Below are positions 1 to 48,276 of a DNA stretch of 48,276 nucleotides, one piece after another. The DNA comes from Microgenomates group bacterium GW2011_GWF2_47_9 (GTDB taxonomy: Bacteria > Patescibacteriota > Microgenomatia > UBA1400 > UBA12108). Position 1 is the stretch's first letter; the number at the start of each line of letters is the position of its first letter. Position numbers and translations under genes: made by a program. The notes under the pieces were generated by a model. That model ran no database searches, was not told where the DNA came from, and worked only from the letters and a program-made list of their open reading frames with translations. Location: assembly GCA_001003385.1 (NCBI GenBank), contig LCPA01000001.1:1-48276 (forward strand). Reading direction: 5' to 3'.

Positions 1-1762
1 CCATCTCCATTCCTGTGCCGACAATTGGTGATTCGGGACGGACAAGAGGAACTGCTTGACATTGCATGTGTGTGCCCATGAGAGCGCGGTTGGCTTCGTC
101 GTGAGCGATAAAGGGAATGAGCGAGGCTGATGTACCAACAACTTGACGGGGAACAACGTCGATATATTGGACTCGTTCGACTGGGACTTCTTGGAAATTG
201 CCGCGATATCTTACCGGGACCCAAGTGTCTTTGATGTCGTTCTTCTCGTCAATCGAGATGCCGGCGTGGGTGATGTAGTAGTTCTGCTCATCATCTGGGG
301 GGAGATAGACAACTTCGTCGGTGATATGCATAACTTCTTTGTCACCCTTCTTTAGGGACTTAACTATGCGGTAGGGTGATTCTAGAAAACCGTATTCGTT
401 GACCCTTGTGTAGAGAGAGAGGTAGGTGACGAGACCAATATTTGGACCTTCTGGTGAGCGGACCGGACAGATACGGCCATATTGACTGGCATTGATGTCG
501 CGCATACTAAAGCTAGCGCGCTCGCGGGTGACACCACCACTACCCATGACGGAAAGACGGCGGAGGTTGTCAATTTCAGACAACGGATTGGTTTGGTCGA
601 GAATAGTTGAAAGGCGGTTACGACGGAAAAATTCGCTTATAGTTGCGATCACGGGTCGGGCGTTAATCAATTGGACGGGAGTAATCGATTCATCAGGTTT
701 AACGAGAGACATTTTTTCTTTGATTGATCTTTCGAGGCGAAGTAAGCCGATGCGAAAAGCGGTAGAACCGAGTAATTCTCCCACTCTTCTCACTCGACGA
801 TTGCCAAGATGATCGATGTCATCGATTTGACCAATCCCATTTTGGAGGCCAATCAAGTACTTCACGATAGCTACGATATCTGATTTTTGTAATACTTGGT
901 TTTGGGGTATGTTTTCTACCTCAAGGCCGAGTTTTTTATTGATTTTGTGACGACCAACTTTGTCCAGATCGTAACGACGAGGATCAAAGAAGCTCTGGAA
1001 GAAGAGATTCTTGGCATTCTCAAGAACGGCTGGCTCGCCGGGACGAATTTTATCGTATAGATCAAGCAAGGCTTCGTTTTGGGTGCGGTTACTATCTTTG
1101 GCTAGAGTTGCAAAGATATATTGGTGGTCTTTGTTCGCGTCAACTTCCTTAAAGAGAGAGTTCATCTCCTCATCATCAAGTCCAAGCGCGCGAAGAAGAG
1201 TAGTAACGTAGAATTTACGATGTCTGTCGATTTTGCCTGTGATCACATCGTTTTTGCCGACAGAGAGCTCTAGCCAACTACCGCGCATTGGGCGAAGTTC
1301 GGCTGTATGAAGAAGACGCCCAGAGGTTGCATCAATAGAACCTGCATAAAAAACACCAGGTGCGCGGACAAGCTGAGTAACTACTGCCCGCTCGATTCCA
1401 GCAATGATAAAAGTCCCTCGTTCGGTGATCTTGGGGATGTCACCCAAGAAGACGTCTTGTTCGGTCTCTTCTCCGGTGATTTTGTTGACAAGTAAGACTT
1501 TTACTCTTAGTGGCTGATCGTAGGTGAGTCCTTTATTGAGAGCTTGAAGGGGGGTAATTTTTGATTCTTCAAAATAATGTTCGCCGAAAGAAAGTTCCCA
1601 GGTTTTCCCAGTAAAATCTTCGATCGGGCTAATTTCCTTGAGATATTTTTTGATTCCGTTTTTTAGAAAGTCAGCGTATGAATCTTGCTGGACAGAGATG
1701 AGGTTAAGCTCGGGAATTGGTAGTCCTTGTTTCCCCCAGTACAAACGCTGTTTTTTATTCAT
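1..1762 (-). CDS. rpoB: DNA-directed RNA polymerase beta subunit, N-terminal ~587 codons (gene runs off the left edge)
   Basis: Absent from the ORF track because there is no stop in the window. My minus-strand translation from the ATG (complement of 1760-1762) reads MNKKQRLYWGKQGLPIPELNLISVQQDSYADFL...IDDIDHLGNRRVRRVGE...RRLSVMGSGGVTRERASFSMRDINASQYGRICPVRSPEGPNIGLVTY, the conserved RpoB N-terminal and rifampicin-cluster region. Confidence 0.93.
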   Translation of the reverse strand, partial: MNKKQRLYWGKQGLPIPELNLISVQQDSYADFLKNGIKKYLKEISPIEDFTGKTWELSFGEHYFEESKITPLQALNKGLTYDQPLRVKVLLVNKITGEETEQDVFLGDIPKITERGTFIIAGIERAVVTQLVRAPGVFYAGSIDATSGRLLHTAELRPMRGSWLELSVGKNDVITGKIDRHRKFYVTTLLRALGLDDEEMNSLFKEVDANKDHQYIFATLAKDSNRTQNEALLDLYDKIRPGEPAVLENAKNLFFQSFFDPRRYDLDKVGRHKINKKLGLEVENIPQNQVLQKSDIVAIVKYLIGLQNGIGQIDDIDHLGNRRVRRVGELLGSTAFRIGLLRLERSIKEKMSLVKPDESITPVQLINARPVIATISEFFRRNRLSTILDQTNPLSEIDNLRRLSVMGSGGVTRERASFSMRDINASQYGRICPVRSPEGPNIGLVTYLSLYTRVNEYGFLESPYRIVKSLKKGDKEVMHITDEVVYLPPDDEQNYYITHAGISIDEKNDIKDTWVPVRYRGNFQEVPVERVQYIDVVPRQVVGTSASLIPFIAHDEANRALMGTHMQCQAVPLVRPESPIVGTGMEM

Positions 1763-1789
1763 GGAATCTACCTCTATTAGCCACTAATA

Positions 1790-1821
1790 TAAAAACGGAC
1801 GTACTGCTGGCATGTACGCCC
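1790..1821 (-). terminator. Rho-independent terminator after mltG, just upstream of rpoB
   Basis: The minus strand reads GGGCGTAC-ATGCCAGCA-GTACGTCC-GTTTTTA. This is an 8-bp stem (one G.U pair), a 9-nt loop and a T-run. It lies 74 nt after the mltG stop. Confidence 0.6.
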
Positions 1822-1894
1822 ATAAAAGCACCACCGGGCAATGGGCTATTAAAACACTACCGAGGTATTTCGTCAATAGGTAAATGGGGGTAAT

Positions 1895-2845
1895 TTAGCG
1901 AATGAACTCGACAATATTTTGTTCGTGATCACTACTTGTCTTCGCGTAGTGAATTTGACCATTACTATCATGCAAGTAAAACCAAAAAGGACTATCTTGG
2001 GGAGCAAGAACTGCTTTAAGAGAGGCAAGGCCCGGGGAGCAGATTGGGGAGGGGGGTAAGCCTGAGACTAGATAGGTGTTATAGGGAGAAGGATATTTCC
2101 GATCAAGAAGAGTGGTGTTGGGCCACCATTCCTCGGCTGACCCTAGAGCGTATTGGACGGTTGCGTCTAGTTGAAGAGGCCAGCCTGCCGAAAGGCGCTT
2201 TTTGAGGATGCCGGCCACAATCGGTTTTTCTTCGTCTCCCCTAGTTTCTCTTTCCACCAGGGAGGCAAGGATAACATCCTCTTTCGTTAAGTTGAGGGGA
2301 CCCACAAGACGATGAAAATTGGCGGACATTTGACTTACTAATTTGTCGGCTGTCGTACCACGAGGCAAGAAATAGGTGTCAGGGAATAGTTCAAACTCAT
2401 GGCCTTTTGCCGCGGCTAGAAAATCTTCCTCGGGGATACCCAAGACGGAACTGGCGGTATGAGCCATTTGTTCGAGGCGATATCCTTCGGGGAAAGTAAT
2501 TTTGAGATCAGAGATCCCGCGGGTCAGGGAGAGAGCGATGCTCTCGGCAGACATAGAGGGAGTCAAATTGTAAGTGCCGGCCTGGATTTTGTAATCGAGG
2601 CCTAATTTCTTGACGGCAAGCTTAAAAGCGAGGGGTGAGCGGATGAGGTTCTTAGAGTGTAGATTTGCGCCAATTTCACCAATTGTTTCGCCCTGCCTAA
2701 CCTCGAATACCTGAACGGCCTGACTTATGCGATCGACTGGAGCGGAGATACTGCGAAAAAATAGGATTATGCTCAGGATAAAAAAGGCAACGAAAACTGC
2801 CATACTCAAATAGAAGAGTTTGGGGACGGACCTACGAGCACGCAT
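1895..2845 (-). CDS. mltG: Endolytic murein transglycosylase MltG (YceG family)
   Basis: 316 aa with an N-terminal TM anchor. YceG-like core with LASLVERETR (catalytic Glu context), QLDATVQY and YNTYLVSGLPPSPICSPG. Confidence 0.88.
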   Translation of the reverse strand: MRARRSVPKLFYLSMAVFVAFFILSIILFFRSISAPVDRISQAVQVFEVRQGETIGEIGANLHSKNLIRSPLAFKLAVKKLGLDYKIQAGTYNLTPSMSAESIALSLTRGISDLKITFPEGYRLEQMAHTASSVLGIPEEDFLAAAKGHEFELFPDTYFLPRGTTADKLVSQMSANFHRLVGPLNLTKEDVILASLVERETRGDEEKPIVAGILKKRLSAGWPLQLDATVQYALGSAEEWWPNTTLLDRKYPSPYNTYLVSGLPPSPICSPGLASLKAVLAPQDSPFWFYLHDSNGQIHYAKTSSDHEQNIVEFIR

Positions 2846-3045
2846 TAGACCTCGGAAAAAAGTGCGCGACGGTAAGTTTTTGGTTTGGGATCAAAGATAA
2901 AAATACGGCCACATTTACAGGTAACTTTCTCAGTCCCACCTACCCTTTTAACATGGCTGGCTTTGGAAAGAGGAGTCCCACAACCAACGCATTGTCCTCT
3001 AGACATTAACCAGGCTTGAATGGGGGCGATTACATTTTTTAACAT
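2845..3045 (-). CDS. Small zinc-ribbon protein (CxxC...CxC), function unknown
   Basis: 66 aa containing CVGCG...CKCG. GGAGG lies 5 nt upstream of the ATG (complement of 3051-3055). The stop overlaps the mltG start by 1 nt. Confidence 0.5.
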   Translation of the reverse strand: MLKNVIAPIQAWLMSRGQCVGCGTPLSKASHVKRVGGTEKVTCKCGRIFIFDPKPKTYRRALFSEV

Positions 3046-3094
3046 TTTTGCCTCCTTACAAATATTTGACTAACCCTATTATACCTATAATTTC

Positions 3095-3475
3095 TTATTT
3101 ATTCAGATCGAGATAATCTTCAAGGATAAGACAGGCAGAATAGATGTGATCGTTGGCGAGTTTTTTGCGTTTTGCCCCGATTTCTCTCAGGTTGGCAAGA
3201 GCTGTTTTTGTGGTGAGGGTTTCTTCGTGCAGATGAACTGGGAGACCTAAAGCGAGTTTGACTTCTTCTGCAAACTTTATAACGACGTTTTCAAGTCTAC
3301 CCTCGGGAATGCCAATAACTAATTCCTGAGCCCTGACATCAAGGGCGATTTGTTTGAGCTTGGGGAAAAGGGTTGCGTCGTTTGGGAGAGTGATAAGAGG
3401 TCTCGCAAGTGGCCCATCCGCATAGGCGAGTCCAATGTGTTTGAGTCCGTAGTCAATGCCAAGCATTGTTTTCAT
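3095..3475 (-). CDS. ruvX: Putative pre-16S rRNA nuclease / Holliday junction resolvase-like YqgF
   Basis: 126 aa starting MKTMLGIDYGLKHIGLAYAD (RNase H-like YqgF N-terminus). ATGA overlap with the upstream sortase gene. Sits in the canonical alaS-ruvX-mltG neighbourhood. Confidence 0.85.
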   Translation of the reverse strand: MKTMLGIDYGLKHIGLAYADGPLARPLITLPNDATLFPKLKQIALDVRAQELVIGIPEGRLENVVIKFAEEVKLALGLPVHLHEETLTTKTALANLREIGAKRKKLANDHIYSACLILEDYLDLNK

Positions 3476-4215
3476 CTTAGCTCCGCCTTCACAATTAGGC
3501 GACGAAGGTATGTACCGGGCGGAGTGCAGGTAATGAGGGTCAGGTTGCGCGCTGAGTATGATTGGGCAAGTGGAGTGAGATTGTCTGGCATAACTTCGTA
3601 CATATCGGTTATTGTATAGGTAAATTCAGCTCCATCTGAGTATACCTTGATTTCATCACCCTTACTCAAAGTGTGGAGGGTTGAGAAGATTGTAATGTAG
3701 CTTTCGGGATTAAAGAACTGAGGCAAGACCGAGTGGCCGAAAATAACGGTATTGCCCAGATCTCCTGGCGAGGCGGTGCCGGGATAGTGAATAAGCGAAC
3801 GCTTGAGATCGGTATGAGTGTCTTCGACCGAGGCATTTTCAATCCCAAGACTGGGAATTGAGAGTTGATAACCGAGTGAGGGGGTCTTTGTGGTCTGGGG
3901 GGTGGGGAACCATGTAGTTGAGTCTGTATAGTCGAGAGTGGTGTTGATCATTTCGGGAAAAAAAGCGGGTTCAGATTTTTCTCTTTCAGGCTCCATGGAA
4001 TCTGTTTTGTCACCTGCGACTGAGGGCGTGAGTTCACCAATAACTAAGCGGGGGGCGAGGGCAATTTGATAATAAATGAGTGGATAGGCTACGGAAGTAA
4101 AGGCGGAAATCCCAAGCGTGAGCAAGATTGCTGAAAACGTTTTACGAAGGACTACTGTGGGCTTTACCTTGCGCTTCAACGTGTATCCAGGCGGAGCCTT
4201 GACGTATTTATACAT
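3472..4215 (-). CDS. Sortase-family transpeptidase, membrane anchored
   Basis: 247 aa with an N-terminal TM helix. Catalytic triad contexts are present: VIFGHS (His), LTLITCTPPG (TLxTC Cys) and RRLIV (Arg). Confidence 0.85.
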   Translation of the reverse strand: MYKYVKAPPGYTLKRKVKPTVVLRKTFSAILLTLGISAFTSVAYPLIYYQIALAPRLVIGELTPSVAGDKTDSMEPEREKSEPAFFPEMINTTLDYTDSTTWFPTPQTTKTPSLGYQLSIPSLGIENASVEDTHTDLKRSLIHYPGTASPGDLGNTVIFGHSVLPQFFNPESYITIFSTLHTLSKGDEIKVYSDGAEFTYTITDMYEVMPDNLTPLAQSYSARNLTLITCTPPGTYLRRLIVKAELR

Positions 4216-4259
4216 ATATTTAGTATACGACAGTTGGGTATCAAAAAAGTCGGAGTAGT

Positions 4260-6470
4260 TTAGGTTGATCTAATTAGAACCGTAATATTATTGGGATTTT
4301 TCGGTAGGCGTTTGAAGCGGGGGGGGAGCCAGAGAGGCGTAATACTAACGTTGGCATTTTTTAATCCGGCAAGACCGGAGAGCGCGGTTTCGACATTGCT
4401 TGAGGACTGGCCTTTAAGGGAGAGGGCGACCGATGTTTTGTCGACAATCGGGAGTAGTTCGACAGTAACCTTGCTTGCGGCTGTGAGAGTATTCTCACTT
4501 TCTGACTTTACTTCGTTAAGCTCGATAACGGGAAGTGAGTCCGTGCGAACGTATCCTGGAGGAATGGCTTTCTCAAGTGTAGAAGCTACTAATTCCTCGA
4601 TGTCGTGTTTCTTGTAACTTAGGCCTTTGGCGTTAATTGTAAGAGTGAGGGTAAGCAGATCGGCGGGGGAACCTAGCTCGGAAGAATAAGATTCAGAGGT
4701 GATTTTACTGCCTCCGCCCAAAATATAGATTCCACTATCGTCGCCTAGAGTACTTTCTAGCTCGGCCTGGGCCGAGGTTTCAAGTTTTTTGACGAGACTA
4801 TCTTTTAGTGAGGCTAGGTCTTCTTTATCGACAACTCGCACTTCTTCTGAACTCCCACCTGATAAAGCACTTTCGTTTTTAGCCACGTAGGTTTCTTTGG
4901 TAAAGGAACCTATTACAAGTTCGGATCCGGCGGGGAGATTACTTTCGGCGCCGATTGAGACAGCGACAATTTTTGTGGTAGCTTTGCCTGGTACGTCGAC
5001 ATAATCTATCCCTGCAGACTTACTTGCAACCGAAACGTCGTCAACGAGGGCAAACTTGAGTTTTCCATAGGCGAGGACTGTATCTTTTAGAAAAGTCTTG
5101 GGGAGAGAAGTGCGATTGTAGATGACAACCTCCCCTTCCGCCAGGTCCCCGATGATTTTAGTACCGGTTGTCTCAATACTATCTTCACCAGTAACAGTTT
5201 TCTCAACAAGACTAGCGGGGATAGTGGTATTTTCAAGATCAATTGAAGAGACTTCTGTCGAGAGCGTCAGATTAACCTCTTCTTCTAGCGACTTGGTCTC
5301 GATGTAGAGCTCGACAATGGCTTTGGGCACTAACCAAATAGCAGAGAATATAGCTCCCAAGATCACGATAGCGCCGACGGGGATCAGGACGAGGGATTTT
5401 GGACCATGAAATTTGAAGCGAGGGAGTGAGATGTGGGGTGGGGATATTTTCTTAAATTTGAATGGGCGATGCTTTTTCTTTGTGGGGGTGGGTGGGTCGA
5501 CGGTGACAGGCGATGGATCAGATGTGGGGGGTGATACTTCTGGCTCGGGAGTATTTGCGGTAGTAAAACCAAAATCTTCAGCCGAGGCCAAGAGAATATT
5601 GTCATCCTCCAGATTCGCCGGTGAGGGAGAATCTGGGACTTCTGTGGGGGCGGGCGGGGATACCTTGAGTTCTTCATCTTTGATAGGTAGCGGCTCATGG
5701 ATCTCAAAACCAATGGCTTTGGCGACCTCACTTCCTCCAGCAATGGCAACAGAACGGATTACAACATCTTTGGGGAGACTTTCAATTTTGGGGATGTGGA
5801 GAAAGTTAAATTTAGATTTCCAGTCGAAGGAAGTGAGATTTTGTACAATTTCGTCAAGATTGTGCATGCTATTAAAAACAATTATTCGGGAGGGGAGAGG
5901 ATTGTCGTCGGCGAGTCTAGAGAGGCCTTCTTCCACGTCTGACGCAAGATCGTCGCTTTTAGCGATACTCTCTTTACCTTCAATCTTCCCAAGCTTGATT
6001 ATGGCGAGGTGAACAAGGTCTTTGGTAATTTGAATGAGAATAGAAGTGGTGGGCGTTCCTTCCTGCAGACGTAGATAGCGAATCAAACTGTCTGATACAA
6101 CAACGAAGCCCAGGGGTTTTAGCTCTAATTCTTTTGAAAGGTGCTTAATGAGCTCCAATTTGGGAGGAAGGATCCCCTCCTGGTTAGTCCAGTTGTCGGC
6201 GACCCCGAAGATAATTTCACTAGGCTCCTCGTCAAGTCCTTCGATTGCGCTAGAGATGGTTGCATCACATGAAGTCAAGAATTCACTCTTGTCGTTATCA
6301 GCGCCATCCCACTCGACAGGAGAACCGACTGCGATTACTGCGGTTTGACCTGCCTGTACTTGCCAAACTGCCGCCTGGACCAGTTCGTCTGTGAGAGTAA
6401 GGGCAAGGAACGGAGTAGGCTTTGATTTGCTATCAGAGCGAAGTTTGCCCAAGATGTTACTTATCTCCAT
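4260..6470 (-). CDS. Bitopic membrane protein of unknown function: degenerate FtsA/PilM-like cytoplasmic domain, Pro-rich linker, one TM helix, large beta-rich outer domain
   Basis: 736 aa. The N-terminal ~260 aa has an ASKHA-like layout (FLALTLTDE..., ILIQITKDLVHLAII, VAIAGGSEVA) but lacks the DxG phosphate motifs. It is followed by PPAPTEVPDSPSP...PPTPTKKKHRPFKFKK and then the TM helix LVLIPVGAIVILGAIFSAIWLV. The remaining ~350 aa are Ser/Thr/Val-rich. Confidence 0.45.
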   Translation of the reverse strand: MEISNILGKLRSDSKSKPTPFLALTLTDELVQAAVWQVQAGQTAVIAVGSPVEWDGADNDKSEFLTSCDATISSAIEGLDEEPSEIIFGVADNWTNQEGILPPKLELIKHLSKELELKPLGFVVVSDSLIRYLRLQEGTPTTSILIQITKDLVHLAIIKLGKIEGKESIAKSDDLASDVEEGLSRLADDNPLPSRIIVFNSMHNLDEIVQNLTSFDWKSKFNFLHIPKIESLPKDVVIRSVAIAGGSEVAKAIGFEIHEPLPIKDEELKVSPPAPTEVPDSPSPANLEDDNILLASAEDFGFTTANTPEPEVSPPTSDPSPVTVDPPTPTKKKHRPFKFKKISPPHISLPRFKFHGPKSLVLIPVGAIVILGAIFSAIWLVPKAIVELYIETKSLEEEVNLTLSTEVSSIDLENTTIPASLVEKTVTGEDSIETTGTKIIGDLAEGEVVIYNRTSLPKTFLKDTVLAYGKLKFALVDDVSVASKSAGIDYVDVPGKATTKIVAVSIGAESNLPAGSELVIGSFTKETYVAKNESALSGGSSEEVRVVDKEDLASLKDSLVKKLETSAQAELESTLGDDSGIYILGGGSKITSESYSSELGSPADLLTLTLTINAKGLSYKKHDIEELVASTLEKAIPPGYVRTDSLPVIELNEVKSESENTLTAASKVTVELLPIVDKTSVALSLKGQSSSNVETALSGLAGLKNANVSITPLWLPPRFKRLPKNPNNITVLIRST

Positions 6471-6503
6471 ATGTTAACAATAACACAACAGTAAAAAACT
6501 GGG

Positions 6504-8267
6504 CTAGACAAAGCGAATGTAAATCCGGCGGATCCCCTGCCCCAGATTTTCGTCTTTGACAAGCTCAAGAGGGCCAATTGCACTAGTATGTGCAACGTGG
6601 GGACCACCACAAAGTTCGTGACTATAACTGCCAATTGAGTACACGGTGACACGGTCGGGATATTTTTCAGGAAAGAACGCGCGGACGCCGCTTCTTAAGG
6701 CTTTGTCTTTGTCCTGTATAGCCTTGGTGACTGGCAAGTTGTCAGCAATCTTTTGATTGACAACGTGGATGACTCTGGCTAATTGATCATTACTAGGCTT
6801 GTCCGAATAGGTATAGTCGAAACGAAGTCTCTCGCTATTAATATTGCTACCAGCCTGGGTGACTTCTTCGCCTAAGACGTCTACGAGGGCCTGGTGTACG
6901 AGATGGGTGGCGGTGTGATATCGGGTGGTAGTTTCTGACTGATCGGCCAGACCCCCTTTGAACATGCCAGCACTAGCGGTTCGACTTTTGCTCTGGTGGG
7001 CTTGGAGAAGCTTGTTAAATTTGGTCTCGTCGAGCTTGATGGAGGTAAGCTCCTGAGTGATCTCAAAGGGAAAACCAAGAGACTGATATAGGTCAAAGGC
7101 AAGTTGTTCGTTGACCTTGTTGGCTTTGCCAAGCTCTCGCTCTCCTCTTATGAGTGCACTGGTGAACTTGTCTAGTTCGGCGGAGATCAACTCTGCCACA
7201 CCTGAAGCTGAGTCGGCAGAGATGAAGCCGGCAGATGAGTAGAAACCAATAATTGAGGGGATACTGGCGAGAAAGATTTCTTTGGCATCGCCGCCTAGTG
7301 AGCGCGCACGTACAGCCGCACGACGGAGGAGTCGGCGCATAGTGTATCCCTGGAGCTTGTTACTGGGGACTAAGCCCTGAGCAGACATGAAAGTCGCCGC
7401 GCGCAAGTGATCGGCAATCACGCGCATAGCAGGCATATTGGCGCCCTTGTATTTTTTGCCAGTCACTTGTTCGATCGTGCTAATGATCGGAGTAAAAAGA
7501 TCAGTAGCAAAGACGTCGGGAGTATCCTGAACCGCGGCCACGATACGCTCGAACCCACCCCCGAAGTCGACGTTTTGAGCGGGGAGCTTGCGCAAACCCT
7601 CGCTAGTCATCTCATATTCCATAAAAACGGAGTTACCAATCTCTAAGAATCTGCCACAGTCGCAGTTAACGTGACACTCTTTGCCATAGCTTGAATCGTG
7701 GTTGACAGCTGTATACTCGAAAAAGATCTCGCTGGTTGGGCCGCCAACCTCACCAATTGGCATGTTGTCTGGAGTTCCTGCCCGACTCCACCAGTTTTTA
7801 CTACTGTCATAGTAGTGAATGTGGTCATCTTTGAGGCCGAGTTTGTGCCAAAGTAGGTAGGACTCTTGATCCTTGGGAACTGTATTATCACCCTGAAAGA
7901 GAGTGACGTGAAGGCGAGCTGGGTCTAGGGCTAGCTCCTTGGTGAAAAACTCCCAGACCCAAGGTAGTTGATCGGCCTTGAAATAGTCTCCTAGACTCCA
8001 GTTGCCAAGCATCTCGAACATAGTGGTGTGGCGGTTGTCACCAACACTTTCGATGTCTTCGGCGCGGAAACTGGGCTGAGAGTCCACCAGGCGAGTTCCC
8101 ATGGGGTGCTTTTCTCCCTTGAGATATGGGACTAATTGTTGCATGCCGGAGCCGTTAAAGAGGGTGGTGGGGTCGTCACGCGGAATGATCGGGGCGGCAG
8201 GAATAACTGCATGGCCACGTTTGGCAAAAAAATCTAGATATTTTTGACGGATTTCGCTTGCTTTCAT
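6504..8267 (-). CDS. alaS: Alanine--tRNA ligase, short form (catalytic, tRNA-recognition and editing domains; no C-Ala domain)
   Basis: Canonical N-terminus MKASEIRQKYLDFFAKRGH from the ATG at complement 8265-8267. Editing-site motifs HTATHLVHQAL and CGGPHV are present. The ORF track extends to a GTG at 8309, which would add 14 aa, so the start is uncertain. Confidence 0.9.
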   Translation of the reverse strand: MKASEIRQKYLDFFAKRGHAVIPAAPIIPRDDPTTLFNGSGMQQLVPYLKGEKHPMGTRLVDSQPSFRAEDIESVGDNRHTTMFEMLGNWSLGDYFKADQLPWVWEFFTKELALDPARLHVTLFQGDNTVPKDQESYLLWHKLGLKDDHIHYYDSSKNWWSRAGTPDNMPIGEVGGPTSEIFFEYTAVNHDSSYGKECHVNCDCGRFLEIGNSVFMEYEMTSEGLRKLPAQNVDFGGGFERIVAAVQDTPDVFATDLFTPIISTIEQVTGKKYKGANMPAMRVIADHLRAATFMSAQGLVPSNKLQGYTMRRLLRRAAVRARSLGGDAKEIFLASIPSIIGFYSSAGFISADSASGVAELISAELDKFTSALIRGERELGKANKVNEQLAFDLYQSLGFPFEITQELTSIKLDETKFNKLLQAHQSKSRTASAGMFKGGLADQSETTTRYHTATHLVHQALVDVLGEEVTQAGSNINSERLRFDYTYSDKPSNDQLARVIHVVNQKIADNLPVTKAIQDKDKALRSGVRAFFPEKYPDRVTVYSIGSYSHELCGGPHVAHTSAIGPLELVKDENLGQGIRRIYIRFV

Positions 8268-8308
8268 GAGGAGTATTGTACCCCACTTGGAAGCTAGGGG
8301 GGAAGACA

Positions 8309-8677
8309 CTATTTGCCTAGCGATGCCCCCATGCGGCGGAAGAAGGTTTTTTTGGGGGTGGTGGGGGCGGTAGAGGTGGCAATAAAAGTTGCGGCGCTGT
8401 GAATCTTGGATTCGGCGCCCTCGGCTGTGTTTTGGAGGGTGGCCCTTGCTTGTCGCATTGTCGTCTCTAGGTCGGCTAGTTTGTCGGCAATGGCCGGGTT
8501 TTCGGCGAGTTCGAGTATTTTCTCACTAGCCCCGGATTTGAGAGAGTCTAAAAGTTCTTGACCCTTCTCTGACCACAACAGGTATCCACCGGCGCCTCCC
8601 AAGACGATCCCCAGCAATACTCCAGCTGAAAAGCCGGAATTACCTGAAGATTGACATTGTGGACAGGAATTGGTCAT
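8309..8677 (-). CDS. YtxH-domain protein (general-stress-type membrane-associated protein)
   Basis: 122 aa with a glycine-zipper helix GVLLGIVLGGAGGYLLWSEKGQELLDSLKSG followed by an amphipathic helical region. Overlaps the upstream DUF948-like gene by 4 nt. Confidence 0.6.
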   Translation of the reverse strand: MTNSCPQCQSSGNSGFSAGVLLGIVLGGAGGYLLWSEKGQELLDSLKSGASEKILELAENPAIADKLADLETTMRQARATLQNTAEGAESKIHSAATFIATSTAPTTPKKTFFRRMGASLGK

Positions 8678-8937
8678 TTCTTTTTACTGCTAAGTAATTT
8701 GGAGACAAGCTCCACAACCTGCATGCCCGATTGTAACCCAGAGGCCAGATGGGAAAGGCCCGAGGAGGTACGTAGAAGATTGTTGGAGAGGTATCCAATA
8801 TCAGACAGGAGATTGTCGGCTTTTTTCAGGGTTTCCCTGGCATCCCGAAGAAGAAAAATAATCTGAACCCCAATGATGGTAAGAATAATTGAGATCACAA
8901 AAATTGCGGTTAAGAGCAGGATTTGAGGCAGGTCCAT
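8674..8937 (-). CDS. DUF948-like small membrane protein (YtxG-like)
   Basis: MDLPQILLLTAIFVISIILTIIGVQIIFLLRDARETLKKADNLL is the typical TM-plus-helix layout. Pairing with a YtxH gene mirrors ytxG-ytxH. The track starts at a TTG (8946). I prefer the ATG at complement 8935-8937 because a full promoter sits directly upstream. Confidence 0.55.
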   Translation of the reverse strand: MDLPQILLLTAIFVISIILTIIGVQIIFLLRDARETLKKADNLLSDIGYLSNNLLRTSSGLSHLASGLQSGMQVVELVSKLLSSKKK

Positions 8938-8945
8938 ATGCACCA

Positions 8946-8974
8946 ATCATAGCAATTTTCAAGGATAATGCCAA
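8946..8974 (-). promoter_or_regulatory. Sigma70-type promoter for the DUF948-ytxH-alaS transcription unit
   Basis: The minus strand reads TTGGCA (complement 8969-8974), a 17-nt spacer, then TGc-TATGAT (complement 8946-8954). The ATG is 8 nt downstream and there is no SD. Confidence 0.6.
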
Positions 8975-9285
8975 TCACCAAATTCGAAATTACACCCCAG
9001 ATTTGTTATAGTATAAATGTGGCGACGAAAAAGTCTAAAGAATCTAAAAAACTTGCACTTGCCGTTGTGTCTAAGATGGTTACTTTATCGACCGCAGGGC
9101 TTGGCCTAGTGGCCGCTCTTTCGTGGAACAACGTGATAAAGGAGCTTGTTGATCGATACGTACAACCACTAGTCGGTGGAGCGAGTGGGGTCTTTTCGCT
9201 ATTAATTTATGCAATCCTGGTGACGATAATGGCGGTGGTCGTCACGATGCAGTTAACAAAACTTGAAGAAAAACTAAAGAAATAG
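8968..9285 (+). CDS. Small two-TM membrane protein (DUF5654-like), only plus-strand gene in the first 33 kb
   Basis: The core MVTLSTAGLGLVAALSWNNVIKELVDRYVQPL...LLIYAILVTIMAVVV gives two hydrophobic helices. The maximal ORF starts at 8968, but that overlaps the divergent promoter. A likelier start is the GTG at 9019, which is preceded by TATAGT (9007-9012). Confidence 0.5.
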   Translation: MPITKFEITPQICYSINVATKKSKESKKLALAVVSKMVTLSTAGLGLVAALSWNNVIKELVDRYVQPLVGGASGVFSLLIYAILVTIMAVVVTMQLTKLEEKLKK

Positions 9286-9301
9286 ACTGCGGACAACAAA
9301 A

Positions 9302-12004
9302 TTACTTAGAAATTTGAAATGTTCTTTCGACTGTACGCGATTTACCTTGACGATTTACTGATTCAACAACTACCGAATGAGTGCCAGCTGGGAAAAGCAG
9401 GTCCAAACTAAATTCTCCGTTCTTTGAAACAATTACCTTCTGTCCGTTTATAGTAACAACAGCATCTTTGACTGTTTTACCCTTTACCGTTACTTTCTCC
9501 CCATAGACTTCGCCGTTTTCAGGCTGAAGGAGAGTGATTTTGGGAAGCGACCACCAAGAGCTTAGCTGAATCCCTAGAAAGGCAAAAAATATAATAAGAG
9601 CCGCGAGGGACAAGAAGAAGTTTGCTGAAAAAATGCGCGGTTTATTTTTTACTGGATTGACAAGACCTTTGGGGACAATTTCGCCGGCGTTATTTTCGAC
9701 AAAATCGCGACGAAACATTGCTAAGACGGTTTCGGGGTTAATCCGGAGCGCGACAGCGTAGTTTCGCAAAAATCCTTTAGTGAATGTTGCGGAGGGGAGG
9801 GATGAAAAATCAGAATTTTCGAGTGCTTCTAAATATTCTGGTTTAATTTTGATTTTGCCTGCCACTTCAGCAAGGGTTAGTTCTTTGAGGATGCGTTTCT
9901 CTTTCAGGAGATCTCCGGGAAGTTCTGGGGAAGAGATGAGAATGTTGCGTGGTTTGACTCCCTCCTGTGGACCAATAACTCCTGCTTTCTCAAGTTGATC
10001 CATAATTTTGGCCGCCCGATTATAACCGATACTCATGCGACGTTGAAGATAGCTCGTTGAAGCTTTGTTGGCGGCAAAAACTACCTTGACTGCGTCGGCA
10101 AACAGTTCGTCTTTTTCTCCATCACTTTCATTTTCCTCTTCAGTAAGATATTTTTCAGTTACTTCTTCCTGATACTTTACCTCTCCGTCATAACTCTTTT
10201 TGAGGAAGTCGATTAAGCCTTTAATTTCTTGATTGGTAACATAGGTTCCCTGAATGCGGGTTGGGAGGGGACGGTCGGGGGGAACATAGAGCATATCTCC
10301 CCTTCCCAAAAGTTTTTCCGCGCCAGGAGAGTCGATAATAACCCGAGAGTCGATCATTGAGGTAACGTTGAAGGCAATGCGGGTTGGGATGTTGGCTTTG
10401 ATAAGACCGGTAATCACGTTTACAGAAGGACGCTGAGTTGCAAGTACCAGGTGAATGCCGGTGGCACGCGCCATCTGTGCTAGGCGAGTAATCAGATCTT
10501 CAACCTTGGAAGGGGCATACAGCATGATGTCCGCCAACTCGTCGATGACGATCACAATATATTCCATAGCTGTAAAGCCTGAAAGCTCGTTGTACTCTTC
10601 GATATTGCGAGCGCCGACTTCGGCAAACATTTTGTAGCGCTTGTCCATTTCTTTGGTTGCCCATTGCAAGGCTGAAACTACTCGCTCTGCCTCGGTAATA
10701 ACGGGAGTCAGCAAGTGAGGAATCCCGTTGTAGCCCGTGAGTTCGACCCGCTTGGGATCGACAAGGATGAATTTTAGTTCGGAGGGGGAGTTGCGGAATA
10801 GAAGAGTACAAATAATGTTGTTGATACAGATAGATTTTCCTGAGCCGGTCGCGCCGGCAACAAGGACGTGGGGCATTTTTTTGATATCGGCGATTGCCGG
10901 GGCACCGGACACGCCGAGGCCCAAGCCGACTGCAAGGCGGGATTTATCTTTTTTCATGTCGGGGTGAGTTAAAATTTCGTGAAGAGTCACATATTCGGGA
11001 GATCGGTTGGGGGCTTCGATTCCAACCAAGTTTCGGCCTGGGATTGGAGCCTCGATCCTGATTTGACCAGTCGGAGCGGCGAGTGCCAGGGCCAGGTCAG
11101 TTTGAAGCGCCTTGATTTTGGAGAGCTTGGTACCCTCAGCGATACGAATGGCATACTGAGTAACCGCTGGACCCCCATTGACCTCGGCGACTTTGGCTTT
11201 GATCCCAAATGAGTCGAGAGTACTCTCAATGATGTGGGCGTTATCTTTGATGTCGCCCCGGTCGGCCTTTGCGCCTTTTTCTGTGGAGAGAAGGGTAAGA
11301 GAGGGATATTTCCAGATTTTATCCCCGGTTGGGGTTGAGATAATTTGATTTTCAAAATCAAGATCTTTACCCTTTTGATTTGGGGCTTTTTGGGCGTCTT
11401 TTGGAGGAAGTTGTGCCCCCATTTTGTCCACACCGGGGATGTTGATTTTGGTCTTGCCTTCCGAGGCAAAAAGTGATTTTTGGAACTTGTCATTACCTTT
11501 TGCAGAGGATGTTTTTTGAAAGGCTTGCTTAACGTAAACAAAAAGCTTGGAGATGCTTTCTAAGATATCTTCAAGGGGAGTGTTGGTGAGGATCATACCT
11601 CCGACTGCAGTCACGGCAAAAAATACAACGCCAGCGCCAAAACCAGTTATTAAAAAAGAAATACTCTCTGAGACTTGGAGCCCTAGCTCGCCAGCCCTAG
11701 TCATTCCGAGCATCCCCCCAAAGATGAGAAGCCCGCCAACGAAGAGGGTGGGAGAAGTGATGGCCCACTTGAGAGTTGTCATCATGAGGGCGATCGTTGT
11801 GAGTAAAAAAGGCAGGATAAGGATCGTCCAGCCAAAAGCGCGGTAAAGGACCAGGTAAACCCCACTTAGGAAAGCGCCCTGCCTGGTAAAGGAGAGTAAA
11901 ATAATGACAGCCAAGACCAAAAACAACATCGATACTACCGAGTAAACAATTTCTCTACGTAGTTTGATTTTGAATGGTTTTTTTCGTCGTCCTCTTTTTT
12001 TCAT
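9302..12004 (-). CDS. ftsK: DNA translocase FtsK/SpoIIIE fused at its C-terminus to a RodZ-like module (HTH, TM helix, Ig-like domain)
   Basis: 900 aa with N-terminal polytopic TM region. Walker A VAGATGSGKS, Walker B VIVIDELAD, and a gamma winged helix STSYLQRRMSIGYNRAAKIMDQLEKAGVIGP. It then continues in frame into LTLAEVAGKIKIKPEYLEALENSDFSSLPSATFTKGFLRNYAVALRI, a TM helix and a beta domain. Confidence 0.9.
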   Translation of the reverse strand: MKKRGRRKKPFKIKLRREIVYSVVSMLFLVLAVIILLSFTRQGAFLSGVYLVLYRAFGWTILILPFLLTTIALMMTTLKWAITSPTLFVGGLLIFGGMLGMTRAGELGLQVSESISFLITGFGAGVVFFAVTAVGGMILTNTPLEDILESISKLFVYVKQAFQKTSSAKGNDKFQKSLFASEGKTKINIPGVDKMGAQLPPKDAQKAPNQKGKDLDFENQIISTPTGDKIWKYPSLTLLSTEKGAKADRGDIKDNAHIIESTLDSFGIKAKVAEVNGGPAVTQYAIRIAEGTKLSKIKALQTDLALALAAPTGQIRIEAPIPGRNLVGIEAPNRSPEYVTLHEILTHPDMKKDKSRLAVGLGLGVSGAPAIADIKKMPHVLVAGATGSGKSICINNIICTLLFRNSPSELKFILVDPKRVELTGYNGIPHLLTPVITEAERVVSALQWATKEMDKRYKMFAEVGARNIEEYNELSGFTAMEYIVIVIDELADIMLYAPSKVEDLITRLAQMARATGIHLVLATQRPSVNVITGLIKANIPTRIAFNVTSMIDSRVIIDSPGAEKLLGRGDMLYVPPDRPLPTRIQGTYVTNQEIKGLIDFLKKSYDGEVKYQEEVTEKYLTEEENESDGEKDELFADAVKVVFAANKASTSYLQRRMSIGYNRAAKIMDQLEKAGVIGPQEGVKPRNILISSPELPGDLLKEKRILKELTLAEVAGKIKIKPEYLEALENSDFSSLPSATFTKGFLRNYAVALRINPETVLAMFRRDFVENNAGEIVPKGLVNPVKNKPRIFSANFFLSLAALIIFFAFLGIQLSSWWSLPKITLLQPENGEVYGEKVTVKGKTVKDAVVTINGQKVIVSKNGEFSLDLLFPAGTHSVVVESVNRQGKSRTVERTFQISK

Positions 12005-12010
12005 ATCTTT

Positions 12011-13666
12011 TTAGTCCTCGACAATGATGGGGATGACTACGGGGTTTTTGCCGATGTACTTGATAAATAATCGGCTGACCTCTTTGGAGATCTTGTCTTT
12101 ACTATACAACTTATCTCGAGTAATGTCTGTTGACTTGAAAACTTGGGCTAGCGCGACTTTGATTGAGCTGAGGAGAGATTCGTCAAGCTGTTTGGTGATT
12201 CCCTTTGGAATTACGTCGATATCTAATGATTGACGTTCCCTGTTTGAGGTAAAAACTACTACTACGACTCCCTCTTGGAACATGAGCTTACGATCCATGA
12301 TGGGTTCTGAGGCATGAGAGATCACGCCGGATTCGACATAGACGTTTTTGAGCTCTAAGGTTTCTCCTACGTGTACGACCCCCCCGCTTTCTATGACAAT
12401 TGCCTGGTTTTCTGGGGTGAGTACGCGTTCTTTGGGGATCCCCATTTCGCCGGCAAGTTTACTAAATTGAACGGTGTGACGATGGGTCCCTCCTGTAGGC
12501 ATGACGTATTTGGGACGTGTCATAGCCATAAGCATCATAATTTCTTTACTGCTGGCATGTCCAGAGACATGAAGGTCGTCGGAAATGTCTGAGTATGAGG
12601 TGGTAATCCCATGGCGACTTAAAAGATCGATCATCCGATAAACGTTGACCTCGTTGCCTGGGATTGGGTCTGAGGAAAAAATCACTTTATCACCAGGATC
12701 GAGGGATAAAAGTTTGTGCTCCTTGGTTGCGATACGCTCAAGAGATGAGCCTAGTTGTCCCTGACTCCCCGCAATAATCAAGCATTGTTCGTTCTTGGGG
12801 AGAGTACCTATTTTGCGTTTATCGATGATAAGTCGAGGAGGGAGTTTGAGAAATCCTAGTTCGGCGGCTGTCTTAACGTTTCGCTCGATAGAGAAGCCGA
12901 CAAAGGCAACTTTGCGACCACTTCTTTTGGCAACCCAAAGAGCCTGTTGAATACGGCTGATATTGCTACTCATAGTGGTGACTGCAATTCGATTTTCGAT
13001 TCCTCTGAATTCACGCTCAAAAGAATCTTCGACAATTGCCTCAGAGAGGGAGTAACCCTCTTTTTCTGACCTCAAACAGTCAGAAAGAAGCAGGGTGACA
13101 CCTTCTGCCCCGGCACGAGTGATGGATTGAATATCTGGCAATTCTTGACCAACGGGAGTCCAGTCAAACTTAAAATCGGAACCGTGATAGATGTTGCCGT
13201 GGGGAGTTTTGATGATTAGATGTTTGGTATCGGGGACAGAGTGAGTGACGGGGATCATCTTGACTTCAAAACGACCAAGAGTGATGGGCTGGCGATCGCC
13301 GACTACATTAATGAGTTTGGTATCGATAGAAAATTCTTTGAATTTCTCTTTGATAAATCCTGCAGTTAATTTGCTGGCGTAGATCGGAATATTGTCTCTA
13401 AGTTGGGGAATGATATAGGGTAAGCCGCCAATGTGATCTTCGTGTCCATGGGTCATAACGAAGCCCCGAATTTTACTTTGCTTATCCTTGAGATAAGTGA
13501 TATCGGGGATAGTTAGATCGACGCCCGAGACCCCTACTTCTGGGAAACCCATCCCACAGTCAACGATGAAGATGTCATCAATACTTTCATATACATACAT
13601 GTTGTCATGCACGTTCGGGGTTCCGCCAAGCGGGACAATTTTGATTGATGAAGATGTGTTATACAT
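12011..13666 (-). CDS. rnj: Ribonuclease J (metallo-beta-lactamase / beta-CASP)
   Basis: 551 aa with IVDCGMGFP...VMTHGHEDHIGGLPY (HxHxDH motif) and a beta-CASP region with a LHVSGH-type motif (DLHVSGHAS). Confidence 0.9.
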   Translation of the reverse strand: MYNTSSSIKIVPLGGTPNVHDNMYVYESIDDIFIVDCGMGFPEVGVSGVDLTIPDITYLKDKQSKIRGFVMTHGHEDHIGGLPYIIPQLRDNIPIYASKLTAGFIKEKFKEFSIDTKLINVVGDRQPITLGRFEVKMIPVTHSVPDTKHLIIKTPHGNIYHGSDFKFDWTPVGQELPDIQSITRAGAEGVTLLLSDCLRSEKEGYSLSEAIVEDSFEREFRGIENRIAVTTMSSNISRIQQALWVAKRSGRKVAFVGFSIERNVKTAAELGFLKLPPRLIIDKRKIGTLPKNEQCLIIAGSQGQLGSSLERIATKEHKLLSLDPGDKVIFSSDPIPGNEVNVYRMIDLLSRHGITTSYSDISDDLHVSGHASSKEIMMLMAMTRPKYVMPTGGTHRHTVQFSKLAGEMGIPKERVLTPENQAIVIESGGVVHVGETLELKNVYVESGVISHASEPIMDRKLMFQEGVVVVVFTSNRERQSLDIDVIPKGITKQLDESLLSSIKVALAQVFKSTDITRDKLYSKDKISKEVSRLFIKYIGKNPVVIPIIVED

Positions 13667-13700
13667 TTTTTCCTTTTTGTTTTAGTATGCCACAGGACTG

Positions 13701-14366
13701 CTACCACTTGATAGGTGCAATTTTGTGCTTTAGTAGATAAGTATTGGTGAGGCTAAAGGGCCGCGACCCAAAAAACCCACTATGAGCCGAGAAGGGAGAT
13801 GGGTGGGGACTCTTTATTATCAGATGTTTGGATCCGTCGACTACGGCCCCCTTTTTTTGGGCATATGCTCCCCATAAAATAAAGACCAAATGCTTTTTTT
13901 GTTCTGATAAAACTCTAACAACCTCGGAGGTAAAATCTTCCCATCCCTTGTTTTGATGAGAACCGGCTTGATTGGCCCTTACCGTTAGGGTAGCGTTTAA
14001 CAAGAGCACCCCTTGTTTAGCCCACCCTTCTAGGTCCCCGCCCGCAAAGGCTGGCGCCTTGCCAGTATCGGACTTGATTTCTTTGTAGATATTTTGGAGC
14101 GAGGGTGGGGGGTGCACTCCGCGGTTCACAGCGAAACAAAGGCCGTTGGCCTGGCCAACGCCGTGGTATGGATCCTGACCCAAGATTACAACTTTGACTT
14201 CGTCAAACGGAGTTAGGTCAAAGGCGCGAAAGATAAACTTGGGCGGCGGGTAAACTTTTTCATCAAGGTATTCTTTACGCACAAAGTCCGAGAGGAGATG
14301 GAAGTAATCTTTTTCAAATTCCTGTTCTAAGACTTTTTTCCAGCTGGGTTCGATCTTGACTTGCAT
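13701..14366 (-). CDS. ung: Uracil-DNA glycosylase, family 1
   Basis: From the internal ATG (complement 14364-14366): MQVKIEPSWKKVLEQEFEKDYF..., GQDPYHG water-activating loop, HPSPFSA leucine-loop region. The 62 Arg/Ser-rich codons upstream in the track ORF overlap the Lon-like gene and look spurious. Confidence 0.9.
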   Translation of the reverse strand: MQVKIEPSWKKVLEQEFEKDYFHLLSDFVRKEYLDEKVYPPPKFIFRAFDLTPFDEVKVVILGQDPYHGVGQANGLCFAVNRGVHPPPSLQNIYKEIKSDTGKAPAFAGGDLEGWAKQGVLLLNATLTVRANQAGSHQNKGWEDFTSEVVRVLSEQKKHLVFILWGAYAQKKGAVVDGSKHLIIKSPHPSPFSAHSGFFGSRPFSLTNTYLLKHKIAPIKW

Positions 14367-14386
14367 GTTTCGGATACTACGACAAA

Positions 14387-15460
14387 CTAGTAGGCAGTCA
14401 TATATTGTTTGTAATTGTCCTTGTTGACTGTGACAGACTGAGTTTTGCCTTCTACAATTTCTCTGGCAACACGACGACAGAGAGCGTGGATGGTTCGCTC
14501 GAGGGTGCGGATTCCGGCGTCGTAGCCGAGAGGACGAGCTACGAGTGGCCATACTTCTTCGGCAATTGTAAGATTGTCGGGAGAAAGGCCGGAGTCTTTT
14601 AGTGCTTTGGGAAGAAGGAAGTTTCGACCAATATGGATTTTTTCTTCGTCGGAGTAACTAGGCATTTGGATAAGTTCAAGACGATCGAGGACGGCAGTTG
14701 CGACGTTGGTTGTGTTGTTGGCTGTTGCGATAAACAGGACCTGGGACAAATCAAGCGGATAGTCCAGATAGTGATCGAGAAAGCGATTGTTTTGAGTGGG
14801 GTCAAGAAGTTCGACAAGGACTCCCATAATATCTGCACGCTCATCAGCTCCGACGCGGTCGATTTCGTCTAGTAAAATTACGGGATTAAAGGATCCGGCG
14901 GACTTTAGAGCTTTTACAATTGCCCCAGGCTCTGCCTCGAGAAATAATCGTGACTTGCCACGAAGATCGCGGGCACTCCCTAGACCACCAAATGGGATGC
15001 GCGCAAACTTGCGGCCCAATACTTCGGCTAGGGAATAGGCAAATGTCGTCTTGCCGGTTCCCACAAGACCAACTAAGAAGATCGCGGGTGCCCGGACACT
15101 ATCCTGGTGGCCGGCGGCTTGGCGGAGTTTGATCGTCGACAAATATTCTAGAATTCTATTTTTGGGTTCTTGCATGCCATGATGAGTTGACTCCATGACG
15201 GAGGCGGCCGCAGAAATATCGAGCTTGTCGGCTGTGTAAATCCCCCAGGGGAGACTGGTAATCCAGCCAATGTAGTGAGAAATACGGTCGTATTCCTGAG
15301 AATATATTCCCGTATCAACCATCCGCTTAAGACGAGTGAGCATTTCCTTCGCTTTTTCAAGAAGCTCGGGCGGGAGCTTGGCGGCTTGGACTGAGGCTGA
15401 AAGTTTGGCAAGTTCGTCGACTAGTCCAGGTTTATTATTGTCTATGGGATCGGATGTCAT
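14387..15460 (-). CDS. Lon-family AAA+ ATPase module without the LAN N-domain or the protease domain
   Basis: 357 aa with Lon-specific pre-AAA helices (YIGWITSLPWG...HHGMQEPKNRILEYL). Walker A GLVGTGKTT, Walker B VILLDEIDRV, sensor-1 ATANN, LDRLELIQMPSY. It ends right after the alpha-helical lid (TLERTIHALCRRVA...). Confidence 0.75.
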   Translation of the reverse strand: MTSDPIDNNKPGLVDELAKLSASVQAAKLPPELLEKAKEMLTRLKRMVDTGIYSQEYDRISHYIGWITSLPWGIYTADKLDISAAASVMESTHHGMQEPKNRILEYLSTIKLRQAAGHQDSVRAPAIFLVGLVGTGKTTFAYSLAEVLGRKFARIPFGGLGSARDLRGKSRLFLEAEPGAIVKALKSAGSFNPVILLDEIDRVGADERADIMGVLVELLDPTQNNRFLDHYLDYPLDLSQVLFIATANNTTNVATAVLDRLELIQMPSYSDEEKIHIGRNFLLPKALKDSGLSPDNLTIAEEVWPLVARPLGYDAGIRTLERTIHALCRRVAREIVEGKTQSVTVNKDNYKQYMTAY

Positions 15461-15487
15461 ACTCTTCTATCGTATCACAGGGGAGCT

Positions 15488-15997
15488 TCAATATGCCGCA
15501 CCCTTGAAATCGGGACAGTTGGCATTTGCCCAGGTGAGGTAGTCGGTTGAGCACTCTTTTTTGGCGGCACCACCTGGCATACAGTCTATCCATTCTACGG
15601 TCGGACATACATAGGTGTTGTCGTTCTCAATAAAACAACTGGAGCCGGGAGCGTGCCAGCAAGAACTGCGACCATTCTCTTCATAGACCCATTGTTCGGG
15701 TGTGCCTGGCTTGTACTGAGACTTTGAGCCGTAGTACCAGCCAGTATTGAGCTCCTTCTGTGTAATTTCGGGAGTTTCCTCGGGGGTGATTGTTTCCTTT
15801 ACACTCTCGCTAAAACTCTGACCGCCCTCAGTTACACAGGTCGCCGGATAGGAAGTGAGAAGAGTACTACCTTTTGATTTGACGCATTCTTCGTAGGAAG
15901 ATACTGCTGGTGAGCTACCACTCTGCAGTCGCCATACTCCGTATACAACGGCGAGTAAAATGAGAATTAAGATTAGTAGTTTTTGTTTTTTCATCAT
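15488..15997 (-). CDS. Exported or membrane-anchored Cys-rich protein, unknown function
   Basis: 169 aa. N-terminal hydrophobic anchor LLILILILLAVVYGV. Ten Cys, mostly in the C-terminal 70 aa (CWHAPGSSCFIENDNTYVCPTVEWIDCMPGGAAKKECSTDYLTWANANCPDF). Confidence 0.45.
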   Translation of the reverse strand: MMKKQKLLILILILLAVVYGVWRLQSGSSPAVSSYEECVKSKGSTLLTSYPATCVTEGGQSFSESVKETITPEETPEITQKELNTGWYYGSKSQYKPGTPEQWVYEENGRSSCWHAPGSSCFIENDNTYVCPTVEWIDCMPGGAAKKECSTDYLTWANANCPDFKGAAY

Positions 15998-16003
15998 GTT
16001 TGA

Positions 16004-17245
16004 TTATGGCACAATCCGGACGAGCATACCAACGTCCGAGAGATCATATACCTCTTTTGAATCTTGAGGCGCTAAAGCGATACAACCACCAGTCTTCTTG
16101 TCGCCAATGTAGTTGCCGTACCGATAATAAGGCTTCCCATCTTCACCGACTGCATAGGCAATTTCGTGAATTCCCAAATAGGCGCCGACATCTTTGGCGT
16201 AACTAAAGCCCATCCAGTATGGCATCCACGCAGAGTAAATCGATGAAAAAGCCTTTGGGGCCTTGTTTAATATGTGATACTCGCCGAGTGGGGTTGGATA
16301 TGGCTCGCCAGTTGAGACGGGGTAGGTTTTATATAGTTTTCCTGAGATGAAAAAATACATTTTTTGTTGAGAAAGATCGATTTCGAGGTATTTTTCCGCC
16401 AAATTACCAGAGGAAGTCGGACCATCATCCAACCCCAAGACCTGGCTGATGGCTTCTGCGCCATGAAATCTCTGGTTAATAGCAAGTAAAATATTTTGAT
16501 ATGCCGAGTCTTCCACAAAATATTTACGTTCTTGTGCCCCAAGGTGGGAGATAATTTCGGAAAGAACAACCTCGCGATCAAGAACTAAGTCCTGGGAGGG
16601 GTCGGTAGAAGTAATCGTAAGAGATGATCTGATTACAGAGGCCGGGAGCGAATAATAAGTATAGGAGTTGCCAACTTTGAGTTTGATGTCTAAGGGGGCG
16701 TTTAGCGTGCGGGAAAGTCGGGCATTGAAGGCTAAGAGACTGTCGCTAACCCGATCTTTAACAACGTAGGTTGGCCTTACTTCGATGCGATCTTTGCCGA
16801 ATTCTTCTGTTAGGCTAGGAATTAGTGAGTTTATGTCAATAAGATACTCCGAGCGGGCTTTGAGCGACCTGAGTTCGCCTTTGGCTGAGTCATAGGTTAT
16901 TTGAGGGGGGGCGTCGTCACCAACAAGATAGGTTTGAGGGGTGTAGGTAAGAGTGTTGAGACGGCGAGTTTTAAAATAATTGTCCAGGTCAACAGAAATT
17001 CCTAAGTCAGTAAAACTTGTTTTGTACTCCTGGTCCGGGAGGATAAGGATTATTTCTGATCTCGCGAGGTAGTCGGAAACGACCTTTGTGAATTCTTGGT
17101 AGGAGTGATTGGCGACCTGCAAGTGACCTATTTTTGACCAAGGAGATAGACGATCTTTGTAATAACCCAATACTAAAGAAGAGCTAAAGACAAGTAAGAT
17201 TAGGGCACTAACAAAGCTTGTCGATAGTTTATGACTAAATCTCAT
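16004..17245 (-). CDS. L,D-transpeptidase (YkuD domain) with a large N-terminal extracytoplasmic region
   Basis: 413 aa with a TM anchor. C-terminal YkuD core YPVSTGEPYPTPLGEYHILNK...LGIHE...KTGGCIALAPQD (His and Gly-Cys catalytic motif). Confidence 0.8.
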   Translation of the reverse strand: MRFSHKLSTSFVSALILLVFSSSLVLGYYKDRLSPWSKIGHLQVANHSYQEFTKVVSDYLARSEIILILPDQEYKTSFTDLGISVDLDNYFKTRRLNTLTYTPQTYLVGDDAPPQITYDSAKGELRSLKARSEYLIDINSLIPSLTEEFGKDRIEVRPTYVVKDRVSDSLLAFNARLSRTLNAPLDIKLKVGNSYTYYSLPASVIRSSLTITSTDPSQDLVLDREVVLSEIISHLGAQERKYFVEDSAYQNILLAINQRFHGAEAISQVLGLDDGPTSSGNLAEKYLEIDLSQQKMYFFISGKLYKTYPVSTGEPYPTPLGEYHILNKAPKAFSSIYSAWMPYWMGFSYAKDVGAYLGIHEIAYAVGEDGKPYYRYGNYIGDKKTGGCIALAPQDSKEVYDLSDVGMLVRIVP

Positions 17246-17286
17246 GGATTTAATATACCCAAGTAATCGGTGAAGCGGAAGGGAAA

Positions 17287-19464
17287 TTACCGACGGGGGC
17301 GAAAGCCTTGCCTGCCGGTAGACTGGCCGCCACGTCGATCTCTTCCAAAACCACCGGAGCGTGGTTCGCGGGGAGCCTCTGGCTTGAGCTCGGAGAGCGG
17401 GATCATGGAAAGATCAACTCGACCTTGGTCGTCAACACCCTTGACATAAACATGGACCGTATCACCTTCCTTGACGACCCCGGAGGCGTCAGAGACATAC
17501 TCCTTGCTCATCCGACTAACATGGACTAGCCCTTGTTTGCCGGGTGAGAACTGCACGAAGCAACCGTACCCTTCTACCCTAGTTACGACACCGTCGTATT
17601 CTTCGCCTGCTGTCGGAACATGAACCATTCCTTTTATCCAGGTAGAAGCTTTGTCCATACCCTCAGGATCAACGCCGGAAACAGTTACCATACCTTTGCC
17701 AGAACTGTCGTCGATGTCGACTTGAACCCCGGTTTCGGACATGATTAACTTGATCATTTTTCCGCCGGGGCCTATCACCTCGCCGATTTTATCCATGGGG
17801 ATCTCAAACTGAATAATCTTGGGAGCGTACTGACTGAGGGATGCTCTGGGATTAGCAATGGCTTTTAGCATAACCTCCATAATTTCTAAGCGAGCGTCTT
17901 TGGCTTGAGCAAGAGCTTGAGTTAAGACTTCAAAAGAGATTCCGGAAACTTTGATATCCATTTGCAGGGCGGTAATACCATCCTTGGTACCGGCAACCTT
18001 GAAGTCCATATCCCCGACATGATCTTCGATTCCGGCAATATCGGTGAGAACAACTGATTTTTTACCATCGGTCATGAGACCCATTGCAATTCCTGCTACT
18101 GGTTTTTTTAGGGGTACGCCTGCCGCCATCAAGGACATGGTTGAGCCACAGACACTAGCTTGACTAGTACTGCCATTGCTGCTCATGACCTCTGAAACTA
18201 CGTGAATTGTGTAAGGAAAGTCGGTCTCACTAGGTAGCATGGGAACGAGAGCTCGTTCGGCGAGAGCGCCGTGACCGATTTCGCGTCTACCAGGAAAACC
18301 AAATCTACCCGTTTCCCCGCTAGCGTAGGGGGGCATGGCGTAGTGATGAATATAGCGTTTGACTGTTTCGTCGGTCATGGTCTCAAGAATCTGACCCATG
18401 GCTGGTGAACCAAGGGTGGTAATCGAGAGAACCTGAGTTTGACCGCGCTTGAACATGGCTGAGCCGTGAGTACGAGGAAGGATGTCAACTTCGGCAACTA
18501 ACTCTCTGATTTCGGTGGTTTTTCGACCATCTACACGGATTTCCTCATTGATCGTCTTTTCTCGCACCAGTTCGGCTAAGAGATCGTGAACAATCTCACC
18601 GATTTGCTTGGGTTCAAGTGTTTCGGCATAATCGTCTTTCAGTTTTTCAACAAAACTTTCGACAAGACCATCTTCAGCCCCGGGGACTCCCAAGCGATTT
18701 TTGAGGTCAGCACTGATTTTGGTCGTGATTTCAGCTTTGAGGTCTAAAGGAATAGTTTCAACCGTGGAGAATACTTGTTTGGGTTTCCCGACTTGACTTC
18801 TCAACTCGTTTATCGCGGTGGTCACAACTTGGATTGCAGAATGTGCCGCTTTCATACCATCCAACACTTCTTGCTCGCTAACCTCGATTGCACCGGCTTC
18901 GACCATGACGATAGCCTTGTCGGAGCCTGAGACTACTAGATCTAGTTTACTTGATGCTCGCTCTTCATAGGTAGGATTGATTAAATATTTCCCATCCTTA
19001 AGACCAACCCTGACGCCTGCGATAGGACCGTCCCAGGGAATATCTGAGATGTGAAGGGCGGCGCTTGTTGCGATTAATCCCAACATGTCGGCGTCATTTA
19101 CTCCGTCGGCGGAGAGGACTGTCGCAATAACTTGGACATCACGGTGAACGTTCTTGGGGAAGAGAGGGCGAATAGAGCGGTCGATAATGCGCCCCTTTAG
19201 GATGGACTCGTCACTTGGTCTACCATCGCGCTTGACCCACCGGCTCCCTTTAATTTTTCCTCCAGCATATAGCTTCTCAGCAAAATCGACGGAAAGGGGG
19301 AAATATGGCAAGTTGGTCTCGGTTTTTGCCATCACGGTGGTAACATGGACTACGGTTTCACCATAGGTCGCAAGAATGGCGGCGTTAGCTTGTTCGGAAA
19401 ACCTTCCGTATTCTAAAATGAGTTCTTTATTCCCCAAGGGAATAGAAATTTTGGTTATTTTCAT
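17287..19464 (-). CDS. pnp: Polyribonucleotide nucleotidyltransferase (PNPase) with an Arg/Gly-rich C-terminal tail
   Basis: 725 aa with two RNase PH domains, KH (IGEVIGPGGKMIK) and S1 (GCFVQFSPGKQGLVHVS). The tail reads EAPREPRSGGFGRDRRGGQSTGRQGFRPRR. Confidence 0.93.
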   Translation of the reverse strand: MKITKISIPLGNKELILEYGRFSEQANAAILATYGETVVHVTTVMAKTETNLPYFPLSVDFAEKLYAGGKIKGSRWVKRDGRPSDESILKGRIIDRSIRPLFPKNVHRDVQVIATVLSADGVNDADMLGLIATSAALHISDIPWDGPIAGVRVGLKDGKYLINPTYEERASSKLDLVVSGSDKAIVMVEAGAIEVSEQEVLDGMKAAHSAIQVVTTAINELRSQVGKPKQVFSTVETIPLDLKAEITTKISADLKNRLGVPGAEDGLVESFVEKLKDDYAETLEPKQIGEIVHDLLAELVREKTINEEIRVDGRKTTEIRELVAEVDILPRTHGSAMFKRGQTQVLSITTLGSPAMGQILETMTDETVKRYIHHYAMPPYASGETGRFGFPGRREIGHGALAERALVPMLPSETDFPYTIHVVSEVMSSNGSTSQASVCGSTMSLMAAGVPLKKPVAGIAMGLMTDGKKSVVLTDIAGIEDHVGDMDFKVAGTKDGITALQMDIKVSGISFEVLTQALAQAKDARLEIMEVMLKAIANPRASLSQYAPKIIQFEIPMDKIGEVIGPGGKMIKLIMSETGVQVDIDDSSGKGMVTVSGVDPEGMDKASTWIKGMVHVPTAGEEYDGVVTRVEGYGCFVQFSPGKQGLVHVSRMSKEYVSDASGVVKEGDTVHVYVKGVDDQGRVDLSMIPLSELKPEAPREPRSGGFGRDRRGGQSTGRQGFRPRR

Positions 19465-19483
19465 GAGAAATTGACTGGACTTG

Positions 19484-19753
19484 TCACTTGGCGAGGTCGA
19501 GAGTTTTGATTAGGGCGCGGTAGCGATCTTCGGCTTTGTCCCGAAGATAATTTAAGAGACGCCTGCGCTTACTAACCATTTTGAGAAGACCCTTCCTACT
19601 GTGATTGTCCTTCTTGTGAGACTTCAAGTGGCCTGTTAGCTCCTTGATGCGCTCAGTGAGGAGGGCAATCTGGACCTCGGGTGAGCCAGTATCTCCTTTC
19701 GTAGTTGCAAACTTTTTTATAATATTGGTTTTTTTAGTAACGGCGAGTGACAT
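19484..19753 (-). CDS. rpsO: 30S ribosomal protein S15
   Basis: 89 aa: [51 protein letters not shown]. Confidence 0.93.
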
Positions 19754-19763
19754 ATAGTCGTGT

Positions 19764-19792
19764 ATTATACGGGAGGGAGATTAATATCGCAA
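19764..19792 (-). promoter_or_regulatory. Sigma70-type promoter of rpsO-pnp
   Basis: The minus strand reads TTGCGA (complement 19787-19792), a 17-nt spacer, then TATAAT (complement 19764-19769). The ATG is only 10 nt after the -10 and there is no SD. Confidence 0.6.
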
Positions 19793-19859
19793 GAGAGAGG
19801 GAGTGGGAGCAAACTAGAAAAGAAGGCAGGGTTGGGGTTTTTCGGTGAGATCGCTAGGA

Positions 19860-20720
19860 TTATCCGGTATTTTTCGAACTGCTCTTGAAAATTTTTGGTT
19901 TGAGCCAGTCTGGTGACCCTTGATCGAGTTTTTCTGGTTGAGACGGCTCTAAGTCAAGGATGGGGGTGTCGGAAATAATCTTGGCTTTTTCTGGACTCTT
20001 TCGGTGGGACATTCTGGCTCCGGCACGATAGAGGATGGCGAGGGCTTCGAAAGTGTCGGCGGTCATGTCGAGAGAATGCAAGGAGTCGGTGGCGGAAACT
20101 ATGCCCTGCATTAGATTTCCAGCAATGTCGATGTCTAGAGGAAGCCCTAGTTCTTGGATGACGGCTGTTGCCAGTTCTGAGTTACTTGCGACTAAATCGG
20201 TAAGATTAATCGAACCAAACGTGGAGTTGTTTTTGCCAAAATTGATGATCTCGGCCGATTCGAATAATTCTACTTCTTTCTCGGCGATTGGACCAAGAGC
20301 AGACAGAGAGTCGGCGCCTACCACAATGACAAGGTCGGCGGCGGCACCAGAGTAGCCAAAGCTAATATCTTCGGATTTAATTGAATCTAGGCCTTTTTTG
20401 GGGGTGATGATTAAGTTGAGATGACCACCTTCGGTATTACTGGTAACTTTTTCAACTGCGTCTTCTTCAAGATTGAAGGTGATAACTAGATTGGAACCAC
20501 CAACGTCATTCGTGACTTTGTCGATTCCAACTAGATGTGAATCTCGAACAACAGCCGGGTCAGAGGCGATAACTTTTGTCTTTTTGCCGTACGCGTTTAG
20601 GGATAGGTAAAGAGCAAGCGCGGCAGACATGACATCTTCTGAGGGGTTGGCTGGGATTGCTACTATAAGCGAGTTTTTGGCATCTAAGGATGATTTAAAA
20701 TCTTGAAGATTGTTGGTCAT
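19860..20720 (-). CDS. NrnA/DHH-family phosphoesterase homolog with degenerate catalytic motifs
   Basis: 286 aa. DHH-fold-like layout (LIVAIPANPSEDVMSAALALYLSL..., DLVIVVGADSL, IAGNLMQGIVSATDSL), but the DHH triad position reads NFGKN and the PDGD position reads PSED. Confidence 0.4.
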   Translation of the reverse strand: MTNNLQDFKSSLDAKNSLIVAIPANPSEDVMSAALALYLSLNAYGKKTKVIASDPAVVRDSHLVGIDKVTNDVGGSNLVITFNLEEDAVEKVTSNTEGGHLNLIITPKKGLDSIKSEDISFGYSGAAADLVIVVGADSLSALGPIAEKEVELFESAEIINFGKNNSTFGSINLTDLVASNSELATAVIQELGLPLDIDIAGNLMQGIVSATDSLHSLDMTADTFEALAILYRAGARMSHRKSPEKAKIISDTPILDLEPSQPEKLDQGSPDWLKPKIFKSSSKNTG

Positions 20721-20761
20721 ATTCCCCCTATTCTCTCGGGGGCAGGCGCGAGAATGAGTAT

Positions 20762-22207
20762 TTACTCGTCAAGTGATTTATTTTTCTTATAGGATATTAT
20801 AGTGTCTTTTTCCCGCAAGTCAAGTTTGGGGAAGAAGAGAATGCCACATTCTTTCCCTGTCGCAACGGATTTTAATTCTTCTTTGCCGACTCTTATTGAT
20901 TTTATTCTGGCGTTTTTGGTTTCACCGTCTTTTTTAATGACGTGAACAGTATCGCCAACCTCGAATTTGCCGGATTCTATTAGACAGCCGGCGATCCGAT
21001 CTGCATTAATCTCGAAAATTTTGAGGATCTTGGCACGACCTAGCTCTTCTTCGTCGATGGTGGGTTCCAGTAATCGTAAAACCTTTTTTTCGAGGTATTC
21101 AAGAAGTTCATAGATAATTGAGTATTGTTTGATTGTGACCCCTTCTGTCTCGGCGAGCTTGGTAACAGAGGAGTTTGCTTTGACCTCAAAGCCTAAAATG
21201 ATCGAACCTGTAGTGCTGGCAAGAAGGACGTCGGACTCGGTTATGTCTCCTGAAGCGCTCACGATTAGATTGATCTCGGCCGCGAGGGAACCTCGAATCG
21301 CCTCTAGTGAACCCAAGGAACCAGCTTTGAGAACAACATTGAGTTTGTTTTCGCTTGGTTCTAGGATTGGAGAAGACTCGACTATTTCTGGTTCACCAGG
21401 GAGACTAGAGTTTGGCAAAATGAGTTCCCCTACTTCGGGAAGCGATTTGAACCCAAGAATTTGACAGGGTTTCCCTGGGAGGACAGTATGGATTGGGAGA
21501 TTTAGGTCGTTAAAAAGAGCTTTAACTTTGAGAAGCGCGCTTGCAGTACGCAGAGAGTCTCCTTCCATAATTTTGCCTGCTCTTACGATCGCACTCACCA
21601 AGATACCTCGTTTCATATCCCGCTTCGCTTCGATAATGGGAGCGCTTAAGTCGGCCTCCTCTTTATAGTCCAGCTCTTCCAGTTCGGCCATAAGAAGGAG
21701 ATTTTCTAGGAGGGAGCTCACCCCAGCCCCGGTTTTGGCCGAGATTTCAACAACTGGAATGTTGCCGCCGTACCCTTCTACAAAAACCTGATGTTCTGTA
21801 AGTTGGGCCTTGGCATTGTCTGGAATTACGCCTGGTTTATCCATTTTATTCAAGGCGACTATAAAGGGAGTTTTGGAGGCGTGGAGATATTTAATTGACT
21901 CGGCGGTCTGAGGCTTGACCCCGTCGTCGGCCGCGATGACAAGTACGGCCAGGTCGGCAACTTCTGCACCTCGAGAGCGCATCTTGGAAAAAGCGGCGTG
22001 GCCAGGAGTGTCGATGAAAGTGAGAAATTTGCCTTGATATTCAGCTTCGTAAGCACCAATCGATTGAGTAATACCGCCTATTTCTTTGGCGGCTTGATGT
22101 GAGGTTCGAATATGGTCTAGTAGGCTAGTTTTGCCGTGATCAACATGACCCAGGATGGCGATGATTGGCTGGCGAAACTGGGGAGCCTGTGTGTTTGTAG
22201 TTGCCAT
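20762..22207 (-). CDS. infB: Translation initiation factor IF-2, core-only form starting at the G domain
   Basis: 481 aa: [18 protein letters not shown] (G1), DTPGH (G3), NKMD (G4), followed by the beta-barrel and C-terminal domains. Confidence 0.92.
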
Positions 22208-22228
22208 GGTTAACCCTTTCAGTCGACA

Positions 22229-23470
22229 TTATGCTTGCGCGGCAAGAGCCGCTTTTTCTTCCTGATAACGTCGAATTTTATCTGCTTCTTCTATCGCTTG
22301 AGCCTTGCGCTTGTGGAAGCGAGCAATGGCTTTGCCTGTTTCTTCTGGGCCACGCTCGTCAACGGCGGATAGTTCGGCTGAAATCGAGGGGAGCTTGGCT
22401 TCTAGATCCGCGACTAATTTAATTCCCATCTCGAGCAGGGTATTTCTGACTTTGGAGGATAGGCCTAGTTCATCGATCTCAAATTGCTCATCTCCGGAAG
22501 TAGAGATAGCAACTTTGGTGGCGCCATCACCTTTGATATCTATTTTGTAACCGGTTAGTTTAGCGGCGAGGCGGGCATTTTGACCACCTTTACCGATGGC
22601 AAGAGAGAGCTGATCTTCGGGAACAACACAAACGACTTTCCTGTTCTTGCTGTCAATCTCGACAGAGAGGTTTTCGGCGGGGGCGAGGGCGGCGGCAATA
22701 TATTTGTCGACTTCTGTTGAGTATTCGATGATGTCGATTTTTTCTCCGTTGAGTTCATTGATGACGGCCTGGACGCGGACGCCTTTTTGACCAACGCAGG
22801 AGCCGACCGGATCTACCCCATCTGCTTTTGATTTGACGGCAAGTTTGGTTCTATGTCCTGCCTCTCTGGCTAGAGAGACGATCTCTACAGCGTGAGAGCT
22901 GACTTCGGGGACTTCCCGCTCGAAGAGTGCGCGGATAAGCTCGGGTGCGGCACGTGAAACGATGATGGTTTTACCTTTGTAGGTCTCGCGGATTTCCTTG
23001 ATATAGACGGCAATCCTTTGATTGAGACGGTAAAACTCGTTGGGAATCGCCTCTTGATTGGGCATGAGAGCTTGACCACGTCCGATATCAACCACAACAT
23101 GGGGGCCATCAAAACGAAGTACCATACCGGTAACCATGGTGCCAATCTTGTCGGTGTAATCGGCAATAATGGCGTCTTTTTCGGCTTCCCGGACTCGCTG
23201 AAGAATAACTTGTTTAGCCACTTGCGCGGCGATTCTGCCAAAGCCAGCAGGGGTAGCAGACACACCATCTTTGAAGACGGCGATGGCGCCTGTCTCTTCG
23301 TTGACTGTGACGGAGTAGGCGTCGATTTCTTCCTCTGGGATACCAAAATCGCGTCGTAGAGCGGCTTGAATAGCTAGCTTGATGGAATCGATAATGATCG
23401 ATGGTTCAATCCCGCGTTCGGCGCAGATTTGATTAAGGGCGAGGGCAAATTCGGATCTGATCTGTGACAT
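22229..23470 (-). CDS. nusA: Transcription termination/antitermination factor NusA
   Basis: Starts at the internal ATG (complement 23468-23470): MSQIRSEFALALNQICAERGIE. S1 and two KH domains (GVRVQAVINEL, IGKGGQNARLAAKLTG) plus one HhH repeat. GGAGA lies 7 nt upstream. The 34 codons further upstream in the track ORF look spurious. Confidence 0.92.
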   Translation of the reverse strand: MSQIRSEFALALNQICAERGIEPSIIIDSIKLAIQAALRRDFGIPEEEIDAYSVTVNEETGAIAVFKDGVSATPAGFGRIAAQVAKQVILQRVREAEKDAIIADYTDKIGTMVTGMVLRFDGPHVVVDIGRGQALMPNQEAIPNEFYRLNQRIAVYIKEIRETYKGKTIIVSRAAPELIRALFEREVPEVSSHAVEIVSLAREAGHRTKLAVKSKADGVDPVGSCVGQKGVRVQAVINELNGEKIDIIEYSTEVDKYIAAALAPAENLSVEIDSKNRKVVCVVPEDQLSLAIGKGGQNARLAAKLTGYKIDIKGDGATKVAISTSGDEQFEIDELGLSSKVRNTLLEMGIKLVADLEAKLPSISAELSAVDERGPEETGKAIARFHKRKAQAIEEADKIRRYQEEKAALAAQA

Positions 23471-23510
23471 ATGACTATCTCCACATTTAGATATGTTAGG
23501 TCGAGTTCTA

Positions 23511-23536
23511 TGAAAAAGGTGGGCATATCCCACCTT
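23511..23536 (-). terminator. Rho-independent terminator between the lipoprotein gene and nusA
   Basis: The minus strand reads AAGGTGGG-ATATG-CCCACCTT-TTTCAT, an 8-bp GC-rich stem, 5-nt loop and U-tract. Confidence 0.7.
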
Positions 23537-23596
23537 GCCACGAACACTACGACTCTTGTGATTGTAGCACAAAATAGGTCAGTAAAACAAATTTGG

Positions 23597-23809
23597 CTAC
23601 TCTAGATCGGAAAAGTCTTCTTCAAAAATGACGGTGTTATTTATATCTGCTTTGAGACTATCGATTTCAGTACTCTCTGAGGTGGGAGCGGTACTGTCGA
23701 TTAGCGATTCGTCCATACCCTGTCCAGTCTCATTTGGTTTGGAACCTAGAAGAGTGCATCCGCCAAGAAGTAGAGCCGAGATAGCAAGAATAGTGATTTT
23801 TTTAATCAT
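23597..23809 (-). CDS. Small acidic lipoprotein
   Basis: 70 aa with signal peptide and lipobox ALLLGGC. The mature part is Asp/Glu/Ser/Thr-rich. Confidence 0.55.
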   Translation of the reverse strand: MIKKITILAISALLLGGCTLLGSKPNETGQGMDESLIDSTAPTSESTEIDSLKADINNTVIFEEDFSDLE

Positions 23810-24335
23810 ATGATTTCAGAGCCGACTTTAATAATTCGAGTACCTGTTTGAATGCGTTTCGTGCCTCCTCTGCCTGGGATTGACCTAGTCTAACCTTATT
23901 TTGCATCTCGTCCTGACTCCATTCTGGGTCGAAAGAAGTAAATGTTTGAATTGCCTCTTTACCCTTTGATTCTGCAGAGAGGAGGTTGGACTTGGCCTGA
24001 TCAAGGAGTTGTTGAGATGTAGTGGTGTCTTTGCCCTCAGTTTTTGACAAATCTAACCTGGCTTGAAAGCGAGTAATGATGTTGTTTAGGCGTTCATAGT
24101 AGAAAGAAAACCTTTTTTGAAGTCGCTCGGCGTGGTTTTTGGCTAAACGTAATCTGGTTTCGATCCGCTTGGTTTGAATTTCTTGCCTTTGTTCTTCGCG
24201 GCGATCCTCTAACTCTTGTTGAATTTTTTGGCTGTTGTCATCCCCAACCTTGCCGGTAGAGGTCTCCGCATGAAGTGCTGGAACAAATAAAAATGAAGAA
24301 CAGAAGATGATGGTCGCAAGCAGGATTTTATGCAT
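23802..24335 (-). CDS. Secreted coiled-coil protein, unknown function
   Basis: 177 aa. Signal peptide ...FVPALHA|ETS. The remainder is heptad-like and rich in Glu, Arg, Gln and Lys. Confidence 0.5.
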   Translation of the reverse strand: MHKILLATIIFCSSFLFVPALHAETSTGKVGDDNSQKIQQELEDRREEQRQEIQTKRIETRLRLAKNHAERLQKRFSFYYERLNNIITRFQARLDLSKTEGKDTTTSQQLLDQAKSNLLSAESKGKEAIQTFTSFDPEWSQDEMQNKVRLGQSQAEEARNAFKQVLELLKSALKSYD

Positions 24336-24355
24336 AATTTCCCAAAACTTATATT

Positions 24356-25264
24356 TTAGAAGCTAATGCTTTCCAGAAAACGCTTGAAAGGCGTTGACTC
24401 GGCGCTTTCCGAAAGCACCACCTCTCCGGATTCGGCCGAGAGATAGGCTCTCTTTTTAAAGGCTAATTTGAAAAGACCGAGAACTTTTTTGTCTTCTGTA
24501 GCGCTAAATTTGTAGACCGGAATTTCATTCTCAATTTCAAGTTCAACTGATTCATCGGTTGTTAACAAACCAAGGCTCGCTAGTTTATCGGCCGCTTCGT
24601 CTGGTAAAACGGAGACGATCTTTTGCTCGCCATCAGCGCGCGTGACAATAAGTTCGTTGTTTTCACCAAGGGAGAGGGGGAGCGAGGTATGGGCATTGAG
24701 CCTGGAAGTAGTGATTTCTAGCTTGTCTTTGAGGGCGTTGATTTCCAGGAACGAACCGTCGGATTTTTCGACACGCAGTTTTTCTTTTATCGGAATTTCC
24801 TGGTCGGTATTGCGGAGAACTTGACCGTTTTCGGCCATGACTTCTTGACGCACTCTGAGAACTCCGTCCTCAGATTTGACTTGGGTTTTAATAGTTTGCT
24901 TAAGCCTTTCCTGAGCCTTTTTACGGGCCTCGATCTCTTTTTCTAGTTTTTGTTTGGCAAGTTCGCGCTCGTTCTCTAGGCGGTCTTTCTCTGCTTCTCT
25001 AGCTTGTTCGCGAGCACGTTTTTCGGTTTGAGTCTCGTCATTGCGTTCATCATCTTCGTCTTCATCTTCCACTTCTACTTCTACTTCGTTTTCTTCCTCT
25101 ATTTCGATTTCATCGCTATCGTCGCCTAAAACAAAGCCATCTACTTGGACTAAGGTGCCTGACCTGTCAATTAACCAAGCGGCGAGCGCCAAGGAGTTTT
25201 GACTAGTAACAAAGAAAGCGAAAAATAAGAGCGCGAAGCCGACAATGATGTTTTTGCTCTGCAT
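24356..25264 (-). CDS. Secreted protein with a poly-acidic tract and coiled coil, unknown function
   Basis: Start chosen at the ATG at complement 25262-25264, with GGAGG 6 nt upstream (complement 25271-25275). Signal peptide, then DEIEIEEENEVEVEVEDEDEDDERNDE, a charged coiled coil and a beta-rich C-terminus. Confidence 0.5.
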   Translation of the reverse strand: MQSKNIIVGFALLFFAFFVTSQNSLALAAWLIDRSGTLVQVDGFVLGDDSDEIEIEEENEVEVEVEDEDEDDERNDETQTEKRAREQAREAEKDRLENERELAKQKLEKEIEARKKAQERLKQTIKTQVKSEDGVLRVRQEVMAENGQVLRNTDQEIPIKEKLRVEKSDGSFLEINALKDKLEITTSRLNAHTSLPLSLGENNELIVTRADGEQKIVSVLPDEAADKLASLGLLTTDESVELEIENEIPVYKFSATEDKKVLGLFKLAFKKRAYLSAESGEVVLSESAESTPFKRFLESISF

Positions 25265-25337
25265 AATAAACCTCCTAATTTGAATGGTACTAGAAACAGT
25301 TAAGTACAATAGCTAATAGGAGTCAAGTCATACTAGA

Positions 25338-26213
25338 TCAGGAATCGATTTCTCGACCCAAATCTTCGACCAAACGACGGGCGCGACGGGAAAGCTTGCT
25401 GGGAAGCATAACCTTGAATTTGACATACAGATCGCCATACATGTTTTTGGAGAGATGTTTAACGCCTTTGCCGGAAAGTCTAACTGTGGTTGAGGGCTGA
25501 GTACCAGGGCGAATCTTGAGCTTGAGCGATCCTGTTAGAGTGGGGATTGCTGTCTCTCCACCCAAGAGAGCCAGGGTGAGTGGGATCTCGTGGTAGACAA
25601 ATAGGTTGTAGCCTTCGCGTCTAAAAATTGGGTCTGGTTCGACGTTGAGGGAAATATCAAATTGATTATAGCGAATTCTAGTCCCGTCGTCGGCGCCAGC
25701 GGGGATTTTGACGGTATACTCTTTGCCTTGGTGAACAAAAGATTTTTCGACTCCCTTGACGGCATCCATAAAGCTGATTTTGATTGAGTAGTGGGGTTTG
25801 GCGCGGTACTGACCGCCAAAGGGGTTATTGCCACCAAAGAAAGTCTCGAAGATGTCAAAAGGGTCTGAAAAGTTGCCTGAGCCACGGAATAAATCTTCAA
25901 AGCCTCCGCCTGACGAGTAGGAATAGGTGAATGGCCCCTGACCATAAGATTGTCCCCCACCACCAAAACCACCAAAACCAGAGGACGGATCAAAGGCGGC
26001 ATGGCCAAATTGGTCATATTTGGCGCGCTTTTCCTGATTACTTAGGACTTCGTAGGCCTCATTAATCTCTTTAAATTTTGCTTCGGCACCGGCATCTTTA
26101 TTGCGGTCGGGATGCCAACGTAGAGCCAGTTTGCGGTAGGCTTGCTTGAGCTCGCTGTCGCTCGCGTCGCGTTTAACTCCTAAAATTTCGTAATAATCTT
26201 TTTTTGCGGACAT
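25338..26213 (-). CDS. dnaJ: J-domain co-chaperone in the dnaJ position but without the Cys-rich zinc-finger domain (class B / CbpA-like)
   Basis: [13 protein letters not shown]...WHPDRNK (HPD motif), a G/F-rich region, then substrate-binding beta domains with no CxxCxGxG repeats. The start is the internal ATG at complement 26211-26213. Confidence 0.85.
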
Positions 26214-26406
26214 GAGGGCAATTCTAGCAGGCGGAAATCTAACTAGCAATAACTAGTTGAGAGTGCTACTGGTGGTACAGTCCGGGAGAAGCTGGGTTGA
26301 AAGTTCTGGCCTTCCTGACATGAAAGGGATTCTAGCAGGATTTTGAGAGTAATCAATTATAGGATCATTTTATGACAGCGAAGGCACGGGCGCTGTAACC
26401 CCCTAA

Positions 26407-28344
26407 CTATTGATCCTTATCTTTGTTTTCATCTACGATTTCCCCTTCTTCGGGCTCATCCTCCTTCGTTGAAGCTGAGGCGGATGCATCGGCTTTGCCA
26501 TTGGACTTGCTATCACCGGACTTAGCCGCTTCGGCTTCGGACGCGGCCTTATATAGACGTTCGCCGTATTTGGAGAGAGCGGCACTAGCCTTTTTAAAGG
26601 CTTCGTCAATCGATTCGATGGAGGCGTCGTCTTTTTCTTTGGCCTCTTTGAGCGCTTTGAGGGAATCTTCTATCTCTTTTTTCTCATCTTCTTTTATTTT
26701 GTCACCGGCCTCACTAAGCGTCTTTTCTGTTTGGAAGATGAGCGAGTCAGCCTCGTTCTTTTTCTCGACGAGAGCCTTTTTCTTTTTGTCTTCGTCGGCA
26801 TGTTTTTCGGCTTCTTGCTTCATCCTTTCCACTTCTTCGTCACTTAGGTTGGTGGCGTTTTTGATGGTGATTTTTTGTTCCTTGCCGGTACCCTTGTCTT
26901 TGGCGCTCACGTTTAAGATTCCATTAGCGTCAATATCAAAGGTTACTTCGATTTGTGGAATCCCACGAGGAGCTGGAGCAAGTCCATCGAGGACAAATCT
27001 ACCAAGACTCTTGTTGTCGGCGGCCATGGGACGCTCTCCTTGTAAAACGTTAATTTCAACTTGAGGTTGATTGTCTGAGGCGGTTGAAAAAACCTGACTT
27101 TTACTAGTCGGAACGGTGGTGTTGCGATCAATAAGAGGTGTTAGGACGGCCCCCATAGTTTCGATACCAAGAGTGAGGGGGGTAACATCGAGAAGTAAGA
27201 CGTCATTAACTTCTCCGCCTAAAATACCTGCCTGGATGGCGGCTCCGACTGCAACAACCTCGTCTGGATTAACACCCTTGTGTGGTTCTCGACCAAAGAA
27301 GTCTTTGACGGCTTTTTGGACAGCCGGCATACGGGTTTGTCCGCCAACAAGAATAACCTCGTCAATATCCTCGGCCTTTAGCTTGGCATCTTTGAGGGCT
27401 TTTTTGCAGGGCTCGATGGTCTTTTTCACGAGATCATCAACTAGCTCTTCGAGTTTGGCTCGAGTTAGCTTCATAGTTAAGTGAAGTGGCTGACCATCTG
27501 AACCCTGGGTAATAAAGGGTTGGTTGATCTCGGTTTCTTGACTGGTCGAAAGCTCAATCTTGGCTTTTTCTGCAGAATCTCTAATTCTTTGGAGGGCTTG
27601 CTTATCTTTGGTGAGATCAGTCCCGGTTTCCTTTTTAAATTCGGCTATGATCCAGTCGATAATTTTGTGATTAAAGTCATCTCCTCCGAGAAAAGTATCG
27701 CCATTGGTGCTTTTGACCTCGAAGACACCGTCGCCAATTTCGAGAATCGAAATGTCGAAGGTTCCCCCACCTAGATCATAGACAGCAATCTTGCCGGTTT
27801 TCTTTTTATCGAGTCCATAGGCAAGGGCCGCGGCGGTCGGCTCATTGACAATGCGCTTAACCTCAAGTCCAGCGATCTGACCTGCCTGTTTGGTGGCTTG
27901 TCGCTGGGAATCGTCAAAGTAGGCGGGGACAGTAATGACGGCGTCTTTAACCTCTTCTCCTAGGTAGCTCTCCGCATCAGCTTTGGCTTTTTGGAGAATT
28001 TTGGCGGAAATTTCTTGAGGGGTATATTCTTTGCCATCTACTTTGACGGCGGCCATGTCGCTTGCGCCACTAACTATTTCGTAAGGAACTTTGTCGATAG
28101 TGGAAGTCACCATCGCATCTTTGAATTTGCGGCCCATCAAACGCTTAATGGAGTAGATTGTTTTTTCTGGGTTGAGGATCATTTGGTTTTTGGCGATGGT
28201 TCCGACCAGACCCTTGGTCGGTTCGACGATGGAAGGGATTAGGTTGGCTCCTTCCTGGGTGGGGATTACCTTGGGTTTGCCACCTTCCATGACTGCGATG
28301 ACCGAGTTTGTGGTACCTAAATCAATGCCGATTGTTTTGCTCAT
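26407..28344 (-). CDS. dnaK: Molecular chaperone DnaK (Hsp70)
   Basis: 645 aa: [34 protein letters not shown] lies 4 nt upstream of the ATG (complement 28349-28353). Confidence 0.97.
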
Positions 28345-28362
28345 ATTGCCTCCTTAATAAAA

Positions 28363-28821
28363 TTAAATTTTTGGACTAGTTTTCGAAACACCCGTGCCCA
28401 CGGTGACAATCGCCGGTCGAAGAACGCGATCGCGGAGAATGTAGCCGCGAGTCACAACATTGATGACTTGGTTTTTTTCTCCAGGCACACTTTCCTGACA
28501 CTCCATGGTGTTTGGATCAAATTCCCCCTGGCAGTTAATTTCTTGGACGTCTTCGTCTGACAGGATTTTGTCAAGTTGGTCAAGAATCATAGCGAGACTT
28601 TGATCTTTGAGATTGGCAGAAGCCATCTCGAGATGGTCTCGCACGGAAAGGAGTTTACTGACAAGCGAGACGGTCGCAAATTGGACTACTAGGCTAGATT
28701 CGCGACGCATGCGATTTTCGAGATTTTGATAATCGGCGAGCGCTCTTTTTAGTTTGGTCTCGAGACTTTGAATATCAACCTCGCTTGGTTTTTTGGGGGT
28801 AGGCTTTGGATCTTGTTTCAT
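28363..28821 (-). CDS. grpE: Nucleotide exchange factor GrpE
   Basis: 152 aa. ADYQNLENRMRRE coiled-coil start and C-terminal beta domain ...GYILRDRVLRPAIVTV. Positioned between hrcA and dnaK. Confidence 0.88.
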   Translation of the reverse strand: MKQDPKPTPKKPSEVDIQSLETKLKRALADYQNLENRMRRESSLVVQFATVSLVSKLLSVRDHLEMASANLKDQSLAMILDQLDKILSDEDVQEINCQGEFDPNTMECQESVPGEKNQVINVVTRGYILRDRVLRPAIVTVGTGVSKTSPKI

Positions 28822-28824
28822 AGT

Positions 28825-29556
28825 TTAGTTCCAACTAGAGCTCACCTCATCGATAAGCTGACTAATATGAGTAAGCATGGGCATAACATAAGGGTAGTTG
28901 AGTCTTGCCGGACCAATGACGCCCAGATGGCCGGTGGTTGGGCCAGCCTTAAAATCAATGTAGGCCATGCCGCAAGGGTAGAGATTTGCCGCTTCGAAGT
29001 CGTCGCCAATTATGATGTGGATGGGGTCATGATCGGTCATGCGTTCGAAGATGCGGGTCATGGCGGTATGAGACTCGATCATCGACAGAACGGTCCGGGT
29101 AACATCGATGTCGTAGAATTCGGGGAGCGTAAGAACATTGGCATACCCAGAAGAATAGACGTCGCCTGTTGAAGTGACGGCAATGCCGATGGTGCCAGTT
29201 TTTTCGGAGAGAACACGAGTTGATTCTTGGAGGAGTTTGTCTAGCTTTTCGCGGAAATCCCAGATCCTTTCTTTGACTGCGACCTCTTCGGTGACGGCGA
29301 GTTCTTGGGGAGACATGAGTTCGGTAACGTAAAGTTTGAGGGCAATTGGGGTGGGAATGCGCCCAGCAGAAGTGTGGGGTTGCTTGAGATAGCCCAGGTC
29401 GTCTAGGCGAACCATTTCGTTTCTGATTGTGGCGGGTGAGACGCCTAGGTTGTATTTTTTGTCGAGAGTTTCGGAACCGACAGCCTCGCCTGTTGATGTA
29501 TATTCTTCGACAACTGCCTTAATGATTGCTATTTGACGAGGTGAAAGTGGTTTCAT
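28825..29556 (-). CDS. hrcA: Heat-inducible transcriptional repressor HrcA (short, 243 aa)
   Basis: LSPRQIAIIKAVVEEYTSTGEAVGSETL...VSPATIRNEMVRLDDLGYLKQPHTSAGRIPT is a winged HTH. AAGGAG lies 7 nt upstream, and a CIRCE operator sits in its promoter. Confidence 0.9.
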   Translation of the reverse strand: MKPLSPRQIAIIKAVVEEYTSTGEAVGSETLDKKYNLGVSPATIRNEMVRLDDLGYLKQPHTSAGRIPTPIALKLYVTELMSPQELAVTEEVAVKERIWDFREKLDKLLQESTRVLSEKTGTIGIAVTSTGDVYSSGYANVLTLPEFYDIDVTRTVLSMIESHTAMTRIFERMTDHDPIHIIIGDDFEAANLYPCGMAYIDFKAGPTTGHLGVIGPARLNYPYVMPMLTHISQLIDEVSSSWN

Positions 29557-29586
29557 GTTTTTACTCCTTGGATAAGTTACGCTCCA

Positions 29587-29613
29587 TTAGCACTATGATA
29601 AAGCGAGTGCTAG
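29587..29613. promoter_or_regulatory. CIRCE operator (HrcA binding site)
   Basis: TTAGCACTA-TGATAAAGC-GAGTGCTAG compared with the consensus TTAGCACTC-N9-GAGTGCTAA, with one mismatch per arm. It lies 31 nt upstream of the hrcA ATG. Confidence 0.88.
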
Positions 29614-29623
29614 ATTGTGTCAA
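29595..29623 (-). promoter_or_regulatory. Sigma70-type promoter of hrcA-grpE-dnaK, overlapped by CIRCE
   Basis: The minus strand reads TTGACA (complement 29618-29623), a 17-nt spacer, then TATCAT (complement 29595-29600). Confidence 0.7.
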
Positions 29624-29627
29624 GTAC

Positions 29628-31409
29628 TTAAGTAATCTTGAGAATTTCGGTGAAGGCAGAGGTAGGAACAGCAACGTTTCCCAACATTTTCATTTTTTTC
29701 TTTCCCTTCTTTTGTTTTTCCAGTAGTTTGCGATTGCGGGTCATGTCGCCTCCATGGAGTTTGGCTGTCACATCTTTGCGGTAGGCTTTGACGGTCGATC
29801 GCGCGATGATCTTACCCCCGATTGAAGCTTGAATAGCTACTTCAATTTGTGATCTAGGGATTACTACTTTGAGCTTTTCAACGAGAGCCCTCCCCTTTCC
29901 TTCGGCTTGGATACGGGGACAAATAAATGATAGTGCGGAAGCTGGTTCGGAGTTTAGTAAAATATCGACCTTGACGGCGTCTACCGGTTGGTAGCCAGCA
30001 TGTTCGTACTCGACACTAGCGTACCCAGAACTGACCGATTTGAGTCGGTCGTAGAAGTTTGTGATTAACTCGGCAAGGGGCATGAGATATTCTAATTTGG
30101 CTTTTCCGGGCGCGGGATATTGCATGTCGATAAACTCGGCGCGTTTGGTTTGTGCAAGCTCCATAACAGCGCCAACATAGCTTTCTGGAGTGTAGATGGT
30201 AAGAAGAATAAAGGGCTCTTGGACTTCTTTAATTGATTCGGGGGTGGGATAGTCAGCTGGCGAGGAAATTTCGCTGTGTTCATTGTTTGAAAGAGTAAGG
30301 CGATAAGGAACTGAAGGAGTCGTATTAACACAGCTAACTCCAAATTCCTGGAACAGGCGCTCTGAGACAATTTCGGCATGGAGGATACCCAAAAATCCGA
30401 CGCGAAACCCATGACCCAGGGCTGGGGAGGCAGTTATGGTAAACGTTAGTGAGGCGTCGTTTAAGGCTAGTTTTTCTAGGGCTGTAGCGAGTAACCGAAA
30501 GTCTCCGGCGTCTCCCGGGTAAAGATCCATAAAGACCATGGGGAGGGGGCGTTCGTAACCTTCGATTGGAGTGATGAGCGAACCTTTGGTCGTGACTGTG
30601 TCGCCAATAGTAACATCGCGGATGTCTTTGTGGCCGGTTGCAATATAACCAACCTCGCCTGTGTTAAGGATAGACGAAGCGGTCATGAGGGGAGTAAAGA
30701 AACCAATTTCAAGAGGGTTCATTGGTTCTTGAGCTTGATAGAGGACAAGGCGGTCTAGATTTTGGCTATTAATTTGTCCTTGTACGACCTCTACAAAAGC
30801 AATAACACCCTTGTGAATATCAAAAGTGCTATTGAAGACAAGCGCCTTGAGCTCGTTGTCTTTTGAAGGAGAAATCCTGGGGGGTGGGACTTTGGCTGTA
30901 ATGGCGTCCAAAAGACCCTCCACGCCTACCCCGGTTTTGGCGGAAACATAGAGAATGTCTTCTTTTTTGAAACCAAGAATACTCACGAGTTCGTCCGCAG
31001 TTTTCTCTGGCTCGGCACTATCGAGGTCAATTTTGTTGATGACTGGAATAATGTGAAGATTGTGTTCGACGGCTTTGTCGTAGTTGGCGAGGGTTTGAGC
31101 TTGGATCCCCTTGGTCGCGTCGACGACTAAAACAGCCCCATCACAAGCCTTGAGAGAACGGGAGACTTCGTAGGCAAAGTCGACATGCCCGGGAGTGTCG
31201 ATTAGATTGAGGATGTAGCCTTTGTAGTCGAGGCGCACAGGAGCGAGTTTGATCGTGATTCCACGCTCTTGTTCGATGGGGTTGCTATCCATAATACGAG
31301 TAGCATGAGAAGCTTTGACGGTACCCGTGAATTCAAGAATTCTGTCGGTCAGGGTGGTTTTACCATGATCGATATGGGCAATGATGCTAAAGTTTCTAAT
31401 ATTTTTCAT
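29628..31409 (-). CDS. lepA: Elongation factor 4 (LepA)
   Basis: From the internal ATG (complement 31407-31409): MKNIRNFSIIAHIDHGKTTL, DTPGHVDF, NKID, and a LepA-specific C-terminal domain. The 34 upstream codons in the track ORF overlap the murJ 3' end. Confidence 0.93.
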   Translation of the reverse strand: MKNIRNFSIIAHIDHGKTTLTDRILEFTGTVKASHATRIMDSNPIEQERGITIKLAPVRLDYKGYILNLIDTPGHVDFAYEVSRSLKACDGAVLVVDATKGIQAQTLANYDKAVEHNLHIIPVINKIDLDSAEPEKTADELVSILGFKKEDILYVSAKTGVGVEGLLDAITAKVPPPRISPSKDNELKALVFNSTFDIHKGVIAFVEVVQGQINSQNLDRLVLYQAQEPMNPLEIGFFTPLMTASSILNTGEVGYIATGHKDIRDVTIGDTVTTKGSLITPIEGYERPLPMVFMDLYPGDAGDFRLLATALEKLALNDASLTFTITASPALGHGFRVGFLGILHAEIVSERLFQEFGVSCVNTTPSVPYRLTLSNNEHSEISSPADYPTPESIKEVQEPFILLTIYTPESYVGAVMELAQTKRAEFIDMQYPAPGKAKLEYLMPLAELITNFYDRLKSVSSGYASVEYEHAGYQPVDAVKVDILLNSEPASALSFICPRIQAEGKGRALVEKLKVVIPRSQIEVAIQASIGGKIIARSTVKAYRKDVTAKLHGGDMTRNRKLLEKQKKGKKKMKMLGNVAVPTSAFTEILKIT

Positions 31410-31422
31410 AGAAACAGCTATT

Positions 31423-33081
31423 CTACACCGAGGTTTCGGGAGATTCGATTGGTTCGGTTGTTTGCGAGAGAGCTTTTTGCCAGTTGCCGATTTTGCCGAA
31501 GAGTTTGGCAAAAATACTTAGCTCGCGGACGGCGAACAGATAGGAAAGGGCAATGTAGACACAGAGGCCGATTAGGGTGGTCGTAATTGTAAGCATGATG
31601 AGGGGAATTGTGCGGGTAGTGTCAAAGATCATTTGATCGAGGAGGCGCAGGGGAATCCAGAGAGCGGCCGTGGTAATCAAGGTGATGATGAGCATTTTTA
31701 GTAAAGGCATGAGGACGCGGCTTACGGCAAATTGAGCGAGACGATAGAGAGTAGTAGTGAGGATGAAAGTCTCGAGAATGGCGGCAATAGAGACGGCGGT
31801 GGCCATACCGATTACCCCGGTTTTGAGAATGAAAAGAAAATAGTAGCTCAGGGTAAGATTGGTAACAGTCGAGAAAATACTAACTATGAAGGGGGTCATG
31901 GTGTCGTGAAGGGCATAGAAAACGCGCACTAGAATATGAGTTAAGGAGCGGGCGGCAATAGAAATGGCGAGAATGGCGACTAGTTTGCCAGTTGTGACAG
32001 TTTCATACCAAGGGAAGGAATCGGCCCCATAAGCCAAGCGAACGAGAGGGATGCGAAGAACAAGAACAATGGCTGAAGCAGGTAGAGCCAGGTAGAGCAT
32101 TTCGAGAATAGTGCTATTGACCATGTGCGCTAGCGACTCTAATTTATCCTTGGCACTTTCTTTGGTAAAAAAAGGAAGCGAGGCCTGACCAATAGGAATA
32201 CCAATGAGCCGAACGGGTAGGTTGGCAAGTTGGGTGGCGATCGACATCATGGTGACAGAGCCTGAGGCGAGCCATGATGAGAAGGCAATAATAGCCGTGA
32301 GTTCAATTTGGGAGAGAGAGAGGGTTAAAACGCGCGGAAGCATAAGCCTTAACATCTCTCTGACAGCTTTATGGCCACGACTGATGGCAAAGGAGTAGCG
32401 AAACCCTAGTTTTCGGGCAAGAGGGATTTGGGCGGCTAGATGTAAAAAGGCACCAAGTACGACGCCGAGAGCCGGACCATAAATCCCTAGAGTTTTACCA
32501 AAGATGATAATTCCTAAGATAATGCCAAAATTGTAGAGAATGGGAGAGAAAGCGGGGACCATGAAGCGCTGGTGGGACTGGATAATACCCGTCAGGAAAC
32601 TAGAAAATCCGAAAAATACCTGAGCAAGGCTCATGATGCGGGTAAGATTGACCATGAGAGCCAACTGGTCTGTGGAAAACCCCCCGGCAATCAGCCTACT
32701 TAAGGGTTTGGCCCAGATGAAGATGACAAAAGATAGGGCGATCATAATGAGCATAACGACGTTAATCATGGAGTTGGCGATCAGATTGGATTCGTCTTTT
32801 TTACCTAAATACCGGCCGAAAACTGGGATGAAGGCTGACGAGAGGGCGCCTACGACAATGATCTGGAAAATCATGTCTGGGAGCCTGAAGGCGGCCCAAA
32901 AAACGTCAACAATTTCTTTATCTGAGTAGAAATATTGGATTAGCAGGCGAGTGCGGATGACACCTAAAAGCGCCGAGACAAGAGTCGCAAACATGATGAT
33001 TGTAGCGGCCGAGAGGATAGAGGAGCTTTCCTTGGAAAAAAGATTTTTCCCATTTTTTACTAGCCGGTTAAACATAGCCAT
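31423..33081 (-). CDS. murJ: Lipid II flippase MurJ (MviN family)
   Basis: 552 aa with about 14 TM helices. The N-terminus SRLLGVIR-type motif reads ALLGVIRTRLLIQYF, followed by FRLPDMIFQIIVVGALSSAFIPVF. Confidence 0.85.
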   Translation of the reverse strand: MAMFNRLVKNGKNLFSKESSSILSAATIIMFATLVSALLGVIRTRLLIQYFYSDKEIVDVFWAAFRLPDMIFQIIVVGALSSAFIPVFGRYLGKKDESNLIANSMINVVMLIMIALSFVIFIWAKPLSRLIAGGFSTDQLALMVNLTRIMSLAQVFFGFSSFLTGIIQSHQRFMVPAFSPILYNFGIILGIIIFGKTLGIYGPALGVVLGAFLHLAAQIPLARKLGFRYSFAISRGHKAVREMLRLMLPRVLTLSLSQIELTAIIAFSSWLASGSVTMMSIATQLANLPVRLIGIPIGQASLPFFTKESAKDKLESLAHMVNSTILEMLYLALPASAIVLVLRIPLVRLAYGADSFPWYETVTTGKLVAILAISIAARSLTHILVRVFYALHDTMTPFIVSIFSTVTNLTLSYYFLFILKTGVIGMATAVSIAAILETFILTTTLYRLAQFAVSRVLMPLLKMLIITLITTAALWIPLRLLDQMIFDTTRTIPLIMLTITTTLIGLCVYIALSYLFAVRELSIFAKLFGKIGNWQKALSQTTEPIESPETSV

Positions 33082-33117
33082 AGTGTAATCTGTAAAAAGG
33101 AAAGTGAAAAGAGGAAA

Positions 33118-33146
33118 TTGCGAAAAGAGGCACTACTTGATATACT
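33118..33146 (+). promoter_or_regulatory. Sigma70-type promoter of rpsT (extended -10)
   Basis: TTGCGA (33118-33123), a 17-nt spacer, then TGa-TATACT (33138-33146). This leaves a ~30-nt leader with AGGAAAG upstream of the ATG. Confidence 0.55.
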
Positions 33147-33183
33147 AGGCGACATTAGAACAACCTAAAAAGGAAAGATAGCG

Positions 33184-33450
33184 ATGCCTATTATTAAATC
33201 AGCAATCAAGAAATTAAGAGCCGACATAAAAAAGACCAAGTCGAACCGGCCTGTTCTCTCCAAGCTTAGAACGGCTGTAAAGGCGGCAAAAAAAGATCCT
33301 AGCGAGTCGACAATTAGTCATGCCTATTCGGCAGTAGACAGGGCTACTAAGCGGGGACTTGTGAAAAGAAATACGGCAGCAAGAATTAAGGCAGGGGTGG
33401 TGCGAGCGAGTAAAGGGAAAGTCGATAAATCCCCATTTGCAAAAAAATAG
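33184..33450 (+). CDS. rpsT: 30S ribosomal protein S20
   Basis: 88 aa: MPIIKSAIKKLRADIKKTKSNR... Confidence 0.9.
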   Translation: MPIIKSAIKKLRADIKKTKSNRPVLSKLRTAVKAAKKDPSESTISHAYSAVDRATKRGLVKRNTAARIKAGVVRASKGKVDKSPFAKK

Positions 33451-33482
33451 AGAATTGTTTTCAAATTGTGTAGTATGGAGGT

Positions 33483-34052
33483 ATGCAAGTACCTGCGTTT
33501 TTTGGAAGAAAGAAATCGGTTAATTTATTGCCGAGGGATTCGTTTGAATCAAGTAGCCTAGGAGTAGTTTTGGAGTGGGCTTTAGCGTTTGGAAAGTGGG
33601 CGGTGATTTTGACTCAACTAGTCGTGATGTTTGCATTTCTCTATAGATTTACCTTGGATCGTAAACTAACTGACCTAAACAAGGAGATGAAACAGCAGGA
33701 GGCTGTCATCAATTCTTACCAGACTCTTGAGGCAGATTTTCTTTTGGCTCAAGCAAGAATTAACTCAATAAAAGAAATTTCAGACAGCCAAGCGAAATTA
33801 TTATCAATGGTCAATATTCTGCATGAGCTGACTCCGCAGGATGTCTGGTACGAAAGGTTGACAATATCTAATACAAACGTGACGATGAGCGCTTATTCTT
33901 CCTCTTTGGCTGGGTTTAGTAGATTAATTACCGCCTTTCAGAACGAGCCACTTTTTAAATCTGTTAATGTTGGAAACATAGAGGATGGTGGGGCAAAGGG
34001 GGCACAACTCAGATTTGATATTTCTCTCATCCACGGGGAGGCCGAAAAATGA
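33483..34052 (+). CDS. PilN-like type IV pilus alignment protein
   Basis: 189 aa with a conserved N-terminal VNLLPRD (INLLP-type PilM-binding motif), one TM helix, a coiled coil, and a ferredoxin-like C-terminus (VWYERLTISNTNVTMSAYSSSLAGFSRLITAFQNEPLF). Confidence 0.6.
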   Translation: MQVPAFFGRKKSVNLLPRDSFESSSLGVVLEWALAFGKWAVILTQLVVMFAFLYRFTLDRKLTDLNKEMKQQEAVINSYQTLEADFLLAQARINSIKEISDSQAKLLSMVNILHELTPQDVWYERLTISNTNVTMSAYSSSLAGFSRLITAFQNEPLFKSVNVGNIEDGGAKGAQLRFDISLIHGEAEK

Positions 34053-34735
34053 GTAATGCTACGAAAATGGCCTACAACCGATACAAAAAATACTCACTAA
34101 ACCTGAGAAATTACTATAAACTGCCTGCAGTACATACGTCGTTGACTCTGGTTTTGTCTTTATTTATTTGTGCATTCTTTATCCTAGTGGCACTACGACC
34201 AACTTTTATCGCAATTGCAAAACTAAATACTACGATTGCAGATTCTAAGAAGACTCTGGCACAGCTTAACGCTAAAGCAGGCGCTCTCCAGCAAGCGGAG
34301 AGAGTTTGGGAGGAGATTAAACAGTTTGAGCCGCAGATAGAAAGGGCGATTCCATCAAAAGGGCCTGCCTATCAAGCCCTAGTACTTTCTGCCGAAGTCC
34401 TTGCTACTTCCTCGAACGTCCAGATTGCAAGTGAAACTATTGGACCGGCACTTACTTTTTCGAGTATTGCTGATCCTTATACGGGAAAGAAGCGTAGTGT
34501 GATAACAATCCCATATTCTGTCCGTGTGACGGGTGAGTACCAAAACATCATGGAATTTATGCGACAGCTTACGAATTTGGACAGAATGATCCAGATAGAT
34601 TCTCTGAGTATTGCGCGTGACGCCGAGGCTGAGGGAGTCGCACAAACTCTAACTTTGAGTGTGTCCGCAAAAACTTATATCGCGGCTGATGAACAGATGA
34701 TCACTAAAATATTAGAAGAACTAAGAGGAAAATAA
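34049..34735 (+). CDS. PilO-like type IV pilus alignment protein
   Basis: 228 aa with a TM helix, coiled coil and C-terminal YSVRVTGEYQNIMEFMRQLTNLDRMIQIDSLSI (PilO signature layout). ATGA overlap with the PilN-like gene. Confidence 0.55.
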   Translation: MSNATKMAYNRYKKYSLNLRNYYKLPAVHTSLTLVLSLFICAFFILVALRPTFIAIAKLNTTIADSKKTLAQLNAKAGALQQAERVWEEIKQFEPQIERAIPSKGPAYQALVLSAEVLATSSNVQIASETIGPALTFSSIADPYTGKKRSVITIPYSVRVTGEYQNIMEFMRQLTNLDRMIQIDSLSIARDAEAEGVAQTLTLSVSAKTYIAADEQMITKILEELRGK

Positions 34736-34737
34736 GG

Positions 34738-35064
34738 ATGGCAAAGAATAGTTTTATCCTCGTTAACAGAAGCCTTTATCATATGGGAGTAGTGACACTT
34801 GTTACCAGCATTTTGTGGGTAGGAATCGGCGTATATAACGCTTTCTCTAATCATGGCGAGCTAGAAATAGCTAAAGAGACCCTGACACCCTTTAACCCAG
34901 GCGTTGACTTGGCAGTTTTGGAGACTCTTAGATCACGAAGAAGTATCGAAGTCGATGAAGCCACAACGACAATAATAGAGGGTTTGGTAGAGGAGGATCT
35001 AGAGGAAAGTGTCCTCACAATAGAACAGGTAGAGGAAGCAAGCGGGAGTGGACAAGAGATTTAG
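34738..35064 (+). CDS. Small single-TM protein with an acidic C-terminus
   Basis: 108 aa with TM helix MGVVTLVTSILWVGIGVY and tail EGLVEEDLEESVLTIEQVEEASG. It starts 2 nt after the PilO-like stop. Confidence 0.45.
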   Translation: MAKNSFILVNRSLYHMGVVTLVTSILWVGIGVYNAFSNHGELEIAKETLTPFNPGVDLAVLETLRSRRSIEVDEATTTIIEGLVEEDLEESVLTIEQVEEASGSGQEI

Positions 35065-35100
35065 CTTGTGTGCATATTAGCTAACTGTTAGTATGAATGT

Positions 35101-36423
35101 GTGAAGCTTTTGATGAGGCGTTTTCCGACTATTTTCGGAATTTTGTTATTAGTGGGAGGGGCGCTGGCGGGAGGCTGGTACTTTTTTAACAATCAACCTA
35201 AAGTAGCGGAAGAGGAGAAACCTCAGCAGGTGAGGATCACAAATATTGCCGATAACAAGTTTGCAGTATCCTGGACTACAAAGGTGCCTACGATCGGAGA
35301 GGTGGAGTATGGGATGGTGGGGGAAAAATTGGAGGCGAAGGTGAGCGATGACAGGGGGGGTGGAACGTATACAACGCATCACATCACAGTTAAGGATTTA
35401 CAACCAAACACCCAGTATGCATTTCGGATATTGTCGGCACAGGCGCGGTTTGACAATAACGGGAGTCCTTATACAGTCGCAACCGGCCCGAGTATTACGG
35501 TGACTCCGACGGCACAGAGCTTTTATGGAAAAGTAGAGGGGAAAGGCGCGGAAGGGTCGATAGTATATTTGGCTTTGCCTTCGGGAGTACCTACTTCAAC
35601 TCTTGTTAATTCGACAGGAAACTACACTTTTTCGATTTCGACTGTCCGGACTCTTGACCTTAAGAAATACGTAGAATATGACAAGGCCGCAACAATCGTT
35701 AATATAAGCATTGTTGACGGAAATGGCACCACAACGGCTACTGTTAATACCGCCAATTCGGCGCCCGTACCTACAATTAGCTTGGGGAAAAACCAAGATT
35801 TTAGGGAAACAGAACAGCCACCCGTCGCCCAAGTTGAGCCTGAAACTCCACCCGTTTTTAATGTTGAACCCCTGAACAATGAAGTAAACGAAGTCGGAGA
35901 CGGAGGAGTGGGTGTCACAATTATAAATCCGGATGAAAATGAAGTGCTTTCAACACTTCGGCCAGAGTTTAGAGGAACGGGAAGAGCTGGTGCGGTATTG
36001 TCAATTTTGGTTCAATCAGCTAAGTCACAGAGCGAAAATGTTGTGGTTCTATCCGACGGGACATGGAGTTGGTCACCCCCGCAGGACCTAAATGAAGGGC
36101 CGGCGACTTTGACAATTACTTATCTTAATACTTCGGGGGTAGAGCAAACAGTTGAGCGAAATTTTAGTATTACAGTTCCAGCATATGGGGCTGACCCGGC
36201 GTTTGAGTCTTCTCCAAGCGCAAGTATAAGTCCCCTACCATCTCCTAGCCAGACAGCAAGTCCGTACCCTAGCTTGTCTTCGTCGGCCTCGGCCACACCG
36301 AGAGAACAGATCCCATCAACCGAGTCGGGGGTGCCTGTAACCGGAGTATTTGAACTTACCCTGTTGACGGGGGGCTTGGGACTTGTCATTATGATAGTGG
36401 GGACATTACTTCTTGTTATATAG
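35101..36423 (+). CDS. Surface protein with an FN3/purple-acid-phosphatase-N-like domain, an Ig-like domain, a Ser/Pro linker and an LPxTG-like C-terminal signal
   Basis: 440 aa with an N-terminal anchor. VRITNIADNKFAVSWTTKVPTIGEVEYG...LQPNTQYAFRI (FN3). INPDENEVLSTLRPEFRGTGRAGAVLSILV...DGTWSWSP (Ig-like). The C-terminus reads GVPVTGVFELTLLTGGLGLVIMIVGTLLLVI. Start is GTG 35101 or ATG 35113. Confidence 0.6.
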   Translation: MKLLMRRFPTIFGILLLVGGALAGGWYFFNNQPKVAEEEKPQQVRITNIADNKFAVSWTTKVPTIGEVEYGMVGEKLEAKVSDDRGGGTYTTHHITVKDLQPNTQYAFRILSAQARFDNNGSPYTVATGPSITVTPTAQSFYGKVEGKGAEGSIVYLALPSGVPTSTLVNSTGNYTFSISTVRTLDLKKYVEYDKAATIVNISIVDGNGTTTATVNTANSAPVPTISLGKNQDFRETEQPPVAQVEPETPPVFNVEPLNNEVNEVGDGGVGVTIINPDENEVLSTLRPEFRGTGRAGAVLSILVQSAKSQSENVVVLSDGTWSWSPPQDLNEGPATLTITYLNTSGVEQTVERNFSITVPAYGADPAFESSPSASISPLPSPSQTASPYPSLSSSASATPREQIPSTESGVPVTGVFELTLLTGGLGLVIMIVGTLLLVI

Positions 36424-36435
36424 GTGCGTGCTTGT

Positions 36436-38049
36436 ATGGACGACAACAAAACAAATTTGAATCCAGCCACAAATGATCAACAGGCCCCTGGTTTGGATCC
36501 GCAAAAATTGGTCGATGAGGCGCTTTCAACTTCTACCCCTGTGGAGCCTGTCGTTGCACCCAACCCTCCAACACCCCCTATTGAACCTGCGATTCCTCAG
36601 GAGACTAAGGCGCCTGAAGCACCCCTCCCCGTTCCTAGTGAAGTAGTCCCGCCCGAACTTTTGACAGTAAAGGTAAGTGATGATCTGCCCCTAGCCTTTG
36701 CGCCGAAAGTTGAGCCAACTGTACAAGCGACACCTGAAGTGGCGCCACCCCTTAATCCACCGGTACCCCCTACGCAGGCGGGAAATGCGAGTCTGCCACC
36801 CAAGAAGAAGAGTAATATTTTGGGAATATTAATTGGATTTTTCCTTTTGCTGGGGGGAGTTGTTGGGGGGTATTATGCCTATACTTATCTCTCAAAGTCA
36901 GAGGTACCATCGATTGCCAACGTTGAGGATTGGACTAAAGATCAGTGTCAGAATGGGTGTAGCCCGAAGAACTTTAAAACTAAATGGGTGAAGGATCACT
37001 GTATCGCAACTGAGGAATCGTGTGACGATAACAACGGCGACGGGGAAGACGATAACGCGATGATTGAGGTGGCTTGTGACAACGACCCAGCAACTACTGA
37101 AGTTCATTGTGACTGTGACGGCAAACCTTTTTGTATCAAGGCAAATAATGTGACATGTAATCAGGCAAAACAAATTAAAGGATGCGGGATAACGGTGGGA
37201 GCCGGGTGTTCTGTTAAATATGTGGCGCCGTATACGGCAAAAATGTGTAGTTGTTACAAAAATAAAAATGACATAACTGGTGGACCTCAAACGATATATT
37301 TTGATAGGACCGGCTGGTGTGATGACAAAGCTTCTCCGGCAGAGAGTCAAGACTCTTCTAAGCCAGGTGCCGATGAAGGTCCTAAGGCGACAACCGGACT
37401 TTGTGCATTGTTCTACCAAGACCGGTGTGCAGGTGACGGAGGAGGCGGAGGTGGGGCAGAATGGGGGTGCGACAATAATGGTTGTTGGGTTAATAATTTT
37501 GGACCTGGTTGCTATGTGAAGAGATATAGCTGTCCTAAAGCAGTTTCGGGATCGTGTCAACAGGGTGGCGAAGACCCTGCTAAGTCGTATACATTTAATA
37601 AAGACTGTGGGAAACAACAGATTGATGTATATTGCGATGGCGCAGACCGCGACTTTAGAACGAAGATTTATCCAGCCGATTGCGGACCTAGTCCCAAGCC
37701 GAGCCCAACGCCATCACCCAAGCCAAGCCCTACTCCCAAGCCTACGATCGCTTGTGCCTCGATTAGCAAGGCACCAACAGGTCCCAAGCTCGGAGAGAGT
37801 GTAACGGTGACTTGTAAAGGAACCGTATCGCCTCCAACGACAATCCTGAACCTAACTTACCAGTTTAGATATCGAGTCGGAAAACTGACTGAGGTTGAGA
37901 GCCTGCCGTGGATAAAACTGACGGCGAACGCAGATAAAGCTACGTTTGTGGCCGACGAGCCAGGAGTTTATCAGGTGCAATGTAGAACCTGTGCCAAGAT
38001 TGGAATGTTTAATGTATGCGAACCGAAGTGGGGGGCGACACCGCTATGA
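36436..38049 (+). CDS. Type-II membrane protein with a Pro-rich N-terminal segment, a ~300-aa Cys-rich ectodomain, a PT linker and a C-terminal Ig-like domain
   Basis: About 537 aa from ATG 36436 (the track uses GTG 36424). TM helix ILGILIGFFLLLGGVVGGYYAY. About 30 Cys lie between residues ~170 and 420. Linker SPKPSPTPSPKPSPTPKPT. Confidence 0.5.
   Translation: MDDNKTNLNPATNDQQAPGLDPQKLVDEALSTSTPVEPVVAPNPPTPPIEPAIPQETKAPEAPLPVPSEVVPPELLTVKVSDDLPLAFAPKVEPTVQATPEVAPPLNPPVPPTQAGNASLPPKKKSNILGILIGFFLLLGGVVGGYYAYTYLSKSEVPSIANVEDWTKDQCQNGCSPKNFKTKWVKDHCIATEESCDDNNGDGEDDNAMIEVACDNDPATTEVHCDCDGKPFCIKANNVTCNQAKQIKGCGITVGAGCSVKYVAPYTAKMCSCYKNKNDITGGPQTIYFDRTGWCDDKASPAESQDSSKPGADEGPKATTGLCALFYQDRCAGDGGGGGGAEWGCDNNGCWVNNFGPGCYVKRYSCPKAVSGSCQQGGEDPAKSYTFNKDCGKQQIDVYCDGADRDFRTKIYPADCGPSPKPSPTPSPKPSPTPKPTIACASISKAPTGPKLGESVTVTCKGTVSPPTTILNLTYQFRYRVGKLTEVESLPWIKLTANADKATFVADEPGVYQVQCRTCAKIGMFNVCEPKWGATPL
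37687..37746 (+). repeat. Low-complexity (SPKPSPTP)n linker-coding repeat
   Basis: cct agt ccc aag ccg agc cca acg cca tca ccc aag cca agc cct act ccc aag cct acg. Confidence 0.7.
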
Positions 38050-39470
38050 GAATAACTATGTCGAAAAACACAAGGTCGGTGTTGGTTGGAATAGGGATCT
38101 TTGTTGTGATTATTCTCGGCCTTGGGGTGCTTTATACAGTACGACGAGCGGAACCTCCTACTCCTACCCCTACTCCAGAAGCCTCGCCGATTACCCCAGA
38201 AGTTTTTCAGGTCTCGCCTGACGCATGCGAGCTTTCCTTCACCATCCCCACCCTACCGCTAATCCCGGGCTTGAGCTGTGTTGACAAAAGGCTCTTTCGA
38301 GATGACCCCAATAACACACCAGGCAATTATGACCTTGCCGGTAACGAACTACCAAAAGGAAGGGAGCTTATCCTCGGGAATAGGTATGTGTATGTAATCA
38401 ACTACAAGAATAGCGGGACGGGGGCTGTCGGAGGCAAGATAGTCGATACCCTGCCTGATGGGATTAGCTTTGTGGATGCAAGCGCGAAGTGTACGAACGC
38501 GAGTGGAGTTGTAACCTGTCTACTGGATACGATTGACGCGAACGGGGTTGGGTATGTGGCGATCAGAATCAAGGTAGATAGTAATACCAAAGCTGAAACA
38601 TTTAAGAACGTGGCTAGAATGGTACCAAACAAGGGGGATGAGTCGGTATGTAGACTGACCAACCCGATTCAGGTCATCGAGACACCAGTCTGTAACGAGG
38701 CATGTAATGACACCAACTTGTTGTGTGAAACAGGCCTAGTTTGTTACAAACAGCCAGGGCAGACAACGGGAGTATGCCGCAATAACCAATGCCTCGAAGA
38801 AGAAGATTGTTTGTGTAGTTCTGCGACCCCTTCTCCCTCCCCTTCCACTTCCGCTTCCCCCTCGCCATCCCCTTCTGTGCCGGGTAGCGCGAACCCAAGT
38901 CCGAGTCCTTCAGAGGGCCAGTCGGCGGAATTGGATTGTGTAGTCAAGCGAGCTTACGAAGACGACGAGCGAAATACTCAGGGCCAATATTATCTAAATA
39001 CCGAGATAACTGATGCTAACACCCTCTCGAATGGCCAGTTTATTGTTTACAACATTGTGGTTGCAAATAACGGCGGAGCGGCTGTATCGGACACAACAAT
39101 TACCGACGTTTTGTCGAATAATTTGGAGTACGTTGACGCGGATAATGACTGTTCCTATAACGCAGAAGTAAAAACTGTGACCTGTACTGTTGGGTCTTTG
39201 CCCTCAAACACCCAAGTCTCCCGCTCAATAAGAGTCAAGATTGTGGTTGCCGGAGCAAGTTCGATCAACAATACGGCTGACATATTCTCGACCAACGGAC
39301 AGAGAGACGCATGTAGTATTTCGGTGAACGCAACCGGACAAGTAGTGCAACCTCCTTCTCCGATCCCGACCGAGTTGCCAGAGGCAGGAGTCTTTGAGAT
39401 TACCGTAGGCACACTTGGGGCCGGATTCTTGCTCCTACTCTTGGGCGCACTTGGATTATTGCTCTTGTAG
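38046..39470 (+). CDS. Surface protein with two DUF11-type (conserved repeat) domains, a Cys knot, a PS linker and an LPxTG-like C-terminal signal
   Basis: ATGA overlap with the upstream gene, and an N-terminal TM helix. Two repeats of the pattern YVINYKNSGTGAVGGKIVDTLPDGISFVD...VTC / YNIVVANNGGAAVSDTTITDVLSNNLEYVD...VTC. The C-terminus reads ELPEAGVFEITVGTLGAGFLLLLLGALGLLLL. Confidence 0.6.
   Translation: MRITMSKNTRSVLVGIGIFVVIILGLGVLYTVRRAEPPTPTPTPEASPITPEVFQVSPDACELSFTIPTLPLIPGLSCVDKRLFRDDPNNTPGNYDLAGNELPKGRELILGNRYVYVINYKNSGTGAVGGKIVDTLPDGISFVDASAKCTNASGVVTCLLDTIDANGVGYVAIRIKVDSNTKAETFKNVARMVPNKGDESVCRLTNPIQVIETPVCNEACNDTNLLCETGLVCYKQPGQTTGVCRNNQCLEEEDCLCSSATPSPSPSTSASPSPSPSVPGSANPSPSPSEGQSAELDCVVKRAYEDDERNTQGQYYLNTEITDANTLSNGQFIVYNIVVANNGGAAVSDTTITDVLSNNLEYVDADNDCSYNAEVKTVTCTVGSLPSNTQVSRSIRVKIVVAGASSINNTADIFSTNGQRDACSISVNATGQVVQPPSPIPTELPEAGVFEITVGTLGAGFLLLLLGALGLLLL
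38817..38912 (+). repeat. Low-complexity Pro/Ser linker-coding region
   Basis: Encodes SSATPSPSPSTSASPSPSPSVPGSANPSPSPS. Confidence 0.7.
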
Positions 39471-41843
39471 TTATTTCCAGCTAGGGATGAGATGAAAGAT
39501 ACTGTTCCAGTAAGTGCTTGGCATGGGAAACCCAAGATGAAGCGGTAAGCTAAGAAGAAAACCCAAGACTATAAATCCAACGAAGACATAAATAAGAGCG
39601 CGAGGGAGTTTGAGGAGCCAGGCGGAAAGTAAAACGCACAGGAAGACTGAGGAGGGGAGATAGTGATAAAAGAACATAATCCGGGGAGAAAATATCCAGG
39701 GCACGACAAAACTAGCGTAGAGAACATAAAAGAGGAAATATTTATAGCGCCTTAAATAGATGAGGGACGAGATAAGAGCGACCAAACCTAGCCAGAGCAA
39801 GGGGGGGTTTCCTTGAGCGTAGATATTGGTAAGTTTTTCACCATACTCAACAAAGTACCAAACTGGACGCAGGGAAAAGATCCAGTCCAGGGGAGTGGAT
39901 TGATAGGCATGAGTTGCCACAAGGTGGGTGTGATAGTGCCACATTTGCCGTTGGAGCTCCCACCACTCTCCCCAAGTGTGCCCCGCGACAATGAAGGGTG
40001 TGAAAGTAAGCACATAGACAATTAGGGCAATCATTATTAGCCTAATAGCGTGAAGGATGCTCTTGAGCTTGAAGAAAGTATGGGGAAAAGAGTGGAGGAA
40101 GATAACCGCAAGAGGGACAAGACCATAAACGGCACTCCATTTACTAGACAAGGCGAGTCCCCAAGCAAGACTTGCAAGTTTAAAGCGAGATTTGACAGCC
40201 AAATAGAGTGCCCACAATAGAAATGTAAGCATAAAAATATCGTTCATGGCGATCCGGGACTGAGATAAGTGAAGACCTTCGAGGGTAAGAAGAAAACTAG
40301 AAAGAAGTGCCAGGCGCCTGTTGTGCCAGACAGACTGAACCAAGAGATACAAGCCAAGAACGCTTAACGCACCAAAAAGAGCCGAAGGGAGGCGCCAGCC
40401 GAGCGAGTTTTCACCAGCGACAAGCATGCCTGCGACCATGAAGTATTTGGCGAGCGGAGGGTGAGTCCATTCATAGGCGACTCCGGGAGGGGGGGTGGTC
40501 CACCATTCCCAGGCAGAGATGTTGTTGTTTAACAGCTCTCTGGCGGTAAAGGCGTGGTAGACTTCGTCGAAAATGTATTGCGTCGGATAGCTAAGGTTGA
40601 CAAGACGGACAGAAAGCGCAAAAAGCAAGATTGTCGACAAGACAATGTTTTTAAAAAAACGAGAGGCAAAACTGCGCAGACTGGCAAGCCAATCCCAGGA
40701 CAAACTTAGAAAAAGCGCGATCAGGACATTGAGAGAGGACACAAACCTAATAAAAACAAAAGAGACAGGCCAAATCTGATCAGCCGACCAGAGATAGGCG
40801 GCATAAAGATTGGCAATATAGGTGAGAGTGAGGAAAGAGGTGGGAATGATAATTGAGGGAGAAAAAGAGGCGGCGAGAGCTAAAAATGGCAAGCCAAAAA
40901 GGAGATGACGCTCGTGCATACGAGTGGTAAAAACATAAAAGTTGACAAAAACAGAGCCAATGATGAGAGGTAGATAGGTGGATTTGAATTGACGCCTTTT
41001 CCAATTGAGGAAATTGAGTAGAGTGGTCTGCAAAAAGAGGAAATAGCCTAGAAACTTGCCTGAAATACCTAGGATAGAAAGGTTGTCACTAGGCCATGCG
41101 CTTGCGGTTTGTTTGAGCGACCAAAAGTTCCAGGCATTTATCGTGGTGTAGGGATAGGTTCCTGCCTGCTCGACAGCTTTGTCAAATAGAAACTGAAAAG
41201 GGTGAAGAGGACTTGCGGGAAAGCCGGGCAGGAGGAAGACAGAGAATGAAACAAGCGAAAAAATGAGGGCATTTTTTTTGTTGCGCCTGAAGGTCAAGAA
41301 AAGCAGGAAAGGTAGGGCGAGAAGCATAATGGGTTTGAAGGATGTAGCCAACCCAAAATAAACAGCGCCTAGGATGTGGTTTTTCCGTAGCGTTTGGAGG
41401 GATAAGAGGGTGAGGAGGGCCGGAATAGTATCTAGCTGGCCCCAGAACGCGCTATCGCCGATCAAGGCCGGAGAAAGGAAAAGAAAAATACTGAAGATCC
41501 AAAAATTGGATTTGGGAGACGCGACAAATATTTTGAGGAGTAAAAATAGCTCGAAAAAAGAAATAAGGAGCTTGAAAACAAGACCAAAGGTGAGGCCTAA
41601 ATTTTGAGATATTATAACGATGGGAACAAGAAAATAAATGGGGAGCGGGAGATAGTCGGACCAAGTGGAGGCAAAAAAATCGGCAGGCCCCTTCTCGAGC
41701 ATAAGATTACCCCAGGCATGATAGGTATCGATGTCGTAAGTGTGGGCGGGAGTAAAGGCGCCGTAGATTCTTATAAGAATGCTAAGGGCTAACACCAAGT
41801 AAAATAGACCGCGCTTATTGGCTATTGAGGGAGTTGTCGACAT
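39471..41843 (-). CDS. Tandem GT-C membrane glycosyltransferase: N-terminal GT-C module fused to a C-terminal PMT/GT39-like protein O-mannosyltransferase module
   Basis: 790 aa with more than 20 TM helices. First module has HTYDIDTYHAWG in loop 1. Second module has YPTQYIFDEVYHAFTA (PMT DE motif), THPPLAKYFMVAG and SRIAMNDIF. Confidence 0.65.
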   Translation of the reverse strand: MSTTPSIANKRGLFYLVLALSILIRIYGAFTPAHTYDIDTYHAWGNLMLEKGPADFFASTWSDYLPLPIYFLVPIVIISQNLGLTFGLVFKLLISFFELFLLLKIFVASPKSNFWIFSIFLFLSPALIGDSAFWGQLDTIPALLTLLSLQTLRKNHILGAVYFGLATSFKPIMLLALPFLLFLTFRRNKKNALIFSLVSFSVFLLPGFPASPLHPFQFLFDKAVEQAGTYPYTTINAWNFWSLKQTASAWPSDNLSILGISGKFLGYFLFLQTTLLNFLNWKRRQFKSTYLPLIIGSVFVNFYVFTTRMHERHLLFGLPFLALAASFSPSIIIPTSFLTLTYIANLYAAYLWSADQIWPVSFVFIRFVSSLNVLIALFLSLSWDWLASLRSFASRFFKNIVLSTILLFALSVRLVNLSYPTQYIFDEVYHAFTARELLNNNISAWEWWTTPPPGVAYEWTHPPLAKYFMVAGMLVAGENSLGWRLPSALFGALSVLGLYLLVQSVWHNRRLALLSSFLLTLEGLHLSQSRIAMNDIFMLTFLLWALYLAVKSRFKLASLAWGLALSSKWSAVYGLVPLAVIFLHSFPHTFFKLKSILHAIRLIMIALIVYVLTFTPFIVAGHTWGEWWELQRQMWHYHTHLVATHAYQSTPLDWIFSLRPVWYFVEYGEKLTNIYAQGNPPLLWLGLVALISSLIYLRRYKYFLFYVLYASFVVPWIFSPRIMFFYHYLPSSVFLCVLLSAWLLKLPRALIYVFVGFIVLGFLLSLPLHLGFPMPSTYWNSIFHLIPSWK

Positions 41844-42825
41844 ATTGATGTACTTCCTGCCAACTATTAGTCGGGACTAGGACCCATTGTCCAGCGTATG
41901 GCGTTTTGAGACGAGGGGTAGAGAAGAATGTTTCTAAGTTATATGAAGAGATTTTTTGACCATCTTTTTCAAACGACAAGAAAAACTTGAGGAAACTGCC
42001 GAGTTCATCCTTGCTAATATCGGCATTGATCGAGGAGGCAAAACTGTCATAGACATTTTTGAGGGTATCGGGTGCCAAAAAAGTTTTTGTTTCGAGAAGC
42101 TTATCCTTGAAAGCAAGGATAATTTTTTGTTGACGGGCAGAGCGGGCAAAGTCGGTCCCCTCTTCTCCTTCGGCGTGGCGGGAACGGGCAAACTTGAGGG
42201 CTGTTACACCATCAAGATGAGTGGGGCCGGCCTCGAAACGGAGATGTTCGTAACGCTCACTCTCTGGAAAAACATCTTCTTTGCCTGGAACCGGGTATTT
42301 GTAATCGTCGAAGGCCCGTTCAACAACAACATCAATACCACCAAGCGCATCAATAGCCTTAATAAAACCCTGAAAGTCTAGGACGAGAGCATAGTGAACC
42401 GGCTCACCCACAATCTCGGAGACAGCAGATTTAGCTAGAGCGATTCCCCCACCCTCCCGACGCTCCAGGCCATAGTGGTAGGCGGTGTTGACCTTGGCTT
42501 GCATAGTATCAACCCAAATGTCGCGGGGAATGGGGACGAGTTTAACAGAATGAGTAGAGTGGTTAAGAGAGACGAAAATAATGCTGTCCGTCAGGTCGGG
42601 AGCGCTGTGACCTACACCCCCTATCCCCAACAAGACTAGATTGGTCCGATTGTCGCTGGTCCTTAGTTCTTCGGCGGGGTTAGTGACCAAACCCGAAACA
42701 ACGGAACGGGTGGTTTGACTTTTGAAGAGAAGGACAAAAACAGAAACCGCAACTAAGCCAAGTCCCACAAAAAGAAGGACAAGTCTGTTGGTGACCGTAA
42801 TCGGGTTTTTAACTTTTGGATCCAT
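41815..42825 (-). CDS. LytR-CpsA-Psr (LCP) family phosphotransferase
   Basis: 336 aa with a TM anchor. RTNLVLLGIGG...DSIIFVSLN...VKLVPIPRDIWV...KVNTAYHYG...ALVLDFQGFIKAIDALGGIDV. Confidence 0.85.
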   Translation of the reverse strand: MDPKVKNPITVTNRLVLLFVGLGLVAVSVFVLLFKSQTTRSVVSGLVTNPAEELRTSDNRTNLVLLGIGGVGHSAPDLTDSIIFVSLNHSTHSVKLVPIPRDIWVDTMQAKVNTAYHYGLERREGGGIALAKSAVSEIVGEPVHYALVLDFQGFIKAIDALGGIDVVVERAFDDYKYPVPGKEDVFPESERYEHLRFEAGPTHLDGVTALKFARSRHAEGEEGTDFARSARQQKIILAFKDKLLETKTFLAPDTLKNVYDSFASSINADISKDELGSFLKFFLSFEKDGQKISSYNLETFFSTPRLKTPYAGQWVLVPTNSWQEVHQYVDNSLNSQ

Positions 42826-43489
42826 TTTGGGAATAAGTAGAGCAGACGTTAATAATATCGATAAAACTCTTTGAGTTTAGGCAGGCAGTCGAGACAAGGA
42901 GGCCTGAGACATGGGGAATAAGAGGGACGGCGTTACCGGCGTTGACGGAGCCACCATACATAACGCGGGCTTGCTCGCCGATGATTTTTTTAAACTCTCC
43001 TACGGTACCCACGATGTCCTCAAGGGGGGCAGTATCTGTGCCGCCTATGTCTGCGGGGGGTTCGTAACAATAAATAGGAGAGAGAATATTGCAGGTAAGA
43101 GCACTTAATTGGGGCGCTAGATCTGATTTGGAGAGGCAGAGGATTGGGGTGATGCCTACACCCAAAAGGAGGTCAACTTTGTTGGCGATTTCGACCGGTG
43201 TTTCATGGAAATACTTGCGGCGTTCGGAATGGCCCACCAAACAATAGGTGACTCCAAAATCTTTGAGTTGATCGGCGTTGACCGCTCCGGTATAGGAGCC
43301 AGGCGGAAAGGGAGAGACGTCTTGGGCGGCAAGGACAAGAGGAGAGGACACTAGGGAGAGATGGGGGAAGGAAGGGGCGACAACCAGAGATAATGAGGAG
43401 GGGGCGTGGGGAGTTACGTCTCTGACCCAAGAAACAACATCTTCCTTGAGCTTGTTTGATTTGAAGGTGGCTGTGAGCAGAAAACGCAT
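42809..43489 (-). CDS. tpiA: Triosephosphate isomerase (divergent)
   Basis: From the ATG at complement 43487-43489: MRFLLTATFKSN (compare GNWKLN), LVGHSERR, CYEPPADIGG (compare YEPVWAIGTG), MYGGSVN. The track start at 43528 would add 13 aa and leave 6 bp to the divergent gene. Confidence 0.8.
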   Translation of the reverse strand: MRFLLTATFKSNKLKEDVVSWVRDVTPHAPSSLSLVVAPSFPHLSLVSSPLVLAAQDVSPFPPGSYTGAVNADQLKDFGVTYCLVGHSERRKYFHETPVEIANKVDLLLGVGITPILCLSKSDLAPQLSALTCNILSPIYCYEPPADIGGTDTAPLEDIVGTVGEFKKIIGEQARVMYGGSVNAGNAVPLIPHVSGLLVSTACLNSKSFIDIINVCSTYSQNGSKS

Positions 43490-43534
43490 GAGGTTAGTAT
43501 ACCGCAAGGCACCTATTTCGGGTATCATGTGTGA

Positions 43535-45457
43535 ATGAACTATCTAGACGAGTTGAACGAGAGACAAAAAGAGGCGGTTTTGCATGAAGGCTCTCCTCTA
43601 TTGATCCTGGCTGGAGCCGGAAGCGGTAAGACCAAGACTTTGACGTATAAAGCGGCACACTTGGTGCATACTGGGAAGGCTAGTCCAGAACAAATACTTT
43701 TGGTCACTTTTACTAACAAGGCGGCTCAAGAAATGAGAAACCGAGTGGTTAAAGTGACGGGACAATACTTGCCGTCTGTGGGGACCTTTCACTCGATGTC
43801 TTGCCGGATATTGAGAACCCACGGCCGAGAGATTGGCATTGAACCTGAGTTTGTGATCTATGATGCAGGAGATCAGGAAGATTTGGTAAAGGCTATCTCG
43901 CGCGAGATGGAACTTGATCCTAAACGATATAAGCCCAAAAGTTTGGTGACGGCGATTTCACAGACAAAACAAGAAATGGTTGACGCGGGGACATATAGTA
44001 ATTTGGCGCGGGGACAATTTCAGGAGATAGTGGCGAGAGTGTATCTCGAGTACCAGAAAAGGATGGCTAAGTACAAGGCCCTTGATTTTGATGACCTACT
44101 GTCTAAGGCGGTAAGTTTATTGCAGGCAAACAACGAAACATTGAAGTACTACCAAGATAAGTTTCGGTATGTTTTTGTTGATGAATACCAAGACACAAAT
44201 ACTGCTCAGTACACCTTCACGAAGTTGATCGCGAAGGCAAATCGAGGGCTTGTGGTTGTTGGGGATGCTTCGCAGTCGATTTACAAGTGGAGAGGAGCAG
44301 ATTATCGAAATATTTTGAAGCTGAGGCAGGATTATAGTGACCTGAAGGAGATTAGGTTGGAGCGGAACTATCGCTCGACTCAAACCATACTGGATGCGGC
44401 ACATGGGGTAATCTCGAATAATCGGAGCCATCCAATCTTGGCACTTTGGACAGAGCAGAATGACGGCGAAAAGATTAGCTTAATTGAGGCTTATACTGCA
44501 GGCGATGAAGCGCGTAAAGTGAATGAGGAAATTCAAAAGTTGAAATCGTCTGGCGTAAACTTCCAGGAAATTGCAATTCTCTACCGCACCAATGCACAGT
44601 CGAGGGCAATTGAAGAAATGTTTATCCGGAGTGGCATCCCTTATGTGTTGGTCGGGGGAACAAAATTTTACGAGCGGAAGGAAATTAAGGATGTGCTGGC
44701 ATACCTAAGGGTAATGTTGAACCCTGAGGACGGCGTGAGTTACGGCAGGAGCGAGAAAAACGGTAAACGCAGACTAGCGGATCTGCTTCTAAACAGAGAG
44801 AAATACATGGACGGTCAGCATACTGCGAGCGAGATTTTGGAGTATGTACTGACGAGCACGAAGTACTTGACAAAATTTGATGAAGATCTTGATGAGGACG
44901 TAGCGCGAATTGAGAACGTGAAGGAGCTTGCGGCGGTGGCTCAAGAGTTTGAGGATCTACACTCATTTCTTGAAAACGTAGCATTGGTGCAGGCTGAGTA
45001 TTATGCGGGCGAGAAGACAAAGGATAACCGTGAGGCGATTACGCTTATGACACTACATGCCGCCAAGGGACTGGAATTTAGGGCAGTTTTTATGGTGGGA
45101 CTCGAGGAAGGGCTGTTCCCCCACGCCAGATCAATGGCGGACAACGAAGAGATGGAAGAGGAGCGGAGACTAATGTATGTTGGGATAACGAGAGCCAAGG
45201 AAAGACTATATTTATCGTTTGCCAGACAGAGAACTGTGTGGGGGACGGAAGGAAACCAGCAGAGAAGCCGGTTTATTGACGAAATTGACCCCAAGCTAAT
45301 TGAAAGCTTGAATAGCTCGGCAACATACCTCCCCCACCCCCCTTCTGACTTTGTAAGAACCAAGAATACGGGAATACGGATCGATGCGTTGAGTGAAGAT
45401 ACTTTGGATGATTTTTTGAGCGGCGAGATTAGTGTAGAGGAACTACTGAGCCGGTAG
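43535..45457 (+). CDS. pcrA: UvrD/PcrA/Rep-family ATP-dependent DNA helicase
   Basis: 640 aa: LAGAGSGKTKTL (Walker A), FVDEYQDTN (motif II), VGDASQSIYKWRGA, TLHAAKGLEF, YVGITRAKERL. Confidence 0.9.
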   Translation: MNYLDELNERQKEAVLHEGSPLLILAGAGSGKTKTLTYKAAHLVHTGKASPEQILLVTFTNKAAQEMRNRVVKVTGQYLPSVGTFHSMSCRILRTHGREIGIEPEFVIYDAGDQEDLVKAISREMELDPKRYKPKSLVTAISQTKQEMVDAGTYSNLARGQFQEIVARVYLEYQKRMAKYKALDFDDLLSKAVSLLQANNETLKYYQDKFRYVFVDEYQDTNTAQYTFTKLIAKANRGLVVVGDASQSIYKWRGADYRNILKLRQDYSDLKEIRLERNYRSTQTILDAAHGVISNNRSHPILALWTEQNDGEKISLIEAYTAGDEARKVNEEIQKLKSSGVNFQEIAILYRTNAQSRAIEEMFIRSGIPYVLVGGTKFYERKEIKDVLAYLRVMLNPEDGVSYGRSEKNGKRRLADLLLNREKYMDGQHTASEILEYVLTSTKYLTKFDEDLDEDVARIENVKELAAVAQEFEDLHSFLENVALVQAEYYAGEKTKDNREAITLMTLHAAKGLEFRAVFMVGLEEGLFPHARSMADNEEMEEERRLMYVGITRAKERLYLSFARQRTVWGTEGNQQRSRFIDEIDPKLIESLNSSATYLPHPPSDFVRTKNTGIRIDALSEDTLDDFLSGEISVEELLSR

Positions 45458-45472
45458 GGTACAATTGAAACA

Positions 45473-46492
45473 ATGGTAATTAGAGAGATAACAACGAGCG
45501 AGTGGGAGAGTGATTGGAACAGGCTCGCTCTGCACCCTTTGCAGAGCTTTGAGTGGGGGGAGTTTCGCAAACAGACCGGTGTTGTGGTAGTGAGAGTTGG
45601 GATTTTCCAGAACCAAAAATTAGTCGAGCCAGTCCAAATTACGATTCATAGGATCCCGCATACCCCATTTACAATTGGATATTTCCCGAAGGGATTTGAG
45701 CCTAGTGAGAGCCAGATGCAGGCGATTAAAATGGTGGCGCGAAAATACAAATGTATTTTCGTGAAAGTAGAGAGTAAGTGCGAAAAGAATGAGACGGGGA
45801 ATGATGATTGGTTAAAACGGTTGGGGCTCGTGAAAGCCAAGTCGTTGTTTACCCCATACAATTTTGTGCTTGATCTAACCCCGAGTGAAGAGGAGCTGGA
45901 GCGACAGATGAAGCAAAAGACGAGATATAACATAAGACTCGCAGAAAAGAAGGGGGTGACGGCGGGAATTGACAACTCTGACAAGGCTTTTGAAGAGTAC
46001 TTGAGATTGATGGAAGAAACGACAACGAGACAAAAATTTTATGCACATAACACCAAGTACCACCGGGCGATGTGGAAGGTCTTAAAAAACTCAGAAACTA
46101 CAAAGAACAAACTAACGGCACAGCTTATGACTGCAAAGTACGAAGGTAAAATTGTCACTACTTGGATTCTATTCCGGCACAACGACACACTTTATTACCC
46201 ATATGGAGCTAGTAGCCGGGAGAACCGACAGGTAATGGCGAATAATCTCGTGATGTGGGAGACGATTAAACTGGCAAAAAAATGGAACATGAGGTATCTC
46301 GATATGTGGGGAGCATTGGGACCTGACCCAGCGAAAAACGACCCTTGGTATGGCTTTCATAAATTTAAAGAAGGTTATGGAGCCAGGCATGTCCAATATT
46401 TGGGAAGCTATGACTACGTGGAAAAGAAATTTTTGTACTTGTTGTATCTAATGGCTGACAAGGTGCGATCGGCAATCTTGAGAATGCACTAA
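45473..46492 (+). CDS. FemAB-family peptidoglycan interpeptide-bridge aminoacyltransferase
   Basis: 339 aa: HPLQSFEWGEFRK, KQKTRYNIRLAEKKGV, YYPYGASS...NNLVMWETIKLAKK, FKEGYG. Confidence 0.75.
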   Translation: MVIREITTSEWESDWNRLALHPLQSFEWGEFRKQTGVVVVRVGIFQNQKLVEPVQITIHRIPHTPFTIGYFPKGFEPSESQMQAIKMVARKYKCIFVKVESKCEKNETGNDDWLKRLGLVKAKSLFTPYNFVLDLTPSEEELERQMKQKTRYNIRLAEKKGVTAGIDNSDKAFEEYLRLMEETTTRQKFYAHNTKYHRAMWKVLKNSETTKNKLTAQLMTAKYEGKIVTTWILFRHNDTLYYPYGASSRENRQVMANNLVMWETIKLAKKWNMRYLDMWGALGPDPAKNDPWYGFHKFKEGYGARHVQYLGSYDYVEKKFLYLLYLMADKVRSAILRMH

Positions 46493-46496
46493 AAAA

Positions 46497-46525
46497 CAGC
46501 ACCCTATCAATACGACAAGGTGCTG
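46497..46525 (-). terminator. Hairpin terminator for the Lys-rich mini-gene (also lies 3' of femAB)
   Basis: The minus strand reads CAGCACC-(15-nt loop)-GGTGCTG-TTTTTT. On the plus strand the hairpin is followed by A-runs instead. Confidence 0.5.
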
Positions 46526-46542
46526 AAAAAAGAAACAAAAAA

Positions 46543-46680
46543 TTATTTCTTCTTTTTGGTAGCCTTTTTGACCGTTTTCTTAACCACTTTTTTGACGGGT
46601 TTCTTGGTGACTTTTTTGACGACCTTTTTAACTTTCTTGACGACTTTTTTAACGACTTTCTTGGCCTTTTTGACTGGCAT
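46543..46680 (-). CDS. 45-aa Lys/Val-repeat basic protein (histone-H1-tail-like), not in the ORF track
   Basis: My translation is MPVKKAKKVVKKVVKKVKKVVKKVTKKPVKKVVKKTVKKATKKKK*. The SD-like AGGGGGTG ends 10 nt upstream of the ATG. A terminator hairpin follows 18 nt after the stop. Confidence 0.6.
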   Translation of the reverse strand: MPVKKAKKVVKKVVKKVKKVVKKVTKKPVKKVVKKTVKKATKKKK

Positions 46681-46897
46681 GAATAAATTCACCCCCTTTC
46701 GTTTGAAGTGTTATCTTGATCGGTGAGAAAAATCCCTTGAAAGAGAGGTGCTAGAAACGGTTTTGGTAGCTTTCGTATATTAATCGTTTGTGCTGAGGCA
46801 GGTTCTCAGTTAAGGTAATTAAGATTGTTGGGAGGCAAAAAGTCAAGGACAGATTTAAACATGCGCCTTCTAACTAGGATGACAATGGTGGTAGTAT

Positions 46898-47596
46898 ATG
46901 GGTATGAGTGCCGAGACCAAAGAACAAGTAGCCTCCCCCGCATTGTATCCAGGTGATAGAGGTGACCGCATAAAATTTCTTGAGCGTTTGTTTGGCGGTG
47001 AGAGAGTGATTGATGTTTACGAGCTGGTGGTGACACAATTAAGGCCCAAGCTCTTTTTAAGATCTATGCTTTACCACCCGGAGTGGTTTGAGGATGGGGG
47101 GAAGAGTTTACTGATTTCTCAGGTCGAGGGGAGTGACAAGCTGGATCGCGAGATAAGAGAACTATACGCCAGAAAATATGATCAATTGGCGAAGGCGAGG
47201 GATCGAGGAGAGGTGGAGGCAGGTCCGGGGGTGATGATGAATCCATATAGAGCAAATACATTGGGGACGATCTTGACGCTGGTAAAAGTTGCGGCTGGCG
47301 ACGGAGTGTGCGGGCAGGCACTAGAGAGGTGGGTGGGGGGGCTAGAACGATTCCACGCCTTAGAGGGGCGGGTAAACGAGTTAATGGAAGTAGTCGCCCG
47401 CAAAAAGAACGCTGTAGGGAATGAGCACGAAGATCTAAACGAGACCAACAAAATTACTCAGGATGAGGCTAAGACCATTTTTGCGATCGGAGAGTTGGTT
47501 CTGCAGTTTATGGAGGAACAAAGGCACGGGGTAGAGATGGAGAGCCCAAAAAGGGAGGAGATGATAATACGTAGTTTGGGTGTTATGGAGGGCTAA
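46898..47596 (+). CDS. Hypothetical cytoplasmic protein with no recognisable family
   Basis: 232-aa ORF with coding-like composition and no TM helix or signal peptide. TGg-TAGTAT (46889-46897) abuts the first ATG, so the second ATG at 46904 may be the real start. Confidence 0.5.
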   Translation: MGMSAETKEQVASPALYPGDRGDRIKFLERLFGGERVIDVYELVVTQLRPKLFLRSMLYHPEWFEDGGKSLLISQVEGSDKLDREIRELYARKYDQLAKARDRGEVEAGPGVMMNPYRANTLGTILTLVKVAAGDGVCGQALERWVGGLERFHALEGRVNELMEVVARKKNAVGNEHEDLNETNKITQDEAKTIFAIGELVLQFMEEQRHGVEMESPKREEMIIRSLGVMEG

Positions 47597-47617
47597 CAAT
47601 AAAAGTGGGGGAAAGGA

Positions 47618-47980
47618 TCAAAGGCGCTCGAGAAGTCCGAGTTTTTCGGCAATTTCAAAAAGTGTGCTGGTGGCTTCATCGTCGCCTGCGTGAAAAAGTC
47701 TTCGAAGTTCAGCAATTGCCTCTTCAGGGCCTAGTTTTCCCAAGTGGTTTGCGATTGCTGTTTCTGGCGCGAGTTGATGCTGGGTTTCCCCGTTGTCGTG
47801 ACCGTTTAATCCACTTGCAAGCGCTTGTAGACTAACAAGTGGCTGATCTTTAAGGCCGGTGAATCTACGGGCTTCCCATGCGGGCAATTGTTGGAGCGCC
47901 TCGTTGCCGTCTTCGAGAATGGTTTTTATCTCCTCTGGTAGGGTGGCTAATTCGGGATTTGCTGGAGTAGTTCCATTCAT
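47618..47980 (-). CDS. Hypothetical acidic protein with no recognisable family
   Basis: 120-aa ORF convergent with the previous gene. TGa-TACCAT lies 7 nt upstream of its ATG. Confidence 0.45.
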   Translation of the reverse strand: MNGTTPANPELATLPEEIKTILEDGNEALQQLPAWEARRFTGLKDQPLVSLQALASGLNGHDNGETQHQLAPETAIANHLGKLGPEEAIAELRRLFHAGDDEATSTLFEIAEKLGLLERL

Positions 47981-48068
47981 CGTATTAATGGTATCACAAA
48001 AACATGCCCTAGATCAGTCCCGGCGGGAAAAGTTGCTCATCTGGCAGATTTGGCGCATACTGACATTA

Positions 48069-48276
48069 ATGAAAGACTTGCCCAAACTAGTTATCTCTGT
48101 GATTGGGTGCGAACTTGTTGGGCTTTTGGGTACTCCCTTCACCATCTCCGCTATCCCTACCTGGTACGCTAATTTGAATAAACCCTTTTTTGCACCACTC
48201 AACTTTATTTTTGGCCCAGTCTGGACACTTTTATATTTTTTGATGGGAGTAGCCTTTTATTTGATCTGGAAGCAGG
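48069..48276 (+). CDS. tspO: TspO/MBR tryptophan-rich sensory protein, N-terminal 69 codons (runs off the right edge)
   Basis: My translation is MKDLPKLVISVIGCELVGLLGTPFTISAIPTWYANLNKPFFAPLNFIFGPVWTLLYFLMGVAFYLIWKQ, matching the WY..L.KP...P....FGPVWT.LY signature. It is absent from the track because there is no stop in the window. Confidence 0.75.
   Translation, partial: MKDLPKLVISVIGCELVGLLGTPFTISAIPTWYANLNKPFFAPLNFIFGPVWTLLYFLMGVAFYLIWKQ

Follow-up and report, generated by a model that had tools for sequence, protein, structure and literature searches.

A composite cell-envelope locus joining PilN and PilO, linker-bearing surface proteins and GT-C glycosyltransferases in a Microgenomates bacterium: a candidate pilus-associated module

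In the CPR/Patescibacteria, type IV pili are believed to play a central part in host attachment and DNA uptake. In the Microgenomates group bacterium GW2011_GWF2_47_9 (GCA_001003385.1), an uncultured groundwater member of the CPR, genes for two pilus proteins, PilN and PilO, lie beside genes for surface proteins, a glycosyltransferase and an LCP enzyme, which raises the question of whether these genes form one system and whether that system is a pilus. We analyzed positions 1-48,276 of contig LCPA01000001.1 (the 48,276-nt stretch referred to below as the window) together with loci of its relatives. An earlier note had read the nine open reading frames at 33483-42825 as a pathway for the secretion, glycosylation and wall anchoring of adhesin-like proteins, with PilN and PilO possibly serving something other than a classical type IV pilus. 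The coordinates, overlaps and domain assignments of the nine frames all hold (Table 1). Our own reading, of moderate confidence, is that of a composite cell-envelope locus with three layers (pilus core, surface proteins and GT-C/LCP enzymes), typical of Woesebacteria-like Microgenomates. Judged from its sequence, it looks like an undescribed pilus-associated cell-surface module.

Table 1. Features of the locus, its immediate neighbors and the sortase gene of the window.
Feature	Position	Strand	Basis
Sortase, 247 aa, TLITC motif	3472..4215	-	PF04203 88.5 bits; TIGR01076 57.5 bits, cut-off 39.35
rpsT (ribosomal protein S20)	33184..33450	+	PF01649, E = 4e-11
PilN-like, 189 aa	33483..34052	+	PF05137 35.1 bits, cut-off 22.8, residues 109-181
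PilO-like, 228 aa	34049..34735	+	PF04350 52.7 bits, cut-off 22
Small single-pass membrane protein, 108 aa	34738..35064	+	Own conserved motifs
fn3/Big_13 stalk protein, 436 aa (440 aa in longer call)	35113..36423	+	fn3, Pur_ac_phosph_N, Big_13 (Pfam)
Cys-rich type II membrane protein, 537 aa	36436..38049	+	No family match
CLIPPER/DUF11 surface protein	38046..39470	+	PF01345 67.2 bits, cut-off 24.6, two stretches
Double GT-C glycosyltransferase, 790 aa	39471..41843	-	Pfam, motifs, AF2/Foldseek
GT39 PMT-like half of GT-C, residues ~396-790	39471-40658	-	PMT domains, FDEV motif
PimE/ALG-like half of GT-C, residues 1-395	40659-41843	-	GT87 just under cut-off, AF2 fold
LCP phosphotransferase, 336 aa	41815..42825	-	PF03816 107.3 bits; TIGR00350 90 bits, cut-off 62.3
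tpiA (triosephosphate isomerase)	42809..43528	-	PF00121, E = 1e-40

The junctions are as tight as previously described. On the plus strand, pilN and pilO share an ATGA overlap, a 2-nt gap separates pilO from the small gene, and a further ATGA overlap joins the Cys-rich and DUF11 genes, provided that the latter starts at 38046. The starts of the fn3 and Cys-rich genes are those annotated in public gene calls (35113 and 36436, respectively). The convergent genes end in stop codons at 39470/39471 with no nucleotide between them, and the LCP gene overlaps the start of the GT-C gene by 29 nt. Omitted from the earlier note was tpiA, which overlaps the LCP start by 17 nt and thus heads the minus-strand operon; it is a housekeeping passenger in the LCP/GT-C operon. 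At the other end of the locus, rpsT lies directly upstream of pilN on the same strand and adjoins it in the close clade, two opposite-strand genes standing between them in the distant locus L053; rpsT is probably a mere neighbor of the pilN operon. Scans for promoters and terminators gave results no better than the chance level. The description of this block as the only one in the window that is not housekeeping proved incorrect, since the sortase gene and an adjacent gene for an unassigned 736-aa membrane protein make up a second envelope block. Further envelope genes in the window, recognized by Pfam, encode a YkuD L,D-transpeptidase, FemAB and MurJ.

The gene for the 108-aa protein is invariably flanked by pilO and the fn3 gene, L053, L054 and L055 included. 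Its product has no match in Pfam or NCBIfam; the alignment shows an invariant Thr and an invariant Trp in its TM helix. Outside the helix, a short extracellular stretch is conserved (P..P.[LV]D...L..L..R), and the acidic tail is disordered. The stalk protein begins with a TM helix bearing a conserved (K/R)xPTI motif. Both proteins conserve specific residues within their TM helices. There follow an fn3 domain, a middle beta domain, a Big_13 Ig-like domain and a Pro/Ser/Thr linker, and the protein ends in a sortase-type signal, GVPVTG and then a hydrophobic helix. At E <= 1e-30, the fn3 family has 449 cluster representatives, most of which are full length. Among the full-length members, the N-terminal TM helix is present in 135/140, the C-terminal TM helix in 138/140 and a PSTA-rich linker in 135/140; an xPx[TSAP]G motif occurs in 106/140, with a basic tail in 74/106 of these.

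The two remaining surface proteins are more variable. The Cys-rich protein, which has no family in Pfam or NCBIfam, has a Pro-rich N-terminus and a TM helix at residues 128-146. It contains 29 Cys and a PSPKPSPTPSPKPSPTPKPT linker, and its C-terminal domain (about 100 aa) is conserved. The protein evolves fast, and its orthologues (30-40% identity) can be aligned at their ends only. The DUF11 protein matches TIGR01451 (45 bits) and, weakly, the RrgB isopeptide domain; DUF11 (PF01345) is now named CLIPPER. The protein starts with a TM helix or signal and contains 17 Cys, a PS-rich linker between its two DUF11 domains and a C-terminal LPXTG-type signal, ELPEAG followed by a hydrophobic helix, and its number of domains varies between loci. 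By eye, VVK/TDVL/NNTA and VDK/VDTL/KNVA, candidates for the Lys-Asp-Asn isopeptide triad, fall at the expected places; comparison with the solved CLIPPER domain 9IFR gave no alignable match. The earlier statement that all three large proteins carry Pro/Ser/Thr linkers is correct, with one clear linker in each.

Sorting-type signals occur in only two of the window ORFs, the fn3 and DUF11 proteins, and VPVTG and LPEAG (LP.AG), each with its TM helix, are kept in all orthologues of the respective protein. The proposal of wall anchoring gains from these two conserved signals, which had gone unnoticed; it is weakened by the fact that both window proteins end in hydrophobic residues, without the basic tail of a classical sorting signal. 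Wall anchoring of the two proteins by sortase is plausible on these grounds. The candidate enzyme for both signals is the sole sortase of the window, encoded 30 kb from the surface-protein genes.

The claim that the 790-aa protein is a tandem GT-C enzyme was confirmed by Pfam, motif and fold. In the C-terminal half, PMT, PMT_4TMC and PMT_2 domains cover residues 404-782 (PF02366, 54.5 bits, cut-off 22.7; PF16192, 51.8 bits, cut-off 32.4), the PDB entries of Pmt4 and Pmt1 were matched, and the segment IFDEVYHAFTA (residues 424-434), which holds the PMT FDEV motif, is invariant in orthologues. Against the NCBI equivalog NF058602 this half scores 55 bits, far under the cut-off of 800. In the N-terminal half, GT87 (PF09594) covers residues 66-280 with 23.8 bits, just under the cut-off of 25; the same family is recorded for several GT-C orthologues, and L013_g5 passes at 30.7 bits. 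The AF2 model of this half (pLDDT 92) retrieved ALG6 (3e-5), PimE 9dm5 (7.6e-5, TM 0.64/0.66), GPI-MT-I and ALG3 with Foldseek, a fold that cannot separate GT87 from the ALG and PIG-M families. Asp37 of the first loop is invariant in 53 sequences. The model gives the N-terminal half the fold of the small polyprenyl-phosphate-sugar-dependent class of GT-C enzymes; the 48-kb window contains no gene for a polyprenyl-phosphate-mannose synthase. At least 846 GT-C homologues exist, mostly fused, whereas L013 and L028 carry a separate gene for each half. The LCP assignment is solid, with family HMM scores above the cut-offs and an N-terminal TM helix (residues 15-33), while the protein scores below the cut-offs of the TagU, CpsA and LytR equivalogs. 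Its gene adjoins the GT-C gene in the close clade and is two genes away in L053.

How far these genes belong together was assessed from their order in relatives. The order pilN-pilO-small TM-fn3/Big_13 occurs in every one of the approximately 55 loci covering the region. Wherever a locus reaches far enough, GT-C genes adjoin this four-gene core, and they do so in four arrangements. The window and most loci have a convergent fused gene; L013, L014 and L028 have the N half with an extra GT87-like gene, moved onto the operon strand; L053 has a convergent fused gene without adjacent tpiA or LCP; and L055 has three PMT-family genes co-directional inside the operon. Unlike the GT-C genes, tpiA, lepA and rpsT have lost their adjacency to the core in some rearranged loci. 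Within the close clade the housekeeping flanks (DnaK-GrpE-HrcA-LepA-MurJ-S20 and UvrD-FemAB) are equally syntenic, and in L053 partly so (HrcA-MurJ-S20), so synteny within the close clade proves little. Co-occurrence and conserved order hold for the four-gene core and the GT-C linkage, but the Cys-rich gene (missing from L013/L014 and L029) and the DUF11 gene (missing in some loci) are variable, and the flanks are syntenic too. With these two genes sometimes absent (L013, L029) and tpiA inside the LCP/GT-C operon, the reading of all nine genes as one unit is not supported. Because the GT-C genes stay adjacent in four arrangements, a tie to the plus-strand operon beyond simple shared ancestry is supported. 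Their retention beside the core where tpiA, lepA and rpsT are not retained supports, at the level of gene order, a real link of the GT-C enzymes to O-glycosylation of Pro/Ser/Thr linkers.

The alternative that fares best against these data, although we consider it doubtful, is that two unrelated units are adjacent by descent, namely a detached pilN-pilO operon with its surface proteins and a tpiA-LCP-GT-C operon for a wall glycopolymer. The GT-C and LCP enzymes would then act as for arabinogalactan or teichoic acids, and the neighboring proteins would not be glycosylated. In the close clade, synteny extends over the whole neighborhood from DnaK to FemAB, tpiA and LCP are translationally coupled, insertions fall precisely where the two operons meet, and more wall genes (MurJ, FemAB, YkuD) lie nearby; with housekeeping genes syntenic and tpiA in the operon, adjacency in such compact genomes is weak evidence for shared function. 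LCP enzymes, moreover, normally attach glycopolymers to peptidoglycan (PMC7831098). Two unrelated units are harder to reconcile with the GT-C genes remaining at the core after moves onto the operon strand (L013, L028, L055), and even where the adjacency of tpiA, LepA and S20 is gone. The C-terminal half is also specifically PMT-like, with the FDEV motif of protein O-mannosyltransferases, and every conserved exported protein of the locus carries a Pro/Ser/Thr linker of the Pmt-substrate type.

The PilN and PilO assignments survive the HMM check, PilO passing the fold comparison as well. In PilN, an N-terminal cytoplasmic KKSVNLLPRD precedes a single TM helix at residues 34-52, and the PilN domain is extracellular. 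NLLP[RK]D is invariant across approximately 30 distinct orthologues and the distant loci L053 and L055; in PilM-PilN structures, the NLLP peptide is the part that binds PilM. PilO combines a TM helix with a long coiled-coil helix and a ferredoxin-like domain; a profile search matched the PDB PilO entries 3jc8, 2rjz and 5uvr, and PilO structures were also the best Foldseek matches (3jc8_O, E = 4.5e-7; 2rjz; 5uvr) of the AF2 model (pLDDT 72). As the earlier note observed, the 48 kb encode no PilM, PilB/T, PilC, PilD or pilin, by Pfam on the larger ORFs and a six-frame search for the prepilin motif. Within 10 kb of the locus in relatives, we likewise found no gene for PilM, an assembly ATPase, a platform protein, a prepilin peptidase or a pilin, with the exception of a canonical type IV pilin (KQG|FTLLEV) between FemAB and UvrD in L050. 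The proposed role outside type IV pili is not supported, given the invariant NLLP peptide, the T4aP-type fold of PilO and the pilin of this relative. Rather than forming a new system, PilN and PilO most likely belong to an ordinary type IV pilus machine, their genes being detached from the rest. Type IV pilus components and sortase both occur widely in CPR and Microgenomates (PMC6744442), and the T4P locus of Ch65, a closed Microgenomates genome, lists PilA/D/B/T/C/M and not PilN/O (PMC7143001), which fits detached pilN and pilO genes.

We regard it as quite unlikely that PilN, PilO and the small TM protein were recruited off the pilus, as a platform for the export, glycosylation and sortase anchoring of fn3/adhesin-like proteins. 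Such recruitment would agree with the persistent GT-C linkage, with the specific residues that the small protein and the fn3 protein conserve in their TM helices, and with the position of pilN and pilO, which in the approximately 55 loci never adjoin pilM/B/C and always adjoin the small and fn3 genes. An invariant NLLP is hard to explain without PilM, however, a dedicated T4P component; the best match of PilO is a T4aP PilO, and pilins exist in the lineage. The locus encodes no ATPase or translocon, and Sec export needs no such platform. From the earlier interpretation as a whole, the families and the GT-C linkage stand and the anchoring is plausible, while the non-pilus PilN/PilO and the nine-gene unit are not supported. 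Pseudomonas TfpW is a GT-C enzyme that arabinosylates pilin. A TfpW-like scheme, in which the GT-C enzymes glycosylate type IV pilins at the PilN/PilO platform and the surface proteins are incidental, is very unlikely: GT-C genes are persistently linked to pilN/pilO, and pilins are commonly O-glycosylated, a modification also predicted for those of Saccharibacteria (PMC11623550), but the locus encodes no pilin, the lone pilin in a relative (L050) is Cys-rich without a Pro/Ser/Thr linker, and PMT-type enzymes are known on linker-bearing Sec or Tat substrates (PMC12757957).

We return to the three-layer composite locus, for which we infer interactions, substrates and activities from the gene content, family and fold assignments, motifs and conserved linkage observed above. 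The first layer would be the invariant four-gene core, in which PilN and PilO form the alignment pair in the membrane for a type IV pilus machine that is otherwise ordinary, with pilM, pilB/T, pilC, pilD and the pilins presumably encoded elsewhere in the genome. PilN would dock PilM through its NLLP peptide, and the small TM and fn3 proteins would be lineage-specific partners of the pair. The conserved N-terminal helix would hold the fn3 protein in the membrane, and its C-terminal sortase-type signal indicates that it is probably linked to peptidoglycan and spans from membrane to wall at the pilus base, a role that would be analogous to that of PilP/PilQ/TsaP in diderm bacteria. The second layer, which varies, would be made up of two linker-bearing surface proteins: the Cys-rich one and the CLIPPER protein, which ends in an LPxAG signal. 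In the third, the GT-C enzymes would most likely initiate O-mannose-type glycans at the Pro/Ser/Thr linkers of these exported proteins and then lengthen them, with a polyprenyl-phosphate sugar as donor, in a scheme that mirrors actinobacterial Pmt and PimE. The LCP enzyme, presumably co-transcribed with tpiA and GT-C, would link a glycopolymer to the peptidoglycan, with a sorted protein as a possible other acceptor. A bolder version of the three-layer model, which we consider unlikely, combines PilN-PilO, the small TM protein, the doubly tethered fn3/Big_13 protein, its GT-C-glycosylated linker and sortase fixing into a previously unrecognized wall-spanning T4P base that would replace PilP/PilQ in CPR bacteria with a cell wall and no outer membrane. 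There, the fused initiating and extending O-mannosyltransferase would glycosylate the wall-crossing linker before sortase fixes it to peptidoglycan, and assembly of the base would depend on dedicated GT-C enzymes.

The conserved partners of PilN and PilO are candidates for how a CPR pilus crosses the wall without a secretin, and the partner set (the small TM protein, the doubly tethered fn3/Big_13 family and the linked GT-C) offers candidates for CPR surface glycosylation as well. The fused PimE-like and PMT enzyme would provide a compact, testable model for the coupling of initiation and extension in bacterial protein O-mannosylation. If the linkage reflects inherited gene order only, the finding shrinks to the annotation of ordinary envelope genes.

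Four known systems can be compared with the locus. With the T4aP PilM-PilN-PilO subcomplex (Pseudomonas, Myxococcus, Thermus; Saccharibacteria) it shares the HMM families, a single TM helix in each protein, the PilO fold and the NLLP peptide. Saccharibacteria have their pilM/N/O genes inside full T4P loci (PMC11623550), whereas pilN and pilO of the window have no adjacent pilM, pilB/C/D or pilin genes and no PilP or PilQ, and pilO is always followed by the small TM gene and the fn3/Big_13 gene with its sortase signal. Sortase-anchored CLIPPER/DUF11 fibrillar adhesins (PMC12617251) have the same N-terminal signal or anchor, CLIPPER domains, linker and LPxAG signal; the DUF11 protein differs in being short (one or two domains) and Cys-rich, with a signal that lacks the basic tail. 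In Actinomyces oris, the LCP enzyme LcpA glycosylates the sortase-anchored protein GspA in the LcpA-GspA-SrtA system (PMC6381275), and here too an LCP enzyme, sortase-signal proteins and a sortase are found in one genome region; the LCP gene of the window is, however, apparently co-transcribed with GT-C and tpiA, and nothing favors protein over peptidoglycan substrates. Initiation by Pmt and extension by the GT87 enzyme PimE on Pro/Thr/Ser linkers of secreted proteins provide a precedent for the GT-C enzyme (PMC12757957). The window enzyme has low identity to characterized bacterial Pmt (55 bits against the 800-bit equivalog cut-off). It shares with actinobacterial GT39 Pmt and GT87 PimE the GT39-like half with FDEV, the PimE/ALG-type half and the linker-bearing exported neighbors, and it differs in that both enzymes are fused in one 790-aa polypeptide and the host is a member of the CPR.

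The locus lies on contig UY18_C0001 of GW2011_GWF2_47_9, a CPR genome of the Microgenomates group from the Rifle aquifer, and corresponds to the proteins KKU89300-KKU89307 in the public record. An earlier, sequence-only note proposed a nine-gene pathway for secretion, glycosylation and wall anchoring. Its observations stood, and its interpretation was supported in part: the locus is better described as a putatively pilus-associated core of four genes (PilN, PilO, a small protein and an fn3 protein) together with variable surface proteins of the sortase type and linked GT-C enzymes, the LCP and tpiA genes being neighbors. All of the named ORFs exist in the window, and on re-inspection the junctions were as described. 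The pilN and pilO genes share an ATGA overlap, as do the genes for the Cys-rich and DUF11 proteins if the latter starts at 38046, the convergent stop codons of the two operons have zero spacing, and the LCP and GT-C genes overlap by 29 nt. With a 17-nt overlap between tpiA and the start of LCP, tpiA heads the minus-strand operon. For two genes, the public annotation places the start slightly later. Promoter and terminator scans gave counts equal to the shuffled expectation and are therefore uninformative on operon structure.

Pfam searches matched PilN at 35 bits (cut-off 22.8) and PilO at 52.7 bits (cut-off 22), and assigned fn3 and Big_13 domains to the 436-aa protein and two stretches of DUF11 (presently named CLIPPER) to the 484-aa protein. 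In the 790-aa GT-C protein, residues 404-782 matched PMT, PMT_4TMC and PMT_2, and residues 66-280 matched GT87 below the Pfam threshold. The 108-aa and 537-aa proteins had no family match in Pfam or NCBIfam. The latter contains 29 Cys, and a Pro/Ser/Thr linker is present, as claimed, in each of the three large proteins. In one strain, L002, two ORFs take the place of the single Cys-rich gene. Clustered at 90% identity, the DUF11 protein comes in forms of 474, 484 and 486 aa, so linker length varies at the strain level.

Coordinates of features in the window and in related loci
Feature	Location	Coordinates	Strand	Remark
Sortase	window	3472-4215	minus	TLITC motif
Sortase and KKU89274	window	3472-6470	minus	adjoining genes
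FtsK/SpoIIIE	window	9302-12004	minus	unusual C-terminal extension
Cys-rich protein	window	36436-38049	plus	
DUF11 protein	window	38016-39470	plus	
Split Cys-rich gene	L002	11823-13436		244-aa and 284-aa ORFs
ThsB-like TIR-domain and 8xMP genes	L008	753-1632	minus	adjoin DnaK operon
Type IV pilin	L050	5785-6405	plus	Cys-rich C-terminal domain
Polytopic membrane proteins	L053	13068-15784		361 and 551 aa
FAD-dependent oxidoreductase	L054	2007-2843		amine-oxidase-like
FAD-dependent oxidoreductase	L055	3429-4712		amine-oxidase-like

The locus had been regarded as the sole non-housekeeping block, but the window holds a second envelope block, comprising a sortase and the 736-aa membrane protein KKU89274 with YkuD, FemAB and MurJ. 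KKU89274 has a cytoplasmic N-terminal part of about 260 aa that is actin/FtsA-like by eye, a Pro-rich segment, and one TM helix near residues 365-385 followed by a large extracellular part. We considered it as a hidden PilM/GspL-like protein. Searches of Pfam (E <= 10), NCBIfam and PDB returned only a weak Baseplate_J match (E = 0.008), and for want of homologues to build a trustworthy model this candidate was dropped. Elsewhere in the window, the FtsK/SpoIIIE protein extends past its gamma domain with an HTH_25 domain and a Glucodextran_B-like beta domain. GC skew is positive over the full window whatever the gene orientation, and AT skew changes sign near 30 kb. Another Microgenomates genome is reported to show a strand composition disparity (PMC7143001).

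Gene order was compared across relatives. PilO homologues numbered 7 in the first search and 34 with a profile search, all from one clade, which leaves PilO ill suited as an anchor where contexts are distant; the fn3 protein is a better one. The PilO-homologue contexts begin with DnaK-GrpE-HrcA-LepA-MurJ on the minus strand, continue with S20-PilN-PilO-small-fn3 on the plus strand and then variable genes, and end with GT-C, LCP and TIM on the minus strand before UvrD-FemAB on the plus strand. The same synteny was found in L009, the one locus detected by scanning the genome collection with a five-sequence PilO alignment. An fn3-anchored metagenome scan added 35 further loci of identical order, and all three contexts drawn from GT-C homologues agreed. 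In this close clade the order of the housekeeping flanks is conserved just as well as that of the genes of interest (DnaK is 75-88% identical), and conservation there therefore says little on function. Next to the DnaK operon, one relative (L008) carries TIR-domain and 8xMP genes, which may be a defence island inserted in the syntenic block.

The exceptions are more informative. The Cys-rich and DUF11 genes show fast evolution and a varying number of domains, and L013/L014 and L029 lack them. In L013/L014 and L028, the N half of the GT-C protein is a separate gene on the operon strand beside an extra GT87-family gene (30.7 bits), and LCP-TIM retain the PMT half only. In L053 (fn3 30% and DnaK 63% identical), two genes are inserted between S20 and pilN and LepA is gone; PilN-PilO-small-fn3 and two more proteins, one ending in ELPPAG and a TM helix, are followed by a convergent 810-aa fused GT-C, with LCP two genes beyond it. 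In L055 (fn3 31% identical), S20-PilN-PilO-small-fn3, an FAD oxidoreductase and three PMT-family genes lie on one strand, and L054 has the order small-fn3-oxidoreductase. These exceptions define PilN-PilO-small-fn3 as the invariant core. The GT-C enzymes keep their place beside it in four arrangements, and tpiA, lepA and rpsT do not. Gene order thus provides positive but not conclusive support for the core and the GT-C enzymes being functionally linked, and a weaker case for LCP.

The two membrane proteins between the fused GT-C and LCP of L053 have no Pfam match and may be further divergent GT-C-like or flippase-like components. The FAD oxidoreductase of the most distant relatives sits between the fn3 and PMT genes, overlaps the first PMT gene by 20 nt, and may modify sugars or lipids in the same pathway. 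An apparently natural PMT-only gene in L051 was rejected, as tblastn places the N half immediately ahead of it; a frameshift or a wrong call in a fused gene is the probable cause, and L051 does not count as an independent arrangement.

In the alignment of the small protein of the core, a Thr and a Trp of the TM helix are invariant, and a short extracellular motif, P..P.[LV]D...L..L..R, is conserved; the tail is disordered and either acidic or rich in Pro/Ser/Thr. The fn3 protein starts with a TM helix in which a (K/R)xPTI motif is conserved. After the helix come the fn3, middle beta and Big_13 domains, then a Pro/Ser/Thr linker, and finally a C-terminal R..[IM]P[SA]T.[SG]GVPV[TS]G motif before a hydrophobic helix. 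An exhaustive search gave 3165 matches to this family, 449 at E <= 1e-30 and mostly full length. Among 140 full-length representatives, 135 have the N-terminal helix, 138 the C-terminal helix and 135 a PSTA-rich linker; xPx[TSAP]G precedes the C-terminal helix in 106, with a basic tail in 74 of these. In searches of PDB sequences, neither the fn3 profile nor the DUF11 protein matched anything beyond generic fn3/Ig or low-complexity entries.

Judged by sequence, the C-terminal pattern of motif, helix and basic tail is the three-part sorting signal classical for sortase. The fn3 and DUF11 (ELPEAG and TM) proteins are the only ones in the window with signals of the sortase type, and neither has the basic tail. 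PEP-CTERM, PGF-CTERM and GlyGly-CTERM were rejected by inspection because the motifs follow [LIV]PxxG, a classical basic tail occurs in distant members, and the window encodes a sortase. Sortase is reported as near-ubiquitous in Microgenomates (PMC6744442). Conservation of specific residues within the N-terminal helix suggests that this helix is kept as a membrane anchor. If so, the mature fn3 protein would have one end fixed in the membrane and the other attached to the wall, and could serve as a wall-spanning strut at the pilus base, in a role that we infer to be analogous to that of PilP/PilQ/TsaP.

The proposed tandem GT-C enzyme was confirmed and sharpened. Its C half matches solved Pmt1 and Pmt4 in the PDB search, falls far below the NCBI Pmt equivalog cut-off, and contains an invariant IFDEVYHAFTA, the Asp-Glu motif of PMT loop 1. 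The N half (residues 1-395) has an invariant Asp in the first loop and a confident model (pLDDT 92), with yeast ALG6, mycobacterial PimE (GT87; TM 0.64/0.66), GPI mannosyltransferase I, ALG3 and ALG9 as best structural matches. All of these are small GT-C enzymes for which polyprenyl- or dolichyl-phosphate sugars are the donors in glycan extension. The fused protein has at least 846 homologues, mostly annotated as Woesebacteria or Microgenomates, and to our knowledge a fusion of Pmt-type and PimE-type activities is undescribed. The LCP domain is solid by HMM, with a strong Pfam match; its role may equally be directed at peptidoglycan or at protein, the second case being the one shown for A. 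oris LcpA (PMC6381275).

The PilN and PilO assignments hold in HMM comparison and, for PilO, in structure comparison. The PilO orthologue profile matches solved PilO of Myxococcus and Pseudomonas in the PDB sequence search, and the AlphaFold model (pLDDT 72), a long helix and then a beta-alpha-beta domain, has PilO structures 3jc8_O, 2rjz and 5uvr as best Foldseek matches. In PilN, with the N-terminus MQVPAFFGRKKSVNLLPRDSFE, about 30 distinct orthologues share the invariant segment [SA][IV]NLLP[RK]D.FE.S, and the peptide is kept in distant loci (KLINLLPQEEF in L053, NVNLLPKDDFE in L055). In PilM-PilN complexes it is the site that binds cytoplasmic actin-like PilM, and its strict conservation argues for an existing PilM partner. 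Pfam scans of the larger ORFs and a prepilin-motif search of the window found no PilM, ATPase, platform protein, peptidase or pilin, and no prepilin-type N-terminus in any frame. The earlier note had reported the same absence and considered a role for PilN/PilO outside a classical pilus. Such a role is unlikely given the invariant NLLP peptide, a canonical type IV pilin (MPRKQG/FTLLEV...) between FemAB and UvrD in the relative L050, and the wide distribution of PilB/T/C/M/N/O and pilins in CPR (PMC6744442). The window has no gene at the place of the L050 pilin. The only T4P locus of Ch65, a closed Microgenomates genome, lists PilA, minor pilins, PilD, PilB, PilT, PilC and PilM; PilN and PilO are not listed (PMC7143001). 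The most economical reading is that in this group pilN and pilO have become separated from the main pilus locus, and in our view they are probably still part of the pilus system.

The conserved partners of PilN/PilO provide a specific, testable lead on how CPR pili cross the wall, and the fused GT-C enzyme one on CPR surface glycosylation. In Saccharibacteria, pilM/N/O lie inside the T4P loci (PMC11623550), whereas pilN and pilO of the window stand apart. In actinobacteria, the GT39 enzyme Pmt adds the first mannose onto Ser/Thr of Sec/Tat substrates, as a rule within Pro/Thr/Ser linkers, and PimE, a GT87 enzyme, then extends the Pmt-initiated mannose (PMC12757957); the exported proteins encoded beside the GT-C gene offer such linkers.
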